In this document: positions 1 to 64,000 of the stretch, piece after piece | Position numbering within the stretch: position 1 is the stretch's first letter | How the letters are laid out: every line of letters starts with the position of its first letter | Assembly (NCBI GenBank): GCA_035528115.1 | Contig: DATKZF010000003.1 | Span: 551,089-615,088 of the forward strand | Length of the DNA: 64,000 nt | Reading direction: 5' to 3' | DNA from: Candidatus Bipolaricaulota bacterium | Lineage (GTDB): Bacteria > Patescibacteriota > Patescibacteriia > UBA11705 > DATKZF01 | Notes under the pieces: model-generated | The model's input: the letters and a program-made list of their open reading frames with translations, nothing else | Databases searched by the model: none | What the model was told of the DNA's origin: nothing | Made by a program: the position numbers and the translations under genes

Positions 1-533
1 ATCAATACGAACTTGGCGTTTTGGAAAGAGATGTTAAACTGCTGGAAAAAATAAAAGCGCCGTTCGGTAAAATGACTCACGCCGAGGCCGTTAAAAAATT
101 GCAGTCGCTCGGCTCGGACATTAAAGAAGACGATGATTTGGGAGCCGATGACGAGACTTTGCTGACCAAAGACAGCGCCGTGCCCATATTCGTTGAAAAA
201 TGGCCGGCGAAAATTAAAGCGTTTTACATGAAGCTTGATCCGGAAAACAAAGACTTGGTTTTGGGCTCTGACCTGATCGCCACCGAAGGCGCGGGCGAGA
301 TTATCGGCGGCTCGCAAAGAGAAGACGATTATGATTTGCTTTTGAAGAGAATGAAAGCGCAAAAAATGCCCATTGAGTCATTTCAATGGTATCTTGATTT
401 GCGAAAATACGGATCAGTGCCGCACAGCGGCTTTGGTTACGGCTTAGAGAGGTTGGTTCGCTGGATTTGCGGCTTGCAGCATATTCGCGAAACGGTTCCG
501 TTCCCGAGGATGATTAATAGGTTGACTCCATAG
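1..533 (+). CDS. asnS: Asparaginyl-tRNA synthetase, C-terminal part (5' end lies outside the window)
   Basis: The translation continues in frame from the window edge. Class II motif-3 region matches AsnRS: GEIIGGSQRE, WYLDLRKYGSVPHSGFGYGLERLV, PFPR. Confidence 0.8.
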   Translation, partial: QYELGVLERDVKLLEKIKAPFGKMTHAEAVKKLQSLGSDIKEDDDLGADDETLLTKDSAVPIFVEKWPAKIKAFYMKLDPENKDLVLGSDLIATEGAGEIIGGSQREDDYDLLLKRMKAQKMPIESFQWYLDLRKYGSVPHSGFGYGLERLVRWICGLQHIRETVPFPRMINRLTP

Positions 534-708
534 TGAGTTACGAGATGTACGAGATTTTCGTACGAAATATTACGAGATCGGTTTCTTAAAAAATTGGAAA
601 GTGGAAATTGGGGATGAAGAAAAAAATTGCTCCATTACTCAATTGTTACGTGATACATGATATGTGATCCATGCTTCATGCTCCATGTTTCATGATTCAT
701 GATAATTT

Positions 709-903
709 ATGCCAATAGAAAACAGAGACGACATCAAGCCGGGTATGGAGGTGATGATTGTTTTGAAAAAAGATCAGCCCACCGGCGACTTGACTCGAGG
801 AGTCGTTAAAGAAATTTTGACCAATTCCGCTTTTCACCCGCGCGGCATAAAAGTCAGACTTGAAGACGGGCAGGTGGGAAGAGCGCAGGAAATCGTGAAA
901 TAA
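709..903 (+). CDS. YwbE-like small protein (DUF2196 family)
   Basis: 64 aa with KPGMEV..KKDQPTG.LTRGVV..ILT.S.FHPRGIKVRLEDGQVGR, typical of the YwbE family. Confidence 0.55.
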   Translation: MPIENRDDIKPGMEVMIVLKKDQPTGDLTRGVVKEILTNSAFHPRGIKVRLEDGQVGRAQEIVK

Positions 904-931
904 AAAATGCTCGGATCGGGCATTTTTTATT
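903..931 (+). terminator. Intrinsic terminator after the ywbE-like gene
   Basis: Hairpin aaaatgctcgg/atc/cgggcatttt followed by a T-run. Confidence 0.55.
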
Positions 932-966
932 TGTAAAATAATTGATTTTATGGTAATTTTAGAGAT

Positions 967-2115
967 ATGAATGATGTTTTCGAGCAAATTAAGCGGCGGA
1001 AATGGTTTCTTGGCATTCGTCGGGAAGAATCACTGTTTTTTTATTCGGCCAAGTTTATGGACAGAGAGAAATTCACTTTAAAAAATTATAAAAATAATTT
1101 TGTCGAATCAATAATTTTTCCTCAAAAGGATAATGAGGTAATCCGCGCTTTTAATTTGGATCAATCAAAACTCTTTCATCAAGAATCAAAGAAAAAGGTT
1201 TTGCGAAATCCGGAGCTTTTGCGAAAATATATTGACCACGATGATAAACTTTGGAAAAAAATTTCCAAGCTTTCCGAAAGATTGGAAAAGTTTATCGAAA
1301 AGCGAGATTTAAAAAAGGCAAAAAAATGTTTTCAGGACATTCTTGAAAAATACGGCGAACATGGCGCTTATTTTTTATTTATTTTTTCAATGGGCATGAT
1401 GCTCGAGGAAAATAAAAAAGAAATTGAAAACGCTGGACAAGTTTTGGAGGCCCATAACAAATGGAGAAATGAGATTGCATTTAAAGAGGAAAAAATGGGT
1501 GAAAACTTGTTTGATTTTTTTGAATTTTTGAAAAAGGAGAAAAAATCAGATGCAAAAGAAAAAGATTTGATGACTTTTTTAACTGCCCAAGAGATTGTGA
1601 ATTTGGCTGATGGCGCGCTTGACGGGCAAGAAGCGGCGGAAAAAACCGAGCATCGAAAGCAAAGCGGCTATGTTTATTTGTATTTAAGAGACAAACGCTA
1701 TCAAGACACTGTATTGGATGATCCGATTTTGATCGGGCAGATAAAAGAATATTTTGGAAAATTATCAGCGCCTAAAGAGGCGGGCATTAAGGGGCAGGTC
1801 GCTTTCAATTCCGGAGAAAATATCAAGGGAGAGGTTGTTGTTGTAAAAGATAAACGTGAATTGGAAAAAGCGGATTTGGCGGGGAAAATTTTGGTTACGA
1901 TTCAAACCACGCCGCATTTTATTCCTTATTTGAAAAATGTCAAAGCGATTATTACCGATGAAGGCGGCATTACTTGCCACGCGGCGATTGTATCCCGAGA
2001 AATGAAAAAGCCCTGCGTCATCGGCACGAAAATCGCCACGCAGGTTTTGAAGACGGGCGACGAGGTGGAGGTGGACGCCACGCACGGCAAAGTGACCATA
2101 ATTAAAAAATCATAA
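967..2115 (+). CDS. PEP-utilising enzyme mobile (swivel phosphohistidine) domain protein with an uncharacterised K/E-rich N-terminal region
   Basis: C-terminal ~110 aa matches the PEP-utilizers swivel domain: ITDEGGITCHAAIVSREMKKPCVIG. Confidence 0.65.
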   Translation: MNDVFEQIKRRKWFLGIRREESLFFYSAKFMDREKFTLKNYKNNFVESIIFPQKDNEVIRAFNLDQSKLFHQESKKKVLRNPELLRKYIDHDDKLWKKISKLSERLEKFIEKRDLKKAKKCFQDILEKYGEHGAYFLFIFSMGMMLEENKKEIENAGQVLEAHNKWRNEIAFKEEKMGENLFDFFEFLKKEKKSDAKEKDLMTFLTAQEIVNLADGALDGQEAAEKTEHRKQSGYVYLYLRDKRYQDTVLDDPILIGQIKEYFGKLSAPKEAGIKGQVAFNSGENIKGEVVVVKDKRELEKADLAGKILVTIQTTPHFIPYLKNVKAIITDEGGITCHAAIVSREMKKPCVIGTKIATQVLKTGDEVEVDATHGKVTIIKKS

Positions 2116-2119
2116 TACT

Positions 2120-3058
2120 ATGTTTACCAAAACTTTTAAACAAATATCTTACAAAAACGTCGACATCGCCGGCGGCAAGGGCGCGTCGCTGGGTGAAATG
2201 TTTCAGGCAGGCATTCCGATCCCGCCGGGATTTGTGGTTTTGGCGCCCGCTTTTGACAAGTTTTTGAAAGAAACAGATTTGGATGTTGAAGTGGAAAAAG
2301 AGCTGGATAAAATTAATTTTGAAAACGTGAAATCGGTTGATCAGGCGTCGAAAGTGATTAGGCTTTTGATTGACAAAGCGCGATTCCCTGAAGACATTGC
2401 CAAGGAAGTTCAAGATCAGCACAAAAAGCTGGGCGCGGAATATGTGGCCGTGCGAAGTTCCGCGACCGCGGAGGATTCTTCAATCGCGTCCTGGGCCGGA
2501 GAGCTAGAGAGCTATTTAAATGTTAAAGAAGATAATTTATTAAAGTCAGTCAAAAAATGCTGGTCGTCTTTATTTACGCCCAGAGCGATTTTTTATCGTT
2601 TTGAAAAAGGGTTGATTAAAAGTAAAGTTTCGGTGGCCGTTGTCATTCAAGAAATGGTTAACAGCGAAATCGCGGGCATCACCTTTACGGTGCATCCGGT
2701 CACCAAAGACCCGAACCAAATTATCATTGAAGCGGGCTTTGGTTTGGGTGAGGCGATCGTCTCCGGCAGTATCACGCCTGACAGTTATGTGATAGAAAAA
2801 GACACTTGGAATATCATCGACATCAATGTCGCCGAGCAAGCGAAGCAATTGATCAGGGTGCCGGCCGGCGGCAATGTCTGGAAAGATTTGCCGGCTGATA
2901 AAAAGGAAAAACAAAAATTAACCGGCGAGCAAATCATTGAATTGGCGAAATTGTGTTTTGATATTGAAAAGCATTATAAATTTCCCTGCGACATTGAATG
3001 GGCGTTTGAGGGAGGTAAGTTTTATATCACGCAATCGAGGCCGATAACGACGTTATGA
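2120..3058 (+). CDS. Pyruvate phosphate dikinase-type ATP/PEP-binding (PPDK_N, ATP-grasp) domain protein
   Basis: NVDIAGGKGASLGEM and GIPIPPGFVV at the N-terminus, and the protein ends with EWAFEGGKFYITQSRPIT, characteristic of the PPDK_N / PEP synthase N-terminal domain. Confidence 0.7.
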   Translation: MFTKTFKQISYKNVDIAGGKGASLGEMFQAGIPIPPGFVVLAPAFDKFLKETDLDVEVEKELDKINFENVKSVDQASKVIRLLIDKARFPEDIAKEVQDQHKKLGAEYVAVRSSATAEDSSIASWAGELESYLNVKEDNLLKSVKKCWSSLFTPRAIFYRFEKGLIKSKVSVAVVIQEMVNSEIAGITFTVHPVTKDPNQIIIEAGFGLGEAIVSGSITPDSYVIEKDTWNIIDINVAEQAKQLIRVPAGGNVWKDLPADKKEKQKLTGEQIIELAKLCFDIEKHYKFPCDIEWAFEGGKFYITQSRPITTL

Positions 3059-3246
3059 TTGGTTACGAGATGCTACAAGATATTGGAATATAATAATAGT
3101 GTGAAAAGTCAAAATTTATTTTAAATCGGCGCGCGAGCGCCGGTTTTTGTTTTATAAGCAGGCCGAATACTTGAAATGCCGCGTCAAATGATGTATGATT
3201 ATAATGACATTTGTTTAATTCTAATGGTTATTTTTTATACAAAAAT

Positions 3247-4584
3247 ATGGCAAGAACGCTTAATTTGGAGGTTGTAAACAAAAAAGGGGAGGAAGTCATC
3301 ATAAACGGTTGGGTCGATGTCAGGCGCAACATGGGTAAAATCGTATTTCTCGACATGCGCGACCGAACCGGAATTTTGCAGGTCGTTTTGGTGCCAAACG
3401 AATTGGATGACGCTTCAAAAGGCATTTTGGATAATATCAGGCCGCAGTTTGTTTTGGAAATCCAAGGCGTGGTCAATGAACGAAAAGGCAAGAACGCCAA
3501 TCCGCTGATGGAAAGCGGGTCGGTTGAGGTTTTGGCCAAAAGCATCAAAGTTTTAGCTGAAGCGGAAACACTGCCGTATGAGCTCGGGTCTGAAATGAAA
3601 ATGGATACGTATTTGGACAATGCGCCGCTCAATTATCGTGATGAAAAATCCAGAGCTGTTTTTAAAGTCCAATCCGCTTTGATTCAAGGATTCAGAGAAT
3701 TGATGATTGATGAAGGTTTTACCGAATTTCAAGCGCCGAAACTGGTGGCCGAGGCGACCGAAGGCGGAGCCAATGTTTTCAAAATCGATTATTTCGGCAA
3801 AGCCGCGTATTTGGGCCAGAGTCCGCAATTTTACAAACAAATCATGACCGGCGTTTTTGAGCGCGTCTTCACCTGCGGCAATGTTTATCGAGCCGAAGCT
3901 CATCATACTTCAAGGCATGTCAATGAATACACGTCGCTTGATTTTGAAATGGGATTTATTAAAGATCACTCCGATGTCATGGATATGACGCGTCGCGCTT
4001 TAACCGCCATGATGAACAAGGTGGCGAAAACGTGCGACAAGGAAGTTCAATTGCTGGACGCGGCCATTCCCGAGGTGCCGGCGGCCATCCCTTCAATGAA
4101 ATTAAAAGAAGCCGAGAAAATCTTGAAAGATGAATTCGGCGAAAATTGCGAAGGCGAACCGGATCTCGAACCTCACCAGGAAGAATTGATCTGCCAATAC
4201 GCCAAACGCAAATTCGATTCGGATTTTCTTTTCATCACTCATTATCCGGTGGAAAAAAGGCCGATGTACACCATGCCAGACGAAAACGATAAGGGTTTCA
4301 CCAAAAGTTTTGACCTGCTTTTTCGCGGCTGCGAAATCGTCACCGGCGGCCAGCGCATTCACGATTATCAAATGCTGGTTGAAAATATTAAAAAATTCAA
4401 AATGGATCCCAAGGAGTTCGAGTTTTATCTGGAGGCTTTCAAATACGGCATGCCGCCCGAAGGCGGGATTGGCATGGGGCTGGAGCGGGTGACTCAAAAA
4501 TTGCTCGGCTTGGATAATATCAAGCAGGCGACGCTTTTCCCGAGAGATGATGTGAGGATTGACCTGCCTTTGAGTGGAAAATAA
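3247..4584 (+). CDS. aspS: Aspartyl-tRNA synthetase, archaeal/non-discriminating type
   Basis: Class II aaRS with GGQRIHDY, GGIGMGLERV, LFPRDDVRIDLP. The listed ORF starts at 3211, but ATG MARTLNLEVV at 3247 is the more likely start. Confidence 0.8.
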   Translation: MARTLNLEVVNKKGEEVIINGWVDVRRNMGKIVFLDMRDRTGILQVVLVPNELDDASKGILDNIRPQFVLEIQGVVNERKGKNANPLMESGSVEVLAKSIKVLAEAETLPYELGSEMKMDTYLDNAPLNYRDEKSRAVFKVQSALIQGFRELMIDEGFTEFQAPKLVAEATEGGANVFKIDYFGKAAYLGQSPQFYKQIMTGVFERVFTCGNVYRAEAHHTSRHVNEYTSLDFEMGFIKDHSDVMDMTRRALTAMMNKVAKTCDKEVQLLDAAIPEVPAAIPSMKLKEAEKILKDEFGENCEGEPDLEPHQEELICQYAKRKFDSDFLFITHYPVEKRPMYTMPDENDKGFTKSFDLLFRGCEIVTGGQRIHDYQMLVENIKKFKMDPKEFEFYLEAFKYGMPPEGGIGMGLERVTQKLLGLDNIKQATLFPRDDVRIDLPLSGK

Positions 4585-4695
4585 CAAATGACAAACTCCA
4601 AATTTCAAATAAATTACAAGCTCCAAATACGAAATAACAAACATTTGTGATTTTGAATATTGGAATTTTGGATTTATTGTCTGGGATTTATTAAA

Positions 4696-5001
4696 ATGAG
4701 ATTATCGAAATTGCAAAAATATATTTTGATCCAGAGCGATCAATATAAGGGCGAGCGATTGCATCGCGATCGATTGGTTGAGTTTTACGGACATGTTCAG
4801 CGAGCCCCGAAATCGGATTTGCAGACGAAAATCATTTCAAGAAGTTTGGAGAGCTTGATCGATAAGGAATTGATGATCGGCTATGGCATGCGCACGCCGC
4901 ATAAGTGGTTCATTAAGGAAATAAAATTGACATCGAAAGGGAAAAAAGAGGCGAAAAAATTGTTGGGGGAACAAATGAGCCTGCCCTTGAAAACAAAATA
5001 G
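4696..5001 (+). CDS. Hypothetical small basic protein (possible DNA-binding)
   Basis: ORF only; the start could be as early as 4660. Confidence 0.3.
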   Translation: MRLSKLQKYILIQSDQYKGERLHRDRLVEFYGHVQRAPKSDLQTKIISRSLESLIDKELMIGYGMRTPHKWFIKEIKLTSKGKKEAKKLLGEQMSLPLKTK

Positions 5002-5003
5002 CT

Positions 5004-5693
5004 ATGTATAAGATAAAAATAGAAAAATTTTCCGGACCGCTGGATTTGCTCCTGCAATTGATCGAGGGCAAAGAATTGGAAATCACCGAAATCTCGTTGT
5101 CGCAGGTGACTGATCAATATTTGGAACATATTAAAAAATTAACGAATAAGCCGGCTGAGGAATTGGCCGATTTTTTGGTCATTGCCGCGAAATTATTGTT
5201 GTTCAAATCAAAAGCCATTTTACCGATTGTCGAGGAAGAAGTCGAGCCGGACGAGCTGGAAAAGCAATTGAAAATGTACAAGGAATATTACGAAGCGAGC
5301 AAAGTCATTGACGCCATGATGGGTAAAGAGAATTTTTCATTCGGCCGCGAAAAATCGCCGATAAAAATGGAAGTGGAATTTCATCCTCCGGAAAATGTTA
5401 ATTCGGCTTCGCTTAAAGAAGTTTTTTTGAAAATTTTGAAGAGATTGGATCCTCTTTTATCTTTGCCGAAAGTGGCCATTGAAAAAACGATCAGCATACA
5501 AGAGAAAATCATGTCCTTGCAAAAAGCTTTGTCTCGATTCAGAAATATCGATTTCAGCAAATTGACGAAAAACGCCAAATCGAAAACGGAAATCATTATT
5601 AATTTTCTCGCCTTGCTCGAATTGATCAAGCGTCGCAGCGTTTTTGTTTCGCAAAATGAAATTTTCGGCAATATTCAAGTAAAAAAAATATAA
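5004..5693 (+). CDS. scpA: Segregation and condensation protein A
   Basis: FSGPLDLLLQLIEGKELEITEISLSQVTDQYLEHI matches the ScpA N-terminus. It is immediately followed by scpB. Confidence 0.8.
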   Translation: MYKIKIEKFSGPLDLLLQLIEGKELEITEISLSQVTDQYLEHIKKLTNKPAEELADFLVIAAKLLLFKSKAILPIVEEEVEPDELEKQLKMYKEYYEASKVIDAMMGKENFSFGREKSPIKMEVEFHPPENVNSASLKEVFLKILKRLDPLLSLPKVAIEKTISIQEKIMSLQKALSRFRNIDFSKLTKNAKSKTEIIINFLALLELIKRRSVFVSQNEIFGNIQVKKI

Positions 5694-5787
5694 GCGTTGT
5701 CACGGGGCGTGACAACGCTTGAAATTCCGTCGCTCGGTCGCCATGAAAATAAATTTTCGCAGCGACCTCGCTAGAAATTATAAAAAT

Positions 5788-6354
5788 ATGGATAAATCTC
5801 AAGTGGAAAGTTTGTTGTTAGTTTCTCCGCGGCCGCTCGGCGTGTCCGATTTGATTAAGTTCTTTAAAAAGTCAGGCCAAAAGACTTCAAAAGAAGAAAT
5901 CAAAAAAGCGCTTGATGAATTGGTGCTCAAGCATAACGCGCCGAATAGCGGCATCAATATCGTTTATTCAAATGATAGCTATCAAATGGTCTCCAATCCG
6001 GCCAATAAGGAATTGGCCGAGCAATTGATCAAACAGGAAAGATCGGGAGAATTGACGCAGCCGTCAATCGAGACCTTGACGATCATCGCTTATCGCGGCC
6101 CGATCAGCAAGGCCGAGATAGAGAAAATCAGAGGCGTGAATTGCAGTTTGATTTTGCGCAATTTAATGATCAGAGGTTTGGCGGATTTCGAGATCGATAA
6201 AAACAACGGGCAGGAATTATACAGCGTCACCGTCGAATTTTTGCAATATCTGGGCCTGAATACGGTCGAGGATTTGCCCGATTACTCGCGTTTGCATCAA
6301 TTGGAGAGTCTGGTTGATTTTTTGGCGAATAAAGAAGAAAGTTTAACCAAATAA
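5788..6354 (+). CDS. scpB: Segregation and condensation protein B
   Basis: Winged-helix ScpB motifs: VESLLLVSPRPL.. and TLTIIAYRGPISKAEIEKIRGV. The ORF may start as early as 5719. Confidence 0.75.
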   Translation: MDKSQVESLLLVSPRPLGVSDLIKFFKKSGQKTSKEEIKKALDELVLKHNAPNSGINIVYSNDSYQMVSNPANKELAEQLIKQERSGELTQPSIETLTIIAYRGPISKAEIEKIRGVNCSLILRNLMIRGLADFEIDKNNGQELYSVTVEFLQYLGLNTVEDLPDYSRLHQLESLVDFLANKEESLTK

Positions 6355-6364
6355 AAAGACCGCT

Positions 6365-7267
6365 ATGATCGAATTTGTGGTTTCGGCGATTTTAATGATC
6401 AATCCGATATTTTCGAGCATTGATAGAGTTGCGGTAGATGATTTTTACAATGATCTGCGTTTGCCGCGTAAAATAGAAAATGATAACAGAGGAGTATTGC
6501 CGACATCTCAAAATTTTATTTTAAAAGATATTGATACCGGAAAATTTTTGTACGGTAAAAACAAAGACCAGCAGACTCCGATCGCCAGTCTCACTAAATT
6601 GATGACGGCGTTGGTTTTTTTGCGGGAAAACCCCGAAGTGAATTGGGAAGCGGAAGTGACCATGCAGCAAAGCGATGAGATTCCCGGCGCTTATCCGCAC
6701 ATTTATCGCGGTGAAACGGTTTCGCTCAGAGACGTTTTCAATACGATGCTGGTGTCTTCCGATAATCATTGCGCCAAGGCGCTGGCGCGAGTCTCCGGCC
6801 TGTCCGAGACTGAATTTGTCGAAAAGATGAATGTTTTCGCTGGGGAAAACAATATGCCAAACACTGAATTTCATGACGTGATCGGTTTATCAAAAAATAA
6901 TGTTTCGACGGCCGCGGAAGTGGCGAGACTATTCGAGCTCGCTCTGAAGAATGAAGATATCTCGGCAGGGCTGTCTTTGCCGGCGTACAATTTTAAAATA
7001 AAAAATTCCAAGAAAGTCAGAAATGTTTATTCGACCGACGCGCTTTTTGATAGTTTTTTGAACTCGGAAAAATACGGCTATAAAATAATAGGAGGCAAGA
7101 CGGGATATTTGCCCGAGGCCGGGGGTTGTCTGGCTATTTTGGTGGAAAAAGACAATCATCGGTTGCTCTCGGTTGTTCTGGGCAGTAATTCTTCGCAAGC
7201 CAGATTTCAGGACACGAAAGCTTTGATTGATTGGGGATTTTTAAATTACAGTTGGGATAATTTATGA
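6365..7267 (+). CDS. dacA: D-alanyl-D-alanine carboxypeptidase (PBP5-type serine peptidase)
   Basis: SxxK (ASLTKLM), SxN (SSDN) and KTG (GGKTGY) motifs are present. Confidence 0.75.
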   Translation: MIEFVVSAILMINPIFSSIDRVAVDDFYNDLRLPRKIENDNRGVLPTSQNFILKDIDTGKFLYGKNKDQQTPIASLTKLMTALVFLRENPEVNWEAEVTMQQSDEIPGAYPHIYRGETVSLRDVFNTMLVSSDNHCAKALARVSGLSETEFVEKMNVFAGENNMPNTEFHDVIGLSKNNVSTAAEVARLFELALKNEDISAGLSLPAYNFKIKNSKKVRNVYSTDALFDSFLNSEKYGYKIIGGKTGYLPEAGGCLAILVEKDNHRLLSVVLGSNSSQARFQDTKALIDWGFLNYSWDNL

Positions 7268-7755
7268 TTCAAACCATAATTGATTATTTCAGTAATGTCG
7301 AGCCTCGCTGGGCCACTTTTTGGCTATCCATGATTCCTTTTACGGAGCTTCGAGCCGCGTTGCCGATAGCTTTGTTGGGGTATAAATTGCCGGTCTGGGA
7401 GGCGATCGTTTTTTCAATCGCGGGCAACATGATTCCCGCGGTTATAATTTTATTTAGTTTGGACTGGCTGAGCGATTTTTTGGCGGCCAGAATAAATTGG
7501 TACAAAAAATTTCAGACTTGGCTTTTTGAGCGGACGGCCAGAAAGTTTGAGGGCAAATACAGAAAATATGGCCGCGTCGCCTTGCTGATTTTTGTCGGAA
7601 TTCCTTTGCCTCTGACCGGCGCCTGGACGGGCGCAATCGCGGCTTTTATTTTCGGGTTTAAGAAAAAATGGGCGCTGCTGTTTATTTTTCTCGGTTTGAT
7701 TATGTCGGCGATTATTGTTACACTGCTTAGTCTGGGCGTGATTTCGGTCATGTAA
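7264..7755 (+). CDS. Small membrane protein, possibly the small multidrug export family (COG2426)
   Basis: Four predicted TM segments. FTELRAALPIAL and the overall layout resemble the Sm_multidrug_ex family. Overlaps the dacA stop. Confidence 0.4.
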   Translation: MIQTIIDYFSNVEPRWATFWLSMIPFTELRAALPIALLGYKLPVWEAIVFSIAGNMIPAVIILFSLDWLSDFLAARINWYKKFQTWLFERTARKFEGKYRKYGRVALLIFVGIPLPLTGAWTGAIAAFIFGFKKKWALLFIFLGLIMSAIIVTLLSLGVISVM

Positions 7756-7927
7756 GCACATACACAGAACACATAACCTGAAGCACGTAAAAACGGAGCT
7801 TGTAGGTTGTTAGGTTATTAGGCAAACCAATAAGACACTAAGAACCTACTTGACTAACAACCCAAAAAGCCAATAAGTTACAAACTCATTACCATTTTAC
7901 GATCGCTAATTGCCAATTCACACCCAT

Positions 7928-9052
7928 ATGCGCATAGGCATTGACTGCCGCAAAATATTCGATCCGATAAAAAATACCGGCGCCGGCGTGGAGCGGTATA
8001 CCTTTAATTTGGTTAAAAACTTGATTGAACTCGATGAAGAAAACGACTATGTTTTATTTATACCGGCTGCGTATTCAAAAAATGCTTTGGATATTTTGAT
8101 CAAAGACGGCGGACGCGCCCAGGTGAGGAAAATCCGGTCCGGCAAAATGCCGTTTTGGTCCCGCCATTTGAAATTTTCTTTTCAATTGTATCGGGCAAAG
8201 CTCGATTTGGCGTTATTTCCCGCCAACATTATTCCCATCGGCTATGCCAAGCGTTCATTTGTTTTCGTGCACGATTTGATCATTTACAAACATCCCGAAT
8301 GGTTTCCTACCGGCCAATTTTTTTCGAAAAAAGTGTTGGTGCCGCTCAGCTTGAAAAAGGCGGAAAAGATAATTGCCATTTCACAAGCGACAAAAAAAGA
8401 TTTGATTCAATTGTTCCGCGCTCAGGGCAAGAAGATTGAAGTTGTTTACCCGTCAGTGGATATTTATCCGGAAATCGATCCGCGCGCGGAAGAAAAGGCG
8501 AAACAGAAATTCAATTTGGAAAAAAGATATTTGTTTTTCGTGGGCACGCTCGAGCCCAGAAAGAATTTGGTCAATTTGATTAAAGCGTTCAAAAAAGTTT
8601 TACGTGAATTCCCTGACGTGGATTTGTATTTGGCCGGCAATGTCGGCTGGCATTATGAAAAAATAATCGGAGCCGCGGCTTCGGCTCGCGGCAAATCGAA
8701 CATTAAGTTTCTGGGGGCTGTCACCAATTTGGAAAAATTGGTTTTAATGAAAAATTGCAGTGTGTTTGTCTTTTTGTCATGGGACGAAGGCTTTGGCATG
8801 CCCGTTTTGGAAGCCATGAAGGTCGGCGTTCCCATTGTCACTTCGGCCGCCGGCGGGCTCGGAGAATTGATTTCCGACAACAGACAGATCGCCGCGCCCG
8901 GAGATATCAATGATATTGCTCAAAAAATAAAAAATCTCCTGGCGGATCAGGAGCTTCGTCGCAATATTATAGAAAAGCAGAAAAAATGGTCGGAAAATTT
9001 CAGCTGGCGATATTCCGCTCAAAAATTGTTAAAAATTATACAAGGAAAGTAA
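7928..9052 (+). CDS. Glycosyltransferase family 1 (GT4-type)
   Basis: FFVGTLEPRKN and EGFGMPVLEAMKVGVPIVTS motifs. The ORF could start at 7910. Confidence 0.75.
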   Translation: MRIGIDCRKIFDPIKNTGAGVERYTFNLVKNLIELDEENDYVLFIPAAYSKNALDILIKDGGRAQVRKIRSGKMPFWSRHLKFSFQLYRAKLDLALFPANIIPIGYAKRSFVFVHDLIIYKHPEWFPTGQFFSKKVLVPLSLKKAEKIIAISQATKKDLIQLFRAQGKKIEVVYPSVDIYPEIDPRAEEKAKQKFNLEKRYLFFVGTLEPRKNLVNLIKAFKKVLREFPDVDLYLAGNVGWHYEKIIGAAASARGKSNIKFLGAVTNLEKLVLMKNCSVFVFLSWDEGFGMPVLEAMKVGVPIVTSAAGGLGELISDNRQIAAPGDINDIAQKIKNLLADQELRRNIIEKQKKWSENFSWRYSAQKLLKIIQGK

Positions 9053-9493
9053 AATAACCAGCATTGCGATTTGAATCATTAGGCCCAGCGGCAGGCCTAT
9101 TTTTTTTGTGGGAAATCGATCGTGAACCCAAAAGTGCCATTTGGCGAAGCGTTTAAACATGCGGGGATATATTTCATGCACGCCCACCAAAAAATCGGGC
9201 AAAAGAGAGCCGGCCAAGGCCATGAAATATAAAAAGAAACTATCGATGTCGTTGTAGAACTTGATGAGCCAGAACAAGTTGAAAGCGATGCAAAGAGCCA
9301 AGTCAACCAAAATCAACTGCACCACTTGCTTGGGCTTTTCTTTGGTGCGATAGCCTTCAATAATGCGTTGATCGCCGTGAGGGATCATGTCCATCAGGAA
9401 GTGGAAAATTAAGCCGATGATGAAGGCCAGCCACCAGAATTTTATTTTTTGCGCGATGAATACGCCGGCTGCGGCGTGGACGGTTAGTAGCAT
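9029..9493 (-). CDS. Membrane-bound metal-dependent hydrolase-like protein (DUF457/YdjM-like)
   Basis: N-terminal MLLTVHAAAG and an H..D..PHGD motif, with multiple TM helices. Confidence 0.35.
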   Translation of the reverse strand: MLLTVHAAAGVFIAQKIKFWWLAFIIGLIFHFLMDMIPHGDQRIIEGYRTKEKPKQVVQLILVDLALCIAFNLFWLIKFYNDIDSFFLYFMALAGSLLPDFLVGVHEIYPRMFKRFAKWHFWVHDRFPTKKIGLPLGLMIQIAMLVILLSLYNF

Positions 9494-9644
9494 ATATCAT
9501 GGATCATGCCTGCCCGCCGACCTGTCCGGCGTAGCTTCAGCGGAGGCGGAAGCTTAATAGCGAAGGCGGGGATCATGAATCACATATCAATTCCGGTTTT
9601 ATCTTTGCTCTATGTTATATGTTTCATGTTTCATGAACATTATA

Positions 9645-10595
9645 TCACAAATCAATATTTAACACGGCTATTTCGGGCGGATCGAATAATCTGGCGCGCG
9701 GTCCGATTTCACCAACGCCTGAAGTGATGAAAATCTGAGTTTGATCAAAATCAAAAAGTCCCTGATCGTATTGTCTCCCCAGCTCATCCGGAATCGGAGA
9801 GACAGGGCCGATCAGCGGCAGCCTGATTTGCCCGCCGTGCGTGTGACCGCTGAGCATTAAGTCAACTTTATCTTGCGCGGCGGCGATAAAATCGGGATTG
9901 TGCGCCAGCAGGATAATCGGCTCTGTCCGATTGGTCCCTTTCAGCGCGGCGTTAATATCGGCATTGCCCGTCCAATATTCTTTGACACCGGCCAGATAAA
10001 AGCTTTCGCCATTGATGACAATTTTTTCATTTTCATTTTCGAGCAGTTTGGCAGGATAATTTTCAAGCAATTCTTTGAGCGTCCCGGTTTTATCTTTGTA
10101 TTTGGGATCGTTGTAGCCGGGCAGATGATATTCGTGATTGCCGGAAATCAAATACATCGGGTAATCTTTGCTTAATTCCAAAATCGGCGCCAAATATTTG
10201 TGATTGCCTTCATCGCCATAGATATAATCTCCGAGCAAGACAATGACGTCAGGATTTTGAGCGCGTAATGCGTCAGCGATTTTTTGGCTGTATTTGTATT
10301 TTTTGAAAGGTCCAAAGTGCGAGTCGGAGACGGCGGCTATTCTTATTCTTTGCGCGCTTTCCGTTTTATTTATATTGATCTCCACATTGTTCACCCACAG
10401 TTCTCTGGGTTCGATGAAACTGCCGTAAAAAACAATCAGCCAGCTTAAAATCAATAAGCCCGCGATTAACAGACGACTTATTTTGCGCTCGTTTTTTTTA
10501 TAAAAAAAAGACCTGATCAAATGATAGGCGATAATAGCGGCGGCAATCAGCCAGCCGAAGATGATTATTTCAAATACGTAGAGCAACATGTTCAA
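9645..10595 (-). CDS. Calcineurin-like metallophosphoesterase with an N-terminal TM anchor
   Basis: Motifs AVSDSHFG, LLGDYIY, GNHEYH and GHTHGGQ. Confidence 0.75.
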   Translation of the reverse strand: MNMLLYVFEIIIFGWLIAAAIIAYHLIRSFFYKKNERKISRLLIAGLLILSWLIVFYGSFIEPRELWVNNVEININKTESAQRIRIAAVSDSHFGPFKKYKYSQKIADALRAQNPDVIVLLGDYIYGDEGNHKYLAPILELSKDYPMYLISGNHEYHLPGYNDPKYKDKTGTLKELLENYPAKLLENENEKIVINGESFYLAGVKEYWTGNADINAALKGTNRTEPIILLAHNPDFIAAAQDKVDLMLSGHTHGGQIRLPLIGPVSPIPDELGRQYDQGLFDFDQTQIFITSGVGEIGPRARLFDPPEIAVLNIDL

Positions 10596-10705
10596 AAATT
10601 AAAATCGAAATTTTTTGTCCATCGAGTTCGCTTAAGACATTCGACTCGCCTCATGTGTGGTCGTAGACCATGAGCGACCCCTAGCGAAGTCGAGGGGGAG
10701 TCGAA

Positions 10706-10783
10706 TGGTAGCAGGGGTGGGGATCGAACCCACGACCTGAGGGTTATGATTCCTCCGCTCTAACCAAACTGAGCTACCCTGCC
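10706..10783 (-). tRNA. tRNA with anticodon CAT (Met or Ile2/lysidine type); CCA is encoded
   Basis: The reverse complement folds as a cloverleaf: GGCAGGG acceptor (G1-U72), GCTC/GAGC D-stem, anticodon loop aTCATAa, GTGGG-TTCGATC-CCCAC T-arm, ACCA end. Confidence 0.7.
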
Positions 10784-10926
10784 GTCCTACGCTTTTTTCG
10801 AAAAGCTTCGGACGGCGGGCCATTCAAAGTTTTCGAAATAAGCGATAATATTGTTGTAAACGATCACTTCTTGGAAAAGATGAAAATGGAATCCTTAATG
10901 TTTTATATTTAATCTTAAATTTACAT

Positions 10927-11002
10927 TGGTAGCGGGAGGGGGACTCGAACCCCCGACCTCCAGGTTATGGGCCTGGCGAGCTGCCAACTGCTCTATCCCG
11001 CG
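10927..11002 (-). tRNA. tRNA-Met-like (anticodon CAT) with a C1/U72 mismatch and C33; possible initiator-type
   Basis: The reverse complement gives CGCGGGA-TA-GAGC..GCTC-G-CCAGG-cCCATAa-CCTGG-AGGTC-GGGGG-TTCGAGT-CCCCC-TCCCGCT-A-CCA. Confidence 0.6.
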
Positions 11003-11077
11003 ATGATTTTTAAATGATTCGCCTCGTCCCTGCTTGTGCTGGAGGTGGAACACCATGAGCGAGCGGAGTGAGTCGAA

Positions 11078-11164
11078 TGGTGCCGCCGGTCGGAGTTGAA
11101 CCGACATGAACGTTAGTTCACACGATTTTGAGTCGTGCGCGTCTGCCAATTTCGCCACGGCGGC
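11078..11164 (-). tRNA. tRNA-Leu (anticodon CAA), type II with a long variable arm; CCA is encoded
   Basis: The reverse complement gives GCCGCCG acceptor, CACGA-cTCAAaa-TCGTG anticodon arm, a long variable arm, and a GTCGG-TTCAACT-CCGAC T-arm. Confidence 0.75.
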
Positions 11165-11402
11165 ATAATGATTTTAAATATTCTTTGCCAATTCCTGATT
11201 TTAGATATTTTTCTCTTTTTCTCGCTTCCTTTCGATTCGCAAATTTTTCTATGGTTATAATTTCAAATGGCATGTACGGTTTGGTGGTTCTGCTTTTTCC
11301 GGTATTATGCTGCCGTATTCTTTTATGTGGATTGATTGCCGTACCTACATAGATATAAGATTTTGATAAACTGGATATAGCGTAAGTAAAGCAATCTCGC
11401 AT
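11118..11402 (-). CDS. GIY-YIG nuclease-domain small protein
   Basis: YIYVGTAINPHKRIRQHNTGK...FEIITIEKFANRKEARKREKYLK is a classic ~85-aa GIY-YIG (URI) domain. The reading frame runs about 47 nt into the tRNA-Leu 5' half before reaching a stop. Confidence 0.6.
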   Translation of the reverse strand: MRDCFTYAISSLSKSYIYVGTAINPHKRIRQHNTGKSRTTKPYMPFEIITIEKFANRKEARKREKYLKSGIGKEYLKSLCRRGEIGRRARLKIV

Positions 11403-11544
11403 ATTTTATTGTCGTGCGCGCCTGCCTGCTCCTCGGGTCTGCCTTCGACGGCCCTGAGGGGCCGCTCAGGCCCTCGAAGGGAGCGACCTCGCCACTCGGC
11501 CGTGAGCTCGTGGCCGAACGGGAGTCGAAGACCGGCAGGCAGGT
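11403..11544 (+). repeat. GC-rich palindromic repeat element (B-module family)
   Basis: cctgcctgctcctcg...ctcgccactcggccgtgagctcgtggccgaacgggagtcgaagaccggcaggcagg, with inverted ends cctgcctgc/gcaggcagg. Related copies are at 20321, 57950 and 62020. Confidence 0.7.
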
Positions 11545-11605
11545 CTGCCAATTTCGCCACGGCGGCCTGCAAACAATATGGATACTATACAGTAAATGAT
11601 GAAAA

Positions 11606-11634
11606 TTGTCAAAAACCATGGAATGTATTATAAT
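11606..11634 (+). promoter_or_regulatory. Sigma70-type promoter upstream of parA
   Basis: TTGTCA, 17-nt spacer, TATAAT, located about 35 nt before the parA start. Confidence 0.5.
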
Positions 11635-11669
11635 AAATTTGCATATAATTTCAATTATTCTTTTTAAGT

Positions 11670-12431
11670 ATGGCTAAAATCGTCTCCATTGTAAATCAAA
11701 AAGGGGGAGTCGGCAAAACTACGACAGCCATCAATTTGAGCGCATATTTGGCCGAAATGGGCAAATTTGTTTTGCTGGTGGATATGGATCCTCAGGCCAA
11801 CGCGACATCCGGATTGGGCATTGATTATAAAAACTTGTCCGGCGGCATGTACGAGGTCTTGATCGGGGAAAATTATTTCAATAACATCATTTTACCCACC
11901 AAACATCAGGGATTCAAGATCGCTCCGGCCACGCCGGATCTGGCGGGCGCGGCCGTGGAATTGGTCAATATGGATCGCCGCGAATATCGGCTCCGCGACG
12001 CCTTGCTTGAAGTGCAGGGAGACTTTGATTATATATTTATCGATTGCCCGCCTTCGCTCGGATTGTTGACCTTAAACAGTTTGGTGGCCACCGACGAAGT
12101 TTTAATACCCGTTCAGGCCGAGTATTACGCGCTTGAAGGTTTGGGACAGCTCTTGTACACGATCGATTTGGTCAAAGAGAATCTCAAGCCGGAACTCGGT
12201 ATCATGGGAGCCATGATCACCATGTTCGATAAGCGCAACAATTTGTCCGATCAAATCATGAACGAACTTTATCAATATTTTCCCAATAAAATTTTTCGAA
12301 CAGTGGTGCCGCGAAACGTCAGACTGACCGAGGCTCCCAGCCACGGCCTGACCATCGCTCATTACGACCCGGCGTCCAGCGGCAGCAAGGCGTATGAAAG
12401 ATTGGCCAGGGAAATTATCGATTTGGAGTAA
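11670..12431 (+). CDS. parA: Chromosome partitioning ATPase ParA/Soj
   Basis: Deviant Walker A: VNQKGGVGKTTTAINL. Confidence 0.85.
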   Translation: MAKIVSIVNQKGGVGKTTTAINLSAYLAEMGKFVLLVDMDPQANATSGLGIDYKNLSGGMYEVLIGENYFNNIILPTKHQGFKIAPATPDLAGAAVELVNMDRREYRLRDALLEVQGDFDYIFIDCPPSLGLLTLNSLVATDEVLIPVQAEYYALEGLGQLLYTIDLVKENLKPELGIMGAMITMFDKRNNLSDQIMNELYQYFPNKIFRTVVPRNVRLTEAPSHGLTIAHYDPASSGSKAYERLAREIIDLE

Positions 12432-12521
12432 AACGGATCAACGGATTGTCAATGGATGCCACAGATCCTGGGCTGAATTTCCGTTGCCAATCAGTTGACC
12501 TGTATTAAATAAAAATAAAAT

Positions 12522-13403
12522 ATGATACAAAAAAAAGGCTTGGGCCGCGGGCTGAGCTCGTTGATCCCCAAAAAAGTTTCGCCGGCCATGGTTAAAGAAG
12601 AAAATAAAGATTTGGTATTGTCGCCGTCATCAAAGCAAGTGATTGAAATTTCTCCCGATAGAATAGAACCCAATCCCATGCAGCCGCGGCAAGTGTTCAA
12701 TCATCAGGATTTGGAAGATTTGATGGAATCAATCAAAGAGCACGGCATTATTTCTCCGCTGATCGTCACGAAAGCGGGGGACGGCTATCAATTGATCGCG
12801 GGCGAGCGCCGCTGGCGTTCGGCGAAAATATTGGGAATGGAAAAAGTGCCGGTTATCGTCAGGGAAGCCAGCGAGCAGGAAAAATTGGAATTGTCATTGA
12901 TTGAAAATATTCAAAGGAAGAATTTGAATCCCATCGAAGAAGCGGCCAGTTATCAAAGATTGACCGATGAATTCAATTTGACGCAGGAACAAATCGCCAA
13001 GCGGCTGGGCAAAAGCCGATCGAATATCGCCAACACCATCAGACTGCTTAATTTGCCGCAAGAAATTCAGCGCGCCATTGTGGACGGCAAAATCAGCGAA
13101 GGTCACGCCAGAGTTATCTTGGGTTTGCCCACGGAAAAAGAACAGCTTGATTTTTTGAAAAAAATATTGCAATATAATTTTACGGTCAGAGACGCGGAGA
13201 GTGAAAGCCGAAGAGTTTCGCCGCGAAAACCGAGGCAGTTGCAGAGTCTGAGAGATCCGGTTACTGAAGCGCAGAGAGATGAAATCAGGCAGGCGCTCAA
13301 CACGAAAGTGGATATTAAAAAGCGCGATGGCCAAGGACAAGTCGTCATTGAATTTTATTCCGAAGAAGAATTAAAAGAGATAATCAATAAAATTCGCAAA
13401 TAA
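12522..13403 (+). CDS. parB: Chromosome partitioning protein ParB/Spo0J
   Basis: ParB box GERRWRSAKILG, the HTH region, and its position after parA. Confidence 0.85.
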   Translation: MIQKKGLGRGLSSLIPKKVSPAMVKEENKDLVLSPSSKQVIEISPDRIEPNPMQPRQVFNHQDLEDLMESIKEHGIISPLIVTKAGDGYQLIAGERRWRSAKILGMEKVPVIVREASEQEKLELSLIENIQRKNLNPIEEAASYQRLTDEFNLTQEQIAKRLGKSRSNIANTIRLLNLPQEIQRAIVDGKISEGHARVILGLPTEKEQLDFLKKILQYNFTVRDAESESRRVSPRKPRQLQSLRDPVTEAQRDEIRQALNTKVDIKKRDGQGQVVIEFYSEEELKEIINKIRK

Positions 13404-13412
13404 TTCAATTTT

Positions 13413-13979
13413 ATGAAAACAGCATCAAAAATCTTTTTGGCGGCGTTCATTATTCCTTTGGTGATTTCAGGTTGCAGTTGCTCGAAAAACAATACCTCGA
13501 ATATCGCCGATTTTCAAATCAAGGAACGCGAAGACGTTAAAGACGCGGTCAGAGATTGGGTGGTATTCACCAATCCGGCTTATCGCTATGAACTTCGTTC
13601 TCCGAAAGACTGGACGATTTCCGATGTCAATAAAGACGGAGAGGATGTCAGATTCTATCCGGAGAAAAACGCCATCACCGAAGATTATTTGGGGGATTTG
13701 AGGATTTTGGGCTATACGAATTGGCAGGAACATCTGCCGCTGGATGAATTCATAAAAACCAAAGCCGTTAACAATTATTATCAAATGAGCAACGCGGCGG
13801 ACAGGGAGGAATTAGAATTTCGAGGTTACTACGCCATGAGATTCAAAAATGTTGAACTCAAAAAAGATCAATTCATTGACGTGATCGTGGTGGATACCAA
13901 AGACAGCATAGTGGCCATTGAGCTTCACGGGTCATATGATGTCTTGACCAACATCATCAGCAGCATGTATTTTTATTGA
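13413..13979 (+). CDS. Hypothetical lipoprotein
   Basis: Signal peptide with a lipobox (LVISGCS); no recognisable domain. Confidence 0.4.
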   Translation: MKTASKIFLAAFIIPLVISGCSCSKNNTSNIADFQIKEREDVKDAVRDWVVFTNPAYRYELRSPKDWTISDVNKDGEDVRFYPEKNAITEDYLGDLRILGYTNWQEHLPLDEFIKTKAVNNYYQMSNAADREELEFRGYYAMRFKNVELKKDQFIDVIVVDTKDSIVAIELHGSYDVLTNIISSMYFY

Positions 13980-14324
13980 TTCAAAGACGATGTTGAAAAA
14001 TCCGACCGAGCGTCGGATTTTTTTGTTGTCGAATGAAAAAGCGGAGAGTCAAGCTCTCCGCTGGGGATGGATTTGAATTTTTGTTTTGTAGAATTTCTTT
14101 AGCGGAAAAAGCGGAGAGGCAATTTTTCCGCTGGGATTGGATTTGGGTTTTTGCCCAATGAAAAATTTTATTAGCAGGCGCAAAGGCTTTTTATTGGTGT
14201 GTATTTTTTCCCTTACCAGCGGAGAGCTTGACTCTCCGCTCATGGATTTATTTAAAATAAATAGCCGAGGTTCCTTGTTAGAAACCTCGGCCAAACGAAC
14301 GTGTGCGCGACTCGCGGTCATCGC

Positions 14325-15074
14325 TCATCGCTTTCGACAGCGATAGACTTTGAGCCGCGCGGGTTTGTCTCCGGCGTTGAGGACGAACGCGTTGAACACG
14401 CCGTCCTTGACCTCGCCGCTTTGGGTAGGACCCCAAAGGCAGGTCGCGCCGAATTTTTTTGGAGACACCGGCCAAAGGCTGGACTCCGTGTTGGAAAATC
14501 CAACATGGATTACGGCATCGCTCGGTGAAACATTGTCCACCAGGATGCCGAGCTGCCGGCCGTCGGCTTTGAGCATGACCTGCTTGCCCGGCAGGATTTC
14601 CTGGTCGAGCAGGAGCGGCATGCCGGGGTGAGTCCGTTCCGCGGGCGCGATCGGTGTCGCTCCCGCGGGGTTGGGGCGGCGGAAGCTTTCGAGGATCTCG
14701 CCACCGCACGAGATCATCCCGTAACCGAGGTAGCCCACGAATCCCAGCGCGGCAAGCCCCGCCAGGATCGCGCATACCGCGGTTACAATGTCCAACGACT
14801 CGCCGGCCGTATCGAAGGCCTTGGCCGGTTTTTTCGCCGGTGCCGGCGCCGCTGTCGGCGTCGTCGTTGCGGCGGGAGTGGACTCACTTGGCGCCGGGGT
14901 TGGCGCCGCCGTGGTCGCAGCGGCGGGCTTTCGGCTCGGGATGAGCGCGATCGCCAACGCGGCCACCAGACCGGCCGCGGCCAGGCCGGCCTCCCAGCGC
15001 CCCGAGACCATGATGGCCAGCGGAGCGAGGAGGAGGAGGAGGCCGATGAGCAACAGAATTCTTCCCGCTTTCAT
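14325..15074 (-). CDS. Membrane protein with a Pro/Ala/Thr-rich linker and a C-terminal beta domain (possible NfeD-like partner of the SPFH protein)
   Basis: Two N-terminal TMs, a PT-rich linker, a third TM, then a C-terminal domain. Overlaps the upstream SPFH gene by 1 nt. The GC-rich composition is unlike the surrounding sequence. Confidence 0.4.
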   Translation of the reverse strand: MKAGRILLLIGLLLLLAPLAIMVSGRWEAGLAAAGLVAALAIALIPSRKPAAATTAAPTPAPSESTPAATTTPTAAPAPAKKPAKAFDTAGESLDIVTAVCAILAGLAALGFVGYLGYGMISCGGEILESFRRPNPAGATPIAPAERTHPGMPLLLDQEILPGKQVMLKADGRQLGILVDNVSPSDAVIHVGFSNTESSLWPVSPKKFGATCLWGPTQSGEVKDGVFNAFVLNAGDKPARLKVYRCRKR

Positions 15075-16063
15075 CAGCTCTTCCCTCCAAGCCCCTTGAG
15101 GGCGTTCTGAAGAATGCCGGCGATATCGAGCGACAGCACCAACTTGGAACTGCCGCTGGAACCGATGGCCTTGGCCGCTTCGATGGCGGCCATGGCCTTC
15201 ATGTATTCGGCTTTCTGGCCTCCGCTCTCGAGCAGACCTAGCGCCTCGAGGGCCTCGGCCTCTGTCATCATGGCCACGGCCTTGCCCTCGGCCACCTTTA
15301 TGGCGACCTGCTTGGCCGCTTCGGCGTCGATGATCGCTCGCTCGCGCTCTTTCTCGGCGATTTTCACGCCAAGCGCAGCCTTTTCCAGCTCCGCTTTCTG
15401 CTGGAGCTGAATTCGAGGCACCTCATCGAGCGCCTGACGAATAGTTTCGTCGGCTGCCCGAATGACGTTGACTGTGACGCCCTCGAACAGGACGCCCCAT
15501 TCGCTTTCCTTTGTTTTGAGTTCATCCAGGATGGCCTTGGCAAGCTCTTTGCCCGCGCCAATCATCTTGTCGTAGCTTGTTGCGGCTGCCTGGCGTCTAA
15601 ATTCCCCCTGTACCTCGTCTTTGATCAGCTCGTCCTCGAGCCGACCGTGAACTGATAGAAAGAGTTTGACGCACTCGATCTCGGACAACCCGTGTTTGGT
15701 TGCCCATTTTTGTGGATCCAAACGCCAGTTGACCGAGATGATCTCAGCCAGAACGTCCATCCAGCCGACTTGTTTGTCAGATTCATCGTTCACCTTCGCG
15801 CGCGCCTCGAGCGAAGAGTAGTCCCTTGATTGCGTTTCGCGGGTGAAGTACGGCTTGTCGTCCGAGAACCTCTCGAGCGACTGGAGCAGCAGTTTGTTGA
15901 TCACGCGGATGCCCGCGTGCTTGACGGCCTCGATGCCGCCGCGGCCCATGACGATCATGATGTCGTTGGGCCGGAGAAAGTGGATGCGAAAGATCGCTCC
16001 CAGGATGAGAACGATCGTGCCCAGACCCATGACGAGCCCCAATAGCCAGTAATACTCTTCCAT
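15074..16063 (-). CDS. SPFH/band-7 family protein (flotillin/HflK-like)
   Basis: N-terminal TM, an SPFH-like core, and an Ala/Glu-rich coiled-coil tail (AELEKAALGVKIAEKERERAIIDAEAAKQ). The region is GC-rich. Confidence 0.5.
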   Translation of the reverse strand: MEEYYWLLGLVMGLGTIVLILGAIFRIHFLRPNDIMIVMGRGGIEAVKHAGIRVINKLLLQSLERFSDDKPYFTRETQSRDYSSLEARAKVNDESDKQVGWMDVLAEIISVNWRLDPQKWATKHGLSEIECVKLFLSVHGRLEDELIKDEVQGEFRRQAAATSYDKMIGAGKELAKAILDELKTKESEWGVLFEGVTVNVIRAADETIRQALDEVPRIQLQQKAELEKAALGVKIAEKERERAIIDAEAAKQVAIKVAEGKAVAMMTEAEALEALGLLESGGQKAEYMKAMAAIEAAKAIGSSGSSKLVLSLDIAGILQNALKGLGGKS

Positions 16064-16199
16064 CTTAATCTAATCCTCCCGTAAACGAAAACGTAAAAAT
16101 CTTTGCGGGAAAATCCCGCTTTTAGTTGTCAAAGTTCACAAAGTCACCATATTATTATATCATATTTAGTCAAAAAAGTCAATATTTGCGTATAAAACA

Positions 16200-16382
16200 A
16201 CAAAAAAACCCACTTTTTGGGTGGATTTTGAATATTAAATTGGGTGTTACAAATTACATTCACTATTTAGCTCCTGTTTGTATTGTTACGAAATTACATT
16301 CACTTATAGCCTTATGCCATAGAAGATTGTAATTTGTAACAGATAACCAAAAGCTAATTAGAATCTTGTAATTCGTAACAAT
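16200..16382 (+). repeat. AT-rich intergenic repeat array (gttacgaattacaa family)
   Basis: Contains the conserved aaattacattcactaaatag and gtaattcgtaac blocks shared with at least nine other intergenic regions. Confidence 0.6.
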
Positions 16383-16793
16383 TTATTGCTGCAGAGCCCC
16401 GATAATAAAGGAAACCAAGGCGTAACTGGTAAAGATGATTACCAAGCCGATGGTCGCGTAAAGCATGGCATTTTTGCCTTTTTTGATTTGCTCGGGATTG
16501 CCCCCGGAAATCAGCCAGAGCACGCCTCCGTAAATGAAGACGGCCAAAGCGGCCGTGCCCGCAATGCCGATCAATGACTTGATGATTCTGCCGACAACAA
16601 CATTGAGGTCAGTGGCTTCAGCGCCGAGCGGATTGGGCAATTCGAGCGAAGTATTGACAGGCGTTTCCGCCGGAGGCACTGTCTCCGCGGGCGGCACTGT
16701 TTCAATGGGAGGAGAGGTTTGCGCCAAGGCGAAAAGGGGAATGAATAAAAGCGGCATCAGACTTAGAATGATTTTTATTTTTGTTTTTGCCAT
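16383..16793 (-). CDS. VirB2/TrbC-like (T4SS-pilin-type) small pilin protein
   Basis: Signal peptide, a Pro-rich segment, and a two-helix hairpin IGIAGTAALAVFIYGGVLWLISGGNPEQIKKGKNAMLYATIGLVIIFTSYALVSFI. The same domain is found at the N-termini of 36344..38194 and 38241..45320. Confidence 0.6.
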   Translation of the reverse strand: MAKTKIKIILSLMPLLFIPLFALAQTSPPIETVPPAETVPPAETPVNTSLELPNPLGAEATDLNVVVGRIIKSLIGIAGTAALAVFIYGGVLWLISGGNPEQIKKGKNAMLYATIGLVIIFTSYALVSFIIGALQQ

Positions 16794-16795
16794 AT

Positions 16796-18250
16796 TTAGA
16801 TTGATTTCTTAGTTGAAATTATTTTTTTCCAAGTTTGTTTTTTGAAACTGCCGATGTGAGCCTTGGCGTTTCTGGTTTTAACGAATTTGAGCCATTGCGG
16901 ATTGGGGCCTTTTCTGTTTTTATCGAGAGTGATCTCGACCACATCGCTGTTTTTCAATTTGGTTTCCAGAGGCACGTGAATGTCATTGACGTAAGCGCCG
17001 CCGCATTTATTGCCGACGTCCGAATGGATTTGATAAGCGAAGTCAATCGGCGTGGCGCCGTCCGGCAAATCAATGACATCGCCTTTGGGCGTGAACACGA
17101 AAATTCTATTTTGGAAAAAGTCGATTTTTAATGTTTCCAAAAATTTATCGTCGTCTTTTATTTCTTTTTGCCAATTGGCCAATTCTTTGACCCAGGCGAT
17201 GTCTTTTTCCTTGATGCCTTTTGATTCTTTGTAATGCCAATGAGAGGCAATACCGTATTCGGCCTGATTGTGCATTTCTTGAGTTCTGATTTGGAATTCG
17301 ATCGGTTCTTGATTGTCTCCGAAGACGGTGGTGTGCAGCGAGCGGTAGCCGTTGGGTTTGGGTTGGGAAATATAATCCTTAATTTTGCCTTTGATCGGCT
17401 TCCAGAGACTGTGAATGATGCCGAGCGTGGCATAGCAGTCGGCGACGTCTTTTAAAATGATTCGCGCGGCCACCAGGTCGTAAATGCGGTCAATGTCTTT
17501 GTTGCTTTTCATCAGTTTTCTGTACAAACTGTAATAATGTTTGGTGCGGCCGTAAGCGTCAATGTATTTTATTTTATTTTCGATCAATTTTCGTTTTAAT
17601 TTTTTCAGCATGGCGTCCATGGCGCGCTGTTTGAATTGCAATCTTTTCTTGATCAAATTTTCAACCCAGATGTATTCATCGGGAAAGGCGTATTTAAAAG
17701 ATTCATCTTCGAGTTTGGCTTGCAATTCTCCGATGCCCAGGCGGTTGGCGATGGGCGCGTAAATTTCCAAAACCTCCATGGCGATTCTTTTTTGCTTGTT
17801 GGCGGGCAGGGCGTAGAGAGTGCGCAAGTTATGCAGACGATCCGCGAATTTGATGACAATGACTCTGATGTCTCTGGCCATGGCCACGAACATTTTTCTC
17901 AAATTTTCGACATATCGCTTCATGCCTCGGTATTTGACCGTGCCCAGTTTGGTGACGCCTTCCACCATGCCGGCCACGTCGTCCCCGAAATTCTTTCTGA
18001 CATCTTCCAGCGTGTAGGTCGTGTCTTCGGGCACATCATGAAGCAGGCCGGCGATGATCATGTTGGTGTTGACTTTCAGATCGGCCAGGTTTTGCGCTGT
18101 GGCCAAGGCATGATCGATATAATCCACGCCCGTGGCGCGGCGCTGGCCATCATGCGCTTTTTTCGCGAATTCATAAGCCAGTTCCACCATTTCCAGGTCG
18201 GCTTTGGGATTGTACTTTTTTATGGTTGTGAGCAGTTTTCTAATGGTCAT
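16796..18250 (-). CDS. rel: Bifunctional (p)ppGpp synthetase/hydrolase Rel (HD-Synth-TGS; lacks the long C-terminal regulatory region)
   Basis: Intact HD motif LLHDVPEDT, synthetase motif YRSLHTTV, and a TGS domain. Confidence 0.8.
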   Translation of the reverse strand: MTIRKLLTTIKKYNPKADLEMVELAYEFAKKAHDGQRRATGVDYIDHALATAQNLADLKVNTNMIIAGLLHDVPEDTTYTLEDVRKNFGDDVAGMVEGVTKLGTVKYRGMKRYVENLRKMFVAMARDIRVIVIKFADRLHNLRTLYALPANKQKRIAMEVLEIYAPIANRLGIGELQAKLEDESFKYAFPDEYIWVENLIKKRLQFKQRAMDAMLKKLKRKLIENKIKYIDAYGRTKHYYSLYRKLMKSNKDIDRIYDLVAARIILKDVADCYATLGIIHSLWKPIKGKIKDYISQPKPNGYRSLHTTVFGDNQEPIEFQIRTQEMHNQAEYGIASHWHYKESKGIKEKDIAWVKELANWQKEIKDDDKFLETLKIDFFQNRIFVFTPKGDVIDLPDGATPIDFAYQIHSDVGNKCGGAYVNDIHVPLETKLKNSDVVEITLDKNRKGPNPQWLKFVKTRNAKAHIGSFKKQTWKKIISTKKSI

Positions 18251-18257
18251 AAATACA

Positions 18258-19862
18258 TTATAGCAGACCTTTAAGTTTAAGGTATCTTTTTATCTGCTTT
18301 TCCGCTTGCGGCGTCTTGACGAAATTCAACCAGTCCAGATCCGGGCCTTCCGAATTGATATCGGGAATTATTTCAATCACGTCCTCATTTTGCAGTTTTC
18401 TGTTCAATTCCGCCGGTTGATTGTTGATAATCGCGAATTTGCAGTAATTGCCAAGGTCGCTGTGAATCTGATAAGCGAAGTCCACGGGGGTCGAGCCTTT
18501 GGGCAGGGAAACGGCGTCGCCTTTGGGCGAATAGACGTAAATTTTTTCTTGAAATATTTTGCTGACCTCGTCTTCCCAAACGTTTTTGTGAAACAATGAT
18601 TTGCCCGTGTGGAGAATTTTTTTCGTCCAGTCGTCCTCTGATTCCTTGTTTTTATAAAAAAGCTGGGCGGCAATGCCGAATTGAGCGGAGCGGTGCATGT
18701 CCTTCGTTCGGATTTGAAATTCGGTCAATTGATTGCCGGGCCCGATGATCGTTGTGTGCAAAGTTTGATAGCCGTTTGATTTGGGAGAGGCGATATAGTC
18801 TTTTATTCTTTTGGGCACGGGCGGCCACAATCCGTGAATCAAGCTCAACATTAAGTAACAGTCGTCGACCGAATCGACAATAACGCGCAAAGCAAACACA
18901 TCGTAAATATTATTGAACGTTTTTTGTTTGGTTTTCATTTTTCGGTAAATGCTGTAGTAGTGTTTGAATCGGCCGTTGACATCGCATTTGATTTTCTTTT
19001 CTTCCGCCTCGTTTCTGACGGTTTTGGCGAGTTTGGCAATGTATTTGTCTCGTGTTTTTCTGTCTTCTTCGCCGAAACGTTTTTCGATTTTTTGATATTC
19101 TTCCGGCTGGAGTATGCGGAAGGAATAATCTTCGAGTTGCCAGCGAAGATGCCACACGCCCAGCATGTCCGCGATCGGCGCCAAAATTTCTTTGGCTTGT
19201 TTGGCCACGAGATAGCGATCTTCATCCGGTATTCTTTCGTAATTGATCAGAGAATCAATGGCCGAGGCCATTTTCACCAAAATTATGCGCACGTCTTGAG
19301 ACATCACCAGCAGGATTTCGCGTACATTGCTGTTGAAGCTTTTGGTTTTGTTGGCATAGTGATTGATTTTTTTGTACGTTTGCAAAATGTCCGCTAATTT
19401 TTTTCCCAACTTCTCTTCCACGATTTTGTCGGATTCGGGATTGAGCCGAGAGACATGGTGCAAAAGACCGGTGATAATCGTCAAATGATCCATGCCGGTT
19501 CGGCTTAATATCTCGGCGGTATTCAGGGAATGCCGCATGTATTCGATCTTTTGTATTTCCGAGAAAAGAGCCACGGCCAGATTCAAGGCCATGGCTATTT
19601 TAACGTTTTCTTCGCCGATGAGGGTCTTTATTTCTTTTTCCTTATCGGGATGATTTTTTAATATTTTATGCGCCAGCGCCGCGCCAATGAACCCCGCGCC
19701 GGCTCTGCCGGCCGCCAGCCGGTTCGCCAATTCGATTGTTTGAGATTTATCGTCAAAGCTCAATTCTCCGGCCGCGTTTTGGAAATATTCAAACATTGCC
19801 GAGAGAGCTTCGTGCCCTTCCGGCTTTCTTTCGATATATTCCGAGAGTATTTTGCTTTGCAT
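18258..19862 (-). CDS. relA: RelA/SpoT paralog with a degenerate HD domain (synthetase-only type)
   Basis: HD is replaced by LLHHVSRL (no Asp), the synthetase motif GYQTLHTTIIG is intact, and TGS is present. It sits in tandem with rel. Confidence 0.7.
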   Translation of the reverse strand: MQSKILSEYIERKPEGHEALSAMFEYFQNAAGELSFDDKSQTIELANRLAAGRAGAGFIGAALAHKILKNHPDKEKEIKTLIGEENVKIAMALNLAVALFSEIQKIEYMRHSLNTAEILSRTGMDHLTIITGLLHHVSRLNPESDKIVEEKLGKKLADILQTYKKINHYANKTKSFNSNVREILLVMSQDVRIILVKMASAIDSLINYERIPDEDRYLVAKQAKEILAPIADMLGVWHLRWQLEDYSFRILQPEEYQKIEKRFGEEDRKTRDKYIAKLAKTVRNEAEEKKIKCDVNGRFKHYYSIYRKMKTKQKTFNNIYDVFALRVIVDSVDDCYLMLSLIHGLWPPVPKRIKDYIASPKSNGYQTLHTTIIGPGNQLTEFQIRTKDMHRSAQFGIAAQLFYKNKESEDDWTKKILHTGKSLFHKNVWEDEVSKIFQEKIYVYSPKGDAVSLPKGSTPVDFAYQIHSDLGNYCKFAIINNQPAELNRKLQNEDVIEIIPDINSEGPDLDWLNFVKTPQAEKQIKRYLKLKGLL

Positions 19863-19973
19863 ATTTATGTTTCCATTATAACAAATTTACAGAGATGTCA
19901 AAGGGAAAAGTCAATAATTATTAAAAAACAGCTTAAAATCGATGGGAGGCATTGTTTTGCGATTTATAAACAT

Positions 19974-20002
19974 TGACAAAATTAAAAATGTTTGCTATAA
20001 TA
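19974..20002 (+). promoter_or_regulatory. Perfect-consensus sigma70 promoter (TTGACA-17-TATAAT) driving a short transcript
   Basis: ttgaca aaattaaaaatgtttgc tataat. No protein-coding gene lies downstream. Confidence 0.55.
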
Positions 20003-20008
20003 CATATG

Positions 20009-20085
20009 TTGATGTTTTGGGACAGTTCCCAATGACGCGAACACTCCTTGTGCGTTTTCCTGCAAGGAGTGTTTTGTTTTAAACG
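20009..20085 (+). ncRNA. Candidate small RNA, possibly encoding a leader peptide (9-codon ORF MLMFWDSSQ), ending in an intrinsic terminator
   Basis: The consensus promoter immediately upstream is followed by the stem aacactccttg/caaggagtgtt and a ttgtttt T-run. Confidence 0.35.
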
Positions 20086-20300
20086 TTACAAATTCCAGCA
20101 GCTGATAAGCTAGCCTTGGTTTTAGTTTTTGTGAGTCGTTACGAATGATTACAAATACGTTTACGTTACGAATTATTGCGGCTATTTAGCTATCCTTAGC
20201 GTCATATTTATTACAAATACGTTACAAATTCCAGCAGCTGATAAGCTTGCCTTGGTTTTTGGCTTTGTGAATCGTTACGAATAATTACAAATAATGGGCG
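20060..20300 (+). repeat. AT-rich tandem repeat array (ccagcagctgataagc... and gttacgaat units)
   Basis: Two ~140-bp direct repeats: acaaattccagcagctgataagcttgccttggtttt...tgtgagtcgttacgaatgattacaaat. Confidence 0.6.
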
Positions 20301-20304
20301 TAGG

Positions 20305-20450
20305 CGTTGTCATCTCGACCGCCTGCCTGCTCCTCGAGTCTGAGCTCGCCACTCGGCCGTGAGCTCGTGGCCGAACGGGAGTCGAAGACCGGCAGGCAGG
20401 AAGTCGTCCGAAGCCGCGGCGAAGGATGACGAAGTGGAGAGAGCTTTTCC
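20305..20450 (+). repeat. GC-rich modular element, full A-B-C copy (MITE-like)
   Basis: Module A cgttgtcatctcgacc, module B palindromic cctgcctgc...gcaggcagg, module C aagtcgtccgaagccgcggcgaaggatgacgaagtggagagagcttttcc. Confidence 0.7.
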
Positions 20451-20635
20451 ATCTTGATTAAAAAGATTTATTCATTTTTTTTTCATGAATCGCGTTTTAT
20501 CAACACGGCGATTGGTTTTCAATCAATGATTTGCTAAAATATACGCGAGGGCCGCCGGAAACCCTAGCATCAACAATGTCATTGGGGTTACTATCCGGCA
20601 CCCTCACTTTCAAAATAAAAAATAAAAAATAAAAT

Positions 20636-20680
20636 ATAAAAAAATTGGAGTCCCTTGGCGGGACTTTTTTGTTTTTAAAA
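20636..20680 (+). terminator. Intrinsic terminator-like hairpin (agtccc ttggc gggact plus T-run)
   Basis: Hairpin followed by ttttttgttttt. It may terminate an unannotated ncRNA from the 20.45-20.64 kb region. Confidence 0.4.
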
Positions 20681-20699
20681 TGGAAAGAGGAGTTTTAAA

Positions 20700-20800
20700 C
20701 GCTTTGCCACTTTGCGATTTCCCGCCCGCCTGTTGGCGGATTTTTATTGTAATGACGGAAAGGGGGCTCGGGAAATAAAAAAGAGGCGATTGCCTCTGAT
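20700..20800 (+). repeat. Left ~100-bp direct repeat flanking the 20808-22326 cassette; contains a bidirectional terminator hairpin
   Basis: gatttcccgcccgcctgttggcgg...aatgacggaaagggggctcgggaaataaaaaagaggcgattgcctctgattttt matches 22355-22480 at roughly 80% identity. Confidence 0.6.
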
Positions 20801-20807
20801 TTTTTTA

Positions 20808-21209
20808 TTAAGAAATTTTTGATAAGTCCCCGCCTAAAACAATCGGTCGCATGGCTTTGATTTCGTCGGCATAACTCGTCTCGGGAATGTCATTAAGTAA
20901 AAATATTTTTTTGTTCAATACGTGCGCGAAGCCCATTTCCAGAAACGAATTGCCGCCGATGTAATTTTTGATATTGTTTTTATCCGCATTGACCACCAAG
21001 ATGGCGTCGCCTTTTTTTATTTCATTATAATAATGCCTGATCAGGTCGTGATCGATTTTATTTTGGATGGATTCATGGCTGGTCTCGCCGGGCTTGCCGC
21101 CGGCGTATTTTTCCGCGCCCCGCGGCAGAGTCGTTTGATGGCCCATTTGATTCAGTTGTTCGGCAATGTCCAGCATTTGTTTGGACGCGGACATGCTGCC
21201 GCGGTGCAT
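20808..21209 (-). CDS. Rossmann-like SLOG / nucleoside 2-deoxyribosyltransferase-like protein
   Basis: GDAILVVNAD...GGNSFLEMGFAHVLNKKIFLL resembles the D..GT.FE.G.A motif of the NDT/LOG (SLOG) superfamily. Confidence 0.35.
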   Translation of the reverse strand: MHRGSMSASKQMLDIAEQLNQMGHQTTLPRGAEKYAGGKPGETSHESIQNKIDHDLIRHYYNEIKKGDAILVVNADKNNIKNYIGGNSFLEMGFAHVLNKKIFLLNDIPETSYADEIKAMRPIVLGGDLSKIS

Positions 21210-21263
21210 AGGAGTTTTGTGGGAAAGGTGAAATATTTTATATTGAAATTTTTTGTAATAATC

Positions 21264-21896
21264 TTAATAAAACTTAAAAGCAGTATGGGGTTGTGATAGT
21301 TTATCGAGATACTCATCAATATCCTCAATCAAAATTTTATTATCAATATTTTTAGATTTAAGCAAATTAGTAAAGCTTTTGTTTATAATATGGGATGAGC
21401 CGCAAATAAATAGAATTATTTTGTTCTCATTTAGTGACTTGCTTAACTGATTAAGCCAATGGTTTTCTCTCTTAGACCAGAATCCTTTTTTGGATTGATA
21501 TTGATAAATCAATTCATTCGTTGTTTTGATATAAATTTTTTTAGCACGGAGTTCGTTTTTAAATGTGTTATATTCTTTTGAAATTTCATTAGGATCAATG
21601 AGCATTCCTATTCTTTGTCTTTCCTGCTTGTCCATCTCGCAAAAAAGATGTTTGATGTCCGTGCCATTATTTATTAACTCATTTACAATCTTTTGACATG
21701 TGGATTCTTTTTCCCCGTCGCTGAGAGACTCTTGATTAAATTCCTCCGCCAATACTTGAATCTGGTATTGTTTGACGAGGTTTTTAATGGTTTTCTCAAA
21801 AGGTGCGTTCAATGTTGAAATATGTTGATATTTATGATCTACTCCGATTAAATAAAGCATAATTTCATTATTCCTCATTAAAGAAATTTTTTCCAT
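21264..21896 (-). CDS. Hypothetical protein, possibly TraB/GumN/Tiki-like
   Basis: Spaced G.DH (LIGVDH), AEE and GSSH (ICGSSHI) motifs are reminiscent of the TraB/GumN family. Very AT-rich. Confidence 0.3.
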   Translation of the reverse strand: MEKISLMRNNEIMLYLIGVDHKYQHISTLNAPFEKTIKNLVKQYQIQVLAEEFNQESLSDGEKESTCQKIVNELINNGTDIKHLFCEMDKQERQRIGMLIDPNEISKEYNTFKNELRAKKIYIKTTNELIYQYQSKKGFWSKRENHWLNQLSKSLNENKIILFICGSSHIINKSFTNLLKSKNIDNKILIEDIDEYLDKLSQPHTAFKFY

Positions 21897-22284
21897 ATTT
21901 GTCTTCCAGCCATTTATCCGCACTTTCATTGGATTCTTCAATGTTTTTACTTTCAACCTCTTTCATTAAGCGTTTTAACATCCTGTAATTTTTGTAGTAG
22001 AAAATATTAATCAATTCTTCTTTTTTGATTTTAAAATCCCGCTTGTTGTCGTACTCTTTTTCGATGAGAGCAGTTAAGGCCATCAAATATTCCGGATCGC
22101 TCGAAACAAAAGCTTCTTTGATTTTAGATAGATCCCGTTGATTTATTTCATTCTCTAACGCCACTCTTGTAATGGTGATTTCGCTTTGGTCAATAATATG
22201 GTTTTTTAACAGAATTTTTTCATAGCGGGAAATTAGAATTGTTAAAAATGAAAGCAAGTTATTATTCATTGTTGATTTAAACAT
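21868..22284 (-). CDS. Hypothetical protein
   Basis: ORF only. Its 3' end overlaps the start of the downstream gene, suggesting translational coupling. The start could be as far out as 22326. Confidence 0.3.
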   Translation of the reverse strand: MFKSTMNNNLLSFLTILISRYEKILLKNHIIDQSEITITRVALENEINQRDLSKIKEAFVSSDPEYLMALTALIEKEYDNKRDFKIKKEELINIFYYKNYRMLKRLMKEVESKNIEESNESADKWLEDKYGKNFFNEE

Positions 22285-22354
22285 AGTTGATTTATTATTT
22301 GTGATTTTGTGTCTATAGATTACCAAAATCCTAACCCAACGTCAAAACCGAGCC

Positions 22355-22480
22355 CTGCCATGTTGAGATTCCCGCCTGCCCGCCTCAGGCGGGATCAAGT
22401 CGGGAATGACTGAAAAAAGGGAATGACGAAAGGGGCTCGGAATTGGAAATAAAAAAAGAGGCCAAGAAGGCCCCTTGATT
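22355..22480 (+). repeat. Right ~100-bp direct repeat flanking the cassette; includes the topA terminator hairpin
   Basis: gagattcccgcctgcccgcctcaggcgggat...aatgacgaaaggggctcggaattggaaataaaaaaagaggccaagaaggccccttgattt. Confidence 0.6.
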
Positions 22481-22500
22481 TGGAAAAAAGAAACTGGAAA
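22440..22500 (-). terminator. Intrinsic terminator of topA (minus strand)
   Basis: Minus-strand hairpin aggggccttcttggcctct followed by a T-run. Confidence 0.55.
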
Positions 22501-22583
22501 TTAGAAATCTGAAACTGGGGATGGAGAAGAAAATTGCTTCATTGTTTCATCGCTTCCCTGTTTCATGCTTCACGATCCATGAT

Positions 22584-24809
22584 TTATGACTCCGCCATTT
22601 CCGTATGCTTGCACTCTTTATTCGAACACCTGATGGTGCCCTTCGCGCCGAAGACCAGCTGGGAGCCGCAGTCCGGGCATTTTTTGTCAACCGGTTTTGA
22701 CCAGAACGCGGTTTTGCATTCCGGATAATTGGAACAGCCGTAGAAAGTCTTGCCGCGTTTGGATTTTCTTTCGATAATATCTCCCTTGCCGCAATTAGGA
22801 CATTTGACTCCGGTCGGTTTGAGTATGGGTTTGATGTTTTTGCATTCCGGATATTTCGAGCAGCCCAAAAATTTTCCATAGCGGCCGTGCTTGACCGTCA
22901 TGGGCGCTCCGCATTTGTCGCATTTTTCATTCGTGGCTTCGGTTTCTTCCTGAACTATTTCGGTACCGTTCGAAGAGACGATGTTTTTCGTGTTTTTGCA
23001 TTCGGGATAATTCGAGCACGCCAGGAATTTGCCGAAGCGGCCCATCTTAATGATCATGGGCGAGCCGCATTTTTCGCAAACCTCTTTAGTCTCTTCCTCA
23101 GTGATTTCTTTTTTGGAAATCTCTTTGTCTTTTTTGGTCAGATTTTCTTTGAACGGCGTGTAGAATTCTTCGATCAAGGGCTGCCATTCCTTTTTGCCTT
23201 CGGCTATGTTATCCAAGTCTTCTTCCATATGAGCGGTAAAGTCGTAATCAACAATTTGGGGAAAATGCGCCACCAAAAGATCATTGACCACGAAAGCGAT
23301 GTCCGTCGGAGCCAGTTTGCGGTCTTCTTTGATGACGTAATTTCTGTCTTGGATGGTGGCAATCGTCGGCGCGTAAGTCGAAGGCCGGCCGATGCCGCGC
23401 TCTTCCAGCGCTTTGACCAGAGTGGCCTCGCTGTAGCGGGCCGGCGGCTGAGTGAAATGCTGGAGCGGCGAGATTTCTTTGGCGTCCAGGTCGTCGCCTT
23501 CGCTGAGCGCGGGCAACAGAGTTTCTTGGGCTTGCGCGCCGTAGATTTTTTGCCAGCCGTCGAATTTGATCTGCGCGCCGCTGGCTCGGAAAACATATTC
23601 GCCGTCCTTGCTTTCGATGTCCACCGAAGTTTGGTTGATTTTGGCGTCGGCCATTTGGCCGGCCAGCGCCCGTTCCCAAATCAATTTGTACAACTTGTAT
23701 TGATTATTATTTAAAAAATTCTTGATTGTCTCGGGTTCGCGTCCGGCTACTGTCGGCCTGATGGCTTCGTGCGCTTCTTGCGCGCCTTTTGATTTTTTGT
23801 AAGTTTTGGCTCCTACCGCGAGATATTCTTTGCCGAATTTTTGGGAAATGAAATCTTTGGCGTCTGATTTGAATTCTTCCGACAAATTCAAGGAATCCGT
23901 TCTCATGTAAGTGATCATACCGGCTGATCCCTCGGAGCCGAGCTCGATTCCTTCGTAGAGCTGCTGGGCCAGCATCATGGTTTGCTTGGCGGAAAAATGC
24001 AGTTTGCTGTTGGCGTCTTGCTGCAAGGTCGAAGTCTTAAAAGGCGCCGGCGCTTTTTTCGTTGTTTCTTTGAGCTCTATTTTCGAAACTTTATAATTTT
24101 GATCTTTGAGTTTGTCCAGGATTTCTTTGGCTTGCTTTTCGTTTTTAATGTCCAGCTTCTTCAATGTTTTGCCATTTATGATATGAAGCTTGGCCGGAAA
24201 TTCGTTTTTATCTTTGCTGAAAATAGCTTCGATCGTCCAGTATTCTTCTTTTTTAAATGCTTGAATTTCTCGTTCGCGTTCGACGATCAATCTGACGGAC
24301 ACGGACTGAACGCGTCCGGCCGATAATCCCTTGGCCACTTTTTTCCATAAGAAAGGGGAGAGCTCATAGCCGACCAGTCGATCCAAAATTCGGCGCGCTT
24401 GCTGGGCGTTCACCAGATTCAAATCAATGGTTCTGGGCGTTTGCAAAGCTTTTTCAATGGCCGCTTTGGTGATTTCGTGAAATGTTATTCTTTCCGATTT
24501 GTTTTTTTTGGGTTTTAAAATGTGCGCCAAATGCCAAGCAATGGCTTCTCCTTCGCGGTCTTCGTCAGTCGCGAAATAGATCATGTCCGCTTTCTTGGCC
24601 GCTTCCTTTAATATTCCCACATTCTTTTTGGCTTTGGGCGGGATAACGTATTGAGGTTCGAAATTATGTTCGATGTCCACGCCCATCTTGGTTTTCGGCA
24701 AATCTCGGACATGTCCGAAAGAAGACAGAATGGTGTATTCGGCTCGAGGCAGAAATTTGGTGATGGTTTTGGCTTTGGTCGGGGACTCGACTATGATTAA
24801 ATTCTTCAT
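22584..24809 (-). CDS. topA: DNA topoisomerase I with C-terminal zinc-ribbon repeats
   Basis: TOPRIM N-terminus (IIVESPTKAKTI), type IA core, and repeated C..C..C..C zinc ribbons. Confidence 0.9.
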   Translation of the reverse strand: MKNLIIVESPTKAKTITKFLPRAEYTILSSFGHVRDLPKTKMGVDIEHNFEPQYVIPPKAKKNVGILKEAAKKADMIYFATDEDREGEAIAWHLAHILKPKKNKSERITFHEITKAAIEKALQTPRTIDLNLVNAQQARRILDRLVGYELSPFLWKKVAKGLSAGRVQSVSVRLIVEREREIQAFKKEEYWTIEAIFSKDKNEFPAKLHIINGKTLKKLDIKNEKQAKEILDKLKDQNYKVSKIELKETTKKAPAPFKTSTLQQDANSKLHFSAKQTMMLAQQLYEGIELGSEGSAGMITYMRTDSLNLSEEFKSDAKDFISQKFGKEYLAVGAKTYKKSKGAQEAHEAIRPTVAGREPETIKNFLNNNQYKLYKLIWERALAGQMADAKINQTSVDIESKDGEYVFRASGAQIKFDGWQKIYGAQAQETLLPALSEGDDLDAKEISPLQHFTQPPARYSEATLVKALEERGIGRPSTYAPTIATIQDRNYVIKEDRKLAPTDIAFVVNDLLVAHFPQIVDYDFTAHMEEDLDNIAEGKKEWQPLIEEFYTPFKENLTKKDKEISKKEITEEETKEVCEKCGSPMIIKMGRFGKFLACSNYPECKNTKNIVSSNGTEIVQEETEATNEKCDKCGAPMTVKHGRYGKFLGCSKYPECKNIKPILKPTGVKCPNCGKGDIIERKSKRGKTFYGCSNYPECKTAFWSKPVDKKCPDCGSQLVFGAKGTIRCSNKECKHTEMAES

Positions 24810-25170
24810 ATGTTACAAATTACAAATAAATACAAATATTACCCTTCGACTCGCCCTTTGCGAAGCCTCGGGCTCGCTCAGGGCAGGCAAATGAGTTACA
24901 AATTACGATTAAGAAAAAAAATTATAAATGCAATATGCTTTTGATACTGCCATTATTTTGGAAAGTTGTCAAATTAAGGGATTGTTGATAAATAAACATG
25001 GAGAGTTTCGTCTCGCGCATTTGGCGCTTCACTGATAATAAAAAAATGACGCTGAGGAGGACCCTGACGAATGGAAGGGGACGACGAAGTGGGCCAGGCC
25101 GCCAGGCCATAACCTGCCCCCCGCCCTTTAAAATAAGCAATAAAAAGGGAGGGGGGACAAGGGGGGAGGG

Positions 25171-26427
25171 TTAAAAGCTTTTTCGGTTTTGCAAAATCCA
25201 TTCCTCCGATATCCAGGACTTTCTCAGCTCGCCGCAAAGAAAAGTGGAGCCGGTGATCAGCAGAAGTTGATTTTTTGAAAGATTCTTTTTCGCGGCGTCA
25301 AAAGCTTGCCATGGATCGAGAAACGCGCGGCACTTTGTTTTCGGCCAAACTTTTTTGACGGTTCTTTGAATTTCAAAAGGATTAATGGCCTGCCTTTGCT
25401 CGACCAAAAATCTGGTGGCGAAAATCTCGCAGTCGAAATTATCCAAAAGCGGTTTTAAACAAGCTTTGATATTTTTGGGAGAAGACAGAGCAAAAATAAT
25501 TTTGAGCCGTTTGGCTTTTTGAGTGTTTAATTTTTTAGACAAATATTTTATTTTTTCCGGATTATGCGCCGAATCAATGATGACGAGCGGATTTTTTTGT
25601 ATGATTTCAAATCGGCAAGGCAGTCCGGATTTTTTTAAGCCTTTCTCAATGAACTCGTCATTGATTTTCAAATGTTTGGCGATTGAAGATGCCAGCGCTT
25701 GATTGGGCTTGTCTTTGAATTTTACTTCAATCAATTTTGACTTTGTTTTTTTTGCTTCGTTTTCAAAAATTTTCAAAAACGTTCGATTCTTTTCTGTCGT
25801 AAAGCAAGTGTTTCGGTGAATGATGCCCGCTTTCTCGAAAGCCACGTCGGTTAAAGTCGGGCCGATGATGTGGAGGTGGTCATGGCCGATATTGATGATG
25901 GCCGCGATGTCGATTCGACTCATGGCATTGGCCGCGTCATGACGTCCGCCGCAGCCGACTTCGACGATTATGTAGTCGCATTTTTTTTCTTTGAAATACA
26001 TTAAGGCCAGCAAAGTGAAAATTTCAAAAAACGAAGGCAGATCAAATTTTTGAAAACATTTTTCAATGATCGGTTTCATTCTTTCAACCAGCCGCGCGAA
26101 TTCATCGGGCGAAATGTATTTGTCGCCGACTTTGATTCGTTCAATGGCGGTCGTTGAATGCGGAGAATAATAGGCGCCGACGTTTTTGCCCGCTTCAAAC
26201 AAAATTTGGCGCAAGGCGTCGACTGTCGAGCCTTTGCCCGAGGTGCCCGTGACCACGATTATTTTTTTCGCTGACTTTTCCGGATTGCCGGCCAATTTGA
26301 AAAGAGTTTGCGCTCGCTTCAAATAATGTTTGGGATCGGCGCAGCCCGAAAAAAAAGCGTCTTTCTTGATGTTGGACAAGGAGATGAGGTAATCTAGCGC
26401 TTGATTGTATTTTTTGTATGGAGTCAT
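25171..26427 (-). CDS. folC: Folylpolyglutamate synthase / dihydrofolate synthase (Mur ligase family)
   Basis: P-loop VVTGTSGKGST and Mur ligase middle and C-terminal domains. Confidence 0.75.
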   Translation of the reverse strand: MTPYKKYNQALDYLISLSNIKKDAFFSGCADPKHYLKRAQTLFKLAGNPEKSAKKIIVVTGTSGKGSTVDALRQILFEAGKNVGAYYSPHSTTAIERIKVGDKYISPDEFARLVERMKPIIEKCFQKFDLPSFFEIFTLLALMYFKEKKCDYIIVEVGCGGRHDAANAMSRIDIAAIINIGHDHLHIIGPTLTDVAFEKAGIIHRNTCFTTEKNRTFLKIFENEAKKTKSKLIEVKFKDKPNQALASSIAKHLKINDEFIEKGLKKSGLPCRFEIIQKNPLVIIDSAHNPEKIKYLSKKLNTQKAKRLKIIFALSSPKNIKACLKPLLDNFDCEIFATRFLVEQRQAINPFEIQRTVKKVWPKTKCRAFLDPWQAFDAAKKNLSKNQLLLITGSTFLCGELRKSWISEEWILQNRKSF

Positions 26428-26541
26428 GGGTAATAAATATTTTTATTAGGTTATTAGTCGAGTAGGTTCTTAGGTCTTATTGACTTCTTGGCTTACCTAA
26501 CAACCTAATAACCTACAAGCTCTGGCTTAATTATTCATGAT

Positions 26542-27636
26542 TCATGATTTAACAAACATCTGATTGCCCAAATCCCTGATCAAGCCTTTCATTTCCATTA
26601 TAGTCACATTCGCGTTTATTTTGGAAGCGGGCAGGCCGGTCAGTCTGGAAATTTTATCGATGTGAATCGGTTCGGATTTTAAAATATTCCAAATCAGTTT
26701 TTCTTCAACGGACAAATCGATTTCTTTTTTTCGTTCGACCAATTCTTCTATTTTTTCCATGTTCAATTCATCGAGAATGTCTTTGGTGGAGGTGGTGGCC
26801 TTGGCGCCTTGCTTGATCAGGTTGTTCGGCCCCAAGCTGGTCGGCGAATTGATCGGACCGGGCACGGCGAAAACTTCCCGATTTTGATCCAAGGCGTATT
26901 TGGCCGTGATCAAGGCGCCCGAGGTTTCGCCCGCTTCGACCACCAAAGTGCCCAAGCTCAAACCGGAAATGATTCTGTTTCTGGCCGGGAAATTGTGCGA
27001 AAGCGGCAAAGTGCCGATGGGAAATTCCGAAACGATCAGGCCGTTGTTTTCCAAAATCTGTTCGGCCAAATATCTGTTTGATGTCGGATAAATGTTGGCT
27101 TTGTCAAGACCCGATCCCAAAACCGCGATGGTTTTTCCAGCATGATCGATGGTGGTTTTGTGCGCCAGTGAGTCAATGCCCAGAGCGAGTCCGCTGACAA
27201 TGGTCAGATCATTTTTTATCAATTCAACAATCAAGTCCGGCAGGATTTGCCTGCCGTAATTGGATATTCTTCTGGTGCCGACCACGGCGAGGCAGTTGGT
27301 TTTTAGTAAATTCAGATTGCCTTTGTAAAATAAAAGAGCCGGATGATTATGAGCTTCTTTGAGCAAATCCGAATAAGCTTCGCTGTTCGAGGTGATGACT
27401 TTCAGGCCTTCTTTATTTAAAAGTTCGAGTTCTTTGTCCGGGTCAATCGAGTTTCTTTGAATAACGAATTCTTCGGCGATGTTTGGCGCCAGGCCGGAGA
27501 AAATCAAATCGGACAGTTCGCCTTGGAACGCGTCTTTGTAAGACGGAAAATACGTCATCAAACATTTCAGACGCGCCGCGCCGATTTTTTGGAACCTGAC
27601 AATGCCAAGTAAATATTTGAGTTCTTCTTTCAGCAT
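26542..27636 (-). CDS. dprA: DNA processing protein DprA (Smf)
   Basis: Rossmann-like DprA core (VVGTRR.S.YG, GLALGIDS.AH) plus a C-terminal winged-helix domain. Confidence 0.8.
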   Translation of the reverse strand: MLKEELKYLLGIVRFQKIGAARLKCLMTYFPSYKDAFQGELSDLIFSGLAPNIAEEFVIQRNSIDPDKELELLNKEGLKVITSNSEAYSDLLKEAHNHPALLFYKGNLNLLKTNCLAVVGTRRISNYGRQILPDLIVELIKNDLTIVSGLALGIDSLAHKTTIDHAGKTIAVLGSGLDKANIYPTSNRYLAEQILENNGLIVSEFPIGTLPLSHNFPARNRIISGLSLGTLVVEAGETSGALITAKYALDQNREVFAVPGPINSPTSLGPNNLIKQGAKATTSTKDILDELNMEKIEELVERKKEIDLSVEEKLIWNILKSEPIHIDKISRLTGLPASKINANVTIMEMKGLIRDLGNQMFVKS

Positions 27637-28227
27637 AAAGTTATTTTAATTTATCACAAATTTTTGAAATTACAAATAATTACGAATTGAGTTATCTAAG
27701 CTGAAGCGTTTGTATTGACAATTCCAATAAGCTTGTGCTATTTTAATCATGCGCACGCGGCTGGGTGCGCGATGTCAGCTTTCCTGCGAATCGGCCGAGG
27801 ACGATTCGCAAGCTGCGCCAGCGCCGCAAACATCCGCCTCTACCCACATCGTTTTTCCCTCTGGGGCCTCGGCCTTCTGAACCCGCTCGACTCTCATGTC
27901 TTGCGGGTTCTGTCTTTTAAATTACAAATAATTGGGTCGAAGAGGAGAATCTATGTTTTGGTTTAACTGTTTTGTCAGTAATCGGTAAACAGTAAGCCGT
28001 CAAAATGACACAGAAGAGCAGAGAGTCGAGCTCTCTGCTGGGATAGATAAAAAAGGTGTTTTGTTGGTTTATTTATTTCCTAGCGGAAAGCTTGCCTTTC
28101 CGCTCATCCCGCCAATTGACAGAACAAAAAAATCGAGCTAAGTTGAAATCGACATTGGTTCCTTTATATATAGAGAACAGCAATTTACAGGAAACACGTA
28201 AATTTAGATGAAAAATCTCTTCAAGTA

Positions 28228-28256
28228 TTGACTTTTTGTATGAATTGTGATATAAT
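28228..28256 (+). promoter_or_regulatory. Consensus sigma70 promoter (TTGACT-17-TATAAT) for the GC-rich secreted protein gene, followed by a ~190-nt structured leader
   Basis: ttgact ttttgtatgaattgtga tataat. The leader contains hairpins gggcttta/taaagccc and ccccc/ggggg next to the ribosome-binding site. Confidence 0.5.
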
Positions 28257-28456
28257 GCAAGGTCAGTATCAAATGGGGAGATAACATCTATATATCGATA
28301 ATGCCTGGAATTTTGCTTATCGGCCCCGAGCCATGTTAGCAGCCCCTCCTCTGCTGTCTGTGCTTTAAGCTGATAAGCAAGATTCCGGGCTTTATTTGTT
28401 TAAAGCCCCGAGAGAAAGTTTAACAATCCCCCGACAAGGGGGGAAAGGTCCTGATC

Positions 28457-29038
28457 ATGAAGACGACGTTGATCGTTGTGGCGGCCCTCGTGGTCGCCCT
28501 GGCCGGTTCGGACTCTTTTGCCCGCGGCAGCCGGCCACGCGGTCAGACCCCTCGTGGCCAGACCGTTCGTGGCGGCCAGACCGCCGAGCGCGCGAGCTAC
28601 CGCAACACCCCGCGCGGTCAGTCCCCTCGGGGACAGGTGGCTCGCGGCCGCGCTCCTCGTGGAGAGGTCCGCGGCGGATCCTACCGTCGTGGCGGCGCCT
28701 ACCGCCCGGCGGTGTATGGTCGCGGCGGGGTCGGCTTCCACGTCGAGTTCGGGTTCGGCATTCTGCAGCCCCGGACTGTGTACGTGGCGCCGCAGCCCGT
28801 GGTCGTGGTCTCCGCGTGCTCGTACGATGAGCCGTGGAACTGCGCCCCGGCCGGACCCTTTTCGTTTAGCGGCTCCCACTACTACTACAGCGTCGGCAAC
28901 GGCCTGTGGTACATCGTGGGGCCCAACCCGTTCTTGATCAACAAGAACCCGGGTGGCTACCCCGTCTCGGACAGGTATCTGGTCGAGGCGCGGCGTAGCT
29001 ACCTCATGCATCCGGCTGCTTACGCCGTGGTGCGGTAG
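28457..29038 (+). CDS. Secreted Arg/Gly-rich repeat protein (hypothetical); GC-rich gene
   Basis: Signal peptide MKTTLIVVAALVVALAGSDSFA, PRGQ/RG repeats, and a strong ribosome-binding site (aaggggggaaagg). The composition is strikingly GC-rich compared with the flanking sequence. Confidence 0.5.
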   Translation: MKTTLIVVAALVVALAGSDSFARGSRPRGQTPRGQTVRGGQTAERASYRNTPRGQSPRGQVARGRAPRGEVRGGSYRRGGAYRPAVYGRGGVGFHVEFGFGILQPRTVYVAPQPVVVVSACSYDEPWNCAPAGPFSFSGSHYYYSVGNGLWYIVGPNPFLINKNPGGYPVSDRYLVEARRSYLMHPAAYAVVR

Positions 29039-29067
29039 TTCCATCAACGTTTAAAGGAAAGGAGGAA

Positions 29068-29112
29068 AACAAAAGGACGCTAGGTCTTACCCTATGCGTC
29101 CTTTTTCGTTTT
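29068..29112 (+). terminator. Intrinsic terminator after the RG-rich protein gene
   Basis: aggacgc..gcgtcct hairpin followed by tttttcgtttt. A perfect 13-bp palindrome tagagacgcgccgc/ggcgcgtctcta follows. Confidence 0.5.
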
Positions 29113-29201
29113 AAATGCGCGGTCATCGGCGGCGACGCCGATGGTAGAGACGCGCCGCGGCGCGTCTCTACGCGCGGGCGTATGCCCGCGGCCGCGCCAT
29201 A

Positions 29202-31166
29202 TCACATGAAATTTTTCAAATCAACAATGGCCGCCACGACGGTTTCCATGAATTTTTTCTTTTCCGCCATGGTGAATTTTTTCAACACAAAATCAGCCGT
29301 GTCTCCCATTTTCTTTTTATCTTCGCGGGCAATGCCGAGGCGCAAGCGATGAAAATCATTTGAGCCAAGAAAATCAATGATCGATTGAACTCCTTTTTGA
29401 CCGGCTGATGATCTGCTTTTTTGAATTTTGTATTCGCCCAGTAAAAAATCGACGTCGTCGTGAATCACCAGCAAGTTGTCCAAATCAATGTTGTAGTATT
29501 TGACCAATTTTTGAACGGCTTCGCCGGAATTGTTCATGAAAGTCTGCGGCTTGGCCAAAATGATTTTATTGCCGTCGAGCCTGCCCGCGGATAGCCAGCT
29601 TTGATTTTTTTTATCCAAAATCCATCCTCCAAAATCATATTGAGCTTCTTTCTTTAATTCGTCCAAAGCCGTAAAGCCCGCGTTGTGCCTCGTCGATTCA
29701 TATTCTTTGCCAGGATTGCCCAGGCCGACAATCAATTTGGTCATATTTTTACCGCTTAATTTTTTGTTTTTCGACAAAATCGCTTCTTTGGGCAACTGTC
29801 TGCTTCTTTTCGTTAAAACCAGTTTGACGCCGCTGCCGGACAAATTGAATTCTTCCCTCAGATTGTTGAGCAAATATCGGCGATAAGAAAAAATCAAATC
29901 TTGAGGTTTATCGATAATCAAAGCGAAAGTCGGCGGATTGATATCGGTTTGATTGATTTCATAAATGAAAGCCGGTTTGGTGATGTGATTTTTCGGAGGA
30001 GGGGATTGTTTTTTAATCATCTTGGACAAAAATTTATCCAGCTGTCTTTGCGGGATGATGATTTTGCGATCTTCGTAAAGTTGAATGATCATGTCGAGCA
30101 GCCGCTTCACCTTGAAGCCTGTTTTCGCGCTGGTGAAAACAATCGGCGCCCACTTTAATTGCGGCAAAAGCGACTGATAATATTCAATATATTTTTTTTG
30201 GGTGTCTTCATCCTTCTCGGGGATCAAATCCCATTTGTTCGCGACAATGATTAGGCTGGGATGCTCGTCCATGATGACCTGCGCCAAGTTTTTATCTTGA
30301 ACGGATAATTTTTTGCTGCAATCGGTGATGAAAATGGCCACGTCGATTTCACGAATGGTGTCCAAGCTTTGTTCAATGCCCAGTTTTTCCAACTTGCCTT
30401 TGATTTTACCTTTCTTGGTCACGCCCGCGGTATCGAAAAAGCGCAAGTTGTAATTTTTCCCGGAATCGGCCGAAAAATCAATGTCGATCATCTGCCGATC
30501 TCTGGTGGTGTGCGGACGTTCATTGACAATAACTCTTTCTTCGCCGGAAATTTGATTAAAGAGAGACGATTTGCCCACGTTCGGCTTGCCGATCAAGCCG
30601 ATGGAAATTTTTTCGATTTTTTCTTTCGTCTCTTTCACTGCGGGTTTTTTAAAATTCATCTTTGACAGCATCGCATCCAAAAGATCTCCGGTGCCGCGAC
30701 CGCTGGCCGCGGATATCGCGATCGGTTCTCCCAAACCCAGTTTGTAAAATTCGGATAAATTGACCTCGTCTCTGGCCGCGTCGGTTTTATTGGCGACCAG
30801 AACGATGTTTTTTTTATTTTTTTTCTTAAGCATGCCGGCGTATTTTTTGTCTCCGGGCAAAAGTCCTTCTTTGGCATTGACCATGAACAAAATCAAATCG
30901 GCTCGCTTGATGGCTTTTTCCGCTTGGATCAGCGATTGCTTTTCAATCAAGTCCGGATCCTCGACATCCAGACCGGCGATGTCCACCATGGTCATGACTT
31001 TGCCGCGCCAAACACAGTCGCCGTATTGGCGATCTCTGGTCGTGCCGGCGATATTGGAAACAATGGCGTTTTCGGTTTCGGTCAATTTGTTAAATAAAGA
31101 GGACTTTCCAACATTGACTCGGCCGACCAAAACGACGAGCGGATTTTGATGTTTTATCTTTGACAT
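29202..31166 (-). CDS. der-pth: In-frame fusion of GTPase Der/EngA (two G-domains plus KH) and peptidyl-tRNA hydrolase
   Basis: G1 motifs GRVNVGKSS and GKPNVGKSS, then the Pth N-terminal signature MTKLIVGLGNPG..Y..TRHNAGF. It is a single 666-codon ORF with no intervening stop. Confidence 0.75.
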   Translation of the reverse strand: MSKIKHQNPLVVLVGRVNVGKSSLFNKLTETENAIVSNIAGTTRDRQYGDCVWRGKVMTMVDIAGLDVEDPDLIEKQSLIQAEKAIKRADLILFMVNAKEGLLPGDKKYAGMLKKKNKKNIVLVANKTDAARDEVNLSEFYKLGLGEPIAISAASGRGTGDLLDAMLSKMNFKKPAVKETKEKIEKISIGLIGKPNVGKSSLFNQISGEERVIVNERPHTTRDRQMIDIDFSADSGKNYNLRFFDTAGVTKKGKIKGKLEKLGIEQSLDTIREIDVAIFITDCSKKLSVQDKNLAQVIMDEHPSLIIVANKWDLIPEKDEDTQKKYIEYYQSLLPQLKWAPIVFTSAKTGFKVKRLLDMIIQLYEDRKIIIPQRQLDKFLSKMIKKQSPPPKNHITKPAFIYEINQTDINPPTFALIIDKPQDLIFSYRRYLLNNLREEFNLSGSGVKLVLTKRSRQLPKEAILSKNKKLSGKNMTKLIVGLGNPGKEYESTRHNAGFTALDELKKEAQYDFGGWILDKKNQSWLSAGRLDGNKIILAKPQTFMNNSGEAVQKLVKYYNIDLDNLLVIHDDVDFLLGEYKIQKSRSSAGQKGVQSIIDFLGSNDFHRLRLGIAREDKKKMGDTADFVLKKFTMAEKKKFMETVVAAIVDLKNFM

Positions 31167-31167
31167 A

Positions 31168-31620
31168 TTACAAATTACGAATAATTGCATCGAATAGGAC
31201 AAGCTTGGTTTAGGTTTATCTGTTTGCTACGAATTGTTGCTTCTATGTAGCTTGCCTTTGCCTTGAAATTACGAATAATTGCATCGAATAGGACAATCTT
31301 GGCTTTGGTTTAGGTGACTTATTACAAATAATTACGAATGAGGCGGGAAAGTTGATGGCTACTTAAAAAGCTAATAAGCTACAACCTATTACAAATAGTT
31401 GCGTCTGGCAGGACAAGCTGTGTTTAGACCTTAACGTTTATTGCGAATAATTACAAATGGTTACGAATTACAATAGACTATTCAGCTTTCAGGTTATTTG
31501 TTACGAATTACAATATTCTCAGGCATAAAGTTATAAGTTAATGTACTTTGTAACAATACAAATAAAGAGCCATTTAGTGAATGTAATTCGTAACGACTCC
31601 CCGGCTTCTCTGTTTCATGC
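31168..31620 (+). repeat. AT-rich tandem repeat array (attacgaataattgcatcgaataggacaagcttgg... and gttacgaattacaat units)
   Basis: Multiple 45- to 110-bp direct repeats that share blocks with arrays at 35900, 54400, 57440 and 60560. Confidence 0.65.
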
Positions 31621-31634
31621 TTCATGATACGTGA

Positions 31635-33035
31635 TCAAAGATCCTTATTATCCGCGCCCAAAATAATGTAAAAATCAGTACCAGGCGCGGCCAGTTTTTT
31701 TATCCAATCAGGTATTTCCTCCGATTTTTTAGCTTTAAGAATTGTTTCCAGCACGCCGGTCACTCCGGATTTTTCTCCTCCGGTCAGATCGTATAGCTCG
31801 GTTGTCTCATAGTCTTGCGACGGCGCGTTGCCGATTTTAATGACTTCATAACCGAGAGAAGTGAATTTGTCCGAGGTTCTGCTCGCCAGCCCGTTGACGC
31901 CCGTGCCGTTTTTAATTTCTATTTTGGCCGTTTCTTTTTGCTCAATGGCTTGTTCTTTCAAAAAAATGTTTTCCGCCGCGAATCTGATATCCGAAAAATT
32001 TTCGCTTTTTGGTTTAAGCACGAAAGCTTCTCCGTATTTGGTGCCGTACAAAAGTCCGTTGGGACTGTCATCGAGCACCAAAGTGCTGACGTTTTCCATG
32101 TCCACTTCTTGGGCGATTTTGGCCAAGTGAACGATTTCCCAAATTTCCAAATTGGTCGAGATGTTTTCGCTCAATGTTTCCATGACCTTGGATATTTTTT
32201 TCGGGCTCAGAAAGGTTTTGTACGATAAGGTTTTTTTCTGCACGGCCTCGAGTACTTTTTGTTGCCGTTTGCTTCTGGCGAAATCGCCGGACTCTCCGTT
32301 GTTGCCGTGGCGGGAGCGGACGTATTTGAGAGCTGTGTCGCCATCCATGGTCTGCCAGCCTTCTTCGAAACGAACCACTTGATATTTATCGTTTGGCGCG
32401 GGATATTGATAATCCGTAAAAGAACGATCCACGTAAACGTCAATGCCGTCCAGATCGTTTACCAGACTTTCGAAGCCGTCAAAGTCCACTCTGACGAAAT
32501 AGGGAATATCAATGTCCAAGACATCGCTGACGACTTTGGTGGTATAGATGCCGCCGGTGCCGTTCGTCTGGGCTTCGGCGAAAGCATAGGCGTTATTGAT
32601 TTTGCCTTGGCCGAAATCGGGCAAAGGCACCAGCAAGTCTCTGGGGACCGACATCATGGCCACGCGATTTTCGGACGGTTTGATGCTGATCAGCATGATG
32701 GTGTCTGTCAGGTTCGGGCCGTCGTGCCCGCTGCCGCCGTTGCCTAGCAACAGAATGTTGATGCGGTCGTCTTGCTCCCCGATCACTTGATCTTCATAGC
32801 CTTTGATCATTTGGCCGACGTTTTTGAAAAAATTAAAATTTTGGAAACTGGCGTTTTTTCCTCCCGATAGAATCACTTGAAAGGTGAAAACGGCGAAGAC
32901 CGTAAATAAAACAATGAATAAATATAAAATCAACCGGCTGACCTTGAATATTTTTTTGCCTTTCGGATTTTTGTTGTCGTCTTTATTGAGCAAGTTAACT
33001 TTGATTGTTTTGTCGATATTTTCTTTTTGCGCCAT
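31635..33035 (-). CDS. LytR-CpsA-Psr (LCP) family cell-envelope phosphotransferase
   Basis: N-terminal TM, the LCP core (ILLLGNGGSGHDGPNLTDTIMLISI, SVPRD), and a C-terminal LytR_C-like region. Confidence 0.7.
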   Translation of the reverse strand: MAQKENIDKTIKVNLLNKDDNKNPKGKKIFKVSRLILYLFIVLFTVFAVFTFQVILSGGKNASFQNFNFFKNVGQMIKGYEDQVIGEQDDRINILLLGNGGSGHDGPNLTDTIMLISIKPSENRVAMMSVPRDLLVPLPDFGQGKINNAYAFAEAQTNGTGGIYTTKVVSDVLDIDIPYFVRVDFDGFESLVNDLDGIDVYVDRSFTDYQYPAPNDKYQVVRFEEGWQTMDGDTALKYVRSRHGNNGESGDFARSKRQQKVLEAVQKKTLSYKTFLSPKKISKVMETLSENISTNLEIWEIVHLAKIAQEVDMENVSTLVLDDSPNGLLYGTKYGEAFVLKPKSENFSDIRFAAENIFLKEQAIEQKETAKIEIKNGTGVNGLASRTSDKFTSLGYEVIKIGNAPSQDYETTELYDLTGGEKSGVTGVLETILKAKKSEEIPDWIKKLAAPGTDFYIILGADNKDL

Positions 33036-33167
33036 AAATCTTTTTCTCCATGGAATTATTATAAGAGAATAATCCGTGTTTGACAACTGTGTGTAATTGT
33101 TGATTTGCTAAAATCGGGCGGCGGTGCTATAATAACCGTGTTATAAATTATTATTATTTTAAAAAAT

Positions 33168-33770
33168 ATGAGCGGAGATCCTTTTATTACCAATAAATCA
33201 AAAGGCAAGATAATTTTTGAATTCATTTGGGATTTGGCCAAGGTGGCTTGCATTTCGCTGGCCATAATAATTCCGGTCAGATATTTTTTGATTCAGCCTT
33301 TTTACGTAAAGGGCGCTTCGATGGAGCCGAATTTGCACGATCATGAGTATTTGATCATCAATGAAATCGGCTATCGTCTGGATGAACCGCAGAGAGGAGA
33401 CGTGGTGGTTTTCAAATATCCTCAGGATCAGACTCAGTTTTTTATCAAACGCGTCATCGGTTTGTCCGGTGAAATCGTTGAATTGAAAGATGGCGTGGTT
33501 TACCTGTATTCGAAAGATGAAAACGGCGAAGATAAAAGATACGTGTTGAATGAAACTTTTTATCTCGATCCTCAAATCAAAACTTGGGGCGATCGAACTT
33601 TTCAAATCGGCGAGAACGAATTTTTCGTCATGGGAGACAATAGATCGCAAAGTCTGGACTCGCGATCATTCGGCCCCGTGGACAAGGACTTGATCGTCGG
33701 CAAAGTTTGGCTGAGAGGTTGGCCGTTCGATAAGTTTCAGCTCTTTAGCCAAATCGATTACGGATTTTAA
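33168..33770 (+). CDS. lepB: Signal peptidase I
   Basis: GASMEPNL (the catalytic Ser box), RVIGLSGE, and the GDNRSQSLDSR box. Confidence 0.8.
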   Translation: MSGDPFITNKSKGKIIFEFIWDLAKVACISLAIIIPVRYFLIQPFYVKGASMEPNLHDHEYLIINEIGYRLDEPQRGDVVVFKYPQDQTQFFIKRVIGLSGEIVELKDGVVYLYSKDENGEDKRYVLNETFYLDPQIKTWGDRTFQIGENEFFVMGDNRSQSLDSRSFGPVDKDLIVGKVWLRGWPFDKFQLFSQIDYGF

Positions 33771-33790
33771 TTTTTGATAAGCAAATAATT

Positions 33791-35110
33791 ATGCCAAGAA
33801 GAAAAAAGACCGAAGATACGGCCATTAAAGTCAAATCGATCAAAACGCCCCAGCTCGTTAGGGGCATGAAAGACATTTTGCCGGTCGATCAAAAATACTG
33901 GCGTTTTTTGAACTCTCGCGTGGAGTCCATTGCCGTTGATTACAGTTACCGACGCATCGAAACTCCCATTTTGGAAAATATTTCGTTATTTACCCATGCC
34001 ATCGGCAAGCAAACGGACATTGTTGAAAAAGAAATGTTTGTTTTTCTCGATAAGGGAGGAGACAAGCTGGTCTTGCGGCCGGAAGGAACCGCGCCGATAG
34101 CCAGAGCCTACATCGATCACGGCATGTTAAATCTGCCTCAACCGGTCAAGTTGTATTATTCGGGTTCCATGTTTCGGCACGAACGTCCGCAATCTGGCAG
34201 ATTGAGAGAATTTCATCAAACCGGTTTTGAAATCATTGGCGACGGTTCGCCGGCGATTGACGCCGAATTGATTTTGATCGCTTATAATTTATTCAAAGAT
34301 TTGGGGATTGAAGTCAATGTGCAGGTCAACAGTATCGGCGAGCTGGGCGATCGGGAAAATTATCGCAAAGCTTTGCTTGATTATTATAAAAATAAAAAGG
34401 CGTCGCTGTGCGTTGATTGCAAAAAGCGCATTTTGAAAAATCCGTTGAGGCTGCTTGATTGCAAAAACCCCAAATGCGCCAAATTAAAAGAAAACGCTCC
34501 GCAAATGGTTGATTATTTATCGGATGACGCCAGAAATCATTTTTTCCGATTACTGGAATATCTGGATGAGTTGCAAATTCCTTACAACCTGAATCAATTT
34601 TTGGTTCGCGGCATGGATTATTACAATCGAACGGTTTTTGAGTTTTGGGAAAAAGAAGATACTGAAGGAAGGAACGCTCTCGGCGGAGGCGGACGCTACG
34701 ATTATTTGTTGGAAATGCTTGGAGGCCGGGAGACGCCGGGATGCGGATTTGCGGTCGGAGTCGAAAGAGCGCTCGGCGTGCTGAAAGAGAAAAGAGTTCA
34801 ATTGCCCGAAGCGTTGACTCCGGATATTTTTTTGGCGCAAATCGGAGAACAGGCCAGGCGGCGCGCCATGGGATTTTTTGAAGAATTGAGAAAATCGGGC
34901 TTGAGGGTGGCGGCCAATTTTTCGAAAGGCAGCCTGAAATCGCAGCTTGATCTCGCCAATAAATTGGGTGTTAAGATTGTTTTAATACTTGGACAGCGTG
35001 AAATAGTCGATGAAACTATTTTGATGAGAGACATGGACAGCGGTATTCAGGAAGTGGTCAATTTTAAGAAAATCATCAATGAAGTCAAGCGAAAATTGGA
35101 AAAGCATTGA
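33791..35110 (+). CDS. hisS: Histidyl-tRNA synthetase
   Basis: Class II HisRS motifs (GMKDILP, LRPEGTAP, FERALG) and an anticodon-binding C-terminus. Confidence 0.85.
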   Translation: MPRRKKTEDTAIKVKSIKTPQLVRGMKDILPVDQKYWRFLNSRVESIAVDYSYRRIETPILENISLFTHAIGKQTDIVEKEMFVFLDKGGDKLVLRPEGTAPIARAYIDHGMLNLPQPVKLYYSGSMFRHERPQSGRLREFHQTGFEIIGDGSPAIDAELILIAYNLFKDLGIEVNVQVNSIGELGDRENYRKALLDYYKNKKASLCVDCKKRILKNPLRLLDCKNPKCAKLKENAPQMVDYLSDDARNHFFRLLEYLDELQIPYNLNQFLVRGMDYYNRTVFEFWEKEDTEGRNALGGGGRYDYLLEMLGGRETPGCGFAVGVERALGVLKEKRVQLPEALTPDIFLAQIGEQARRRAMGFFEELRKSGLRVAANFSKGSLKSQLDLANKLGVKIVLILGQREIVDETILMRDMDSGIQEVVNFKKIINEVKRKLEKH

Positions 35111-35179
35111 CAAGAATCGGAATTTCAAGTAAATTAAATCAACGAATATTATCATATAAAGAAAGGAAGGTGAACTAAG

Positions 35180-35422
35180 ATGGTTGAAATAAGAAGAAAG
35201 AAAAATGAAACATTTGAAGCGATGCTCAGACGTTTCAACCGAAAAACTTTGGAGAGCGGCAAGTTGCTCCAATTTAAAAAAGTAAAATACCTGCAGCCAT
35301 CAAAGAGCCGCAACCTGCAAAAGGCCAGCACGCTGGTTAAGCTTGAAAGAAAAAAACAGCGAGAATATTTAAAGAAGATCGGCCAGCTGCCCGAAGAAGA
35401 AACAACATACAGGAGAAGATAA
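35180..35422 (+). CDS. rpsU: 30S ribosomal protein S21
   Basis: MVEIRRKKNETFEAMLRRFNRK... is the typical bS21 sequence. Confidence 0.8.
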   Translation: MVEIRRKKNETFEAMLRRFNRKTLESGKLLQFKKVKYLQPSKSRNLQKASTLVKLERKKQREYLKKIGQLPEEETTYRRR

Positions 35423-35423
35423 A

Positions 35424-35864
35424 ATGAATATCATTGAAAAAATTGAACAGGATTATCTTGAAGCCGCCAGAGCCAAAGACAAGCTGACCGTGGCTACATT
35501 GAGATTGATCAAAGCCGCCCTGAAAAACAAGCAAATAGAAAAGATGAAGGAATTGACCGAAGAAGACGCGGCGGCCGTGCTGAAAACGGAAGCCAAAAAG
35601 AGACGAGAATCGATCGAGGCTTTCGAAGCGGGCAATCGGCAAGAAATGGCCGATAATGAAAAGGCGGAATTGGCGATTATTGAAAAATATTTGCCTCAGC
35701 AGATGTCCGTTGAAGAAACCGAAGCCAAAGTCAAGGAGATTATTGAAAAAATTAAGGAAGGCGATCGCGACTTCGGCAAGGTCATGGGTTTGGTCATGAA
35801 AGAAATGAAAGGACAGGCCGACGGTCAGGTCGTTTCAGCGGCGGTAAAAAAATTCTTAAGTTAA
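35424..35864 (+). CDS. yqeY: GatB/YqeY domain protein
   Basis: YqeY family signature. It is often found immediately after rpsU, as it is here. Confidence 0.7.
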   Translation: MNIIEKIEQDYLEAARAKDKLTVATLRLIKAALKNKQIEKMKELTEEDAAAVLKTEAKKRRESIEAFEAGNRQEMADNEKAELAIIEKYLPQQMSVEETEAKVKEIIEKIKEGDRDFGKVMGLVMKEMKGQADGQVVSAAVKKFLS

Positions 35865-35899
35865 AACTTTTATAAAAATCGGCTCGGATAGGGTCGGTT

Positions 35900-36230
35900 T
35901 TTTTATCTTCATTATGGAAATATTACGAATTACAATATTCTATTTAGCTTTCAGGTTATTTGTTACGAATTACAAGATTCTGTTTAGCTTCTATGTTATC
36001 TGTTACGAATTACAATATTCTATTTAGCTTCTATGTTATTTGTTACGTATTACAATCGACTATTAAGCTTTCAGGTTATCTGTTACTAATTACAATCATC
36101 TATAGCTATATGCCTTAGAATCTTGTACTTCGTAACGATCGTTTCTAAGCCAAATGGAACCTTGTACTTCGTAACAATATAAATAAAGAGCTATTTAGTG
36201 AATGTAATTTGTAACGACGCGCGGCGTTTG
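35900..36230 (+). repeat. AT-rich tandem repeat array (gttacgaattacaat units of ~45 bp)
   Basis: About six tandem units. It ends with the conserved block aataaagagctatttagtgaatgtaatttgtaacgac, which is also present at 31560-31600. Confidence 0.7.
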
Positions 36231-36343
36231 TTGATAACTTTCCGAAAATATTCTTTTCTAAAACCGCAAAATATTGTACAATATAATCAACGACATTCGG
36301 GCTGAAAACGTCCGATGATCGGAGTTTTCGACTTGAAACAAAA

Positions 36344-38194
36344 ATGAAAAAGAAAGAGCCAAGAGCAAAAATTTTATTAGGCGCTTTATTTTTGAGTATT
36401 GTTTTATTAACAATTGTTTTTTTGTTTCCATCGGGAACTTTTGCCCAGCAAGCGCAACTCGAAGCCGTAGGGCAGCAGGTCGGGTTTTTTGAGCAATCCT
36501 TACCCGTGGTTATCGGTAAAATTATCAGAATAGTCCTTTCAGTGGTCGGCGTTGTCTTGCTCGTTATTGTGATTTACGCCGGATTTTTATGGATGACGGC
36601 CGGAGGCAGTCCCGAACAAATAGAAAAGGCTAAAAAATGGCTGACCAACGGCGTGATCGGCTTGGTCATAATTTTATTTTCTTATTCAATAGTGACCTAC
36701 ATTATCAATCAACTGCTCGATGAAGGCGGCGTTTTCGGTTCGCCATCCACCTATTATGAAGGCTATGGACAAGGCGGCGGCGGCTGGGGAGGCGGCGCGC
36801 TGAGTGAAACAATCGAAGACCATTACCCCGGACGCGACGCGACCAATGTGCCGAGAAATACTTTTATAATGGTTAAGTTTTACGAACCGCTTAATCCTGA
36901 CAGCGTCAGGAGACAAGATACGTCGATGGATTGCGGCGATCAAGGTTACATTTGCGGTACGCTTAATTTCGACAACATAAAAATTTACAGAACCGAAGAC
37001 AGTGAGGAAGGTTCTTTTCCGACCGACTCCGCGACTTTGGTGCGCGGCGGCAAAGCGGCTTTGTCTCCCGATAAAAGAATATTTTTTTTCCAGCCCGATC
37101 CGGTGCTGGGTTCGGATACGGTGGACGTGAACTATTCGGTTTTTTTGACCAATGACATTCAAAAAGAGGATGGCTCCAAGATTTTCAGCAATAATAAAGA
37201 TTACGGTTGGAATTTCACCACGAGCACGGTCATTGATCTGACTCCTCCGCGAGTGGTCAGCGTATTGCCCAGTTCCAATAATCCGGAGTTTGAATTTTTC
37301 GCCAACAGTCTCATTCAAATCAATTTCAACGAACCCGTTTTGCCGCCCGCGGTTTTGAATACGGCCGGATCGGTGGAGGATAAAAGCAATTCCATTTATA
37401 TCGAATATGAAAAAGACGGCGCCGTAGGTTATGTCGAAGGCACATTCAATGTCGGTCTGAACCGATTTAAAACCATGGAATTTTTACCGGCGGCCGATTG
37501 CGAAAACTCCGGGCCCAATTCTTGCGGAGAAATCCCAAAATGCTTGCCCAAAGGCGCGACGATCAAGCCTTATATTCGAGCGGCCAGCGTCAACGCCGAA
37601 GGATTATCGTTCTTCCCGTTTGATGGTTTGGTGGACGCTGCCGGCAATTCGCTCGATGGCAATGCCGATGGGGTCGCGCAAGGACCGGCTGAAGATGATT
37701 ATTCTTGGCAATTTAAAACAGGCAGTATTTTGGATTTGCTGCCGCCGACGGTCAATTCGGTCTCGCCGCAAAACGCGGCCGAAGACCTGCCCGTTGACGT
37801 GGAACTTAAAGCGACGTTTTCCGAAAATCTCAGCGCTTCTTCGGTCAACAGCAGAACAGCTCTTTTGACGGGCGACGATTGGGCGCGCTGGTTCGTGGTT
37901 CATTTCGCGGACACGCCCGCGGGCGAGGACGGTCAGACGATCACCGACAGTTCGACGGTTCAAATCTCTCACGCCGATTTTGACAAAGCGCTGGAAGTGG
38001 AGGAGGGGCAAGAAGCCATTTCATTGAAATATTATCCGGTCTTAACGTCCGGAATAAAGGATTTACAGCAAAATTGTTATCAGCCGTGCAAAGATACTGG
38101 TTCTTGCGCCGGCGCCTTGCCCGGGCAGTCTTGTTGCCCTGATCCGGATTTCAATAATCAAAGACTTGTGCCCGGCTCGACTTGCCCGCAGTAA
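36344..38194 (+). CDS. Pilin-domain surface protein: N-terminal VirB2/TrbC-like (T4SS-pilin-type) domain plus Ig-like (SbsA/Big-type) domains and a Cys-rich C-terminus
   Basis: The N-terminus IIRIVLSVVGVVLLVIVIYAGFLWMTAGGSPEQIEKAKKWLTNGVIGLVIILFSYSIVTYIINQL is homologous to the 16383..16793 pilin. DLTPPRVVSVLPS and DLLPPTVNSVSPQ are Ig-like domain starts. Confidence 0.6.
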   Translation: MKKKEPRAKILLGALFLSIVLLTIVFLFPSGTFAQQAQLEAVGQQVGFFEQSLPVVIGKIIRIVLSVVGVVLLVIVIYAGFLWMTAGGSPEQIEKAKKWLTNGVIGLVIILFSYSIVTYIINQLLDEGGVFGSPSTYYEGYGQGGGGWGGGALSETIEDHYPGRDATNVPRNTFIMVKFYEPLNPDSVRRQDTSMDCGDQGYICGTLNFDNIKIYRTEDSEEGSFPTDSATLVRGGKAALSPDKRIFFFQPDPVLGSDTVDVNYSVFLTNDIQKEDGSKIFSNNKDYGWNFTTSTVIDLTPPRVVSVLPSSNNPEFEFFANSLIQINFNEPVLPPAVLNTAGSVEDKSNSIYIEYEKDGAVGYVEGTFNVGLNRFKTMEFLPAADCENSGPNSCGEIPKCLPKGATIKPYIRAASVNAEGLSFFPFDGLVDAAGNSLDGNADGVAQGPAEDDYSWQFKTGSILDLLPPTVNSVSPQNAAEDLPVDVELKATFSENLSASSVNSRTALLTGDDWARWFVVHFADTPAGEDGQTITDSSTVQISHADFDKALEVEEGQEAISLKYYPVLTSGIKDLQQNCYQPCKDTGSCAGALPGQSCCPDPDFNNQRLVPGSTCPQ

Positions 38195-38240
38195 TTATAA
38201 TTTCAAAAAAGTTTATCGATAGTGTAATTCGTCAAGGAAA

Positions 38241-41200
38241 ATGAAAACGTTTTTCAAAAACAAAAAAGTTCTTGTCATGCTGATCGCCTTTGTCGGGTTT
38301 TTGATTTGTTTTAATTTCGCGGCCGCGCAGTTTGACACGGGCTTGCAAACCGTGGGCGAGCAGGCCGGCATCGGAGCGACCACGGACGTCAGAGTGGCGA
38401 TCGCCAGAATCATCAGAACCGCTTTCGGTTTTCTGGGAGTGGTCGCGGTCGCCTTGGTCATTTATGGAGGATTTTTATGGATGACCGCCGGCGGAGACGC
38501 CGATAAAGTTACCAAAGCCAAAAAAGTGCTGGTCAACGCGTTTATAGGTTTGGCCATTATTCTTTTGGCTTTTTCGATCACCTCTTTTATCATCAACAGT
38601 TTGCAAGAAGCTGTTTTGGGTCAGCCGGGAGAATACGAATATGACGGCGGAGATGGAGGCGGCCCGAGCTCGTCGAGTTGCGGTTTTACGCCAAAGAGCG
38701 TTCAGCCGATCGGCGCGGTTTCTCTCAGAAATATTGTCGTGCGCGCGACCTTCAATGAAACCTTGGACGCAAATCTGGACGAACAAACATTGAAAAACAA
38801 TTTTGTCATTACCGATAAAGCGACCGGACAGACAGTCGACGGCGCGATCAGCGTCAATGGAAAAATTCTAGAATTCGAACCGAGCGCCGCGTGTCCCGAA
38901 CCCAATCAAGAAAGACACTGCTTTGACGCGGATACGATTTACAACGTGCAAATTCTGGCGGGCATAAAAAATAATCAGGGACAAGCTCGATCTTGCTGTC
39001 TGGGCAGCGTTTGTACCGCGGAATTTTCTTCCGGCAATTTAATCGATGTCGAGAATCCGACAATCAACATAATTTCGCCATACAACGGCCAGCAAATCAG
39101 CGAAAATATCATTTTCCCGCTTCAAGCTTTGACTCATGACGACAGTGGCGTGTCCATCGTGGAGTTTTTCGTTGACAAAAATTCGGCGGGAGCGGTTTCC
39201 CCGAGCGAAATTTCACCTAATTACAACGCCCAAGTCGATTGGGATAATTCGGGCTTTGAGCTTGGCTTGCACAGAATAGACGCCCGCGTTTTTGATCTGG
39301 ATTCCAATAAAACCGACGCGGCGTCCAAGCAAGTCAAAATTTTAGCAGAGCATTGTTTTAATTTGAGTCAAGATTTCGACGAAACGGGCATTGATTGCGG
39401 GGGCGCGGATTGCGGAGTTTGCGACGGTGAAGAATGCGACGGCGATCTGGATTGCGCCAGCGGCGTTTGCGTTGACAGTGTGTGCGTCAATTATCCGACC
39501 ATCACCGCTTTATCCAATGTTGAAGGAGCGATCGGCAACATGATTACGATCTGGGGTTATAATTTCGGCGAATATCAAAGCGGGGCCAGCAAAGTTGAAT
39601 TCACCGGTCCCAAACAAAGTTTGATCTCAGCCGAATTTTCCTGCGGCGCCGAGGGTTCCACTTGGTCCGAGCACAGCGTGGTGGTCAAGGTTCCGGAAGG
39701 TTCCGTTGACGGTCCGATAAAATTAACCAATGTTGACGGATACTGGGACAATACTGCAAACGATCGAGGCTTTTTGGGAGATTTTGTCATTAATCCCGAT
39801 CTTTTCTGGCCGGGCTTGTGCAGCGTCGTCAATCCGGACGGCAGGGCACTCGGCGAGTATGAAGATTCGGTGCTGGCTACCGGAGAAAACATGGGGCAGT
39901 CCGGCGAAGTCTTGTTCGGGAATATCAAAGCTCAGGTCACGGGCGCTTGGTCGTCTAATTCGATTTCAGGCATCAAGGTGCCCAATGTTTCCCCGAGCAA
40001 CATTTTGGTTAACGTGAAAACGGACGGTCAGCTCAGCAACCCCGTAAATTTTCAAGTGGTCTCTTCCAGCAAATTGCCGGAAATAATTTCGGTTAATCCC
40101 GAGACGGGCGGCATCGGCCAGTACACGACGATTTCGGGTAGAAATTTCGGAGATAATCCCAATTTATATCAAGTTTATTTCATCAATAAATCAAATGACA
40201 GCATCAGAGTGCCGGCCGACTTGAATTTTCCGCCCGAATGCGCGGAGAGCCTCTGGAGCGACACCGAAGTCTTGGTTAAAGTGCCGCAGACAAATTTGTT
40301 GGGCGAATATTCCGTGCAAATGATTGGTCAAGAAGCTCAAAGCAACAAAGTGAATTTTCTGATCTCGGACGCGTCGGCCAGTCCGGGAATTTGCGGGCTT
40401 GATCCGGACAACGGTCCGGTGGGCACATCGGTGAATGTTTACGGCGAAGGTTTTCGAAGCGAAGGAGTTTTAACTTTCAATGAAAATAAAAAGGCTCAAC
40501 AATTAAATTTGACCGCCAATTTGATCGCCACGGGAGTGCCCCCGGCCTCTGTTTCCGGTCCGGTTAATTTCGCGCTTGAAAACTTGATCAGCAACGGCAT
40601 GGTTTTTAATGTAGGCAGCTGCACGTCCGTGTCTTGCGACGCGGGCGATGAATGCTGCGTTGACGGAGTTTGCCGTTTGTCGGGCGCTTGCGAAACGAGT
40701 CTGATCGCGGCCAAGTGCGAGTATTCTTGGATGCTGAGCACGGACAAATTGCCGCTGGTGCCCAGAGTGCTGGAAACCATGTCTTGCGACGACGAGCACA
40801 ATCAGTCGCCGTCTCCGTGGAAAGATTCATCAGACGCTTGTGTCAACGCCTTGATCTCGGCTCAATTCAACATGCCCGTCAAAATGGACGCCATTGCCGA
40901 TAAATTAATTATCAAACGTTGCTCTTTGCAAAATGAAGTTTGCGATTTCAATAAGTGCGGACAGGAAGGCTCGAATTGCGTTTTTGAAATCCCGAGTTCG
41001 ATCGAAACGGCCGGTTCTTTGAGCGATCGATTCGCGGCCATTGTCGAGTCTTTGCCCGGAGGGGGAGATGAGAGCAATTTGATTTCCAATACTTGGCATC
41101 AAGTGACCATCAAAGGCGGGGTTAGCGGCATCAGAGGGGAAAACGACACACCCATGCCGGTCAATTACGTTTGGCAATTCAAGACCAAAGATGGTCCGTG

Positions 41201-44200
41201 CGAGCCGGTCAATGTGATCGTCGAACCGACCGCCGGCATAATTTCAGAATATTTGGGTCAATTGAATTATACGGTTTACGGCCAGGCCGAGAATTGCAAC
41301 ATCCTTAAGACGGGCTTTGATTGGAGCTGGGTGATTGATCGAAATCAAGATAAGGCTTCGATAGAAGACATCTCAAATGACAAATCCCAGGTTACCGGTT
41401 TGGCGGAGACCGAACCGGCCGATCCGGTCGTGGTCAGAGCGTCCACCGTGTCCGTTGATGGGGTGACTCAGCAAGACAGCGCTCCTTTGAAAATTGATTT
41501 TACTGATCCGAAAGTCAAGTCATTCGGTCCGAATTGCCAAGCGGCTTGCGTCAATACCGCTGTCTTCTCGACTTTCAATACTTACATGAACGCGGACTCC
41601 GTAAAAAAGAATTTTCAGATTTTCAAATGTCAGGGACAGCAATGCCTGGGCTTGACCGCAATTTCTCCGAATAATTTTACTTTTGAATATAATGATCTCG
41701 ACAAGACTCTCTGGGTTTTCGGACAAGCCGGCAAAACCCCATATTATTTTTCACCCAACAGCTATTATCGGGTGGTGATCGGCAGCCGATCAGAGAGTTT
41801 AAGCGGCGTCGAGCTTACCGGTTTGAATTTTGACCGCAATGACGACGGCAAAAATGACGCTTTTTCATGGACATTCAAAACAAAAAATGATAATACGCGT
41901 TGCGACTTGGAAACCGCTGTCGTGAATCCTGATTTTTATGAAAGCACCACACAGGGGGAGAAAGTCCAATACCTCGTTTCGGCCAAAGGCACGCCGGATG
42001 AGTGCAACCCCAGCGGCCAGACTTTGAATCCGTTCGAGTTCGATTGGGTTTGGTCGGTATTAAATCCTGGTTCTTGGGTTGTGGCCAGTATCACTCACGC
42101 CTTGCATTCCACCGATTTTCCGAGCGAGATCTGCTCGAGTAATTGTTTGAATCTGGGCAGTGATCCTTTTGCCGCGGTTTGCGGCAACGGCGCGCAGGAA
42201 TACGGCGAGGAATGCGATAATCAAGGAGTGTGCTCGGGAGATGAAGGCACCGATTGTTCTTCCAATGCGGATTGTTCCATTGTTGGAGGAGTCTGCGAGC
42301 CAAAAGACGGGGACGGTTGCAGCATTGATTGTTTGAACGAATCCGTGCCGGCTGTCAGCGACGGGGGATCTTGCGGTAATGGCGTCAGGGAAGGGACGAG
42401 AATAATCGATGGTATAACTTATCATGAAGAATGCGATCCGGCCGTTGATCCGGATATCTGCACCGCCGGTTGCCAATTGGCGGGTTCGGATGTTAGCGGT
42501 TTTGTCTGCGGCAACGGCCAAAAAGAAGCGGGTGAAGATTGCGATGACGGCAATGCTTCAAACGGCGATGGTTGCTCGAATATCTGCTTGTTTGAAGGAT
42601 CGAAATATTCCGTGGCCCAGATTATTGAAACTCCGCTTTGCGGCAATGCCGATGTTGAGCCGGGTGAAGACTGCGATGACGGTAATTTATTGTCCGGCGA
42701 CGGCTGCTCGCCCCGATGTTTGGCCGAAGGCAATGCCGAACAGTGCGGCAACGGCATTATCAATATCGGAGAAAACTGCGATGATGGAAATAATGATTCC
42801 GGCGACGGATGTTCGGCTGTTTGTTTGGCCGAAGGTTCCGACTGGGACATCGGATCTTATTGCGGAAACGGTTTTCCATTGGAAGTCGGCGAAACTTGCG
42901 AAGCCAAGCAAAGCTCGGATTTTCAAGGCTCGCCCAAGCAATTGGTGACCGTCGATGGCAATATCGATCCTTTTATAATGAGCGAGTCCGCGGAAATTAA
43001 AGCGATGACCGATAATTTCGCGGGCACGAGGGTATCCGGCAGCGGCGAGCTGGCTTTTACCAGAACGTTTTGCGAAAGCGTGCCCGTCGAATCTCCGTAT
43101 CCGATTGTCGGACCGACCGGCAGCGATGTCTGTCGCAATTCGGCCATTCAGATTAAATTGAATCAGCAAATCAAACAATCCAGTTTGAGCTCCGGCATCA
43201 GCGTCACCTATGATTGCGGTCAGACTTCATTGCTTTCCAAAATTAAAAAATTAGTCATTAAAAAAATAAAATATCGTTTGGAAATTTTAGCCGTGGCGAA
43301 AATAAAAGTGAAAAATTATTTTGTAAAACCGGCTAATGCTCAGCGAAAAGGCGAAGAAGAAACCTTTACACAGACGACTTTCGAAAGCGTGGTCCTGGAT
43401 TACCACCGGCCGGACAATTCAAATGTTTGGTTGTTGGTTCGGTTCGGATCCAGCTTGGTTTTGGCTACGGTTAATAAAGATAGCGTCAGTCCGGAGGTTT
43501 GGACCGTGGCTGAAAAGTACGCCGAAACCGGCTCGATTGTGCTGATCTCAGGGTTATTGTCCAATACCCCCGATAGTAAAGGCTATTTGCCCATGGCTGT
43601 CGATAATTTGCAAATTATTGAGGCCGAAGAGCCGCCGGCGCTGGGAAGCTCGGGCGTCTGTAAATTGTCGATTAAAAAAATCAGCGTCGTGTATAACGAA
43701 GAATTGAGAGAAAGCTCTATTACCATATTCCCTGATGGTTTGCTCGCGCCAAACACCAAATACACGGTGGACTTTTCCGGTTTGCAAGATCATTGCGGAG
43801 AATCGATCTCCGGCGATATTTTCGAATTCACCACCGGACCGGAGGCTAAGATATGTAAAATGGATTACGTGGAAATCACCCCGGATTATCAAGTGGTGAG
43901 CAAACGTTTTGGCGACGCGGAATACGCGCCCGTGGATTTTCAAGCCAATGCCGGAAGTTATGAGTTGGCTAATTCTTCGCTCAATCCGGTGCCAGGCGTT
44001 TACGCTTGGGATTGGACGTGGAATATGAATTCCGAGCCCGGAGGTTTGGATGTGTCGTTGTTTGATAAAGCCGGAGACGCGACCGGGGCGAATCCCGAGG
44101 ACGATGATCAAAAGAGCCTGCAGACCGGAGTGTCAAACGGCGAAGTCGAAGTGGATGCCATCGCCACCGTGACCGATAGCGAATTCGGCGATTTGGATAA

Positions 44201-45320
44201 AGAATTCGGAGGCGCGGCCAATGTCATCATTTATCTTTGCGAAAATATTTGGACCGGCACTTTGACGGACGGAGGTTTTTGGCGGGACAGCGATTTCGCT
44301 TTCAGGACTTTTTATTGTCGCGACGCGGGCAATCCCGGAGAAACGGATGATTTGCCCAATTTGAAAATAGTTCAGGCGCCGCCGCTCGATATTCCGACTG
44401 ACGCTTGGAGCCAAGACGATAGCGCCGTGCTTCGAGAGTATTTCATGCTCAGAGAAGATAATTTGACGCCGGACGCCATTGCCATGAGAATTTACACCAA
44501 TCCGGAAGGCGTATCTCCGGCCATTTGGTATGATTTGCATGTGCCCAATCCGGGCAGCACTCAGAATATCAGCATTGATTGCTCGACCGAATACAACAAT
44601 AATGCGAAAGCTTGCTATCCCGGCATTCAAGACGGTCGAACCGTCTATTTGTCAGCGGCCAATCAAATTACGGTTTATGTCAATTACGGTTGTTATTTTA
44701 TTCACGGAAAGCAGTATTGCCGTACTTTGGCTGTGGGAGACTCCATTTATCACAATATTTACGTGTTGTCATATAGCGAAAACGCCAATCCGGAAACTTT
44801 ATCCATTTACAGTCAGCTTTTGAATAATTTGAAATTCAATTATTTTGACAGCAGCATGGTCAAGGCCAGCCTGAAGAGAGACACGCAGAGAATGCATGAT
44901 ATTGTTTTCATTCGCAGTTTGATTAAAAATTATATTCAAAAAAACGGTCGTTTGCCTTTGCTCGATGAAACCGGAAGCTATGTGCCGGGCACTTATGTCA
45001 ATGGTCAATCAATCAGCGCTTGGCCGTCTTGGACCACCGTTTTAAGCAACCTCTTGGGTTCTCCCTTGCCGATAGATCCGCAGAACGGATTTAACGGCAC
45101 CTGTCCGGCCAATTACGATCAAGACACTTGTTTCAACGAACAGCTGGACGAAAAGTTTTATAACGAATACGATAAGAGTGTGGCGCAGGTTTACGATTAC
45201 AGTCTGGATCCGGATTCGCCGAGCGGCTATAATCTCTCGGTTAATTTTGAAACGGTAGTGCCCGAAGCCAAGAGATATCCGGCCATTTGTGTTAATTTGC
45301 AGGAGATTGATTGTCATTGA
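38241..45320 (+). CDS. Giant (2359 aa) surface protein: N-terminal VirB2/TrbC-like pilin domain, three IPT/TIG domains, about five Myxococcus-type cysteine-rich repeats, and a large uncharacterised C-terminal region
   Basis: The N-terminus IARIIRTAFGFLGVVAVALVIYGGFLWMTAGGDADKVTKAKKVLVNAFIGLAIILLAFSITSFIINSL is homologous to the other pilin-domain proteins. IPT domains include PTITALSNVEGAIGNMITIWGYNFG. The cysteine-rich repeats are of the form CGNG..E.GE.CDDGN...GDGCS..C. Confidence 0.7.
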   Translation: MKTFFKNKKVLVMLIAFVGFLICFNFAAAQFDTGLQTVGEQAGIGATTDVRVAIARIIRTAFGFLGVVAVALVIYGGFLWMTAGGDADKVTKAKKVLVNAFIGLAIILLAFSITSFIINSLQEAVLGQPGEYEYDGGDGGGPSSSSCGFTPKSVQPIGAVSLRNIVVRATFNETLDANLDEQTLKNNFVITDKATGQTVDGAISVNGKILEFEPSAACPEPNQERHCFDADTIYNVQILAGIKNNQGQARSCCLGSVCTAEFSSGNLIDVENPTINIISPYNGQQISENIIFPLQALTHDDSGVSIVEFFVDKNSAGAVSPSEISPNYNAQVDWDNSGFELGLHRIDARVFDLDSNKTDAASKQVKILAEHCFNLSQDFDETGIDCGGADCGVCDGEECDGDLDCASGVCVDSVCVNYPTITALSNVEGAIGNMITIWGYNFGEYQSGASKVEFTGPKQSLISAEFSCGAEGSTWSEHSVVVKVPEGSVDGPIKLTNVDGYWDNTANDRGFLGDFVINPDLFWPGLCSVVNPDGRALGEYEDSVLATGENMGQSGEVLFGNIKAQVTGAWSSNSISGIKVPNVSPSNILVNVKTDGQLSNPVNFQVVSSSKLPEIISVNPETGGIGQYTTISGRNFGDNPNLYQVYFINKSNDSIRVPADLNFPPECAESLWSDTEVLVKVPQTNLLGEYSVQMIGQEAQSNKVNFLISDASASPGICGLDPDNGPVGTSVNVYGEGFRSEGVLTFNENKKAQQLNLTANLIATGVPPASVSGPVNFALENLISNGMVFNVGSCTSVSCDAGDECCVDGVCRLSGACETSLIAAKCEYSWMLSTDKLPLVPRVLETMSCDDEHNQSPSPWKDSSDACVNALISAQFNMPVKMDAIADKLIIKRCSLQNEVCDFNKCGQEGSNCVFEIPSSIETAGSLSDRFAAIVESLPGGGDESNLISNTWHQVTIKGGVSGIRGENDTPMPVNYVWQFKTKDGPCEPVNVIVEPTAGIISEYLGQLNYTVYGQAENCNILKTGFDWSWVIDRNQDKASIEDISNDKSQVTGLAETEPADPVVVRASTVSVDGVTQQDSAPLKIDFTDPKVKSFGPNCQAACVNTAVFSTFNTYMNADSVKKNFQIFKCQGQQCLGLTAISPNNFTFEYNDLDKTLWVFGQAGKTPYYFSPNSYYRVVIGSRSESLSGVELTGLNFDRNDDGKNDAFSWTFKTKNDNTRCDLETAVVNPDFYESTTQGEKVQYLVSAKGTPDECNPSGQTLNPFEFDWVWSVLNPGSWVVASITHALHSTDFPSEICSSNCLNLGSDPFAAVCGNGAQEYGEECDNQGVCSGDEGTDCSSNADCSIVGGVCEPKDGDGCSIDCLNESVPAVSDGGSCGNGVREGTRIIDGITYHEECDPAVDPDICTAGCQLAGSDVSGFVCGNGQKEAGEDCDDGNASNGDGCSNICLFEGSKYSVAQIIETPLCGNADVEPGEDCDDGNLLSGDGCSPRCLAEGNAEQCGNGIINIGENCDDGNNDSGDGCSAVCLAEGSDWDIGSYCGNGFPLEVGETCEAKQSSDFQGSPKQLVTVDGNIDPFIMSESAEIKAMTDNFAGTRVSGSGELAFTRTFCESVPVESPYPIVGPTGSDVCRNSAIQIKLNQQIKQSSLSSGISVTYDCGQTSLLSKIKKLVIKKIKYRLEILAVAKIKVKNYFVKPANAQRKGEEETFTQTTFESVVLDYHRPDNSNVWLLVRFGSSLVLATVNKDSVSPEVWTVAEKYAETGSIVLISGLLSNTPDSKGYLPMAVDNLQIIEAEEPPALGSSGVCKLSIKKISVVYNEELRESSITIFPDGLLAPNTKYTVDFSGLQDHCGESISGDIFEFTTGPEAKICKMDYVEITPDYQVVSKRFGDAEYAPVDFQANAGSYELANSSLNPVPGVYAWDWTWNMNSEPGGLDVSLFDKAGDATGANPEDDDQKSLQTGVSNGEVEVDAIATVTDSEFGDLDKEFGGAANVIIYLCENIWTGTLTDGGFWRDSDFAFRTFYCRDAGNPGETDDLPNLKIVQAPPLDIPTDAWSQDDSAVLREYFMLREDNLTPDAIAMRIYTNPEGVSPAIWYDLHVPNPGSTQNISIDCSTEYNNNAKACYPGIQDGRTVYLSAANQITVYVNYGCYFIHGKQYCRTLAVGDSIYHNIYVLSYSENANPETLSIYSQLLNNLKFNYFDSSMVKASLKRDTQRMHDIVFIRSLIKNYIQKNGRLPLLDETGSYVPGTYVNGQSISAWPSWTTVLSNLLGSPLPIDPQNGFNGTCPANYDQDTCFNEQLDEKFYNEYDKSVAQVYDYSLDPDSPSGYNLSVNFETVVPEAKRYPAICVNLQEIDCH

Positions 45321-45412
45321 TAAATCATGGATCATGTATCATGTATCATGAAACATGAATCATAAAACATAAAGAACAGAAAGACAGAAAAACAAAGAAA
45401 CAAGGTCGCCGC

Positions 45413-45479
45413 TGTTGTCATCTCGACCGAAGTCGTCCGAAGCCGCGGCGAAGGATGACGAAGCGGAGAGATCTTTTCC
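45413..45479 (+). repeat. GC-rich element, A-C copy (lacks the B module)
   Basis: tgttgtcatctcgacc followed by gaagtcgtccgaagccgcggcgaaggatgacgaagcggagagatcttttcc. Confidence 0.65.
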
Positions 45480-45611
45480 TAAATCTTCGGAATAGACTTC
45501 TCCAGCCCCAATTTCCAGTTTCTAGTTTCCGGTTTCAAATATCAATTCCCCAGTTTCTGATTTCAGGTTTCCGATTACCCATTACTTTTTACTAATAAAA
45601 ATAAAAAATGT

Positions 45612-46277
45612 ATGCCAGAAGCATCAACTAACTCGCCAGCCGCTTCCGAGCAGCCAAAGGATATATTCGCGGAAATAGATCATTCGGCGCCGGTCCCGGC
45701 TTCAAATAGCATGTCTCCCGCGGCGCCGCCCGCCAAAATGGCCGCGCCCGGCAAAGCGAATGGGGGAAAAAAGATTTTAGTCATTTTTTTAATGATCATA
45801 TTTTTGGCGATTGTCATAGTTATCGGATATGTTGTTTATGACAGATATTTGGCTGTGCCGGAAACAGCCGTAACTCCCATAAAAAATCAGATACCGATAG
45901 CGCCTCCAGCGACCCCAACCCCGACGCCGACCCAACCGACGGTTGTGCCGGAGGCGGCCACTGTGGAAACGACAGTTGTTTTGCCGGTGGCCACGCCTTC
46001 CGCCACGGTTAATCAAATTGATACGGATAATGATCGGCTGAGCGATAGCGAAGAAAAGATAATAGGTACGGATCCCGAAGCCGTTGACAGCGACAAGGAC
46101 TCTTTGACGGATTATGAAGAGGTTAAAATATATAAGACGGATCCGCTGGATCCGGATTCGGATGATGACGGTTATAAAGACGGCGAGGAAGTTTCCGGCG
46201 GTTATGATCCTCTAAATCCCGCCGCCGGCGCCAAGTTGTCCGGATTGCCGTCGGTTTTACCTTCAGCCGTTGAATAA
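45612..46277 (+). CDS. Membrane-anchored protein with thrombospondin type-3-like Ca-binding repeats
   Basis: TM helix, a PT-rich linker, then DTDNDRLSDSEE, DSDKDSLTDYEE and DPDSDDDGYKDGEE repeats. Confidence 0.5.
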   Translation: MPEASTNSPAASEQPKDIFAEIDHSAPVPASNSMSPAAPPAKMAAPGKANGGKKILVIFLMIIFLAIVIVIGYVVYDRYLAVPETAVTPIKNQIPIAPPATPTPTPTQPTVVPEAATVETTVVLPVATPSATVNQIDTDNDRLSDSEEKIIGTDPEAVDSDKDSLTDYEEVKIYKTDPLDPDSDDDGYKDGEEVSGGYDPLNPAAGAKLSGLPSVLPSAVE

Positions 46278-46316
46278 ATAATTGGGGAGGGAAGAATATA
46301 CATAATTTAGAATACT

Positions 46317-47351
46317 ATGACACCAAACAATATTGATGAAGAAATTCACGTCATGCCCAAATCATCGGGGATTCACACCGTCAGTCCCTCCAGTCCGGCG
46401 GCCATGCCGCCGCGAGCGACCGCTCCGGTCTCATCCATGGACAAACCGACGTTGGAAGAGCCCAAAGGGTCAAAGGGTTGGACCAAGGCCGTATTGGCTA
46501 TTTTATTGGTGGCTCTGCTGGCCGCGTCCGGATATTTTCTTTATAGCGCTTATATGCCTAAAGAAGAAAATACCGCGACCAATACGCAAAATGAACAAGC
46601 GACGGAGCAACCAACCGCTGTTTTTCCCGCGACATCCGAGATTATTGAACCGGCAACCACTCCGGCCACGAAAGAGAGCGTAATTTCTCCGGCTACGAGC
46701 GAAGCGCTGCCGGAAATAATGATCGGCTCGAGGAATGATTTTGATTATGGAGCGACCGGCGACTTGAAGCTTGATATGGCTTATTCCCAAGACAGCGATG
46801 GCGACAAACTGACCGATCAAGAGGAAAAATTGTTCGGCACGGGGGTGCAGAACATTGATTCGGATTCGGACGGTTATTCCGATGGCGATGAAGTGGCTAA
46901 TTTATACAGTCCAAAGGACGCTGACGGGAAATTGCTCAAAGACACCAATTCGGTCAAAACGTACGTTAATGATAATTACGATTACACCGTTTTATATCCG
47001 GCGTCTTGGTTCGCCAAAGGCACTGACAAATCCGACTTGGAAGTTGTTTTTTCTTCCGATAACGGCGAGTTCGTGTCCGTTTGGGTTGAAGAAAACATCG
47101 GTCGATTGTCTCTTTCCGATTGGTACAAAAAACAAGCGCCCGAAGCGAATCTTGATGATTTGACCGAATTCGGTAATAAAAACGGGTTGTCCGGTTTGAT
47201 GAGCCCTGACGGTTTCACCGCGTATTTCGTCAAAGACGGATTCGTTTATATCGTTCATTACAATATCGGTTTGAAAGATCGGGCGGATTATCCGAACGTG
47301 TTCAAATTGATGATCGAAAGTTTTAATTTTATAGTTAGCGAAAGAGGATGA
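46317..47351 (+). CDS. Paralogous membrane-anchored TSP3-repeat protein with an extra C-terminal domain
   Basis: TM helix, then DSDGDKLTDQEE and DSDSDGYSDGDE repeats. Confidence 0.5.
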   Translation: MTPNNIDEEIHVMPKSSGIHTVSPSSPAAMPPRATAPVSSMDKPTLEEPKGSKGWTKAVLAILLVALLAASGYFLYSAYMPKEENTATNTQNEQATEQPTAVFPATSEIIEPATTPATKESVISPATSEALPEIMIGSRNDFDYGATGDLKLDMAYSQDSDGDKLTDQEEKLFGTGVQNIDSDSDGYSDGDEVANLYSPKDADGKLLKDTNSVKTYVNDNYDYTVLYPASWFAKGTDKSDLEVVFSSDNGEFVSVWVEENIGRLSLSDWYKKQAPEANLDDLTEFGNKNGLSGLMSPDGFTAYFVKDGFVYIVHYNIGLKDRADYPNVFKLMIESFNFIVSERG

Positions 47352-47755
47352 TAAATATCGAAATCAATAATCAGACGGCTTATCCGGCACGGAAAAGCGA
47401 GCTATTGAAAGTGGCGAAAATGGTTTCGTCGGTTTTGAAAATCAAATCGAAAAAGGAGGCGTCCGTGGCCTTGGTTGATGAGCAGACCATTAAAATGATG
47501 AATAAAGCTTATCGTAAAAAAGATAAAGTGACTGACGTGCTGTCTTTTGCCGGCGAAGACGCCTCGATCGGGGAAGTGTTGATTTGCTTGCCTAGAGCAA
47601 AGGCTCAGGCCAAGGATTTCGGTCATTCCTTGAAAAAGGAAATACAATTTTTGTTGACGCACGGGTTGTTGCATCTTCTGGGTTATGACCACATAAAAAA
47701 GAACGATCGTTTTAAAATGGAAGCATTGCAGGAAAAAATAATGGCCAAATTATGA
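47348..47755 (+). CDS. ybeY: Endoribonuclease YbeY (rRNA maturation factor)
   Basis: HGLLHLLGYDH zinc-binding motif. Confidence 0.8.
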   Translation: MINIEINNQTAYPARKSELLKVAKMVSSVLKIKSKKEASVALVDEQTIKMMNKAYRKKDKVTDVLSFAGEDASIGEVLICLPRAKAQAKDFGHSLKKEIQFLLTHGLLHLLGYDHIKKNDRFKMEALQEKIMAKL

Positions 47756-48129
47756 TTTTCAAATTTAAAAGATTAAAAAGGAGTTTTTCATACGCCTGGC
47801 GAGGCCTTTCGACCGTTATTTTGAAAGAACAAAATTTCAGAATACATTTCGTGATCGCTTTGATCGTCATTATTTTGGGTTTGTCGTTTCAGATCAGGCC
47901 GTGGGAATGGGTAGCTCTTTTATTGGTGATATTTTTTGTGTTGTTATTGGAAATCGTCAATACGGTTTTCGAGCGGGTGGTGGATATGCTTAAGCCGAGA
48001 GTGAGCAATTTGGCCATGGAAGCCAAAGATGTCATGTCCGCGGCCGTTTTGGTGGCCGCCATTTTCTCGATCATTATAGGTTTATTGATTTTTGTTCCGT
48101 ATCTGCGGGAGTTTTTGAGCCGGCTTTAA
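47752..48129 (+). CDS. dgkA: Diacylglycerol kinase / undecaprenol kinase family
   Basis: Three TM helices and the EIVNTVFERVVD motif. Confidence 0.7.
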   Translation: MIFKFKRLKRSFSYAWRGLSTVILKEQNFRIHFVIALIVIILGLSFQIRPWEWVALLLVIFFVLLLEIVNTVFERVVDMLKPRVSNLAMEAKDVMSAAVLVAAIFSIIIGLLIFVPYLREFLSRL

Positions 48130-48230
48130 TTTGGAATTTGAGAATTTTTATATTATAATGGAACAAGCGATCGGGAGGGAAATTTAATCCCTTCTTTGAA
48201 TATTCGCTTGTTTTGCAAAAACAAAAATTT

Positions 48231-49478
48231 ATGGCAGATAATTTAATCACCGGAATCGATATTGGCACCGCGACCATCAGAATCGTGGTGGCGCAGCTGG
48301 CCAGAGGAGCGAACGAAGAGCAGCTGAATATCATCGGCGTTATTGAGGTGCCGGCGCAAGGCGTCAGCAAAGGCTCGATCATCAGTATTGAAGACTCGGT
48401 TTCCAGTATTTCAAACGCTTTGGAAAATGCCGAGCGCATGATCGGCTTGCCGATTGATAATGCTTGGATCGGCATTTCCGGCACGCATATCACGTCCCAG
48501 GAATCGAGCGGAGTTATCGCCATTTCCAGAACCAGCGGTGAAATACAAGATGATGATGTGGATCGAGTGATTGAAGCCGCTCGTTCGGTGGCCGCTCCGG
48601 TGAATTATGAGGTTTTGCACGTAATTCCCAAAGCGTTTACGATCGATAATCAATCGGGGGTAAAAGACCCGGTCGGCATGTCCGGCATCAGGCTCGAAGT
48701 GACGACACAGGTCATCAGAGGACTGTCTTCTCATATCAAAAATCTGACCAAAAGCATTTATCGCACCGGCCTTGATATCAATGACATAATTTTGGCTTCC
48801 TTGGCGGCTTCCGAGTCGGTGTTGTCCGTCCGGCAAAAGGAATTGGGAGTGGCTTTGGTTGATATAGGCGCGGCCACCACCAACATTATCGTTTTTGAAG
48901 AAGGCGATGTCTTGCATACCTGCGTTATTCCGATCGGTTCGGACCATATCACGTCCGATATTGCCATCGGCTTGCAGACATCGATCGATATCGCGGAAAA
49001 AGTGAAACTGGAATTCGGCAGCGCTTTGCCCAAAAATTTTGAAAAAAAGGACATTGTTAATCTGCAAGACGTGGGCGGAGACAATCAGGAATTTTCCAGA
49101 AAATATATTTCCGAGATAATCGAGGCGCGCGCCGAGGAAATGTTTGAAAAAATCGACATTGAGTTGCAAAAAATAAACAGGAGTGGTTTACTACCAGCAG
49201 GTATAGTTTTGGTCGGCGGCGGCGCGAAATTGTCGGGTTTGGTGGAAGTGGGCAAGAAAAAAACCATGTTGCCCGTCTCAATCGGCAAATTGCAGACGTT
49301 CACCACAGCTGTGGACAACGTCTCCGACGTTTCCTTCGCCACGGCGCTCGGGTTGGTCTTATGGGGCTATCAGATGAATCAGGAAAGCGGCAAGAAAATG
49401 GGATTTTCCAATAAATTTGAGACAATAAAGGCGTCAGCAGGCCGAATAAAAAATTGGTTCAAGTCACTAATATCATAA
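48231..49478 (+). CDS. ftsA: Cell division protein FtsA
   Basis: Actin-like ATPase (GIDIGTATIRIVVA) positioned upstream of ftsZ. The ORF could start at 48213. Confidence 0.85.
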   Translation: MADNLITGIDIGTATIRIVVAQLARGANEEQLNIIGVIEVPAQGVSKGSIISIEDSVSSISNALENAERMIGLPIDNAWIGISGTHITSQESSGVIAISRTSGEIQDDDVDRVIEAARSVAAPVNYEVLHVIPKAFTIDNQSGVKDPVGMSGIRLEVTTQVIRGLSSHIKNLTKSIYRTGLDINDIILASLAASESVLSVRQKELGVALVDIGAATTNIIVFEEGDVLHTCVIPIGSDHITSDIAIGLQTSIDIAEKVKLEFGSALPKNFEKKDIVNLQDVGGDNQEFSRKYISEIIEARAEEMFEKIDIELQKINRSGLLPAGIVLVGGGAKLSGLVEVGKKKTMLPVSIGKLQTFTTAVDNVSDVSFATALGLVLWGYQMNQESGKKMGFSNKFETIKASAGRIKNWFKSLIS

Positions 49479-49482
49479 ATCT

Positions 49483-50670
49483 ATGGGAGAAGTTAAACCT
49501 GAAATTGAAACTTTTGCCAAAATAAAGGTTTTTGGCATAGGAGGAGGGGGAGGATCCGCGTTAAACAGAATGATACAGCAAAAAATCAAAGGAGTTGAAT
49601 TTATTGCCATTAACACGGATTTGCAAGCTTTGCAGCATTCATTGGCGGAAAAGAAAATCCATATCGGTCGCACCACGACCAGAGGTCTTGGCGCGGGCAT
49701 GAATCCCGATATCGGCCGTAAAGCCGCTGAAGAATCCCAGAACGAATTGAGAGAATTGCTTAAAGGCGCGGACATGATTTTTATCACTTATGGTTTGGGC
49801 GGAGGCACGGGCACGGGCGCCGGACCGATTATCGCCGAATTGGCGAAAGAACAAGGCGCGCTGACCATTGCCGTGGTTACCAAACCTTTTTCTTTTGAAG
49901 GATCTCCAAGAAGAAAAATAGCCGATGAAGGCTTGGCCAATTTGAGCGGCCAGGTGGATACTTTGATCACCATACCCAATGACCGTATTTGGCAAATTAT
50001 CGATAAAAAAACGCCTTTGCTCGAAGCATTCGGCGTGGTGGACGAGGTCTTGCGCCAAGGCGTGCAGGGCATTGCCGAATTAATCACTTTGCCCGGTCTG
50101 ATCAACGTGGATTTCGCGGACGTGAAAACTATCATGCGAGACACGGGATCGGCTTTGATGGGCGTCGGCCAAGCAACGGGCGAAAATCGCGCCATTGAGG
50201 CGGCCAAGGCGGCCATTTCCAGTCCTTTGCTGGAATTGAGCATTGATGGCGCCAAAGGCATCTTGTTCAACATTGTCGGGGGCAATGACATTACCATGTA
50301 TGAAATCAGCGAGGCCGCCAAAGTCATTACCGAAAGCGTGGATCCTGAAGCCAAGATCATTTTCGGGGCGGTGGTGGATGAAGAATTGAAAGATGAAATA
50401 AAAATAACGGTGGTGGCCACGGGTTTTGATCCGGACGCGGCTTTTCAATCGAAAAACAGGATAACTCACAGCGTCACGCCGGTCACCAAAAATTATTTTC
50501 AGCCGGAAACAAGAAGGGATGATTCGAAAATTATCGAACAGGAGACATATCAGGCCGCTGATGAAGATATCTTTCAACCGAAGAGCAAGGAGCAGTTCCG
50601 GGCTCAAGAGAGCGACAGCGATGATGAGGACCTGGAAATTCCGGCGTTTATTCGAAGGAAAATGATGTAA
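49483..50670 (+). CDS. ftsZ: Cell division GTPase FtsZ
   Basis: Tubulin signature GGGTGTG and NTDLQAL. Confidence 0.9.
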   Translation: MGEVKPEIETFAKIKVFGIGGGGGSALNRMIQQKIKGVEFIAINTDLQALQHSLAEKKIHIGRTTTRGLGAGMNPDIGRKAAEESQNELRELLKGADMIFITYGLGGGTGTGAGPIIAELAKEQGALTIAVVTKPFSFEGSPRRKIADEGLANLSGQVDTLITIPNDRIWQIIDKKTPLLEAFGVVDEVLRQGVQGIAELITLPGLINVDFADVKTIMRDTGSALMGVGQATGENRAIEAAKAAISSPLLELSIDGAKGILFNIVGGNDITMYEISEAAKVITESVDPEAKIIFGAVVDEELKDEIKITVVATGFDPDAAFQSKNRITHSVTPVTKNYFQPETRRDDSKIIEQETYQAADEDIFQPKSKEQFRAQESDSDDEDLEIPAFIRRKMM

Positions 50671-50693
50671 TTCATGCTTATAAAATATTATTG

Positions 50694-50745
50694 AAAAAAA
50701 GCGGAGAGCTCGCCGGCAGGCAGGACTCTCCGTTTTTTTTTCGGT
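50694..50745 (+). terminator. Intrinsic terminator after ftsZ (member of the gcggagag-hairpin family)
   Basis: aaaaaaagcggagagctcgccggcaggcaggactctccgttttttttt. Confidence 0.6.
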
Positions 50746-50834
50746 ATGAAGAGATGAATTTATCCACAGCGGATCGAATCGGTTTTATGACGCTTGATTT
50801 TCCCAGGTTTTAGCCCAGTATTTTGTTTTGAGGA

Positions 50835-50863
50835 GATCTTGAAATCATGCTATAATTAAATCA
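50835..50863 (+). promoter_or_regulatory. Candidate promoter for nrdD (TTGAGG-17-TATAAT with a TG-extended -10)
   Basis: ttgagg agatcttgaaatcatgc tataat. Confidence 0.3.
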
Positions 50864-51021
50864 AGGAAAGAAATTTCTAAAGCGAGGCAAAGGCCTTAAA
50901 ACAAAAGTTACATTTTTTTTGTGAGGAAGACTAAAAAAGTGCCGGCTCGGGCGTGGGCGCTGAATTTAAGTCTTCTTTATTTCCCCCAAAAACCTTTAAC
51001 CCTATTATTATTCCCACTATT

Positions 51022-53103
51022 ATGCCTTACGAAGACAATAAAATTCTTCAAATTCGCAAAAGAGACGATCGCATCGTGGATTTTTATCCGGAAAAAATCA
51101 CCGCGGCCATTTTTAAGGCCATGAAAGCGGTGGACGAGGGCAGTCAGGAGCTGGCCGATCGTTTGTCTGACGACGTGATGGAGAAATTGAACAAAAGGTT
51201 TCATGAACGCTCCATTCCGGCCGTGGAAGAAATTCAGGATATTGTCGAAGAGGTCATGATGTCCAACAACTTGTTCAAGACGGCCAGAGCTTACATCATT
51301 TATCGCGATCAGCATTCGAAAATGCGCGAAATAAAGTCCATGATCAATTCGGATGAATTGATGGAAAGCTATTTGAAAAAAGTGGATTGGCGGGTCAAAG
51401 AAAACAGCAACATGGATTATTCATTGCAAGGATTGAATAATTACGTGGCCTCGACCATCAGCTCGCATTATTGGTTGAATAAAATATATCCTCCTCAAAT
51501 AAGAGACGCGCACGTCAACGGCGATTTTCATATTCATGATTTGCAATTGCTTTCCGCTTATTGCGTGGGTTGGGATTTGCGGGATCTTTTAATCAGGGGC
51601 TTTGGCGGAGTTCACGGCAAGGTAGCCAGCTCTCCGGCCAAACATTTGAGCACCGCGCTGGGACAGTTGGTGAATTTCTTTTATACTTTGCAAGGTGAAT
51701 CCGCGGGCGCTCAAGCGATTTCCAGTTTTGATTTGTTTTTGGCGCCGTTTATCAGATATGACGGCTTGGATTTCAAAGGCGTCAAGCAACAGCTTCAGAA
51801 TTTCCTTTTTAACATGAATGTGCCGACCAGGGTGGGTTTTCAGACGCCATTCACCAATATCACGCTTGATTTGTTCGTGCCGGGCAACATGGCGGAGGAG
51901 CCGGTCATTATCGGCGGCAAGCCTCAGCGGGAAACATACAAAGAATTTCAAAAAGAAATGGACCTGTTCAATGAGGCGCTGGTGGAAGTGATGCTCGAAG
52001 GCGACAGCCGCGGACGAGTGTTCGCTTTCCCGATTCCGACTTACAATGTCAGCAAAAACTGGGATTGGGAGTCGACCATCATTGATCGCATCATGGAAAT
52101 CACGGCGAAATACGGCATTCCTTATTTTTCGAATTTCATCAACAGCGACATGAATCCGGAAGACGCCAGATCCATGTGTTGCCGTTTGCGTCTGGACAAT
52201 CGTGAATTGCAAAAGCGCGGCGGAGGACTTTTCGGCGCCAATCCGCTGACGGGATCGATCGGCGTGGTGACTTTGAACATGGCCAGAATCGGCCATACGG
52301 CCAAAAGCAAAGAGGCGTATTTTCAAAGAGTCGCGGAGCTGATGGATTTGGCCAAAGACAGTTTGAAAATCAAAAGAGATGTTTTGGAAAGATTCACCGA
52401 AGGCGGGCTTTACCCGTATTCCAGATATTATTTGTCCTCGGTGAAGGAGCGATTCGGTTATTTTTGGAAAAATCATTTCAATACCATCGGCCTTAACGGC
52501 GTCAACGAAGCTTGTAAAAATCTTTTGGGAGAAGATATTACCGGTCCGGAAGGCCATAAATTCGCCACGCAGATACTTGATTTCATGAGAGAGCGAATTC
52601 ATCAGTATCAATTGGGCGGTTCGGATTTGTACAATCTGGAAGCCACGCCGGCCGAGGGCACGTCGTATCGGTTCGCCAAAATCGACAAAGAAAAATATCC
52701 GAACATCATTTGCGCCAATGAAAAAGATTATTGCGAAAAAGGCGCTGAGCCTTATTACACCAATTCCACCCAGTTGCCCGTGGATTACACGGAAGACATG
52801 TTGGAAGCGTTGAAAATTCAAGATGATCTGCAGACCAGATATACGGGCGGCACGGTTTTTCACGGATTTATAGGTGAGCGAATGCCGTCGATTGAAGCCA
52901 CGAAAAATTTGGTGAAAAAAATCGCGGAGACATTTCATTTGCCGTATTTCACCATCACGCCGACATTCAGCGTCTGCCCCCAGCACGGCTATTTGTCAGG
53001 GGAACATGAGTATTGTCCGAAGTGCGATGAAGAAATGGGCTATTTGGAAAGTCCGTTGATCGATTGGAGCGGTGAAAAAAAAGCTGAAAAAACGGAAAAT
53101 TAA
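51022..53103 (+). CDS. nrdD: Anaerobic ribonucleoside-triphosphate reductase (class III) catalytic body with N-terminal ATP-cone
   Basis: ATP-cone (ILQIRKRDDRIVDFYPEKITAAIFKA), the NrdD barrel, and a C-terminal Cys/His cluster CPQHGY...CPKCDEE. The tail EEMGYLESPLIDWSGEKKAE is a degenerate glycyl-radical-like motif. Confidence 0.75.
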   Translation: MPYEDNKILQIRKRDDRIVDFYPEKITAAIFKAMKAVDEGSQELADRLSDDVMEKLNKRFHERSIPAVEEIQDIVEEVMMSNNLFKTARAYIIYRDQHSKMREIKSMINSDELMESYLKKVDWRVKENSNMDYSLQGLNNYVASTISSHYWLNKIYPPQIRDAHVNGDFHIHDLQLLSAYCVGWDLRDLLIRGFGGVHGKVASSPAKHLSTALGQLVNFFYTLQGESAGAQAISSFDLFLAPFIRYDGLDFKGVKQQLQNFLFNMNVPTRVGFQTPFTNITLDLFVPGNMAEEPVIIGGKPQRETYKEFQKEMDLFNEALVEVMLEGDSRGRVFAFPIPTYNVSKNWDWESTIIDRIMEITAKYGIPYFSNFINSDMNPEDARSMCCRLRLDNRELQKRGGGLFGANPLTGSIGVVTLNMARIGHTAKSKEAYFQRVAELMDLAKDSLKIKRDVLERFTEGGLYPYSRYYLSSVKERFGYFWKNHFNTIGLNGVNEACKNLLGEDITGPEGHKFATQILDFMRERIHQYQLGGSDLYNLEATPAEGTSYRFAKIDKEKYPNIICANEKDYCEKGAEPYYTNSTQLPVDYTEDMLEALKIQDDLQTRYTGGTVFHGFIGERMPSIEATKNLVKKIAETFHLPYFTITPTFSVCPQHGYLSGEHEYCPKCDEEMGYLESPLIDWSGEKKAEKTEN

Positions 53104-53135
53104 TAATTTAAATAAAAAATAATTAAAATAAAAAT

Positions 53136-53282
53136 ATGGCTTCACAAAAGCTCGAGAGAACGAAATGTGAAATTTATACTCGCGTGGTCGGGTATCTTAG
53201 CCCGGTGCAACGTTGGAACAAAGGTAAAAAAGCGGAGTTTGCCGATAGAAAAATGTACGACGCGACATTGTCAAAATAGCGG
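53136..53282 (+). CDS. Stand-alone NrdD-type glycyl-radical tail peptide (48 aa)
   Basis: MASQKLERTKCEIYTRVVGYLSPVQRWNKGKKAEFADRKMYDATLSK contains the canonical NrdD C-terminal RV.GY...WN.GK..E...R motif. It is a separate frame starting 32 nt after the nrdD stop and is not in the supplied ORF track (below 60 aa). Confidence 0.5.
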
Positions 53283-53361
53283 GGAGTCCCGTTACCATGA
53301 GCCTGTCAGGCTCCAATGGATTTAAGGCCGCGGCAAGCGGTCTTAAGTTTTTCATAGAGAT

Positions 53362-54066
53362 ATGATGAAAATCGGCGGCATGCAAACCTTAACCTTAATT
53401 GATTACCCCGGCGCGGTGGCGGCGACGATTTTTTTGCTGGGTTGCAATCTGCGTTGTCATTTCTGCCACAATCCCGAGCTGGTCTTGGGCGATGAGGCCG
53501 CTGAAAAACTCAATGCCAAAGAAATTTTCGATTTTTTGCAAAGCCGGCGCGAGTTTTTGGAAGGAGTCTGCATTACTGGCGGCGAGCCGACCATATGGCG
53601 GGATCTGCCGGATTTTATCGATAAAATAAAAGAAATGGGTTTTAAGGTGAAACTCGACACCAATGGCACGAATTACAAAATGCTCGGCGATTTGATCAAT
53701 CAAAAGAAAATCGATTACGTGGCCATGGATATCAAGGCGCCGTGGGACAAATACGAACAGGTCGTCGGGCGCAAAGTAAACATTGTTCAAATTAAAAAAA
53801 GCGCGCATTTATTGTTATCCGGCAGTGTGGATTATGAGTTTCGCAGTACGGTTTTGCCGGTCTTGCACAAGAAAGAAGACTTGATCGCCATGGCTCGGCA
53901 GATCAAAGGAGCCAAGCGTTACTATTTACAACAATTCAAACCATTTGCTAAAATGGTAGATAAGGAATACAAAAACGCGGTGTCATACAAAAGCGTTGAT
54001 TTGCAAAAAATAAAAAATCAAATAAAACAGTGGTTTGAAGTTTGTCAGATCAGAGAAAATTTATAA
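53362..54066 (+). CDS. nrdG: Anaerobic ribonucleotide reductase activating protein (radical SAM)
   Basis: CNLRCHFCHN radical-SAM cluster motif and GGEPT. Confidence 0.8.
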   Translation: MMKIGGMQTLTLIDYPGAVAATIFLLGCNLRCHFCHNPELVLGDEAAEKLNAKEIFDFLQSRREFLEGVCITGGEPTIWRDLPDFIDKIKEMGFKVKLDTNGTNYKMLGDLINQKKIDYVAMDIKAPWDKYEQVVGRKVNIVQIKKSAHLLLSGSVDYEFRSTVLPVLHKKEDLIAMARQIKGAKRYYLQQFKPFAKMVDKEYKNAVSYKSVDLQKIKNQIKQWFEVCQIRENL

Positions 54067-54088
54067 CATACGGCGTAAAATAAAATTT

Positions 54089-54370
54089 ATGGAGGGTAAA
54101 AACAATAAAAATTTGGAGCAAGAAATGCTGCAGATAAAGTCCATGGTTAAGCAAAATACGGAGTATACCAGAAAAGCGTTGGAATTGGCGGAAAAGACGC
54201 AGAAGTATGTTTTGTGGATTAAAATTATAAATTTAATAAAACTTTTGATCATTCTTCTTCCGATTATTTTGGCTTTGATTTATCTGCCGTCGTTTTTGAG
54301 AGAGTTTTTCGAACAATACAAAGAGTTGTTCGGGGCCGGCGGAATTTTTTACGACAAGCTGATTCGATAA
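54089..54370 (+). CDS. Hypothetical small membrane protein
   Basis: ORF with one TM helix (IINLIKLLIILLPIILALIYL). Confidence 0.3.
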   Translation: MEGKNNKNLEQEMLQIKSMVKQNTEYTRKALELAEKTQKYVLWIKIINLIKLLIILLPIILALIYLPSFLREFFEQYKELFGAGGIFYDKLIR

Positions 54371-54399
54371 GAAAAAGACCGCCGACATGTTTGGCGGTT

Positions 54400-54720
54400 T
54401 TTGAATATTACGAATCTCTACTTCCGATAGGACAAGCTAGGTTTAGGTTTATCTGTTTTGGTTACGAATTACTAAAGCTGTTTAGCTTGCCTTGGCCTGG
54501 AAATTACGAATCTCTACTTCCGATAGGACAAGCTATGTTTAGGTTTAACTGTTTTAGTTACGAATTACTAAAGCTGTTTAGCTTGCCTTGGCCTAGAAAA
54601 TCGCGAATATCTATTTAAATTAGGACAAGCTAGGTTTAGGCCTTGTTTGTTTTGTTACAAATACAGAATTCCAAATAGCTTAGCTTGGCGATGAAAGCTA
54701 CGAATAATCTTTTTATTAAG
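54400..54720 (+). repeat. AT-rich tandem repeat array (~120-bp units, reverse orientation of the 60640-61070 array)
   Basis: The unit attacgaatctctacttccgataggacaagctaggtttaggtttatctgttttggttacgaattactaaagctgtttagcttgccttggcc is repeated. ggacaagctaggtttaggccttgtttgttttgttacaaata is the reverse complement of the units at 60700. Confidence 0.7.
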
Positions 54721-54851
54721 GAAAAAATTACGATGAGCGGAGAGACAAGCTCTCCGCTGGATAAAAAAATAGGCAATCTTTCTACAAACCCAGCAGAGAG
54801 CTTGTCTCTCTGCTCATCAATATTTATGGCCAAGATTTTTCAGCGCTTGTT

Positions 54852-55142
54852 TTGGCAATGATCAAAAAAATCCCGGTCGGCCGCGAGACCACTTACAAAA
54901 TTTTGGCCAAAGCCTGCGGCCGGTCCAAAGCGTGCCGAGCGGTCAGCCGGATTTTAAACGCCAACAATTATTCTTTTCTATCCCGCGTTTCCAAAAAGGA
55001 CATAATTCCTTGTCACCGAGTGATTTGTTCAAACGGGCGTTTGGGCGGACCTGCCTGCCGGCAGGTTCTCGAAAGGAATCAAAAACAAGATTGTATTATT
55101 AAAAGCGGCTGGCGTATTGGCCACCTACAACCTACCAGCTAA
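54852..55142 (+). CDS. ogt: Methylated-DNA-protein-cysteine methyltransferase (Ogt/MGMT) DNA-binding and active-site domain only
   Basis: IPCHRVI active-site motif and RAVS.ILNAN helix-turn-helix. It lacks the N-terminal domain. Confidence 0.6.
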   Translation: MAMIKKIPVGRETTYKILAKACGRSKACRAVSRILNANNYSFLSRVSKKDIIPCHRVICSNGRLGGPACRQVLERNQKQDCIIKSGWRIGHLQPTS

Positions 55143-55180
55143 TAAGCCACAAGCTGCTATTAACAATTAAATTTGAATTT

Positions 55181-56422
55181 ATGACGGAAAAGAAAACATA
55201 CTCGAAAAAGTTCATCGTCATCGCGATTATCATCAGTTTGTTTTTCGGCAGCGCGGTGGGCGCGTTTTTGGGTTTTGCGGGCGCGATTTGGGGCTCGCGT
55301 TTGGCCGGGCCGTATTTGATGAAAACGACTTGGGGTTCCGAGTTGTTGAATAAAAATAAAAATTTGACTTTGCAAATCAACGAGGATTCGGAAACGATAA
55401 AGGTCGCCAAAGACGTGGCGCCATCCGTGGTCAGCATTGTGATTTCCAAAGAGCTGGATAATTATTACAATGCCACCGGCCCGTTTGATTTTTTCTTCGA
55501 TAATTTTTTCAATGGCAACAACCGAATGATCGATCCCAATGAACCGAAAGTCAAACAGACGATCGGCGGCGGCACGGGCTTTATCATTTCAAGCGATGGA
55601 TTGATTTTAACCAACAGGCATGTGGTCGCGGACGACGGAGCCACCTACACCGTTATTTTAAGCGACGGTTCGGAACATGAAGCGACCGTTTTGGGCAGAG
55701 ATTCGCTGAACGATATCGCCGTGATTAAAATAGACGCGGACAATTTGCCCGAAGTGGAATTGGGTGATTCGGATAATCTGGAAATAGGGCAGACCGTGCT
55801 GGCTATCGGCAACGCTTTGGCCGAATACAGCAACACCGTGACCAAAGGCGTGATTTCCGGCATCAATCGCGAAGTCACGGCCGGCGATGGCCGCGGACAA
55901 TCCGAATTGATTAAAGAAGCGATTCAGACGGACGCGGCCATCAATCCGGGCAATTCCGGCGGCCCGCTGCTGAATTTATACGGCCAAGTGATCGGTATAA
56001 ACACGGCCATTGACAGTCAAGGCCAGTCCGTGGGATTTTCAATTCCCATCAACGCGGTCAAGAGCGTTATTGAAAGTGTCAGACAATATGGTAGAATAGT
56101 AAGGCCATGGCTTGGAGTGCGCTATGTTCAGCTCGATCAGGCCATTTCAAAGGCAAATAGCTTAAATTACGACTATGGCGCCTTGATCGCGCCCGGTCAA
56201 AATACGGCTGATTTGGCCGTGGCGCCGGGCAGTCCGGCCGATAAGGCGGGCTTGGTGGAAAATGACATTATTTTGGAACTTAACGGCCAAAAATTGGACG
56301 CGGATCATGTTTTGGCGATTGAGTTGTCAAAATACTCTCCAAGCGATAGGATTACCTTAAAGATATTTCACAAAGGCGAAGAAAAAGATGTTAAAATACA
56401 GCTTGAAGAACGAAAAGAATAA
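55181..56422 (+). CDS. htrA: HtrA/DegP-family serine protease with PDZ domain
   Basis: N-terminal TM, catalytic His (LTNRHVV), Ser (GNSGGPLLN), and a PDZ domain. Confidence 0.85.
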   Translation: MTEKKTYSKKFIVIAIIISLFFGSAVGAFLGFAGAIWGSRLAGPYLMKTTWGSELLNKNKNLTLQINEDSETIKVAKDVAPSVVSIVISKELDNYYNATGPFDFFFDNFFNGNNRMIDPNEPKVKQTIGGGTGFIISSDGLILTNRHVVADDGATYTVILSDGSEHEATVLGRDSLNDIAVIKIDADNLPEVELGDSDNLEIGQTVLAIGNALAEYSNTVTKGVISGINREVTAGDGRGQSELIKEAIQTDAAINPGNSGGPLLNLYGQVIGINTAIDSQGQSVGFSIPINAVKSVIESVRQYGRIVRPWLGVRYVQLDQAISKANSLNYDYGALIAPGQNTADLAVAPGSPADKAGLVENDIILELNGQKLDADHVLAIELSKYSPSDRITLKIFHKGEEKDVKIQLEERKE

Positions 56423-56427
56423 TAATT

Positions 56428-57438
56428 ATGGAAAAAAGTTGGTCGGCCAAAATTGAAGAATTGAAAGAAGTTTTGAAAGCCGATGAGTTGGCGATTGGAA
56501 AAAAACAGCTGGAGGAGCAAATGTCTTCTCCGGCGTTTTGGATTGATCGGGAAAAAGCGGCGCAGGTTTCCAAGAAAGCCAGCTTTATTACAGAGACTTT
56601 GGATAAAATAGCTGAATTGGAAAAATTGGCCGAGAGTTCGGCGAATACCGGCCGAATTGAAGAATTATATGAAGAACTTCGTTTGCAAGCTTTGTTCTCC
56701 GGCAAATATGATCGAAACAACGCATTGCTGAGCATTTACGCGGGCGCCGGCGGCACTGACGCGCAAGACTGGGCGGAAATGCTGCTTCGCATGTATTTGC
56801 GCTACGCGGAATCGAAAAATTGGAAAACCGAAATTATTGAAATTTCTCCCGGTCAAGAAGCGGGCATAAAATACGCCACGATTTTGATCGAAGGTCCGCT
56901 GGCTTACGGTCATTTGAAAGCCGAGCGAGGCGTGCATCGCCTGGTGAGAATCTCTCCGTTTGACGCGGAAAAAATGCGTCACACCTCTTTTGCCATGGCG
57001 CAAGTGATGCCGGAGTTGGAAGACGACGCTGACATTGATATTGATGAAAAGGATTTGAGAATCGATACTTTTAAATCCGGCGGCCATGGCGGACAAGGTG
57101 TCAATACCACGGATTCGGCCGTTCGCATCACTCATTTGCCGACCGGCATTGTGGCCGCTTGTCAAAATGAAAGATCTCAAGCGCAAAACAAAGAAACCGC
57201 GTTTAAAATTTTGAAATCCAAATTGAAACGATATTTCGAAGCGGAAAAAGAAGACGAGAAAAAAGAAATCAGAGGAGAATTCACGGACGCTTCTTGGGGA
57301 AATCAGATCCGCTCTTATGTTTTGCATCCGTATCATCAGGTAAAAGATCATCGCACCGGTTTTACCGTGGAAGACACGGATAAAGTGCTTGATGGGGATT
57401 TGGATGGGTTTATTTTTGAAGAATTGAAGGACATGTAG
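56428..57438 (+). CDS. prfB: Peptide chain release factor 2 (no programmed frameshift)
   Basis: SPF tripeptide (RISPFD) and GGQ motif (SGGHGGQGVNTTDSAVRITH). The ORF is continuous from its start codon. Confidence 0.8.
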   Translation: MEKSWSAKIEELKEVLKADELAIGKKQLEEQMSSPAFWIDREKAAQVSKKASFITETLDKIAELEKLAESSANTGRIEELYEELRLQALFSGKYDRNNALLSIYAGAGGTDAQDWAEMLLRMYLRYAESKNWKTEIIEISPGQEAGIKYATILIEGPLAYGHLKAERGVHRLVRISPFDAEKMRHTSFAMAQVMPELEDDADIDIDEKDLRIDTFKSGGHGGQGVNTTDSAVRITHLPTGIVAACQNERSQAQNKETAFKILKSKLKRYFEAEKEDEKKEIRGEFTDASWGNQIRSYVLHPYHQVKDHRTGFTVEDTDKVLDGDLDGFIFEELKDM

Positions 57439-57439
57439 C

Positions 57440-57660
57440 ATTGTTACGAATTACAATCATCTAGTGGGCCGATTAATATATGTTACAAATTACATTCATC
57501 CATGGCTTTATGTTTGAGAATCTTGTAATATGTAACAAATAACATAGAAGCTAAATAGAATCTTGTAATTCGTAACAAATAACCTAAAAGCCAAACAGTC
57601 GATTGTAATTCGTAACAGATAACCTAGAAGCTAAATAGAATTTTGTAATTCGTAACAATA
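57440..57660 (+). repeat. AT-rich tandem repeat array (reverse orientation, cttgtaattcgtaacaaataacct... units)
   Basis: About four ~45-bp units. Confidence 0.65.
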
Positions 57661-57867
57661 TGAATAATATTGAAAAAATAGTCGTCATCTCCATCTTAAC
57701 CGTTTCCGCCGCCGCGATCGGCGCCAGCGTTTATTTTTGGCGGGACTCGAGAATAGCCGAATCCAATGCTCGGCAAGAGCGATCAACGATGTTGGAAAGC
57801 TTGTCGAATGAGGAGTGATATTATGAAGCCGGGATTGAGGTTGAGGTGTAGAAGATGGAAATTATTT

Positions 57868-58063
57868 TTGTCATTTCGACCGACGACGATAGGAGGAGCG
57901 GAGAAATCTGCTTAAAAGGAGATAGCAGATCTCTCCACTTCGTCATCCTTCGCTAACGCTTCGGACGACTTCCTGCCTGCCGGTCTTCGACTCCCGTTCG
58001 GCCACGAGCTCACGGCCGAGTGGCGAGCTCAGACTCGAGGAGCAGGCAGGCGGTCGAGATGAC
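57868..58063 (+). repeat. GC-rich MITE-like element, reverse-orientation full copy bounded by 13-bp terminal inverted repeats
   Basis: ttgtcatttcgacc at the left end and ggtcgagatgacaa at the right end enclose the reverse complement of modules C and B. Confidence 0.65.
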
Positions 58064-58104
58064 AACTTCTTTTTACTAATTACCATTTACTGATTTCTGT
58101 TTAC

Positions 58105-59628
58105 ATGCAAATAAACGAAAAATCCATAAAATTATTTTTAGCGTCACTGGTGATTTTCGCCCTGGCTCTTGAAGCCGGGCTGTTTTCGTTTTCCGCGGGC
58201 GCGACCCGGCCTTTGCCGGAGATTCGGTTCGTTGATTCTTGGTTTAACGGCGCTTTGATAAAGCTCTCCAGCCATGACGTTTTGGCGCAAAGTTTTTATT
58301 TGCGGGAAAGCTCCGAGATTTTGGATGAAGTAAGCGACTTCGCTGAAAACAACGCCGAAGCCAGCGCGATTTTTGTCGGCGACATCATGTTGTCTCGAAC
58401 GGTCAATGACAAAATGAAAGCTTACGATAATTATTTTTATCCTTTTGAAAAATTGAGTGGATTTTTGAATGAAGCGGATATCACTTTCGGCAATTTGGAA
58501 TCGCCGATTTATTCGGGCAAATACGTGCCGCAAGGAAGTTTCAGCTTTGACGCGGATCCGAAAGTCGCCGAAAGTTTGGAAAATGCCGGCTTTGACGTGT
58601 TGTCCTTGGCCAACAATCACGCGGCCAACGCGGGCGACGCGGGTTTTAAAAAAACATTTGAAGTGTTAAATCAAAACAATATCAAATATGTCGGCGCCGG
58701 AGAAAATCTAGAGGCCGTGGACAATCAGGGCGCGGTGTTTGAAGTCAATGGCATTAGAATCGTTTTTTTGGCGTACGCTTACGGTTCATCGACCGCGAGT
58801 TCGACGCGTCCGGGCGCGGCTCCCATGAATATCGAGCAGATGAAAAAAGACGTGGTTCGTTTGAAAAAAGATGTTGATCAGGTTTTCGTTTCCATGCATG
58901 CCGGCGTCGAATACACGGAAAAAATATCGAACGAGCAGCGAAGTTTCGCGCAGGCCGCCATTGACGCGGGCGCGACCTTGGTTGTCGGCCATCATCCGCA
59001 CGTTGTTCAAAAAATAGAAAAATACAAAGACGGCTATATCATGTTCAGTCTGGGTAATTTCATTTTCGATCAAATGTGGTCGGCCGATACGACTCGCGGT
59101 TTGGCCGTTAAAGCGTATTTTAACAAAAATAAAATTTCCCGCTTGGAATATTATCCGTTAAAAATTTACGATTTCGCGCAGCCGCAAGCGGCGCCGGATA
59201 TTGATCGAGACAATGTTTTGGCCAGAATGGCTTTTGATTTCGATGAGTCCGTTTGGCTGAGCGTCGAGGGAGATGAAATAAAAATAAAGCCAACCGCACT
59301 CAGCGTTTTTGAAGAAAAAAATGAAAATTTGCTTTCGGCGGATATCAATCAAAACGGCGCGACAGAATATTTTTATTTGAAAAACAACAAAGCCTATATT
59401 GTCGAAGACAACGCTTTGAGCTGGCAAAGCTTCGCGGATTGGCGAGTTAACAAAATATTTTTGGCCGACTCAAACAATGACGGTCAAACCGATTTTAATT
59501 TGTTAATCGATGACGAGAGTGGTTCTCGTTGGCTGATTTACGGCTGGCGAGAGGGGAGCTGGCAGCCGTATTGGAATTCCGGACCGCTGGAAAAAGGGCT
59601 TTCGGACTTATTGGCCAGGTCGGCCTGA
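58105..59628 (+). CDS. CapA/PgsA-family (poly-gamma-glutamate synthesis-type) metallophosphatase with a C-terminal beta-rich extension
   Basis: IFVGDIMLSR, SLANNHAANAG, and VSMHAGVEY...VVGHHPHVVQ motifs. Confidence 0.7.
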   Translation: MQINEKSIKLFLASLVIFALALEAGLFSFSAGATRPLPEIRFVDSWFNGALIKLSSHDVLAQSFYLRESSEILDEVSDFAENNAEASAIFVGDIMLSRTVNDKMKAYDNYFYPFEKLSGFLNEADITFGNLESPIYSGKYVPQGSFSFDADPKVAESLENAGFDVLSLANNHAANAGDAGFKKTFEVLNQNNIKYVGAGENLEAVDNQGAVFEVNGIRIVFLAYAYGSSTASSTRPGAAPMNIEQMKKDVVRLKKDVDQVFVSMHAGVEYTEKISNEQRSFAQAAIDAGATLVVGHHPHVVQKIEKYKDGYIMFSLGNFIFDQMWSADTTRGLAVKAYFNKNKISRLEYYPLKIYDFAQPQAAPDIDRDNVLARMAFDFDESVWLSVEGDEIKIKPTALSVFEEKNENLLSADINQNGATEYFYLKNNKAYIVEDNALSWQSFADWRVNKIFLADSNNDGQTDFNLLIDDESGSRWLIYGWREGSWQPYWNSGPLEKGLSDLLARSA

Positions 59629-59642
59629 TTAAATTTAATTTT

Positions 59643-60485
59643 ATGAAAAACAAAGTACTGACGCTATTATCGAAGTATCATCTTTCTCCAAAAAAGTTTT
59701 TGGGACAGAATTTTTTAATTGATGATCAAGTTTTGGCGAAAATAATTTCCGCGGCGAAAATCACTACTCAGGACAATATTTTCGAAGTCGGCCCGGGCTT
59801 GGGCTTTTTAACTCGTGAATTATTGAAAAAAGCCAAAAGAGTGGTGGCCGTGGAGATCGACCCAAGTCTTTTTTTCCTTTTGAAAAAAGAATTTTTCGGC
59901 CAAAAGAAGCTGGAGCTGATCAAAGAAGATGTTTTGAAATTCGATTATCATAGGTTGAAAAATAATTTTAGCGGCGAAAGCTATAAAGTCGTGGCCAATT
60001 TGCCGTATCAAATCACTTCCCATTTTTTAAGAAATTATTTGACCGCTGATTTTCCGCCGGAGGAAATGATTCTGATGGTTCAGCTGGAAGTGGCCAAAAG
60101 AATCTGCGCCAAAGTCGGCGATCACAGTTTATTGTCCATTTCCGCGCAATTTTACAGCCGGCCGGAAATAATCGAGATGGTGCCTCCGTTCGCTTTTTTC
60201 CCCAAACCCAAAGTCTCGAGCGCCATTATCAAATTCGCCGAGATAGGCAAAGATAAGCCGAAAGTCGATGAGAAAATGTTTTTCAGAATGGTTCGAGTGG
60301 GCTTTTCTTCGAAGAGAAAACAGCTGCGCAATAATTTTGTTAGCGGATTTCAAGCGGAAAAAACGTTAATCGCTCAAATAATCGAAAAAGTCGGTCAAAA
60401 GCCGGAGGCAAGGGCGCAAGAATTGGAAATGGGCGATTGGGTGGCCTTGTATAAAGAATTGATTAAGGCGAAGCTGTTAAAATAG
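59643..60485 (+). CDS. rsmA: 16S rRNA (adenine1518/1519-N6)-dimethyltransferase
   Basis: FLGQNFLID and FEVGPGLGFLT SAM-binding motifs. The listed ORF (59529) overlaps the capA-family gene; the ATG at 59643 is the likely start. Confidence 0.85.
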   Translation: MKNKVLTLLSKYHLSPKKFLGQNFLIDDQVLAKIISAAKITTQDNIFEVGPGLGFLTRELLKKAKRVVAVEIDPSLFFLLKKEFFGQKKLELIKEDVLKFDYHRLKNNFSGESYKVVANLPYQITSHFLRNYLTADFPPEEMILMVQLEVAKRICAKVGDHSLLSISAQFYSRPEIIEMVPPFAFFPKPKVSSAIIKFAEIGKDKPKVDEKMFFRMVRVGFSSKRKQLRNNFVSGFQAEKTLIAQIIEKVGQKPEARAQELEMGDWVALYKELIKAKLLK

Positions 60486-60496
60486 GCTATGGGGAG

Positions 60497-60560
60497 CAAT
60501 GTCATTGTCAGTTAGGAAAAGATCTCTCCACTGCGCTACGCTCCGGTCGAGATGACAACT
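60497..60560 (+). repeat. GC-rich element, partial reverse-orientation copy (truncated C plus A)
   Basis: gatctctccactgcgctacgctccggtcgagatgacaac. Confidence 0.55.
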
Positions 60561-61080
60561 TTTTTTAGGCTAAGGCAAGCTAATTTGTAACTATTTGTAA
60601 TAAAATCGAAAAGGCCAAAACCAAGGATAGCTTAATAGCGGCAGTCATTTGTAACATCAGTTTTTATCGCCAAGCCAAGCTATTTGGAAGCCCATATTTG
60701 TAACAAAACAAACAAGGCCTAAACCTAGCTTGTCCTCATAGCAGCAGTTATTCGTAACGTCAGTTTTTATCGCCAAGCTAAGCTATTTTGAAGCCCATAT
60801 TTGTAACAAAACAGACAAGGCCTAAACCTAGCTCGTCCTCATAGCAGCAGTTATTCGTAACGTCAGTTTTTATCGCCAAGCTAAGCTATTTTGAAGCCCA
60901 TATTTGTAACAAAACAAACAAGGCCTAAACCTAGCTTGTCCTAATAGCGGCAGTCATTTGTAACATCAGTTTTTATCGCCAAGCTAAGCTATTTTGAAGC
61001 CCATATTTGTAACAAAACAGACAAGGCCAAAACCTAGCTTGTCCTTATAGCCGTAGTTATTTGTAACGTAGTGGATAAGT
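60560..61080 (+). repeat. Tandem array of four ~120-bp AT-rich units
   Basis: The unit agcagttattcgtaacgtcagtttttatcgccaagctaagctattttgaagcccatatttgtaacaaaacaaacaaggcctaaacctagcttgtcctcat is repeated four times with a few substitutions. Confidence 0.75.
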
Positions 61081-61176
61081 CCGCTATTTTTTGTTTAGAT
61101 CAGACGATATTTTATGTTATAATAAAGATAATCCGAATGACCCGAATTCTCTGTTCGGAGGATTTGGATTATATTT

Positions 61177-61962
61177 ATGGATTTGAACTATCGGGAATTT
61201 GAAAATCCTTCGGAAAATATTGAAATTCCGGCGGAAGAATCTCATCGATTGGACAAGCAACAAAAAATATCGATCGCGGCCATTTCGCTGATCGGTGTTG
61301 GCGTGCTGGTTTTCGGTTTTTGGAGATTCAACGGCTCGATCGGCGTGCCTTTTCCGAAACTGGGCAATGAAAGCAACGCTCAGGTCGCGGCCACCGAAGG
61401 CTTGCGAGACGACACGCTCAAGAATTTGGATACCGACAATGACGGTTTAAACGATTATGACGAAAGTTACGTATATTTGACCAGTCCGTATTTGGAAGAT
61501 TCGGACAGCGACGGATACAGTGATCAAGCGGAAATACAAAACGGGTATGATCCCAATTGTCCGGCCGGCGAAAATTGTTTCAGCGACCTTGCGGGCGAAA
61601 GCGAACAGCAAACAGGGGAACCGGTAGCCGTTCAAAATACTCAGATTCCGGAAATAGACCCCATCGCTTTGCGCGCCCAACTTTTGTCTTTGGGGGTTAT
61701 AGATGAAGCGACTTTGAACGGCATTGACGATGAAACTTTGATTCAAGTTTACAAAGAACTCGGCGTAACCGAAGGGACGACCGGCAATATATTTGACGCT
61801 GCCGAAGCTGAACTTTCAAATCCCGCGGCCGTATCGATTGAAGAGATTAAAGAAATGTTGCGAGAAGGCGGGCTGGAAGAAGATATTATCAATTCAGTGG
61901 ATGACTCCACTTTGATGGATTTGTACAATGAGGCTTTGAAGGCGGTTGAAGAAGGACAGTAA
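61177..61962 (+). CDS. Membrane-anchored TSP3-repeat protein (third paralog)
   Basis: TM helix, DTDNDGLNDYDE and DSDSDGYSDQAE repeats, and an acidic C-terminus. Confidence 0.5.
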   Translation: MDLNYREFENPSENIEIPAEESHRLDKQQKISIAAISLIGVGVLVFGFWRFNGSIGVPFPKLGNESNAQVAATEGLRDDTLKNLDTDNDGLNDYDESYVYLTSPYLEDSDSDGYSDQAEIQNGYDPNCPAGENCFSDLAGESEQQTGEPVAVQNTQIPEIDPIALRAQLLSLGVIDEATLNGIDDETLIQVYKELGVTEGTTGNIFDAAEAELSNPAAVSIEEIKEMLREGGLEEDIINSVDDSTLMDLYNEALKAVEEGQ

Positions 61963-62300
61963 TGTTACGAAGTACAAGATTCTAAGGCATATAGCTATAA
62001 TAGATGAATGTAATTCCTGCCTGCTCCTCGAGTCTGAGCTCGCCACTCGGCCGTGAGCTCGTGGCCGAACGTGAGTCGAAGACCGGCAGGCAGGCGTAAC
62101 AGATAACCTGAAAGCCAAATAGTCGATTGTAATACGTAACAAATAACCTGAAAGTTTAATAGTCGATTGTAATACGTAACAGATAACCTGAAAGCTTAAT
62201 AGTCGATTGTAATACGTAACAGATAACCTGAAAGTTTAATAGTCGATTGTAATACGTAACAAATAACCTGAAAGCTTAATAGAATATTGTAATTCGTAAC
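61962..62300 (+). repeat. AT-rich tandem repeat array with an embedded GC-rich B-module (62020-62100)
   Basis: The unit gtaacagataacctgaaagcttaatagtcgattgtaatac is repeated about five times, and the B-module cctgcctgctcctcgagtctgagctcgccactcggccgtgagctcgtggccgaacgtgagtcgaagaccggcaggcagg is inserted within the array. Confidence 0.7.
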
Positions 62301-62323
62301 ATTCCAAGTCCCGGTAAATTTCT

Positions 62324-64000
62324 ATGGATTCTTTGAGAAAAAAAACAAAAATTTTGATTTTGAGCGCGATAATGATTTTTATATTTTCCCAAATAGGTTT
62401 TTGGGGTATTTTTGTAAAAGAGGGCAGAACGCAAGGCGTGGTTTCGGTTCCGGCCGTGGAAGCGGGGCTTGGCACCAGAATCGCGCAGGCGATTGATGAG
62501 AAAGTCACGGCTTTGACCAATGTCAACGTGGAAAAAGTCTTGGATAGATTATTCAAATCATTGGTGCGCACCGCGTCAGTGCAGTTGAAAAACACTTTGG
62601 TGCAAATCGCGCAGAACGCGGCCAATAACGCGGTTGATTATTTGGCCACGGGCAATTGGGGCCAGCGTCCCATGTTCGAGCAGAGAACTTTCGCGAAATA
62701 CAAAGACGACGTGGTTAGTTCCGTCATCAATGAAACGCTTGATTCTTTGTCGGGTGAACTTTGGAAAAATTTGAATTTCGATATTTGCGATCCCGATTTC
62801 GAGGTGAAGATGCTGATTCAAAAAGACATAGCCAATCAAAAATGCAAACCCGGCCAAAAATGTCCGGGCAAGACCGGCCCGCGTTGCAATTATAAAGCCA
62901 TTTCCGGCAATTGGGACGATTTCATTTCCCAGGTTCAAAACACCGCCGGCGACGCGCTCGACGCGACTTACGCCGCTTTGGGAGCGGTATCTTTGAATTA
63001 CAATCCGGGAGAAAACGATTTCGGAGCGTTCATGAAAATAAGAGATGATGTTTTAAGCGCGGCGGCCGACGAGTACGCGGCGCAAAAAGATGACAGAATG
63101 ATCACCACGGAAATCGAGTCGCCGAAGTCATTGGTTGACCGCGTGGTATTGACGCCGAAGAGCACTTTGCAAAAAACGACCGAAGGCAGTTTGGAAAAAG
63201 CGCAGGCAGCGCAAACGGACGAATTGAAAGCGGCCGGCGATGTGATTACCGAAATTCCGGAAGCGGTTTTATCCGTGTTTATTTCCAAGTCATTCGCCAA
63301 GAGAATGGCGACGGCTTTATTTAAGCGCGTCTTGACCGGTTTGGTGAAAAAATCGGAAAGCTATAATCCCCAGCAGCAAGTTTACGAATATCAAAAATCT
63401 TCGGAAAAAGTTTCCAAAGAAGTTTTGTCCGTCGGCGTCGATTTTTCTTATGAACCGCGAGATATCAGCACGGTCGATCAATTCGTGAATTGTCCGCAGG
63501 AAAGCACTCCGGGCATTCCGAGGGGAGTCAGCGATTGCGTGATGGATCTGAATTTCGCCGAAGCGGTCAAGAGAGCGGACACGGACACGCCGCTCACGGT
63601 GGCGGAAGCCGTTGAGCAGGGATTGCTTAAAGGCAGCAAACCTTTTTACGGACCCGGCGATGAAGAAAACACCAATGTCAGTTGTTACAAAGAAGGTTAT
63701 TGCTACAATAATTTGAAAAAATTGCGCGCGGCTCGCATTTTGCCGATCGGCTGGGAAATCGCGGCGGAAAAAACAGCCGATTACGGCAATCAAACTCTTA
63801 ACGAGCTGATGGCCGCGTTCGACGAGCCGAACTCGCCTTGGTATCGATTGGTCGACCCGAATTGGGTTTTGAAAGAGCCTTTGACTCAATGCCGCGCCGA
63901 GGTCAGCGGACCGGATTTGATCGGCAGCGGCACATCCACTCGTTCGGACGTGTGCGCGGATTATCGCACTTGCGTTGACGAGACGCCGGGCGGAGAATGT
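62324..64000 (+). CDS. Large secreted/membrane-anchored hypothetical protein (3' end lies outside the window)
   Basis: An ATG followed by 559 sense codons running to the window edge was verified by manual translation. N-terminal TM (KILILSAIMIFIFSQIGFWGIF) and scattered Cys residues. It is absent from the supplied track because no stop codon lies in the window; minus-strand ORFs 62236..63889 are shadow ORFs. Confidence 0.6.
   Translation, partial: MDSLRKKTKILILSAIMIFIFSQIGFWGIFVKEGRTQGVVSVPAVEAGLGTRIAQAIDEKVTALTNVNVEKVLDRLFKSLVRTASVQLKNTLVQIAQNAANNAVDYLATGNWGQRPMFEQRTFAKYKDDVVSSVINETLDSLSGELWKNLNFDICDPDFEVKMLIQKDIANQKCKPGQKCPGKTGPRCNYKAISGNWDDFISQVQNTAGDALDATYAALGAVSLNYNPGENDFGAFMKIRDDVLSAAADEYAAQKDDRMITTEIESPKSLVDRVVLTPKSTLQKTTEGSLEKAQAAQTDELKAAGDVITEIPEAVLSVFISKSFAKRMATALFKRVLTGLVKKSESYNPQQQVYEYQKSSEKVSKEVLSVGVDFSYEPRDISTVDQFVNCPQESTPGIPRGVSDCVMDLNFAEAVKRADTDTPLTVAEAVEQGLLKGSKPFYGPGDEENTNVSCYKEGYCYNNLKKLRAARILPIGWEIAAEKTADYGNQTLNELMAAFDEPNSPWYRLVDPNWVLKEPLTQCRAEVSGPDLIGSGTSTRSDVCADYRTCVDETPGGEC

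Follow-up and report, generated by a model that had tools for sequence, protein, structure and literature searches.

A tRNA-Leu gene in the window (the whole stretch of DNA that was analysed, 64,000 nucleotides long) probably carries what reads, from its sequence, as a minimal selfish cassette: a putative nuclease of 78 aa, resembling SLX1 and UPF0213 proteins, that would live inside tRNA-Leu transcription units. The same three-part design -- a nuclease gene, a leftover ("orphan") tRNA piece and a 20-base palindrome -- is found in hundreds of bacteria of many phyla and appears to be undescribed; literature searches, including ones with the palindrome sequence and the peptides it encodes, found no description of such a nuclease-orphan-palindrome system. 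The palindrome, here called PAL, is an exact 20-nt sequence (CCTGCCTGCCGGCAGGCAGG) that cuts the orphans in most loci; the window has a longer form, PAL-long or B-module. The features concerned are as follows.

11078-11164, minus strand: intact tRNA-Leu(CAA), 87 nt (ARAGORN; Rfam RF00005, 56.5 bits)
11118-11402, minus strand: GIY-YIG nuclease ORF, 94 aa (ORF list; Pfam PF01541)
11132-11410, minus strand: extra segment relative to the empty site, 279 nt (compared with L119, empty, and L121, occupied)
11411-11420, minus strand: orphan tRNA-Leu fragment, nt 24-33 (CGCGCACGAC; repeat comparison)
11421-11543, no strand assigned: PAL-long (B-module), 123-nt GC-rich nested palindrome, between nt 23 and 24 of the orphan
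11544-11566, minus strand: orphan tRNA-Leu fragment, nt 1-23, same sequence as the intact gene (repeat comparison)
11584-11612, minus strand: promoter-like TTGACA-17-TATAGT (promoter scan, 11/12 matches; three-way alignment)
20322-20400, plus strand: 79-nt PAL-long copy, intergenic (repeat search)
57972-58050, minus strand: 79-nt PAL-long copy, intergenic, its outer flanks common to the 20322 copy
62016-62094, plus strand: 79-nt PAL-long copy, intergenic (repeat search)

An earlier note on this DNA had reported that 24 nt from the 5' end of tRNA-Leu recur beyond a GIY-YIG ORF. The 24-mer (GTCTGCCAATTTCGCCACGGCGGC) does have exactly two copies in the window, at 11141-11164 and 11543-11566, so the recurrence stands, with the second copy two positions away from the 11545-11568 first given; it is not a generic many-copy repeat, and 100 dinucleotide-preserving shuffles gave no match to it, tolerating up to 3 mismatches. 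In full, the duplication covers 33 nt (nt 1-33) and not the 24 first claimed, nt 24-33 being found again at 11411-11420. The orphan ends at nt 33, the boundary between anticodon stem and anticodon loop, and is interrupted between nt 23 and 24 by the 123-nt GC-rich palindromic insert; the B-module, which had been placed between the two tRNA copies, is present but lies inside the orphan copy, not beside it. The tRNA-Leu is intact by both the ARAGORN call and the Rfam score, and the full interval between the tRNA copies is 378 nt, with a single ORF.

The ORF is indeed a GIY-YIG gene lying between the copies, with a frame that enters the tRNA, as had been proposed. Pfam PF01541 gives it 57.8 bits (cut-off 22.6; E=1.4e-15), and the conserved 78-aa domain lies at 11169-11402. 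The ORF lacks a stop codon of its own: codon 78 is followed by a single T and then by nt 1 of the tRNA, so that the frame ends with 16 codons of tRNA sequence, up to a TGA at 11118-11120, an overlap of 47 nt. Homologs are 77-82 aa long, and Y7, Y18, G20, R28, H32 and E64 are unvarying across 34 of them. The AF2 model has a pLDDT of 89.6, with best Foldseek matches to the Slx1 nuclease domain and UPF0213, then to the UvrC N-terminal domain and the I-TevI catalytic domain; sequence score, catalytic residues and alpha/beta fold all place the protein in the GIY-YIG superfamily, endonuclease activity being predicted only. In both sequence and fold its best relatives are SLX1/UPF0213 proteins (PDB 1ywl, 1zg2, 7cq2, 4xm5), and the hallmark of the subfamily is a KYLKSGxGKE C-terminus together with an obligate tRNA context. 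The homologs, at their 77-82 aa, are the catalytic domain alone, with no DNA-binding domain for a long specific target. The sole related NCBIfam match is to TIGR01453 (group I intron endonuclease), at 16.9 bits against a cut-off of 56, and PHROG homing-endonuclease matches are marginal (E ~4e-4); by these family models and by its SLX1/UPF0213 relatives, the protein does not appear to belong in sequence to a SegB or intron-endonuclease type of clade. The unvarying catalytic residues are matched by a dN/dS of 0.05-0.2 for the ORF, indicating purifying selection. The window protein has an NCBI entry (P0001), although an exact-protein look-up gave no record. The family comprises ~2,600 clusters at 50% identity, its phyla including Bacteroidota and Patescibacteria, and it is all but missing from 2.9 million viral contigs; with only 2 matches there, a viral origin of the nuclease was rejected. 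A defence system was likewise rejected, the ORF having no PADLOC match.

Orthologous loci were located via the neighbouring metallophosphoesterase gene, in relatives that are distant (59-65% identity in the neighbouring protein). One of them, L119, is an empty site, in which parA is followed by a TTGACA/TATAAT promoter and then directly by tRNA-Leu. Another, L121, is occupied by an orphan (nt 1-23, palindrome, nt 24-33), a GIY-YIG pseudogene with an in-frame stop and a frameshift, and an intact tRNA; its palindrome is a plain canonical 20-nt PAL at the same tRNA position as in the window (after nt 23), and its orphan also ends at nt 33. The presence/absence comparison suggested in the earlier note thus finds the segment missing from L119 and decayed in L121 -- a polymorphism at one site of the kind looked for in homing genes -- and, with the same layout in all 80 of the loci described below, it supports the idea that an element inserted at the tRNA, or beside it, and left this footprint. 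L119, in a relative at ~60% protein identity, is the one empty site found, and it could be a secondary loss. By this alignment, the extra 279 nt is placed at the 5' edge of the anticodon loop and is made up of an 8-nt leader (AATAAAAT), the ORF and tRNA nt 1-33, the first 33 nt of the intact tRNA-Leu being the copy at the 3' end of the inserted segment. In L121 the D-loop of the orphan (GGCGAAATTGG) fits the lineage, and the intact tRNA has GGCGGAACTGG; there is a hint here that the 5' part of the working tRNA may have arrived with the cassette. The promoter-like site lies ~18 nt before the orphan, and its region is conserved with the promoter found immediately ahead of tRNA-Leu in L119; between orphan and tRNA the promoter scan gave only a weak 9/12 match, inside the ORF. 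As aligned, the native promoter is retained by the orphan, and it is probably the sole promoter for both the ORF and the intact tRNA.

Group I introns in the anticodon loop of tRNA-Leu are well known, and the junction at the anticodon-loop edge would suit one that carries a homing endonuclease. The functional tRNA is continuous, however; the Rfam scan of the whole window found three tRNAs only, with no intron, ribozyme or known RNA family covering the GC-rich element; and the 8 nt from orphan to ATG plus the 1 nt from ORF to tRNA leave no room for a ribozyme, so the intron was rejected. A chance local duplication is excluded by the shuffle test and by recurrence of the arrangement elsewhere, and we give either of these explanations practically no weight.

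That recurrence is extensive. Homologous loci (n=80) were fetched from at least 8 phyla, the sources being Bacteroidota, Patescibacteria, Ignavibacteriota, Balneolales, Omnitrophota, Nitrospirota, one Bdellovibrionales MAG and gammaproteobacterial MAGs; the ORF adjoins a same-strand tRNA-Leu in 80/80, and all five anticodons are represented. The ORF lies upstream of the tRNA in 52 loci, with a 5' orphan farther upstream in 44 of them, while the tRNA lies upstream of the ORF in 22, every one with a 3' orphan downstream. Orphans have 96.6% identity to the local tRNA, 41 of 72 matching it perfectly, and their limits vary, with 5' orphans ending from nt 14 to nt 73 and 3' orphans starting from nt 1 to nt 68; a single precise insertion point for the cassette is unsupported by such end points, which fit sloppy break-induced duplication better than site-specific insertion. 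Tandem units of tRNA and nuclease are present in five loci (L009, L025, L055, L069 and L077), which together with the tRNA co-localisation is the pattern seen with SegB. The ORF is a pseudogene in L121, L063 and L222, one unit of L077 has a deleted ORF, and L158 has orphans without any ORF, stages that fit the cycle of invasion, decay and loss ascribed to homing genes. In 33 of 86 cases the closest relative of an ORF belongs to a different phylum.

Partial tRNA duplicates are a classical signature of integrative elements (bioRxiv 10.1101/2022.07.05.498093), and the duplicated end might on that ground be taken for the attL/attR pair of a decayed integrase-type island or prophage. We regard this as very improbable and have rejected it: the interval of 378 nt holds a single GIY-YIG ORF and no integrase, it is the 5' part of the tRNA that is duplicated and not the 3' end, the same GIY-YIG-only minimal layout is seen in 80/80 loci, and the nuclease family has just the 2 matches in viral contigs.

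The second copy of tRNA nt 1-33 carried by the insert keeps the tRNA intact, the original 5' part being stranded upstream as the orphan. Under the selfish-cassette reading, ORF and functional tRNA would both be transcribed from the tRNA promoter and, the ORF having lost its stop codon, an RNase P cut at the tRNA 5' end would yield a non-stop mRNA, which should hold nuclease levels low. By analogy with phage SegB, the nuclease may break tRNA-gene DNA, whereupon recombinational repair would copy or duplicate the cassette; orphan and intact tRNA would act as portable homology arms suited to any tRNA-Leu gene, and such arms would generate both the mirror layouts (orphan 5' half-ORF-tRNA and tRNA-ORF-orphan 3' half) and the tandem arrays. 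PAL would land, with no target duplication, at a few preferred positions in the dispensable tRNA copies and, as it splits the direct repeat, should hinder recombinational loss of the cassette. Several points stand against this reading: the protein is a bare catalytic domain, lacking the DNA-binding domain with which classical GIY-YIG homing enzymes recognise long targets; the intact tRNA of an occupied allele would regenerate any target within the tRNA, which leaves self-cleavage unexplained; and the variable orphan end points, the single empty site and the small share of PAL sites beside this gene (9 of 127 metagenomic sites among the matches listed, 1 of 42 viral sites) weigh against it as well.

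PAL-long and the canonical 20-nt PAL have the same termini (CCTGCCTGCCGG...GCAGGCAGG), and the 123-nt form is predicted to fold into nested hairpins that the PAL ends close (for DNA, -37 kcal/mol with z ~-3 to -3.6); judged from such comparisons, the B-module is a grown long form of PAL, which accompanies the nuclease family and is also dispersed alone. PAL (with up to 3 mismatches) is found in 59 of the 80 nuclease loci, and of the 78 matches there, 58 lie within 100 nt of the ORF and ~20 are spread across the remaining ~400 kb. In tRNA orphans PAL adds exactly 20 nt and duplicates none of the target, with hot spots after nt 14/15 (20 cases) and after nt 23 (17 cases) and rarer positions after nt 32, after nt 44 and in the T-stem/T-loop; strict cloverleaf stem-loop boundaries account for these in part, nt 32, nt 44 and T-stem/T-loop fitting and nt 15 and nt 23 not doing so cleanly. 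Exact PAL sites number at least 127 in metagenome contigs and 42 in viral contigs. With these and the four copies in the window, PAL is a dispersed multi-copy palindrome, as MITEs and REPs are; unlike them, it has no target-site duplication in the orphans and, at all but 2 of 127 sites among the matches listed, no RAYT-like gene beside it. Among the matches listed, the frame around PAL is open for 150 nt or more in each direction at 23 of 127 sites, and by comparison with solved homologs PAL makes 7-residue (x)LPAGRQ insertions in ATP synthase alpha, LysRS and SecA; RPE-like in-frame insertion is thus a feature of related metagenome loci, not of the window. PAL-encoded peptides are also present in the called ORFs of 38 of 269 database homologs inspected. 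An adapter or assembly artefact was rejected, as PAL is present in isolate genomes (Salinimicrobium, Algoriphagus), has point variants and nested forms, is placed in frame inside genes, and recurs at orthologous positions in independent assemblies (the window, L116 and L121).

One reading of these facts, which we hold to be quite plausible, falling a little short of probable, is that PAL and the B-module are an independent parasite of hairpin DNA with no mechanistic link to the nuclease, which merely makes dispensable tRNA copies; PAL would prefer tRNA-like DNA and survive only in those copies. It would account for the 118 of 127 metagenomic sites (among the matches listed) and 41 of 42 viral sites with no GIY-YIG homolog nearby -- this nuclease being near PAL at 9 and 1, respectively -- as well as for the PAL-cut tRNA fragments without an ORF in L158, L202, L242 and L034, the similar phage tRNA-Met fragments in L082 and L105, the in-frame PALs within essential genes, and the three other PAL-long copies of the window, which are far from the ORF. 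Against it, PAL is ~70 times as dense beside the ORF as elsewhere in these loci, and orphans identical to the working tRNA already bear PAL, suggesting that PAL comes with the cassette or soon after. Moreover, GIY-YIG is the sole gene family repeatedly beside PAL (11 of 120 loci, 6 of them within 70 nt), and an SLX1-type structure-specific nuclease would be a natural partner for hairpins or cruciforms. A RAYT as the enzyme mobilising PAL was rejected: an IS200/RAYT-like gene is found in 3 of 120 PAL loci, adjacent to PAL in only 2, and both the window and the 80 nuclease loci lack one.

A doubtful but possible extension, argued by analogy, is that PAL and the GIY-YIG nuclease of the tRNA-Leu loci are the two parts of one mobile system, comparable to REP/RAYT and based instead on an SLX1-like nuclease. 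The nuclease, sheltered in tRNA transcription units, would cut and paste (or copy) PAL in trans into DNA that readily forms hairpins, be it a spare tRNA copy, an intergenic hairpin or, in several phyla, an essential protein gene, where PAL reads in frame as LPAGRQ. The PAL in the orphan might then lock the cassette in place, since most recombinational deletions would put PAL into the sole working tRNA.

It is also conceivable, but unlikely, that the nuclease is a domesticated host gene serving adaptive tRNA-Leu amplification or repair, or supplying decoy fragments that absorb PAL and thereby spare the working copy. In an Algoriphagus-like clade the cassette looks vertically inherited, apparently over a long time, under strong purifying selection, which is compatible with domestication too; across species with 30-45% synonymous-site differences between their ORFs, the part of the orphan beyond PAL is unvarying, staying identical to the working tRNA, and the stretch from ORF to PAL is unalignable. 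SegB-driven tRNA amplification, moreover, benefits phage T6 (PMC13096335). Domestication sits poorly, however, with an empty site in a relative, frequent pseudogenes, a patchy distribution among phyla with closest relatives often in other phyla, and the lack of any match of the ORF among anti-phage defence library models; and the duplicated pieces, being partial and disrupted by PAL, add no tRNA dosage.

If the selfish-cassette reading is true, few self-contained selfish genes of bacteria would be smaller than this one, which takes up ~280 bp, encodes a single 78-aa catalytic domain and survives in an essential gene by carrying a spare half and borrowing the tRNA promoter. The link between SegB-type GIY-YIG genes and tRNA-gene dynamics, recently shown in phages, would extend to bacterial chromosomes. 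If the two-part system is true, PAL would be the smallest mobile DNA known. With PAL in frame in ATP synthase, SecA, LysRS and other essential genes, the question of which enzyme moves very short palindromic repeats becomes testable, the GIY-YIG nuclease being a candidate. There are consequences for annotation as well, in tRNA pseudo-fragments and in ORFs lengthened by tRNA-encoded and PAL-encoded peptides (VAELADLPAGRQA...).

Among known systems, SegB is the closest relative of the tRNA-Leu cassette. It is larger, with a C-terminal part beyond the catalytic domain, whereas the protein described here consists of the 78-aa catalytic domain alone and is nearest to SLX1/UPF0213. SegB of phages T4 and T6 is a free-standing GIY-YIG homing endonuclease in a tRNA gene cluster; its cuts fall within tRNA genes and lead, by way of recombination, to tandem amplification of tRNA plus segB. 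In some of the repeats the nuclease ORF is truncated and there is microhomology with the 5' end of the tRNA, and SegB homologs are statistically enriched beside tRNAs with no isotype preference (PMC2330249; PMC13096335). The two systems share a GIY-YIG gene physically tied to tRNA genes and the tandem tRNA-nuclease units. They differ in that the present family is chromosomal, in at least 8 bacterial phyla and almost no viral contigs, while SegB is phage-borne; the present subfamily is restricted to tRNA-Leu, whereas SegB homologs go with any isotype; and the stereotyped orphan half-tRNA and PAL are unreported for SegB.

In fungal mitochondria, free-standing GIY-YIG ORFs insert into a host gene, supply a replacement end and leave the original end as a pseudogene fragment, and they are often accompanied by GC-rich double-hairpin elements. 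There as here, a nuclease ORF with a partial duplication keeps the host gene working and displaces an orphan fragment, and mobile GC-rich palindromes co-occur; but the targets there are organellar protein genes, with the ORF usually fused in frame, while the present cassette sits in a bacterial tRNA gene, may duplicate either half of it and goes with a palindrome that is always the same 20-mer. Complete and partial tRNA copies likewise bracket the insert of integrase-type islands and prophages, with the tRNA functional (bioRxiv 10.1101/2022.07.05.498093). The cassette differs from them in having no integrase or att-type recombination and an insert of less than 0.4 kb, and in duplicating the 5' half as often as the 3' half, with variable end points.

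Rickettsia palindromic elements (RPEs) lie in frame inside protein genes, and REPs go with RAYT (Y1/HUH) transposases. PAL resembles the former in being short, dispersed and in frame within essential protein genes, and the latter in clustering beside a candidate mobilising gene. Unlike either, it is only 20 bp long, a perfect palindrome and the same across phyla, with no target duplication in tRNA copies, and its neighbour is a GIY-YIG nuclease, a RAYT-like gene being adjacent at 2 of 127 sites among the matches listed. The nuclease itself is most like SLX1 and UPF0213 (YhbQ-type) proteins, which are its best sequence and fold matches and have the same catalytic residues. In eukaryotes SLX1 partners SLX4 on branched DNA, and we know of no reported tRNA-gene linkage for UPF0213 proteins; the present subfamily is set apart from both by its distinctive C-terminus and its obligate tRNA context.

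The 24-mer GTCTGCCAATTTCGCCACGGCGGC occurs in the window at 11141-11164, where it forms the 5' end of a tRNA-Leu(CAA), and at 11543-11566; it had zero matches in shuffled versions of the window and, with only these two exact copies, is not the widespread repeat that the earlier note had weighed against its own reading. The exact duplication described there therefore stands, though the second copy lies 2 bases from where it had been placed and the true duplication is 33 nt: since tRNA nt 24-33 also recur at 11411-11420, the upstream partial copy (the orphan) comprises nt 1-33, its 3' limit falling at the exact start of the anticodon loop. The GC-rich B-module reported between the copies is likewise present, but inside the orphan, which it splits between nt 23 and 24.

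Features of the tRNA-Leu locus (window coordinates)
11612-11584: promoter, near-consensus TTGACA-17-TATAGT, immediately upstream of the orphan
11421-11543: GC-rich nested palindrome of 123 nt, between orphan nt 23 and 24
11411-11420: orphan piece, second copy of tRNA nt 24-33
11402 down to 11118, minus strand: GIY-YIG ORF, 94 aa (Pfam GIY-YIG, E=1.4e-15)
11078-11164, minus strand: complete tRNA-Leu(CAA), called intact by ARAGORN and Rfam

As had been noticed, the ORF lies between the copies and its frame runs into the tRNA. It starts 8 bases past the orphan and lacks its own stop codon; codon 78 ends 1 base short of tRNA nt 1, and the frame continues for 16 codons inside the tRNA. An RNase P cut at the tRNA 5' end would make a non-stop mRNA (window 11118-11168), possibly acting as a brake on nuclease expression. 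In some database homologs, such as P0002 and P0053, the frame likewise enters a tRNA. A promoter scan between orphan and tRNA gave a single weak match (9/12), within the ORF.

Loci syntenic with this one were reached via homologs of the neighbouring metallophosphoesterase, and the segment proved to be present in some relatives and absent from another. One locus (L116) is from the same population, with 100% identity across 1.4 kb. In L119 (61% protein identity) the site is empty, the conserved promoter region being followed directly by tRNA-Leu(CAA); against it, the window carries an extra segment of leader, ORF and tRNA nt 1-33 (the cassette), with the tRNA intact and the native promoter now on the orphan. 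L121 (59% identity) is occupied, in the order promoter, orphan nt 1-23, the 20-nt palindrome CCTGCCTGCCGGCAGGCAGG and nt 24-33, followed by a GIY-YIG ORF that is frameshifted and carries an in-frame stop, and then an intact tRNA. The window and L121 agree in where the palindrome sits and where the orphan ends, and because the termini are identical the 123-nt insert of the window is a grown version of the L121 20-mer. The L121 orphan agrees with its lineage in the D-loop while the working tRNA deviates at two D-loop bases, a hint that the latter acquired its 5' part together with the cassette. As the three lineages are about equidistant, one old gain followed by loss, or separate gains, could account for this distribution; both fit. 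In a separate assembly from the window's species (L117, 99.3% identical) the 125-kb contig stops within the tRNA cluster, and what remains there holds two tRNA-Met genes of one type (L117:1-600); this reflects either an assembly break or real structural variation of the tRNA/nuclease locus. At NCBI the identical protein is assigned to a 'Candidatus Bipolaricaulota' MAG, while the named relatives of the neighbouring gene are Patescibacteria (CPR), namely Patescibacteria group, Peregrinibacteria, Falkowbacteria, Gracilibacteria and Uhrbacteria; the label may be wrong.

The layout recurs widely. A pattern scan using one genome per species gave 428 loci encoding relatives, and the 80 best of them were analysed. 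ARAGORN places a tRNA-Leu 5-130 nt from the ORF on the same strand in 74 of these 80, and by inspection the other 6 have the same layout, with a tandem array, an N-masked tRNA or a contig end; all five Leu anticodons are represented. The window order of orphan 5' part, ORF and tRNA is seen at 52 loci (orphan detectable in 44), and the mirror order of tRNA, ORF and orphan 3' part at 22 (orphan in all 22, the terminator often duplicated), while orphans flank both sides at 12. Orphans are 96.6% identical to the local tRNA, perfectly so in 41/72, and tandem units, ORF-deleted units and ORF pseudogenes also occur. The arrangement is repeated among more remote paralogs at tRNA-Asn, -Ser, -Lys and -Arg; about 2,600 clusters were matched by the profile at E≤1e-10, and in 33/86 cases the nearest relative of the ORF came from another phylum. 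At L053:3310-3450 the nuclease ORF and the orphan 3' part are separated by seven tandem copies of a 19-nt unit, TGGTCTGCCTTTGGTAGAC, and this unit looks like a tRNA D-arm fragment joined to PAL-like bases (PAL being the exact 20-nt palindrome). At L158:100-400, which has no nuclease ORF, a complete tRNA-Ala with a different acceptor stem and a short flanking inverted repeat has apparently inserted into a resident tRNA-Ala, leaving two orphans with pairing acceptor strands, one 5' and one 3', the latter cut by PAL.

The homologs are 77-82 aa long, with invariant Tyr, Tyr/Gly, Arg, His and Glu residues and no DNA-binding domain. An AF2 model is confident (pLDDT 89.6), matching best the Slx1 nuclease domain and UPF0213 proteins and next the UvrC and I-TevI catalytic domains. 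The conservation and selection that the earlier note proposed to check are evident: dN/dS is 0.05-0.2 among Algoriphagus-like loci, with synonymous divergence from 0.26 to saturation, so the protein is kept by selection.

PAL (≤3 mismatches) was found at 59/80 loci; 58 of 78 hits lie <100 nt from the ORF, every one within an orphan copy, on either side. Compared with the adjacent intact tRNA it is an insertion that adds exactly 20 nt and does not duplicate its target, favouring positions after nt 14/15 and nt 23 and more rarely after nt 32, after nt 44 or at the T-stem/T-loop junction. There may be two or three in one orphan, and PAL variants are nested within PAL, as in the long form of the window. 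Two 79-nt copies of that form (PAL-long), in the regions 20306-20440 and 57950-58066, have common flanks of ~15-45 nt per side (GTTGTCATCTCGACCG ... AAGTCGTCCGAAGC..GCGAAGGATGACGAAGTGGAGAGA), and thus both are nested within a second, larger palindromic repeat. Directly after another copy (62016-62094) are tandem repeats of ~45 nt (cgtaacagataacctgaaag..tagtcgattgtaata; 62095-62190), and short tandem or direct repeats also flank many metagenomic PAL copies. GC-rich hairpin-forming elements at 10638-10707 and 11016-11078, right after the CCA of one tRNA-Met and of the tRNA-Leu, both start with the T-loop-like TTCGACTC and have a common core, GCTCATGGT; the second tRNA-Met in the window has none. 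They may represent terminators, a further family of small repeats or tRNA 3' remnants.

PAL is, besides, an independent element. Viral contigs carry it in exact form at 42 sites and metagenome contigs at 127 or more (mean GC 44% among the matches listed), with a GIY-YIG homolog adjoining only 1 of the 42 and only 9 among the metagenome sites listed. About 9% of listed sites lie inside or close to a tRNA gene or a tRNA-like fragment; a called tRNA lies <500 nt away at 11 of the 127 metagenome sites listed. Among these same sites 23 are in frames open for ≥150 nt on both sides, read mostly as LPAGRQ.

In-frame PAL, (x)LPAGRQ, in essential genes of metagenome contigs
L162:389
L228:5786
L205:1197
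L160:1401
L216:12286
L178:8498
L153:4699

Exact 7-residue PAL insertions are seen in ATP synthase alpha, LysRS and SecA when these are aligned with homologs of solved structure; further PAL-peptide ORFs look, by eye from their translations, like putative PurH, P-type ATPase, DNA ligase (with three PAL-like inserts) and glycoside hydrolase. The insert is 21 nt within genes, against exactly 20 nt within tRNA orphans. On two viral contigs (L082:8616, L105:2284) PAL lies in the variable-loop region of a phage tRNA-Met, which in L105 is still called by ARAGORN, at 92 nt; with PAL as an extra arm such a tRNA might remain functional. An IS200/RAYT-like (Y1 transposase) gene lies 60-330 nt from exact PAL on two metagenome contigs (L134:174-1204 and L138:5330-5901), and ~9 kb away on a third, L208. 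It is possible, though less likely than not, that nuclease and PAL make up a two-part mobile system.

The likeliest course of events is that the tRNA promoter co-transcribes ORF and tRNA, RNase P processing shortening the stop-less message, and that the nuclease would break tRNA-gene DNA, after which recombination, with orphan and intact tRNA as homology arms, would copy or duplicate the cassette; the breakage and recombination step is proposed because of the precedent of SegB, a phage GIY-YIG endonuclease of a tRNA gene cluster. Beyond PAL the orphan sequence is invariant across species and the ORF-to-PAL stretch decays, which fits ongoing gene conversion halting at PAL. The same pattern suggests that PAL, by shortening the usable direct repeat, stabilises the cassette. 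Weak points of this mechanism are that the nuclease lacks a DNA-binding domain, that the working tRNA would be expected to stay a target, that orphan end points vary, and that the single empty site found is in a distant relative.

Neither the PAL sequence nor its peptides were found in the literature searched. Rickettsia palindromic elements and REP sequences resemble PAL, though PAL is a fixed 20-bp perfect palindrome common to several phyla. Integrase-type tRNA integration is like the cassette only in the partial tRNA copy left behind. Fungal mitochondrial GIY-YIG ORFs supply a replacement gene end, and the cassette resembles these. SegB cleaves within tRNA genes and causes tRNA+segB to be amplified in tandem by a recombination-dependent route, and SegB homologs show enrichment next to tRNAs (PMC13096335; PMC2330249). 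By sequence the cassette nuclease falls outside the SegB clade, and the DNA-binding domain is absent here; in its proposed mode of action, the cassette resembles free-standing homing endonucleases such as SegB.

Follow-up and report, generated by a model that had tools for sequence, protein, structure and literature searches.

A GC-rich SPFH gene pair in a Falkowbacteria-like Patescibacterium is probably a resident envelope operon and not an inserted island

SPFH Proteins and Their Membrane Partners

Several described systems combine an SPFH protein with a small membrane protein encoded in the same operon. In E. coli, QmcA (a stomatin-like SPFH1 protein with an N-terminal TM helix, an SPFH domain, and an Ala/Glu-rich C-terminal region) is paired with the short NfeD protein YbbJ; the SPFH gene comes first, the gene of the small membrane partner second, and their stop and start codons overlap. 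The stomatin-NfeD pair PH1510/PH1511 of Pyrococcus horikoshii, YuaF-FloT of B. subtilis, and YqiJ-YqiK of E. coli (SPFH2 with NfeD2) likewise consist of an SPFH protein and a co-operonic membrane protein that ends in a small all-beta domain. Short NfeD proteins are about 140-150 aa long, with about three N-terminal hydrophobic stretches, a brief hydrophilic segment, and a C-terminal domain that is soluble and all-beta (PMC2636767). Such partner families show co-evolution with their SPFH proteins and little sequence conservation (PMC2636767, PMC4208085). HflK and HflC (SPFH3, an FtsH-regulating cage) belong to the same superfamily and also have an N-terminal TM anchor, but here both proteins of the pair are SPFH paralogs, and they face the periplasm.

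Here we describe a GC-rich gene pair in a 64,000-nt stretch of contig DATKZF010000003.1 (referred to as the window), consisting of an SPFH gene and, downstream of it, a gene for a membrane partner (Table 1). The gene order is that of qmcA-ybbJ, whereas yqiJK and yuaFG begin with the partner gene. The pair lacks a ClpP-type protease domain, and in contrast to HflK/HflC it comprises one SPFH protein, predicted to be cytoplasmic, and a partner that is not an SPFH protein. We consider it probable, with moderate confidence, that the GC-rich stretch is the coding sequence (CDS) of a resident, vertically inherited, and fast-evolving two-gene envelope operon of a Falkowbacteria-like Patescibacterium, and not an inserted island.

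Composition and Organization of the Operon

Between positions 14300 and 16070, GC is 0.58-0.65 and GC3 is 0.75-0.77, compared to 0.45 and 0.53±0.05 elsewhere. In 300-nt windows, GC is 0.40-0.44 at 13.4-14.3 kb, 0.59-0.72 at 14.3-15.3 kb, and 0.52-0.62 at 15.3-16.1 kb, and drops to 0.31-0.39 beyond 16.1 kb, while the two 1-kb bins of the patch (0.59 and 0.585) stand above the remaining 62 bins of the window (0.34-0.56). In 60-nt bins, the steps are located at ~14281 and ~16080, which correspond to the CDS ends. The patch is filled exactly by two translationally coupled genes, which are real as first annotated, the partner start overlapping the SPFH stop by one base (UGAUG). Their GC3 lies at z of ~4.1-4.6 relative to the 48 other ORFs of the window (0.530±0.053). 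With the genome's own codon usage, the SPFH and partner genes would be expected to have a GC of 0.49 and 0.58 respectively, lower than the observed values, and amino acid composition (Ala 12-16%) therefore accounts for only part of the excess. The windowed GC and codon-usage computations thus bear out a GC-rich two-gene patch with the atypical base composition and codon usage that are used as a criterion for islands. The first-pass annotation had set it in an otherwise AT-rich genome, which is true in the moderate sense (genome GC ~45%), but not in the strong one. At 28457..29038 there is another GC-rich gene, an orphan, whose codon signature is the same.

A sharp compositional step in a MAG-derived contig could also be produced by an assembly chimera or a contaminating GC-rich fragment. 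The chance of this is negligible, as JGI, ENA, and Logan assemblies, made independently and from different samples, have identical junctions, and the segment is internal, with host-type promoter, terminator, and synteny. Samples carrying this population include JGI 3300031565, ERZ27256828, and SRR8554643.

Table 1. Coordinates of the two genes and of the signals and repeats around them.
Feature	Position	Strand	Description
SPFH/Band-7 gene	15074..16063	(-)	329 aa; GC 0.58, GC3 0.745
Partner gene	14325..15074	(-)	249 aa; GC 0.655, GC3 0.771
Putative promoter	16154..16182	(-)	TTGACT, 17 nt, TGaTATAAT; 11/12 matches, extended -10; consensus scan only
Short GC hairpin GCGGGATTTTCCCGC	16105..16119	(-)	In the ~85-nt 5' leader
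Ribosome-binding site GGGAGGA	16074..16080	(-)	10 nt upstream of the ATG at 16063; read from the sequence
Intrinsic-terminator-like hairpin	14262..14293	(-)	14 pairs and T-rich tail; 32 nt past the partner stop
Terminator-like hairpin of the upstream pilin-like gene (16383..16793)	16205..16229	(-)	Terminator scan
Hairpin AAAAATCCGAC...GTCGGATTTTT with T-run	13996..14022	(+)	After the convergent lipoprotein gene (13413..13979); inverted repeat
Hairpin repeat GCGGAGAG...CTCTCCGC, three copies	14035..14240		14040-14062, 14110-14132, 14218-14240 (inverted)
GTTACRAATTACA, four copies (two direct, two inverted)	16245..16382		Intergenic array with a 40-nt period

The operon is flanked by two convergently transcribed neighbors. 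Its putative promoter sits in a spacer of 22-37% GC, and the hairpin in the leader is possibly a 5' stem-loop of the mRNA. The terminator-like hairpin downstream of the pilin-like gene is predicted to divide that transcription unit from the SPFH promoter. The hairpin downstream of the lipoprotein gene, which was found as an inverted repeat and is absent from the terminator-scan output, is read as the terminator of that gene. A 33-nt inverted repeat (13997-14029 and 16197-16229) was considered as a pair of element termini and rejected, since its arms are the hairpins with T-runs that follow the two convergent genes and are read as their terminators. No RNA family from Rfam was found in the region.

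Hairpin repeats on one side and AT-rich repeats on the other had been taken as the borders of an island. Both exist, but they are genome-wide intergenic families and not the boundaries of a mobile element: the GCGGAGAG...CTCTCCGC hairpin has 14 strand-matches compared to 0.4 expected (with further copies at 28.0 kb and 54.7 kb), and the GTTACRAATTACA 13-mer has 42 compared to 1.7 expected. The hairpin repeats widen the spacer between the lipoprotein and partner genes to 345 nt, compared to 45-92 nt in relatives.

The SPFH Protein

The first gene encodes an acidic 6-aa N-terminus, one TM helix (residues 7-25), a divergent SPFH domain, and an Ala/Glu/Lys-rich, helical C-terminal region with a conserved motif (SSKLVLS...GGKS), i.e., the membrane anchor, SPFH domain, and Ala/Glu-rich helical oligomerization region by which such proteins are recognized. 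The Pfam Band_7 profile (PF01145) matches it above the cut-off (E 1.2e-6, 29.1 bits, cut-off 23.6), although weakly and at profile positions 67-172 only; unlike in QmcA, divergence of the domain limits the alignment to half of the profile. At E<=0.1, Band_7 is found in six of nine clade members (best E 4.7e-11), and the scores of L029, L025, and L004 are 42.9, 37.4, and 35.5 bits respectively. The best solved relative of the family profile is QmcA (PDB 8z5g, E 2.4e-4); the C-terminal region aligns to QmcA residues 172-277 and 230-277, and hhalign gives 94% for the family against QmcA, on the C-terminal motif. Similarity to HflK/HflC in NCBIfam is weak, lies in the coiled-coil region, and scores far below the family cut-offs, and a PHROGs search returned only a weak SPFH-like family (phrog_200). 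The HMM search thus confirmed the original SPFH/band-7 assignment, and these profile matches place the protein, which has one TM helix at its N-terminus, among SPFH proteins of the stomatin/QmcA type, as a divergent member.

Most members of the family have a single N-terminal TM helix, while two to three hydrophobic stretches are present in L012, L025a, and L025b. By the positive-inside rule only, a cytoplasmic location is predicted for the SPFH and coiled-coil parts. A single-sequence AlphaFold model is all-helical and of low confidence (mean pLDDT 50.6), with a long helix (196-274) as the only part at pLDDT 70-78.

The Partner Protein and Its Relation to NfeD

The partner has a TM hairpin (6-24 and 29-47), a Pro/Thr/Ala/Lys-rich linker (48-95), a third TM helix (96-114), and a beta-rich C-terminal domain of ~110 aa with a family motif resembling SGxLQ[IV][KR] and an invariant Gly. 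The membrane partner rich in Pro and Thr described in the first-pass annotation was therefore found as such. Across the family, length is 216-249 aa, the linker between TM2 and TM3 is 35-50 aa, and the number of TM helices varies from one to three. Based on hydropathy and on the charge distribution across the family, with the positive-inside rule as the only guide, the Cys-containing beta-rich domain is predicted to be outside the membrane and the basic linker in the cytoplasm.

The layout of an SPFH gene followed by a small membrane partner had also suggested an NfeD-like pairing. The layout itself stands, as in qmcA-ybbJ, and the partner shares one operon with the SPFH gene (1-nt stop/start overlap), as is required of NfeD; the identity of the partner as NfeD does not. 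At E<=1, the NfeD profile (PF01957) matches none of nine family members, the window partner included. Comparison of the partner with YbbJ and YqiJ by hhalign gave probabilities below 1%, and PDB profile searches with the full-length partner and with its C-terminal domain returned no match, solved NfeD structures included. The family is absent from Pfam, NCBIfam, and PADLOC. A low-confidence single-sequence AlphaFold model (pLDDT ~50) contains five strands in the C-terminal region (pLDDT 35-50), and a Foldseek search of the PDB gave no match at E<=0.001. By these comparisons, the partner appears to belong to a lineage-specific family matching no known family.

The partner may alternatively be an extremely diverged true NfeD with a C-terminal OB-fold on the same side as the SPFH domain, in which case the operon would be a canonical stomatin-NfeD system. 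This is consistent with the gene order and overlapping codons, with QmcA as the closest solved SPFH relative, with the three TM helices and five modeled strands of the partner, and with the notorious divergence of true NfeD proteins (YuaF and PH0471 are 21% identical; PMC2636767). We nevertheless regard it as unlikely, given the empty Pfam, hhalign, and PDB comparisons, the difference in architecture (216-249 aa and a 35-50-aa linker, versus 140-150 aa in short NfeD), and a charge distribution and Cys content that place the beta domain and the SPFH domain on opposite sides, outside and inside the cell respectively. Compared to YbbJ, with which it shares no detectable similarity, the window partner is ~100 aa longer, has a Pro/Thr/Ala-rich TM2-TM3 linker, and has a beta domain predicted to be extracytoplasmic; with NfeD and YqiJ it has no sequence or profile link, and the C-terminal OB-fold is only a candidate.

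By analogy with other SPFH proteins, the first gene product would oligomerize into a membrane-anchored ring or cage at the inner face of the membrane, where the partner may co-assemble with it through its TM helices and cytoplasmic linker. The SPFH scaffold could then organize or stabilize the variable, outward-facing domain of the partner. In this role, the partner would be a functional counterpart of NfeD-type partners, and not a demonstrated NfeD homolog.

A Conserved Slot in Falkowbacteria-Like Bacteria

For comparison, we used two Ca. Falkowbacteria MAG loci (L004 and L005, with RelA 67-68% identical) and 13 metagenome loci. The same slot, pilin<-SPFH<-partner followed by lipoprotein->ParB, is filled by a homologous pair in ~15 related contigs of Falkowbacteria-like bacteria (Patescibacteria), within the wider order RelA-RelA-pilin-[SPFH-partner] and lipoprotein-ParB-ParA. 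The pair is present at the slot in L004, L005, L012, L014-L021, L025, L028, and L029. In these syntenic loci, a gene for a TM helix and SPFH domain is followed by one for a partner of TM, linker, TM, and beta domain, between the pilin-like gene and lipoprotein-ParB-ParA. L025 has a tandem duplication at the slot, and L022-L024, the only group without SPFH-partner adjacency, have a single unrelated 405-aa ORF there. An empty slot was found in none of the relatives examined.

The window proteins resemble the syntenic copies at twilight-zone level, and the similarity is significant only within the small synteny-defined set. In that set, the SPFH protein matches L029 (E 1.5e-11), L018 (1e-8), and L012 (4e-7), with a full-length alignment and the shared motifs D.VQG.FRR and WGV...V.V..IRAAD, and the partner matches L020 (2e-7) and L016 (2e-4); BLASTP of the window proteins against L004 and L005 was not significant. 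By hhalign, the family's two sequence clusters are connected with a probability of 96% for SPFH (E 1e-9) and 97.5% for the partner C-terminal domain (E 7e-12). The window proteins are most similar to those of its closest relatives by flanking genes.

The window cassette is 26-30% identical to those of the clade, whose members are 25-37% identical among themselves (44-57% for the lipoprotein), and it is therefore no more divergent than they are mutually. An apparent excess divergence of the window cassette disappeared after L029 was added and identities were calculated over aligned columns. Between L014 and L015, dS is 0.48-0.79 in all five genes, and dN/dS is 0.03-0.05 for ParA/ParB; the values of SPFH, the lipoprotein, and the partner are 0.11, 0.12, and 0.19 respectively. 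Evolution of the pair is faster than that of its neighbors, but purifying selection acts on it, and in L014/L015 it co-diverges with its flanks.

These loci define a lineage-specific SPFH-plus-partner module beside a pilin-like gene and a parAB locus in Falkowbacteria-like bacteria. The module is a candidate surface or membrane-organizing component, and its hosts are thought to live attached to other cells.

Resident or Imported

The GC contrast had been attributed to horizontal acquisition, in its simplest form a recent event in which an SPFH/NfeD-like operon of foreign, GC-rich origin entered an AT-richer genome between the genes for the lipoprotein and the pilin, with the repeats marking the site. 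Like classical genomic islands, the patch has atypical GC and codon usage and sharp boundaries; its position between two convergent terminators is permissive for insertion, and SPFH/NfeD operons are known to transfer laterally together (PMC2636767). Unlike the site of a classical island, however, this one holds a homologous pair in relatives, no empty site was found among them, and the atypical composition is confined to the CDS and common to orthologous copies in other genomes, the closest relatives having the same GC3 offset. Further, the GC of the two genes at four-fold sites (0.77) equals that of the host genome. No mobility gene is present between 12.5 and 18.3 kb, and no integrase, tRNA, or island-specific direct repeat at the borders; the nearest tRNAs are at 10.7-11.2 kb, and the bordering repeats are genome-wide.

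An exhaustive phmmer search of the SPFH protein against 1.84e9 representative proteins found no donor and returned only four weak non-self matches (E >= 4e-5). These do not allow a donor phylogeny, and the best one, P0003, is another syntenic copy. Word-indexed searches with both proteins, and with the partner C-terminal domain alone, returned the query itself or nothing. A phage or defense origin was considered and dropped, as PADLOC, a tblastn search of 50,697 phage records, and an IMG/VR scan found nothing, and PHROGs gave only the weak match mentioned above. With the nearest homologs being syntenic copies, horizontal acquisition was not upheld, and we judge a recent event to be very improbable.

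An older transfer, or an allelic (xenologous) replacement by a GC-richer Patescibacteria cassette through the conserved flanks, might have occurred in the clade ancestor or repeatedly. The locus is indeed dynamic (the L025 duplication, the unrelated ORF of L022-L024, and the two cassette clusters), and the GC excess is patchy across the family. Also in favor are the clade cassette divergence of 25-37% identity, which exceeds extrapolation from the L014/L015 rates, the GC of the window copy, which is the highest of all copies, and the codon signature that the orphan gene shares. On the other hand, where the excess is negative it does not go beyond 0.07, and none of the cassettes is AT-richer than its host; exchange among genomes with a GC of 33-45% would not be expected to give this pattern. 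Lineages with saturated synonymous sites share a nearly constant offset (~+0.2), although under an amelioration model an old import should have been erased. Together with the grouping of the window cassette with those of its flank-relatives, and the co-divergence of the L014/L015 cassettes with their flanks, this leaves an older transfer or replacement a rather improbable origin.

A resident operon would make the locus a counter-example to the equation of a GC-atypical patch with horizontal transfer, being syntenic and with a composition that recurs in orthologous copies. This is relevant to the use of island-prediction tools on candidate-phyla genomes.

Possible Causes of the GC Excess

Of the 13 distinct loci measured, the window among them, seven have a GC3 in both genes that is ~0.15-0.4 higher than in the flanks, independent of the background GC. 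The excess of SPFH/partner is +0.19/+0.21 in the window, +0.29/+0.41 in L012, +0.19/+0.22 in L014, +0.20/+0.22 in L015, +0.17/+0.14 in L016, and +0.18/+0.16 in L017, and about +0.2 in L029; the window copy has the highest absolute GC. The excess is missing in L018, L021, and L025, and in the SPFH genes of L019 and L020, and thus does not necessarily accompany the operon. The excess is seen in C- and G-ending two-fold codons, Leu CTS, and Arg CGN. It is limited to the CDS, and the spacers are AT-rich (GC 0.22-0.45 across loci, and 0.24 in a 147-nt gap inside the L028 operon). Strand bias was rejected as the cause by same-strand controls for the window, L014, and L017, while it accounts for most of the apparent shift in L018.

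As synonymous sites are saturated between lineages and the offset nonetheless persists, the excess behaves as an equilibrium property kept up by an ongoing process, and would thus be a maintained equilibrium and not an un-ameliorated foreign signature. The maintaining process could be repair or conversion with a GC bias, at an envelope locus that is variable and highly recombining, or it could be codon selection. In the latter case, C- and G-ending codons would be selected in a very highly expressed operon with ordinary mutation and recombination, as may be suggested by the putative promoter (near-consensus, extended -10), the strong ribosome-binding site, the strict limitation to the CDS, and a most consistent cross-locus shift towards NNC and CTC/CTG codons. 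However, G-ending two-fold codons and Arg CGN are also increased in the window, L012, L014, and L017, and four-fold GC is increased where the background is low, i.e., the shift is across the board and not codon-specific. The adjacent pilin-like gene, likely abundant too, does not have the shift, and FtsZ and FtsA are ordinary in the window, which holds no ribosomal-protein reference set. Codon selection as the whole explanation is thus a minority possibility.

We tentatively put forward, as a possibility less likely than not, that this is a hypervariable envelope operon with a stable, CDS-limited GC3 excess of ~+0.2 that tracks host GC across lineages. If so, the stable excess would imply a locus-specific GC-raising force that mimics the classical signature of horizontal transfer, and a candidate for it is GC-biased gene conversion at a recombination hotspot maintained by diversifying selection on the surface-exposed partner; the orphan gene at 28457..29038 would be another instance. 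Should biased conversion at a recombining locus be the cause, the effect proposed by Lassalle et al. (2015; PMC4450053) would be seen here in a bacterial case of unusual strength.

Sharp GC Step over Two Overlapping Genes

In 300-nt windows, GC content rises from 0.40-0.44 to 0.59-0.72 at 14.3-15.3 kb, stays at 0.52-0.62 up to 16.1 kb, and then drops to 0.31-0.39; the two 1-kb bins covering 14-16 kb reach 0.59 and 0.585, while the remaining 62 window bins span 0.34-0.56. At 60-nt resolution, the edges of this step match the outer ends of two ORFs encoding an SPFH protein and its putative membrane partner (together referred to as the cassette), of which the stop of the former and the start of the latter overlap by one base (UGAUG). 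GC3 is 0.745 in the SPFH gene and 0.771 in the partner gene vs. 0.530±0.053 in the 48 other window ORFs, and the compositional contrast described in the first-pass annotation is real and sharp. If both proteins were re-encoded with the genome's own codons, the expected GC would be 0.49 and 0.58 respectively, below the observed 0.58 and 0.655; therefore, their Ala-, Gly-, and Pro-rich composition accounts for only part of the excess. An assembly chimera is excluded, as the junctions are identical in the JGI, ENA, and Logan assemblies, which are independent and come from different samples.

The operon is flanked by two convergently transcribed genes, each with its own terminator-like hairpin. 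A 90-aa ORF, annotated by JGI and not by ENA, runs across the operon terminator and three hairpin repeats, and is probably not a gene.

Features of the operon, its surroundings, and repeats in the window
Feature	Position	Strand	Remarks
SPFH gene	15074..16063	-	ORF, 329 aa
Partner gene	14325..15074	-	ORF, 249 aa
Promoter-like site	16182-16154	-	TTGACT-17 nt-TGaTATAAT, near-consensus; 5' of SPFH gene
Leader, ~85 nt		-	Between promoter-like site and SPFH gene; small hairpin 16105-16119, then RBS GGGAGGA
14-bp hairpin with T-rich tail	14293-14262	-	3' of partner gene
Lipoprotein gene	13413..13979	+	Neighbor converging on operon
T4SS-pilin-like gene	16383..16793	-	Neighbor; PF18895
90-aa ORF	14049-14321	-	
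RelA/SpoT-family tandem paralogs	16796-18250; 18258-19862	-	HD, RelA_SpoT, TGS domains
GTTACRAATTACA arrays	16246-16379; 31460-31594; 35922-36215; 57443-57656; 62095-62301; others		
GCGGAGAG...CTCTCCGC hairpin repeats	28017-28104; 54736-54814		REP-like or terminator-like dispersed family
Tandem arrays, 96-nt and 103-nt units	54403-54640; 60592-61067		2.5 and 4.6 copies, 88-91 % matches; include GTTACRAATTAC core
Dispersed 59-140-nt repeat	11485-11543; 20083-20400; 57927-58066; 62016-62094		Copies 92-100 % identical (L001 aligned to window)
Second GC-rich islet, one coding sequence	28457-29038	+	193 aa, GC 0.665; signal peptide, Arg/Gly-rich PRGQ-like repeats
Promoter-like site of second islet	about 28230-28258		TTGACT-17-TGTGATATAAT; 5' of the ORF
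GC-rich, hairpin-rich non-coding stretches	27740-27900; 29100-29200		Flank second islet; no Rfam match

Homologous Pair in the Same Slot of Relatives

The adjacent RelA/SpoT protein shares 67-68 % identity with those of two Candidatus Falkowbacteria MAGs (Patescibacteria, Parcubacteria group), and both MAGs keep the gene order RelA-RelA-pilin-[X-Y]-lipoprotein-ParB-ParA, in which X encodes a TM+SPFH protein and Y a small protein laid out like the partner (TM hairpin, Thr/Pro-rich linker, TM helix, and beta-rich tail). The RelA/SpoT tandem pair is also kept in those Falkowbacteria-like relatives whose loci extend that far. Although NCBI labels the source MAG 'Candidatus Bipolaricaulota bacterium', the gene order and RelA identity place it with Candidatus Falkowbacteria. 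The longest contig with the gene is 762,837 bp.

With the lineage-specific lipoprotein as anchor, a scan of metagenomes yielded 17 further loci, 14 of them long enough to show the slot between the pilin-like gene and the lipoprotein-ParB-ParA block, and an SPFH-partner-type pair is present in 11 of these 14. The slot is dynamic: one paired locus (L025, 6668-11348) has two SPFH genes and three partner genes through tandem duplication, and in L022-L024, three near-identical contigs, the slot is taken by one unrelated 405-aa membrane ORF of no family (L022, 8580-9797).

Within this synteny-defined set, the window SPFH protein matches those of L029 (E 1.5e-11), L018 (1e-8), L012 (4e-7), and L016 (7e-6), and the window partner those of L020 (2e-7) and L016 (2e-4). 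The SPFH protein aligns over its full length with those of L029, L012, and L014, sharing D.VQG.FRR, WGV..V.V..IRAAD, and the C-terminal tail, and lacks their ~90-residue insertion. Profile-profile comparison links the two family clusters for both SPFH (96 % probability) and the partner C-terminal domain (97.5 %, E 7e-12).

The first-pass annotation took the compositional contrast as a sign of horizontal acquisition. Among 5.8 billion clusters, word-indexed searches retrieved no proteins but the two of the cassette themselves, phage and viral collections gave nothing, and an exhaustive phmmer search of 1.84 billion representatives with the SPFH protein as query found four matches other than itself (E 4e-5 to 6e-4), so that no donor lineage can be named. 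The best of the four, P0003, occupies the same gene context (in L029). Horizontal acquisition is therefore not supported, the conserved synteny being the decisive result against it.

Cassette identity is 26-30 % between window and clade and 25-37 % among clade members, so the cassette is uniformly fast-evolving and the window copy no outlier; the flanks are at 44-57 % (lipoprotein) and 74-79 % (ParB). In the comparison of L014 with its near relative L015, all five genes have a similar dS (0.48-0.79), and dN/dS is 0.11 for SPFH, 0.19 for the partner, 0.12 for the lipoprotein, and 0.03-0.05 for ParA and ParB. Judging from these rates, SPFH and partner are functional genes diverging together with their flanks.

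Nor do the repeats that had been read as island borders act as boundaries, as both families recur elsewhere in the window. The GCGGAGAG hairpins beside the operon have 14 strand-matches in the window vs. 0.4 expected. The supposed AT-repeat array is made up of four copies of the 13-mer GTTACRAATTACA, a genome-wide repeat family with 42 window occurrences vs. 1.7 expected, found in many intergenic regions in arrays of 40-nt period, direct copies first and inverted ones after. The spacers of the operon measure 345 and 319 nt in the window vs. 45-92 and 122-186 nt in relatives, a growth simply due to the border repeats. Elsewhere, an ENA contig (L002, 15135-16066) follows the window with 99.99 % identity as far as 10930, inside tRNA-Met (10927-11002), and then diverges, which reflects either a junction at a tRNA gene that varies between strains or a break in the assembly.

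SPFH Protein and Its Lineage-Specific Partner

The product of gene 1 is confirmed as an SPFH protein, as first annotated: it scores 29.1 bits against Pfam Band_7/SPFH (gathering threshold 23.6; E 1.2e-6), aligning at profile positions 67-172 only. Band_7 matches at E<=0.1 occur in six of nine clade members; the L029, L004 (a Falkowbacteria MAG locus), and L025 proteins independently pass the cut-off, and the closest solved structure to the family profile is E. coli QmcA (E 2.4e-4; hhalign 94 %). An acidic six-residue N-terminus and a single TM helix (7-25) are followed by basic residues, and thus, by the positive-inside rule, the SPFH domain is predicted to be cytoplasmic.

The partner has no family match in Pfam, NCBIfam, or PADLOC, and nothing meaningful in PHROGs. 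From hydropathy, three TM helices are predicted (6-24, 29-47, and 96-114), with a Pro/Thr/Ala/Lys-rich linker between the second and third, followed by a C-terminal domain of ~110 residues that forms five beta strands in a low-confidence AlphaFold model. Judging by its charges and Cys content, this domain probably lies opposite the SPFH domain across the membrane.

The closest known system is a stomatin-type SPFH protein with a small membrane partner, whose layout the window partner resembles; E. coli qmcA-ybbJ likewise has SPFH first, then the partner, with overlapping stop and start. Such partner proteins are poorly conserved (Hinderhofer et al.; PMC2636767). The NfeD/stomatin or YqiJ/YqiK likeness noted at first pass is plausible at the level of function, where gene 2 may work like an NfeD, but not as family membership: none of nine partner family members matches the NfeD profile, YbbJ and YqiJ show no similarity to the partner, and a PDB search gave no match. 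Given these results, its predicted sidedness, and its ~100 additional residues and linker relative to the NfeD layout, we regard gene 2 as a new lineage-specific SPFH-operon partner that is not demonstrably NfeD.

If it resembles solved SPFH assemblies, the product of gene 1 would oligomerize into a ring or cage that is anchored in the membrane on its cytoplasmic side. This scaffold would hold or organize the stoichiometrically co-translated partner via its TM helices and basic linker, and the partner would display a rapidly diverging beta domain at the cell surface. The N-terminal part of the neighboring pilin-like protein is hypervariable and the lipoprotein diverges quickly, a pattern consistent with diversifying pressure on this part of the envelope in an organism that probably lives attached to other cells.

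GC3 Excess across Loci

In this clade the operon itself carries the GC excess, though not in every locus.

GC3 of SPFH or partner gene minus GC3 of flanking genes
Locus	SPFH	Partner
Window	+0.19	+0.21
L012	+0.29	+0.41
L014	+0.19	+0.22
L015	+0.20	+0.22
L016	+0.17	+0.14
L017	+0.18	+0.16
L029	about +0.2	about +0.2

In L019 and L028 the partner alone is elevated, and in L018, L021, and L025 an excess over the flanks is absent. The shift persists against same-strand control genes and is seen in two-fold codons ending in C or G, in Leu CTC/CTG, and in Arg CGN; spacers stay AT-rich, with a GC of 0.24 in the 147-nt gap within the L028 operon. At four-fold sites the window cassette has the same GC as the remaining genome (0.77 vs. 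0.73-0.78), and its difference lies wholly in two-fold codons, Leu/Arg choice, and amino-acid content.

Since synonymous sites are saturated between these lineages and the offset is similar on GC3 backgrounds of 0.25-0.56, we infer that an ongoing process keeps the offset at equilibrium and that it is not an un-ameliorated import. Candidate processes behind this persistent, coding-limited excess, the one unusual feature here, are conversion biased toward GC at a variable, recombining locus (cf. PMC4450053), codon selection, and recurrent allelic replacement out of a GC-richer pool.

The same coding-limited excess is found in the orphan gene of the second islet, which has no Pfam match and the two-fold-codon signature of the SPFH pair (C2 0.79, G2 1.0). 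In the window genome, four-fold-site GC is 0.6-0.85 in essentially all genes, yet A/T-ending two-fold codons are preferred, while in the closest relatives (L012, L014, L015, L017, and L029) four-fold GC is only 0.2-0.35, which points to a large lineage-specific synonymous GC upshift with an odd two-fold/four-fold split.

What the first reader, a model, noticed from the sequence alone, without database searches (positions are those of the whole stretch)
16383..19862. Tandem RelA/SpoT paralogs (one HD-intact, one HD-dead) co-oriented with the small pilin gene
The 16796..18250 protein has an intact hydrolase HD motif (LLHDVPEDT) plus synthetase and TGS domains. The 18258..19862 protein has HH in place of HD and lacks the ED pair, but keeps the synthetase and TGS domains. 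This is a local tandem duplication that appears to have produced a RelA-like (synthetase-only) and a SpoT/Rel-like (bifunctional) enzyme. Both are short forms without the ACT/RRM tail. The small VirB2-like pilin gene starts 3 nt after the rel stop on the same strand, so the pilin may be co-transcribed with the stringent-response genes.
Basis: partly seen in the sequence, partly recalled or inferred. Interest (0 to 1): 0.55.

Follow-up and report, generated by a model that had tools for sequence, protein, structure and literature searches.

The report
Paired truncated alarmone enzymes in Patescibacteria
An ultrasmall (CPR/Patescibacteria-type) bacterium carries two adjacent, shortened RelA/SpoT-type genes, one with a dead hydrolase site and one intact, followed by a small pilin-like gene; the pair is old and conserved across many related genomes, and it repeats the RelA/SpoT division of labour independently rather than being a recent local duplication.

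Summary
Three tightly packed minus-strand genes are present:
- B (18258-19862, 534 aa)
- A (16796-18250, 484 aa)
- a 136-aa PF18895 pilin-like gene (16383-16793)

A keeps every hydrolase and synthetase catalytic residue. B keeps only 2 of the 8 hydrolase-site positions scored, but it keeps all synthetase residues and the TGS histidine. Both proteins end shortly after the TGS domain and lack most of the helical domain, the ZFD and the RRM/ACT.

- The order topA-B-A-pilin-domain gene-parB recurs in 10 genomes examined, and about 25 more B/A pairs are inferred from shared contigs.
- B-to-A identity is about 37.5% whether or not the two come from the same genome.
- B is never sister to A's clade (0-2% bootstrap).
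- B's synthetase region groups with the single hisS-linked Rel of other Patescibacteria. The hisS-linked slot in this window is empty.

The most likely function is a RelA-like synthetase plus a bifunctional Rel/SpoT-like enzyme in one operon. Co-transcription with the pilin gene is plausible: the gap is 2 nt, one promoter lies upstream of B, and one terminator follows the pilin. It is untested.

I rate this a new variant of a known kind, of moderate interest.

The parts
19875..19901 (-). Predicted promoter of the unit: TTGACA (19901-19896), a 15-nt spacer, then an extended -10 TGTTATAAT (19883-19875). It ends 12 nt before the B start codon.
   Evidence: Read by eye from the sequence. The automatic scan requires a 16-18 nt spacer and so missed it. 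Function is inferred, not shown.
18258..19862 (-). Gene B: truncated long RSH with a pseudo-hydrolase domain, [hS] type, 534 aa (NCBI HUT22671.1).
   Evidence: Domains and structure matches. Residues. AlphaFold2 model with pLDDT 82.6. Best Foldseek hits are Rel/RelA/SpoT structures. Accession.
19560..19862 (-). B residues 1-101: an N-terminal helical region specific to the B class, about 58 residues longer than the equivalent part of Rel. It evolves fast.
   Evidence: The model has six confident helices at residues 4-99, ahead of the HD_4 match that starts at residue 102. H111 aligns to Rel H53. Only 3 library proteins align across this region.
19152..19559 (-). B residues 102-237: the pseudo-HD domain. 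Of the HD-site positions, H111 and H135 are kept. H136, R139, L140, S200 and S204 replace D78, E81, D82, D144 and N148.
   Evidence: The same degeneration is seen in all 31 B-class proteins scored.
18642..18974 (-). B residues 297-407: synthetase (RelA_SpoT) domain with an intact active site (G297, R298, K300, K308, D321, R326, R352-I-K354-D355, Y365, H369, E381, Q383, R385).
   Evidence: (invariant columns).
18366..18542 (-). B residues 441-499: TGS domain. H467 corresponds to B. subtilis Rel H420, the histidine that reads the tRNA CCA end.
   Evidence: The role of H420 is from PMC7797070.
16796..18250 (-). Gene A: truncated bifunctional-type Rel [HS], 484 aa (NCBI HUT22670.1). HD domain is residues 25-173 (17732-18178), synthetase domain 234-344 (17219-17551), TGS domain 383-440 (16931-17104).
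   Evidence: TIGR00691 592.7 bits, above 499.2; E 7e-147 to B. subtilis Rel 6YXA.
16383..16793 (-). Small VirB2-like pilin-family gene, 136 aa. It has a signal peptide (MAKTKIKIILSLMPLLFIPLFALA), a Pro-rich linker and a two-helix hydrophobic PF18895 domain.
   Evidence: PF18895 43.0 bits, above 26.6; TrbC 24.8 bits, below 27.9. (NF045849 30 bits, below 40). Genes at the same position in other genomes have the same signal peptide and C-terminal domain.
16205..16229 (-). Terminator-like hairpin followed by a T-run, about 155 nt after the pilin stop. It is followed by a strong promoter-like site (16182-16154) for the next gene, which encodes an SPFH/Band_7 protein.
   Evidence: These are consensus matches only.

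Best explanation
What it is: a three-gene unit in a Patescibacteria-type genome, in the order promoter, B, A, pilin-like gene, terminator.

A and B are both natural minimal long RSH enzymes. Each has HD, SYNTH and TGS domains plus a short helix, and lacks most of the helical domain, the ZFD and the RRM.

Protein A has every catalytic residue of both active sites. [quoted passage not shown]

Protein B has lost the Mn2+ ligands and the ED diad of the hydrolase site, and it has gained extra N-terminal helices. Its synthetase residues and the TGS histidine are kept invariant across the whole B class. I predict it is a synthetase-only enzyme whose pseudo-HD serves as a regulatory scaffold, as in E. 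coli RelA.

Inferred working model:
- Uncharged tRNA is read by the TGS histidine. This pushes B (and A) towards synthesis and suppresses A's hydrolysis.
- A removes the alarmone when charging recovers.
- Transcription from one promoter fixes the ratio of the two enzymes.

Evolution: the pair is ancient and conserved, not a recent duplication.
- A belongs to a Rel lineage that resides between topA and parB.
- B is nearest, in its catalytic core, to the hisS-linked Rel that other Patescibacteria and outgroup phyla carry.
- The hisS-linked slot in this window is empty.

The pilin-like gene is a conserved downstream neighbour and is probably co-transcribed in this genome.

Shown here: sequence, domains, residues, synteny, and the rejection of a recent duplication. 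Inferred: enzyme activities, the tRNA signal, and operon status.
For: Domains.

Residue mapping to B. subtilis Rel.

Conservation across groups:
- The HD-site set is invariant, with rare D82->E/N exceptions, in 36 A-lineage, 51 hisS-linked and 27 outgroup proteins.
- It is degenerate in all 31 B-class proteins. D144 is S in 29 and A in 2.
- The principal synthetase catalytic residues (R241, K243, K251, D264, D298, Y308, E324, Q326) and H420 are invariant in every group, including B.

Within the B class the HD region is 35% identical and the synthetase region 69%. In the A-type clades the figures are 73-79% and 75-77%.

Literature on the residues:
- The HD and ED motifs and Mn2+ are essential for hydrolysis, and RelA's pseudo-HD is regulatory (PMC9974481).
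- D264G abolishes synthesis and H420 reads the tRNA CCA end (PMC7797070).

Synteny:
- The B->A order is found in 10 genomes, with TopA upstream and ParB downstream where visible.
- A-like single genes sit at the same topA-parB locus without B or a pilin gene.
- hisS-linked single Rel genes are seen in 33 of 48 loci, and rel lies near hisS in 9 of 28 outgroup loci.
- There is no rel remnant elsewhere in the window.

Age of the split.

Operon signals.
Against: - There are no biochemical or expression data for any CPR RSH. I found no paper on them.
- A also keeps an intact synthetase site, so B's synthetase looks redundant unless the two are regulated differently.
- Both lack the ZFD and RRM that dock Rel/RelA on the ribosome. 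In B. subtilis Rel, deleting them compromises synthesis (PMC7797070). Starvation sensing through tRNA may therefore not work as in the RelA model.
- B keeps the RXKD motif (R352-I-K-D) rather than RelA's EXDD. The link between these motifs and enzyme type is from my own knowledge of the literature.
- The phylogeny is neighbour-joining on Kimura distances only. The partitions disagree on where B attaches: with the hisS-linked group for linker+SYN, and outside both groups for the C-terminal third.
- The hisS-linked sample was retrieved with patterns derived from B. Masking those columns did not change the result.
- In other genomes the A-to-pilin gap reaches about 155 nt, which is enough room for a separate promoter.
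Confidence: 0.7

Rival explanations
1. One reading: a recent, lineage-specific local tandem duplication of one rel gene. One copy then lost its hydrolase site.
For: The two genes are adjacent, co-oriented paralogs with the same truncated architecture.
Against: - The pair is conserved in 10 examined genomes whose A proteins are only 60-81% identical to each other.
- B-A identity is the same within and between genomes, 37.6% against 37.5% over 34 pairs.
- A B+A-clade grouping gets 0-2% bootstrap in all partitions.
- A-like genes occur alone at the same locus.
Confidence: 0.03
2. Complete subfunctionalisation. In vivo, A acts only as the hydrolase (like Moraxellaceae SpoT) and B is the only synthetase.
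For: - Removing ZFD+RRM from B. subtilis Rel raises hydrolysis and compromises synthesis (PMC7797070). A is naturally truncated even further.
- A's linker and synthetase region sits on a long branch.
Against: - The synthetase catalytic residues are essentially invariant in all 17 tandem-partner A proteins (one G240->S; R295 is K in 3), as they are in A-like proteins that stand alone.
- B is truncated in the same way, so the truncation argument applies to it as well.
Confidence: 0.2
3. B is a non-catalytic pseudoenzyme that only regulates A, for example as a heterodimer partner or tRNA sensor.
For: B's HD domain is dead and its N-terminus is novel and fast-evolving. The tandem arrangement would suit a partner protein.
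Against: - Every synthetase catalytic and substrate-binding residue scored is invariant in 31 B-class proteins that are only about 40% identical overall, apart from one R269->T.
- The synthetase region is the best-conserved part of B, at 69% identity.
Confidence: 0.06
4. The pilin-like gene is an independently expressed neighbour, and its adjacency to rel has no functional meaning.
For: - PF18895-domain genes are abundant. There are three in this 64-kb window, and arrays are common in Patescibacteria (PMC12102498).
- The A-to-pilin gap is 25-155 nt in most other genomes.
- A weak promoter-like match (9 of 12 positions) lies at 16846-16818 inside the 3' end of A.
- A-like single genes at the same locus have no pilin neighbour.
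Against: - The gap is 2 nt here and 4 nt in L087, with no terminator-like site with a good T-run between A and the pilin.
- A pilin-domain gene follows A in 8 of 9 assessable tandem genomes.
- The hisS-linked Rel genes also sit next to pilin-domain genes.
Confidence: 0.3

Closest known systems
E. coli-type RelA / SpoT pair (Beta- and Gammaproteobacteria)
   Same: - Two long-RSH paralogs derived from a bifunctional Rel.
- One has a catalytically dead pseudo-HD and an intact synthetase ([hS]). The other has an active HD.
- The TGS histidine that reads the tRNA CCA end is retained in both.
   Different: - Independent origin. B scores 321.9 bits against the RelA equivalog cut-off of 728, and A scores 447.5 against the SpoT cut-off of 947. 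All relatives are Patescibacteria.
- Both enzymes lack most of the helical domain, the ZFD and the RRM.
- B keeps RXKD rather than EXDD.
- B has an extra N-terminal helical segment.
- The two genes are adjacent in one probable operon. E. coli relA and spoT are unlinked (own knowledge).
Lineage-specific second long RSHs RshA-RshD (Atkinson et al. 2011, PMC3153485)
   Same: - They are extra, more divergent Rel copies confined to one lineage.
- RshB shows RelA-like divergence of its HD domain.
[quoted passage not shown]
   Different: - Different phyla (Actinobacteria, Bacteroidetes, Bacilli, Deltaproteobacteria).
- Here both copies are truncated, and the truncation is the norm for the Patescibacteria Rel proteins sampled.
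- The dead-HD copy is fixed in tandem with its partner.
Bifunctional Rel of Firmicutes (B. subtilis Rel, PDB 6YXA; S. equisimilis RelSeq, 1VJ7)
   Same: These are the closest solved structures to both proteins: A at E 7e-147 and B at E 9e-93 to 6YXA. A has identical catalytic residues in both sites.
   Different: The Firmicute enzymes are about 730 aa with a full regulatory C-terminal region. A and B stop near B. subtilis position 485-495.
VirB2-like pilins (PF18895/PF04956) of Patescibacteria (PMC12102498)
   Same: The small protein passes the PF18895 threshold. It has a signal peptide and two hydrophobic helices. Multiple paralogs per genome is typical for this group.
   Different: - It is not next to virB4 or any other type IV secretion gene in the parts of this window examined.
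- Genes at the same position in other genomes carry up to about 1200 extra residues between the signal peptide and the pilin domain.

Membership tests
Long RSH (RelA/SpoT homologue) superfamily, A and B | An N-terminal HD or pseudo-HD domain followed by a SYNTH (RelA_SpoT) domain | tested here: met
   Pfam HD_4 plus RelA_SpoT in both proteins. PDB hits to Rel/RelA/SpoT. The Foldseek search with the B model returns the same structures.
Long RSH (RelA/SpoT homologue) superfamily, A and B | TGS domain with the histidine that recognises the tRNA CCA end (B. subtilis H420) | tested here: met
   TGS scores 79.4 and 76.8 bits. The equivalents are H409 in A and H467 in B, invariant in all groups.
Long RSH (RelA/SpoT homologue) superfamily, A and B | A full regulatory C-terminal region: helical domain, ZFD/CC and RRM/ACT | tested here: not met
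   There are no Pfam hits beyond the TGS domain. The alignments end near B. subtilis residue 485, whereas the ZFD-RRM deletion construct keeps residues 1-583. Both ORFs end at TAA and the next gene follows within 2-7 nt.
Bifunctional Rel [HS], protein A | Intact hydrolase site: H53, H77, D78 and D144 (Mn2+ ligands), the E81-D82 diad, R44 and N148 | tested here: met
   All eight are present in A. They are essentially invariant in 36 A-lineage proteins; D82 is E in 3. PF01966 HD is hit. Enzyme activity itself was not tested.
Bifunctional Rel [HS], protein A | Intact synthetase site, and a score above the curated family threshold | tested here: met
   D258, Y302 and E318 (equivalents of D264, Y308 and E324) and the basic residues are present. 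TIGR00691 scores 592.7 bits, above 499.2.
RelA (GTP diphosphokinase, NCBIfam NF008124 equivalog), protein B | Score at or above the equivalog cut-off, meaning orthology to proteobacterial RelA | tested here: not met
   B scores 321.9 bits against a cut-off of 728. It is also below the TIGR00691 cut-off (432.3 against 499.2). All close relatives are Patescibacteria.
RelA-like [hS] functional type, protein B | A dead hydrolase site combined with a conserved synthetase site | tested here: met
   B keeps 2 of the 8 HD-site positions scored, and the whole B class is degenerate. All synthetase residues are invariant apart from one R269->T. Activity was not tested.
RelA-like [hS] functional type, protein B | An acidic EXDD motif in place of RXKD, and ribosome-docking ZFD/RRM domains | tested here: not met
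   B has R352-I-K354-D355. It has no ZFD or RRM. That this motif distinguishes the types is from my own knowledge of the literature.
SpoT (NCBIfam NF008303 equivalog), protein A | Score at or above the equivalog cut-off | tested here: not met
   447.5 bits against a cut-off of 947.
T4SS_pilin (Pfam PF18895), 136-aa protein | Score at or above the Pfam gathering threshold, with a signal peptide and two hydrophobic helices | tested here: met
   43.0 bits against 26.6. The signal peptide and the two hydrophobic segments were read from the sequence.
TrbC/VirB2 (Pfam PF04956) and Mbov_0395 pilin-like (NF045849), 136-aa protein | Score at or above the curated threshold | tested here: not met
   PF04956 scores 24.8 bits against 27.9. 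NF045849 scores 30 bits against 40.
Type IV secretion system locus | A pilin gene encoded near virB4 and other secretion-machinery genes | tested here: not met
   The 38 larger ORFs scanned are housekeeping or surface-protein genes, or gave no Pfam hit. None hits VirB4, VirB6 or VirD4. Smaller ORFs were not all scanned.
Single operon (B, A, pilin) | One transcript spanning all three genes | not testable with these tools
   Only indirect signals are available: gaps of 7 nt and 2 nt, a consensus promoter upstream of B, and a terminator-like hairpin after the pilin.

The most novel reading that the evidence does not exclude
A large part of the Patescibacteria may run alarmone signalling with minimal HD-SYNTH-TGS enzymes that cannot dock on the ribosome through ZFD/RRM.
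- If so, starvation would be sensed off the ribosome. The sensor would be the TGS histidine reading uncharged tRNA, or, in the B class, the new N-terminal helical module.
- One clade has independently re-created a RelA/SpoT-type division of labour inside a single operon.
- That operon, like the hisS-linked rel of sister lineages, is physically tied to genes for secreted proteins carrying a pilin domain.
- This could couple nutritional state to the surface structures these episymbionts use on their hosts.
Probability: 0.15. Interest if true: 0.7.

Novelty: new variant of a known kind. Interest (0 to 1): 0.45.

Why it matters
The RelA/SpoT split is the textbook case of subfunctionalisation in bacterial stress signalling. 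It has been tied to ribosome-dependent sensing through the C-terminal domains.

This locus shows an independent, conserved split in genome-reduced, host-dependent bacteria. Both partners naturally lack most of the helical domain, the ZFD and the RRM. That gives two things:
- A natural experiment on what the minimal HD-SYNTH-TGS core can sense and regulate.
- A second evolutionary replicate for how pseudo-hydrolase domains are retained.

It also corrects the annotation of the B class. B-class proteins are labelled 'HD domain-containing protein' (including this window's B) or 'bifunctional (p)ppGpp synthetase/hydrolase' in public records, yet their hydrolase site is dead.

The recurrent adjacency of rel genes to pilin-domain genes is a testable lead on how CPR bacteria might link starvation to surface structures.

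Tried and rejected
- **Library search with B residues 1-240.** I searched the 1.84-billion-protein library to count B-class members. Only 3 hits aligned across the N-terminal extension and the rest were ordinary HD domains. The region evolves too fast for a single-sequence search, so I obtained no count.
- **Group-consensus informative sites.** Too few columns passed the threshold, so this was uninformative. I replaced it with quartet and bootstrap analyses and profile scoring.
- **Gene conversion between tandem partners.** No signal: 37.6% against 37.5% identity. The TGS domain showed only a trivial excess (57.2% against 56.2%, p=0.013).
- **Other RSH genes or remnants in the window, including the empty hisS slot (tblastn).** None found.
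- **Rfam search of the whole window and of the 945-nt gap upstream of B.** Only the three tRNAs were found. No riboswitch or known sRNA lies upstream of B.
- **Pilin-domain gene downstream of A in L005.** None was detected and no clean ORF is present, so that locus counts as the one exception.
- **Literature on ppGpp or RelA in CPR, Patescibacteria or Saccharibacteria.** Nothing specific was found. One search failed on term syntax.
- **Toxin-type small alarmone synthetases.** Considered and rejected. Both proteins are full HD-SYNTH-TGS long RSHs with strong Rel matches.
- **Truncation as a stop-codon-reassignment artefact.** Considered and rejected. Both genes end in TAA, and the next gene starts 2-7 nt later.

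Full report
**Observation**

- B at 18258..19862 (534 aa)
- A at 16796..18250 (484 aa)
- a 136-aa ORF at 16383..16793

Pfam results:
- A has HD_4 (164.6 bits), the generic HD family PF01966, RelA_SpoT (140.8 bits) and TGS (79.4 bits).
- B has RelA_SpoT (137.5 bits), TGS (76.8 bits) and only a weak HD_4 match (82.9 bits) that begins at profile position 14. B has no PF01966 hit.
- The small ORF passes PF18895 T4SS_pilin (43.0 bits against a cut-off of 26.6) but not TrbC/VirB2 (24.8 against 27.9).

A exceeds the NCBIfam RelA/SpoT subfamily threshold (592.7 against 499.2). Neither protein reaches the RelA or SpoT equivalog thresholds. A and B are 38% identical.

The gaps are 7 nt between B and A, and 2 nt between A and the pilin gene (TAA-AT-ATG).

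**Active sites**

I mapped both proteins onto B. subtilis Rel (PDB 6YXA) using the HMMER alignments.

A carries all hydrolase residues: R44, H53, H77, D78, E81, D82, D144 and N148.

B keeps only the two histidines (H111 and H135). The other positions are changed:
- D78 is H136.
- E81-D82 is R139-L140.
- D144 is S200.
- N148 is S204.
- The loop that carries R44 is not alignable.

Published work shows that the HD and ED motifs, N147/148 and Mn2+ binding are each required for (p)ppGpp hydrolysis (PMC9974481).

Both proteins keep the synthetase residues. These include D264, whose G substitution kills synthesis in B. subtilis Rel, plus Y308 and E324. Both also keep the TGS histidine H420, which stacks on the tRNA 3' CCA end (PMC7797070).

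Both proteins stop near B. subtilis position 485-495. They therefore lack most of the helical domain and all of the ZFD and RRM. For comparison, the ZFD-RRM deletion construct keeps residues 1-583.

An AlphaFold2 model of B (pLDDT 82.6) has six confident helices in residues 4-99, ahead of the pseudo-HD. This N-terminal part is about 58 residues longer than in Rel. Foldseek returns only Rel, RelA and SpoT structures.

**The dead-HD form is a family, not a one-off**

Among the 120 best database hits to B there are two length classes:
- Proteins of about 540-555 aa have a degenerate HD site.
- Proteins of about 485-490 aa have an intact HD site.

Counts over curated groups:
- The hydrolase residues are essentially invariant in 36 A-lineage, 51 hisS-linked and 27 outgroup proteins.
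- They are degenerate in all 31 B-class proteins. D144 is Ser in 29 and Ala in 2.
- The principal synthetase catalytic residues and H420 are invariant in every group, B included.

Within the B class the HD region is 35% identical and the synthetase region 69%. In the A-type clades the figures are 73-79% and 75-77%. This is the signature of a pseudo-hydrolase attached to a selected synthetase. Atkinson et al. described the same pattern for RelA and RshB (PMC3153485).

**Synteny**

The order B then A recurs in every B-class locus I could examine: the window, L001-L005, L081/L082, L084, L086 and L087. That is 10 genomes.

The wider block is Der/Pth, DprA, FolC, TopA, (small genes), B, A, pilin-domain gene, Band_7, and so on to ParB and ParA. 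The window has the same block.

About 25 further B/A pairs can be inferred, because the B hits and the A hits share identical longest-contig lengths. Five other pairs of this kind (P0004, P0018, P0072, P0036 and P0051 with their partners) were confirmed directly.

A pilin-domain gene follows A in 8 of the 9 genomes where sequence continues. Its length ranges from 136 to 1348 aa. In every case it has a signal peptide, a variable middle part and a conserved C-terminal VirB2-like domain.

Two other arrangements exist in related genomes:
- A-like genes stand alone between topA and parB, with no B and no pilin gene (L088-L090).
- A different single short Rel sits within about 0.3-1.2 kb of hisS, and divergent from two large proteins with an N-terminal pilin domain (L006-L051 and L085).

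Full-length rel genes of outgroup phyla are also near hisS in 9 of 28 loci. The hisS-linked position is therefore probably ancestral.

The window contains that second locus:
- hisS at 33791-35110
- a pilin+Big_5 gene at 36344-38194
- a pilin+TIG gene at 38241-45320

There is no rel gene or remnant there.

**Age and origin of the pair**

I built neighbour-joining trees from Kimura distances on MAFFT alignments of up to 145 proteins.
- The B class is monophyletic (91-100% bootstrap).
- The A lineage, made of the tandem partners plus the single topA-parB genes, is monophyletic (100% on the full-length and linker+SYN partitions).
- All the short Patescibacteria proteins together are separated from the full-length outgroups (about 90%).

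A sister relationship between B and the A lineage gets 0-2% bootstrap in every partition.

The partitions disagree on where B attaches:
- The linker plus synthetase region places B with the hisS-linked group at 97-100%. This holds when the two peptide patterns used to retrieve those loci are masked. All 31 B sequences score best on the hisS-linked profile for this region.
- The C-terminal third places B outside both groups (79%).
- The whole-length analysis is split about evenly between these two placements.

Over 34 pairs, B-A identity is 37.6% for partners from the same genome and 37.5% for proteins from different genomes. This means there is no ongoing gene conversion, and the split predates the radiation of all these genomes.

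I conclude that the two neighbours are ancient paralogs. I cannot resolve which of two histories applies:
- An old tandem duplication was followed by losses and relocation.
- The hisS-linked copy moved next to the topA-parB copy, or was transferred there, and then lost its hydrolase.

To resolve this I would need to know whether genomes with a hisS-linked rel also carry an A-lineage gene.

**Transcription signals**

- Twelve nucleotides upstream of the B start codon there is a TTGACA, a 15-nt spacer, and an extended -10 TGTTATAAT (19901-19875). I read this. The automatic scan requires a 16-18 nt spacer and missed it.
- No terminator-like site with a convincing T-run lies between B and A or between A and the pilin gene.
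- The only promoter-like match near the pilin start is a 9-of-12 hit at 16846-16818. The scan reports such hits at about twice the shuffled rate in this region (16 found against 8.6 expected).
- A hairpin with a T-run lies at 16229-16205, after the pilin gene. A strong promoter-like site for the next gene (Band_7) follows at 16182-16154.

This fits one transcription unit, but it is inference only. In other genomes the A-to-pilin gap ranges from 4 to about 155 nt.

**Mechanism proposed**

- B is a synthetase-only [hS] enzyme with a regulatory pseudo-HD and a lineage-specific N-terminal helical module.
- A is the bifunctional [HS] enzyme and the only alarmone hydrolase detected in this window.
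- Both keep the TGS histidine, so uncharged tRNA is the most likely signal.
- Both lack the ZFD and RRM that anchor Rel/RelA to the ribosome. In B. subtilis, deleting those domains raises hydrolysis and compromises synthesis (PMC7797070). That may explain why a dedicated synthetase is useful next to a hydrolysis-prone short Rel. This last step is speculation.

**Comparison with what is known, and novelty**

Functionally the pair resembles RelA/SpoT. By membership it is neither, because the equivalog thresholds are failed, the motif is RXKD rather than EXDD, and the ribosome-docking domains are absent.

It is closest in kind to the lineage-specific second long RSHs RshA-D of Atkinson et al. RshB has a diverged HD domain, and RshC is truncated after the TGS.

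I found no paper describing RSH enzymes of CPR/Patescibacteria. VirB2-like PF18895 pilins are already known to be widespread and multi-copy in Patescibacteria (PMC12102498).

I rate the finding a new variant of a known kind. It is real and conserved, and moderately interesting. The open leads are the minimal architecture, the convergent split, and the recurrent proximity of rel genes to pilin-domain genes.

**Source**

B is NCBI HUT22671.1 and A is HUT22670.1, on a 762,837-bp contig labelled 'Candidatus Bipolaricaulota bacterium'. Every close relative and the whole syntenic block are from Patescibacteria-labelled genomes, so that label is doubtful.

Noticed in passing
window 16246-16379, 20085-20230, 24812-24904, 31460-31594, 35962-36215, 54461-54566, 57443-57656, 60582, 62291: The 10-mer GTTACRAATT occurs 23 times against 0.47 expected. 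The copies cluster in intergenic gaps on both sides of the rel unit and of other transcription units. It looks like a genome-wide intergenic repeat. Similar GTAAT-rich spacers precede the pilin-domain genes in L081 and L084.
   Followed up: partly
window 19863-20807: The 945-nt gap upstream of B is unusually large for this genome and has no plausible gene. It contains four features:
- a perfect sigma-70 consensus promoter on the + strand (19973-20001), followed by a 14-bp hairpin (20039-20074);
- two 75-nt direct repeats, 92% identical (20083-20157 and 20219-20293);
- a GC-rich island of about 150 nt (about 20290-20450) that folds into a long imperfect hairpin (z = -2.15);
- no Rfam family.

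A small RNA or a mobile-element relic is possible.
   Followed up: partly
window 14001-16000: This segment is 58.8% G+C against about 43% elsewhere. It covers the SPFH/Band_7 gene (15074-16063) and an Ala/Pro/Thr-rich 249-aa ORF (14325-15074). L087 has a Band_7 gene and a hypothetical gene at the same position. The segment is therefore probably native rather than an insertion, and the composition shift is unexplained.
   Followed up: partly
window 36344-38194 and 38241-45320; L006-L051, L085: Two large surface-type proteins (616 and 2359 aa) carry an N-terminal PF18895 pilin domain fused to Big_5, TIG or Ig-like domains. In about 45 other Patescibacteria genomes the equivalent pair lies immediately upstream of, and divergent from, the hisS-linked rel gene. 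rel genes are thus next to pilin-domain genes in two different genomic contexts.
   Followed up: partly
window 35111-36343: This is the slot between hisS (plus a 146-aa ORF) and the pilin+Big_5 gene, where related genomes carry their single rel. Here it is empty and holds only GTTACRAATT repeats. No RSH remnant was found by tblastn.
   Followed up: yes
window 29202-31202: A single 666-aa ORF combines a Der/EngA double-GTPase (with its KH-like domain) and a C-terminal peptidyl-tRNA hydrolase. In L088 and L089 these are separate genes (adjacent in L089; separated by a diacylglycerol-kinase gene in L088). This is either a real fusion or an assembly or frameshift artefact.
   Followed up: no
P0062, P0079, P0100 (database hits to B): Three other short RSH proteins have partly degenerate hydrolase motifs. 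Examples are HHD..QQ..ERDT in P0062, a 637-aa form (P0079), and HNG in place of HHD in P0100. They fall outside the B class in the tree. Hydrolase loss may have happened more than once in this radiation.
   Followed up: no
whole window / NCBI records HUT22670.1 and HUT22671.1: The source contig (762,837 bp) is labelled 'Candidatus Bipolaricaulota bacterium'. All close homologues, the syntenic block, the small genome-sized contig and the PF18895 expansion point to Patescibacteria. Several related MAGs are labelled 'uncultured Gammaproteobacteria', which is equally doubtful.
   Followed up: partly
window 16383-16793: The exact 136-aa pilin sequence starting at ATG 16793 is not in the 15-billion-protein collection, although A and B are. 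The public annotation probably uses another start or omits the gene. Genes at the same position in other genomes support the Lys-rich signal-peptide start used here.
   Followed up: partly
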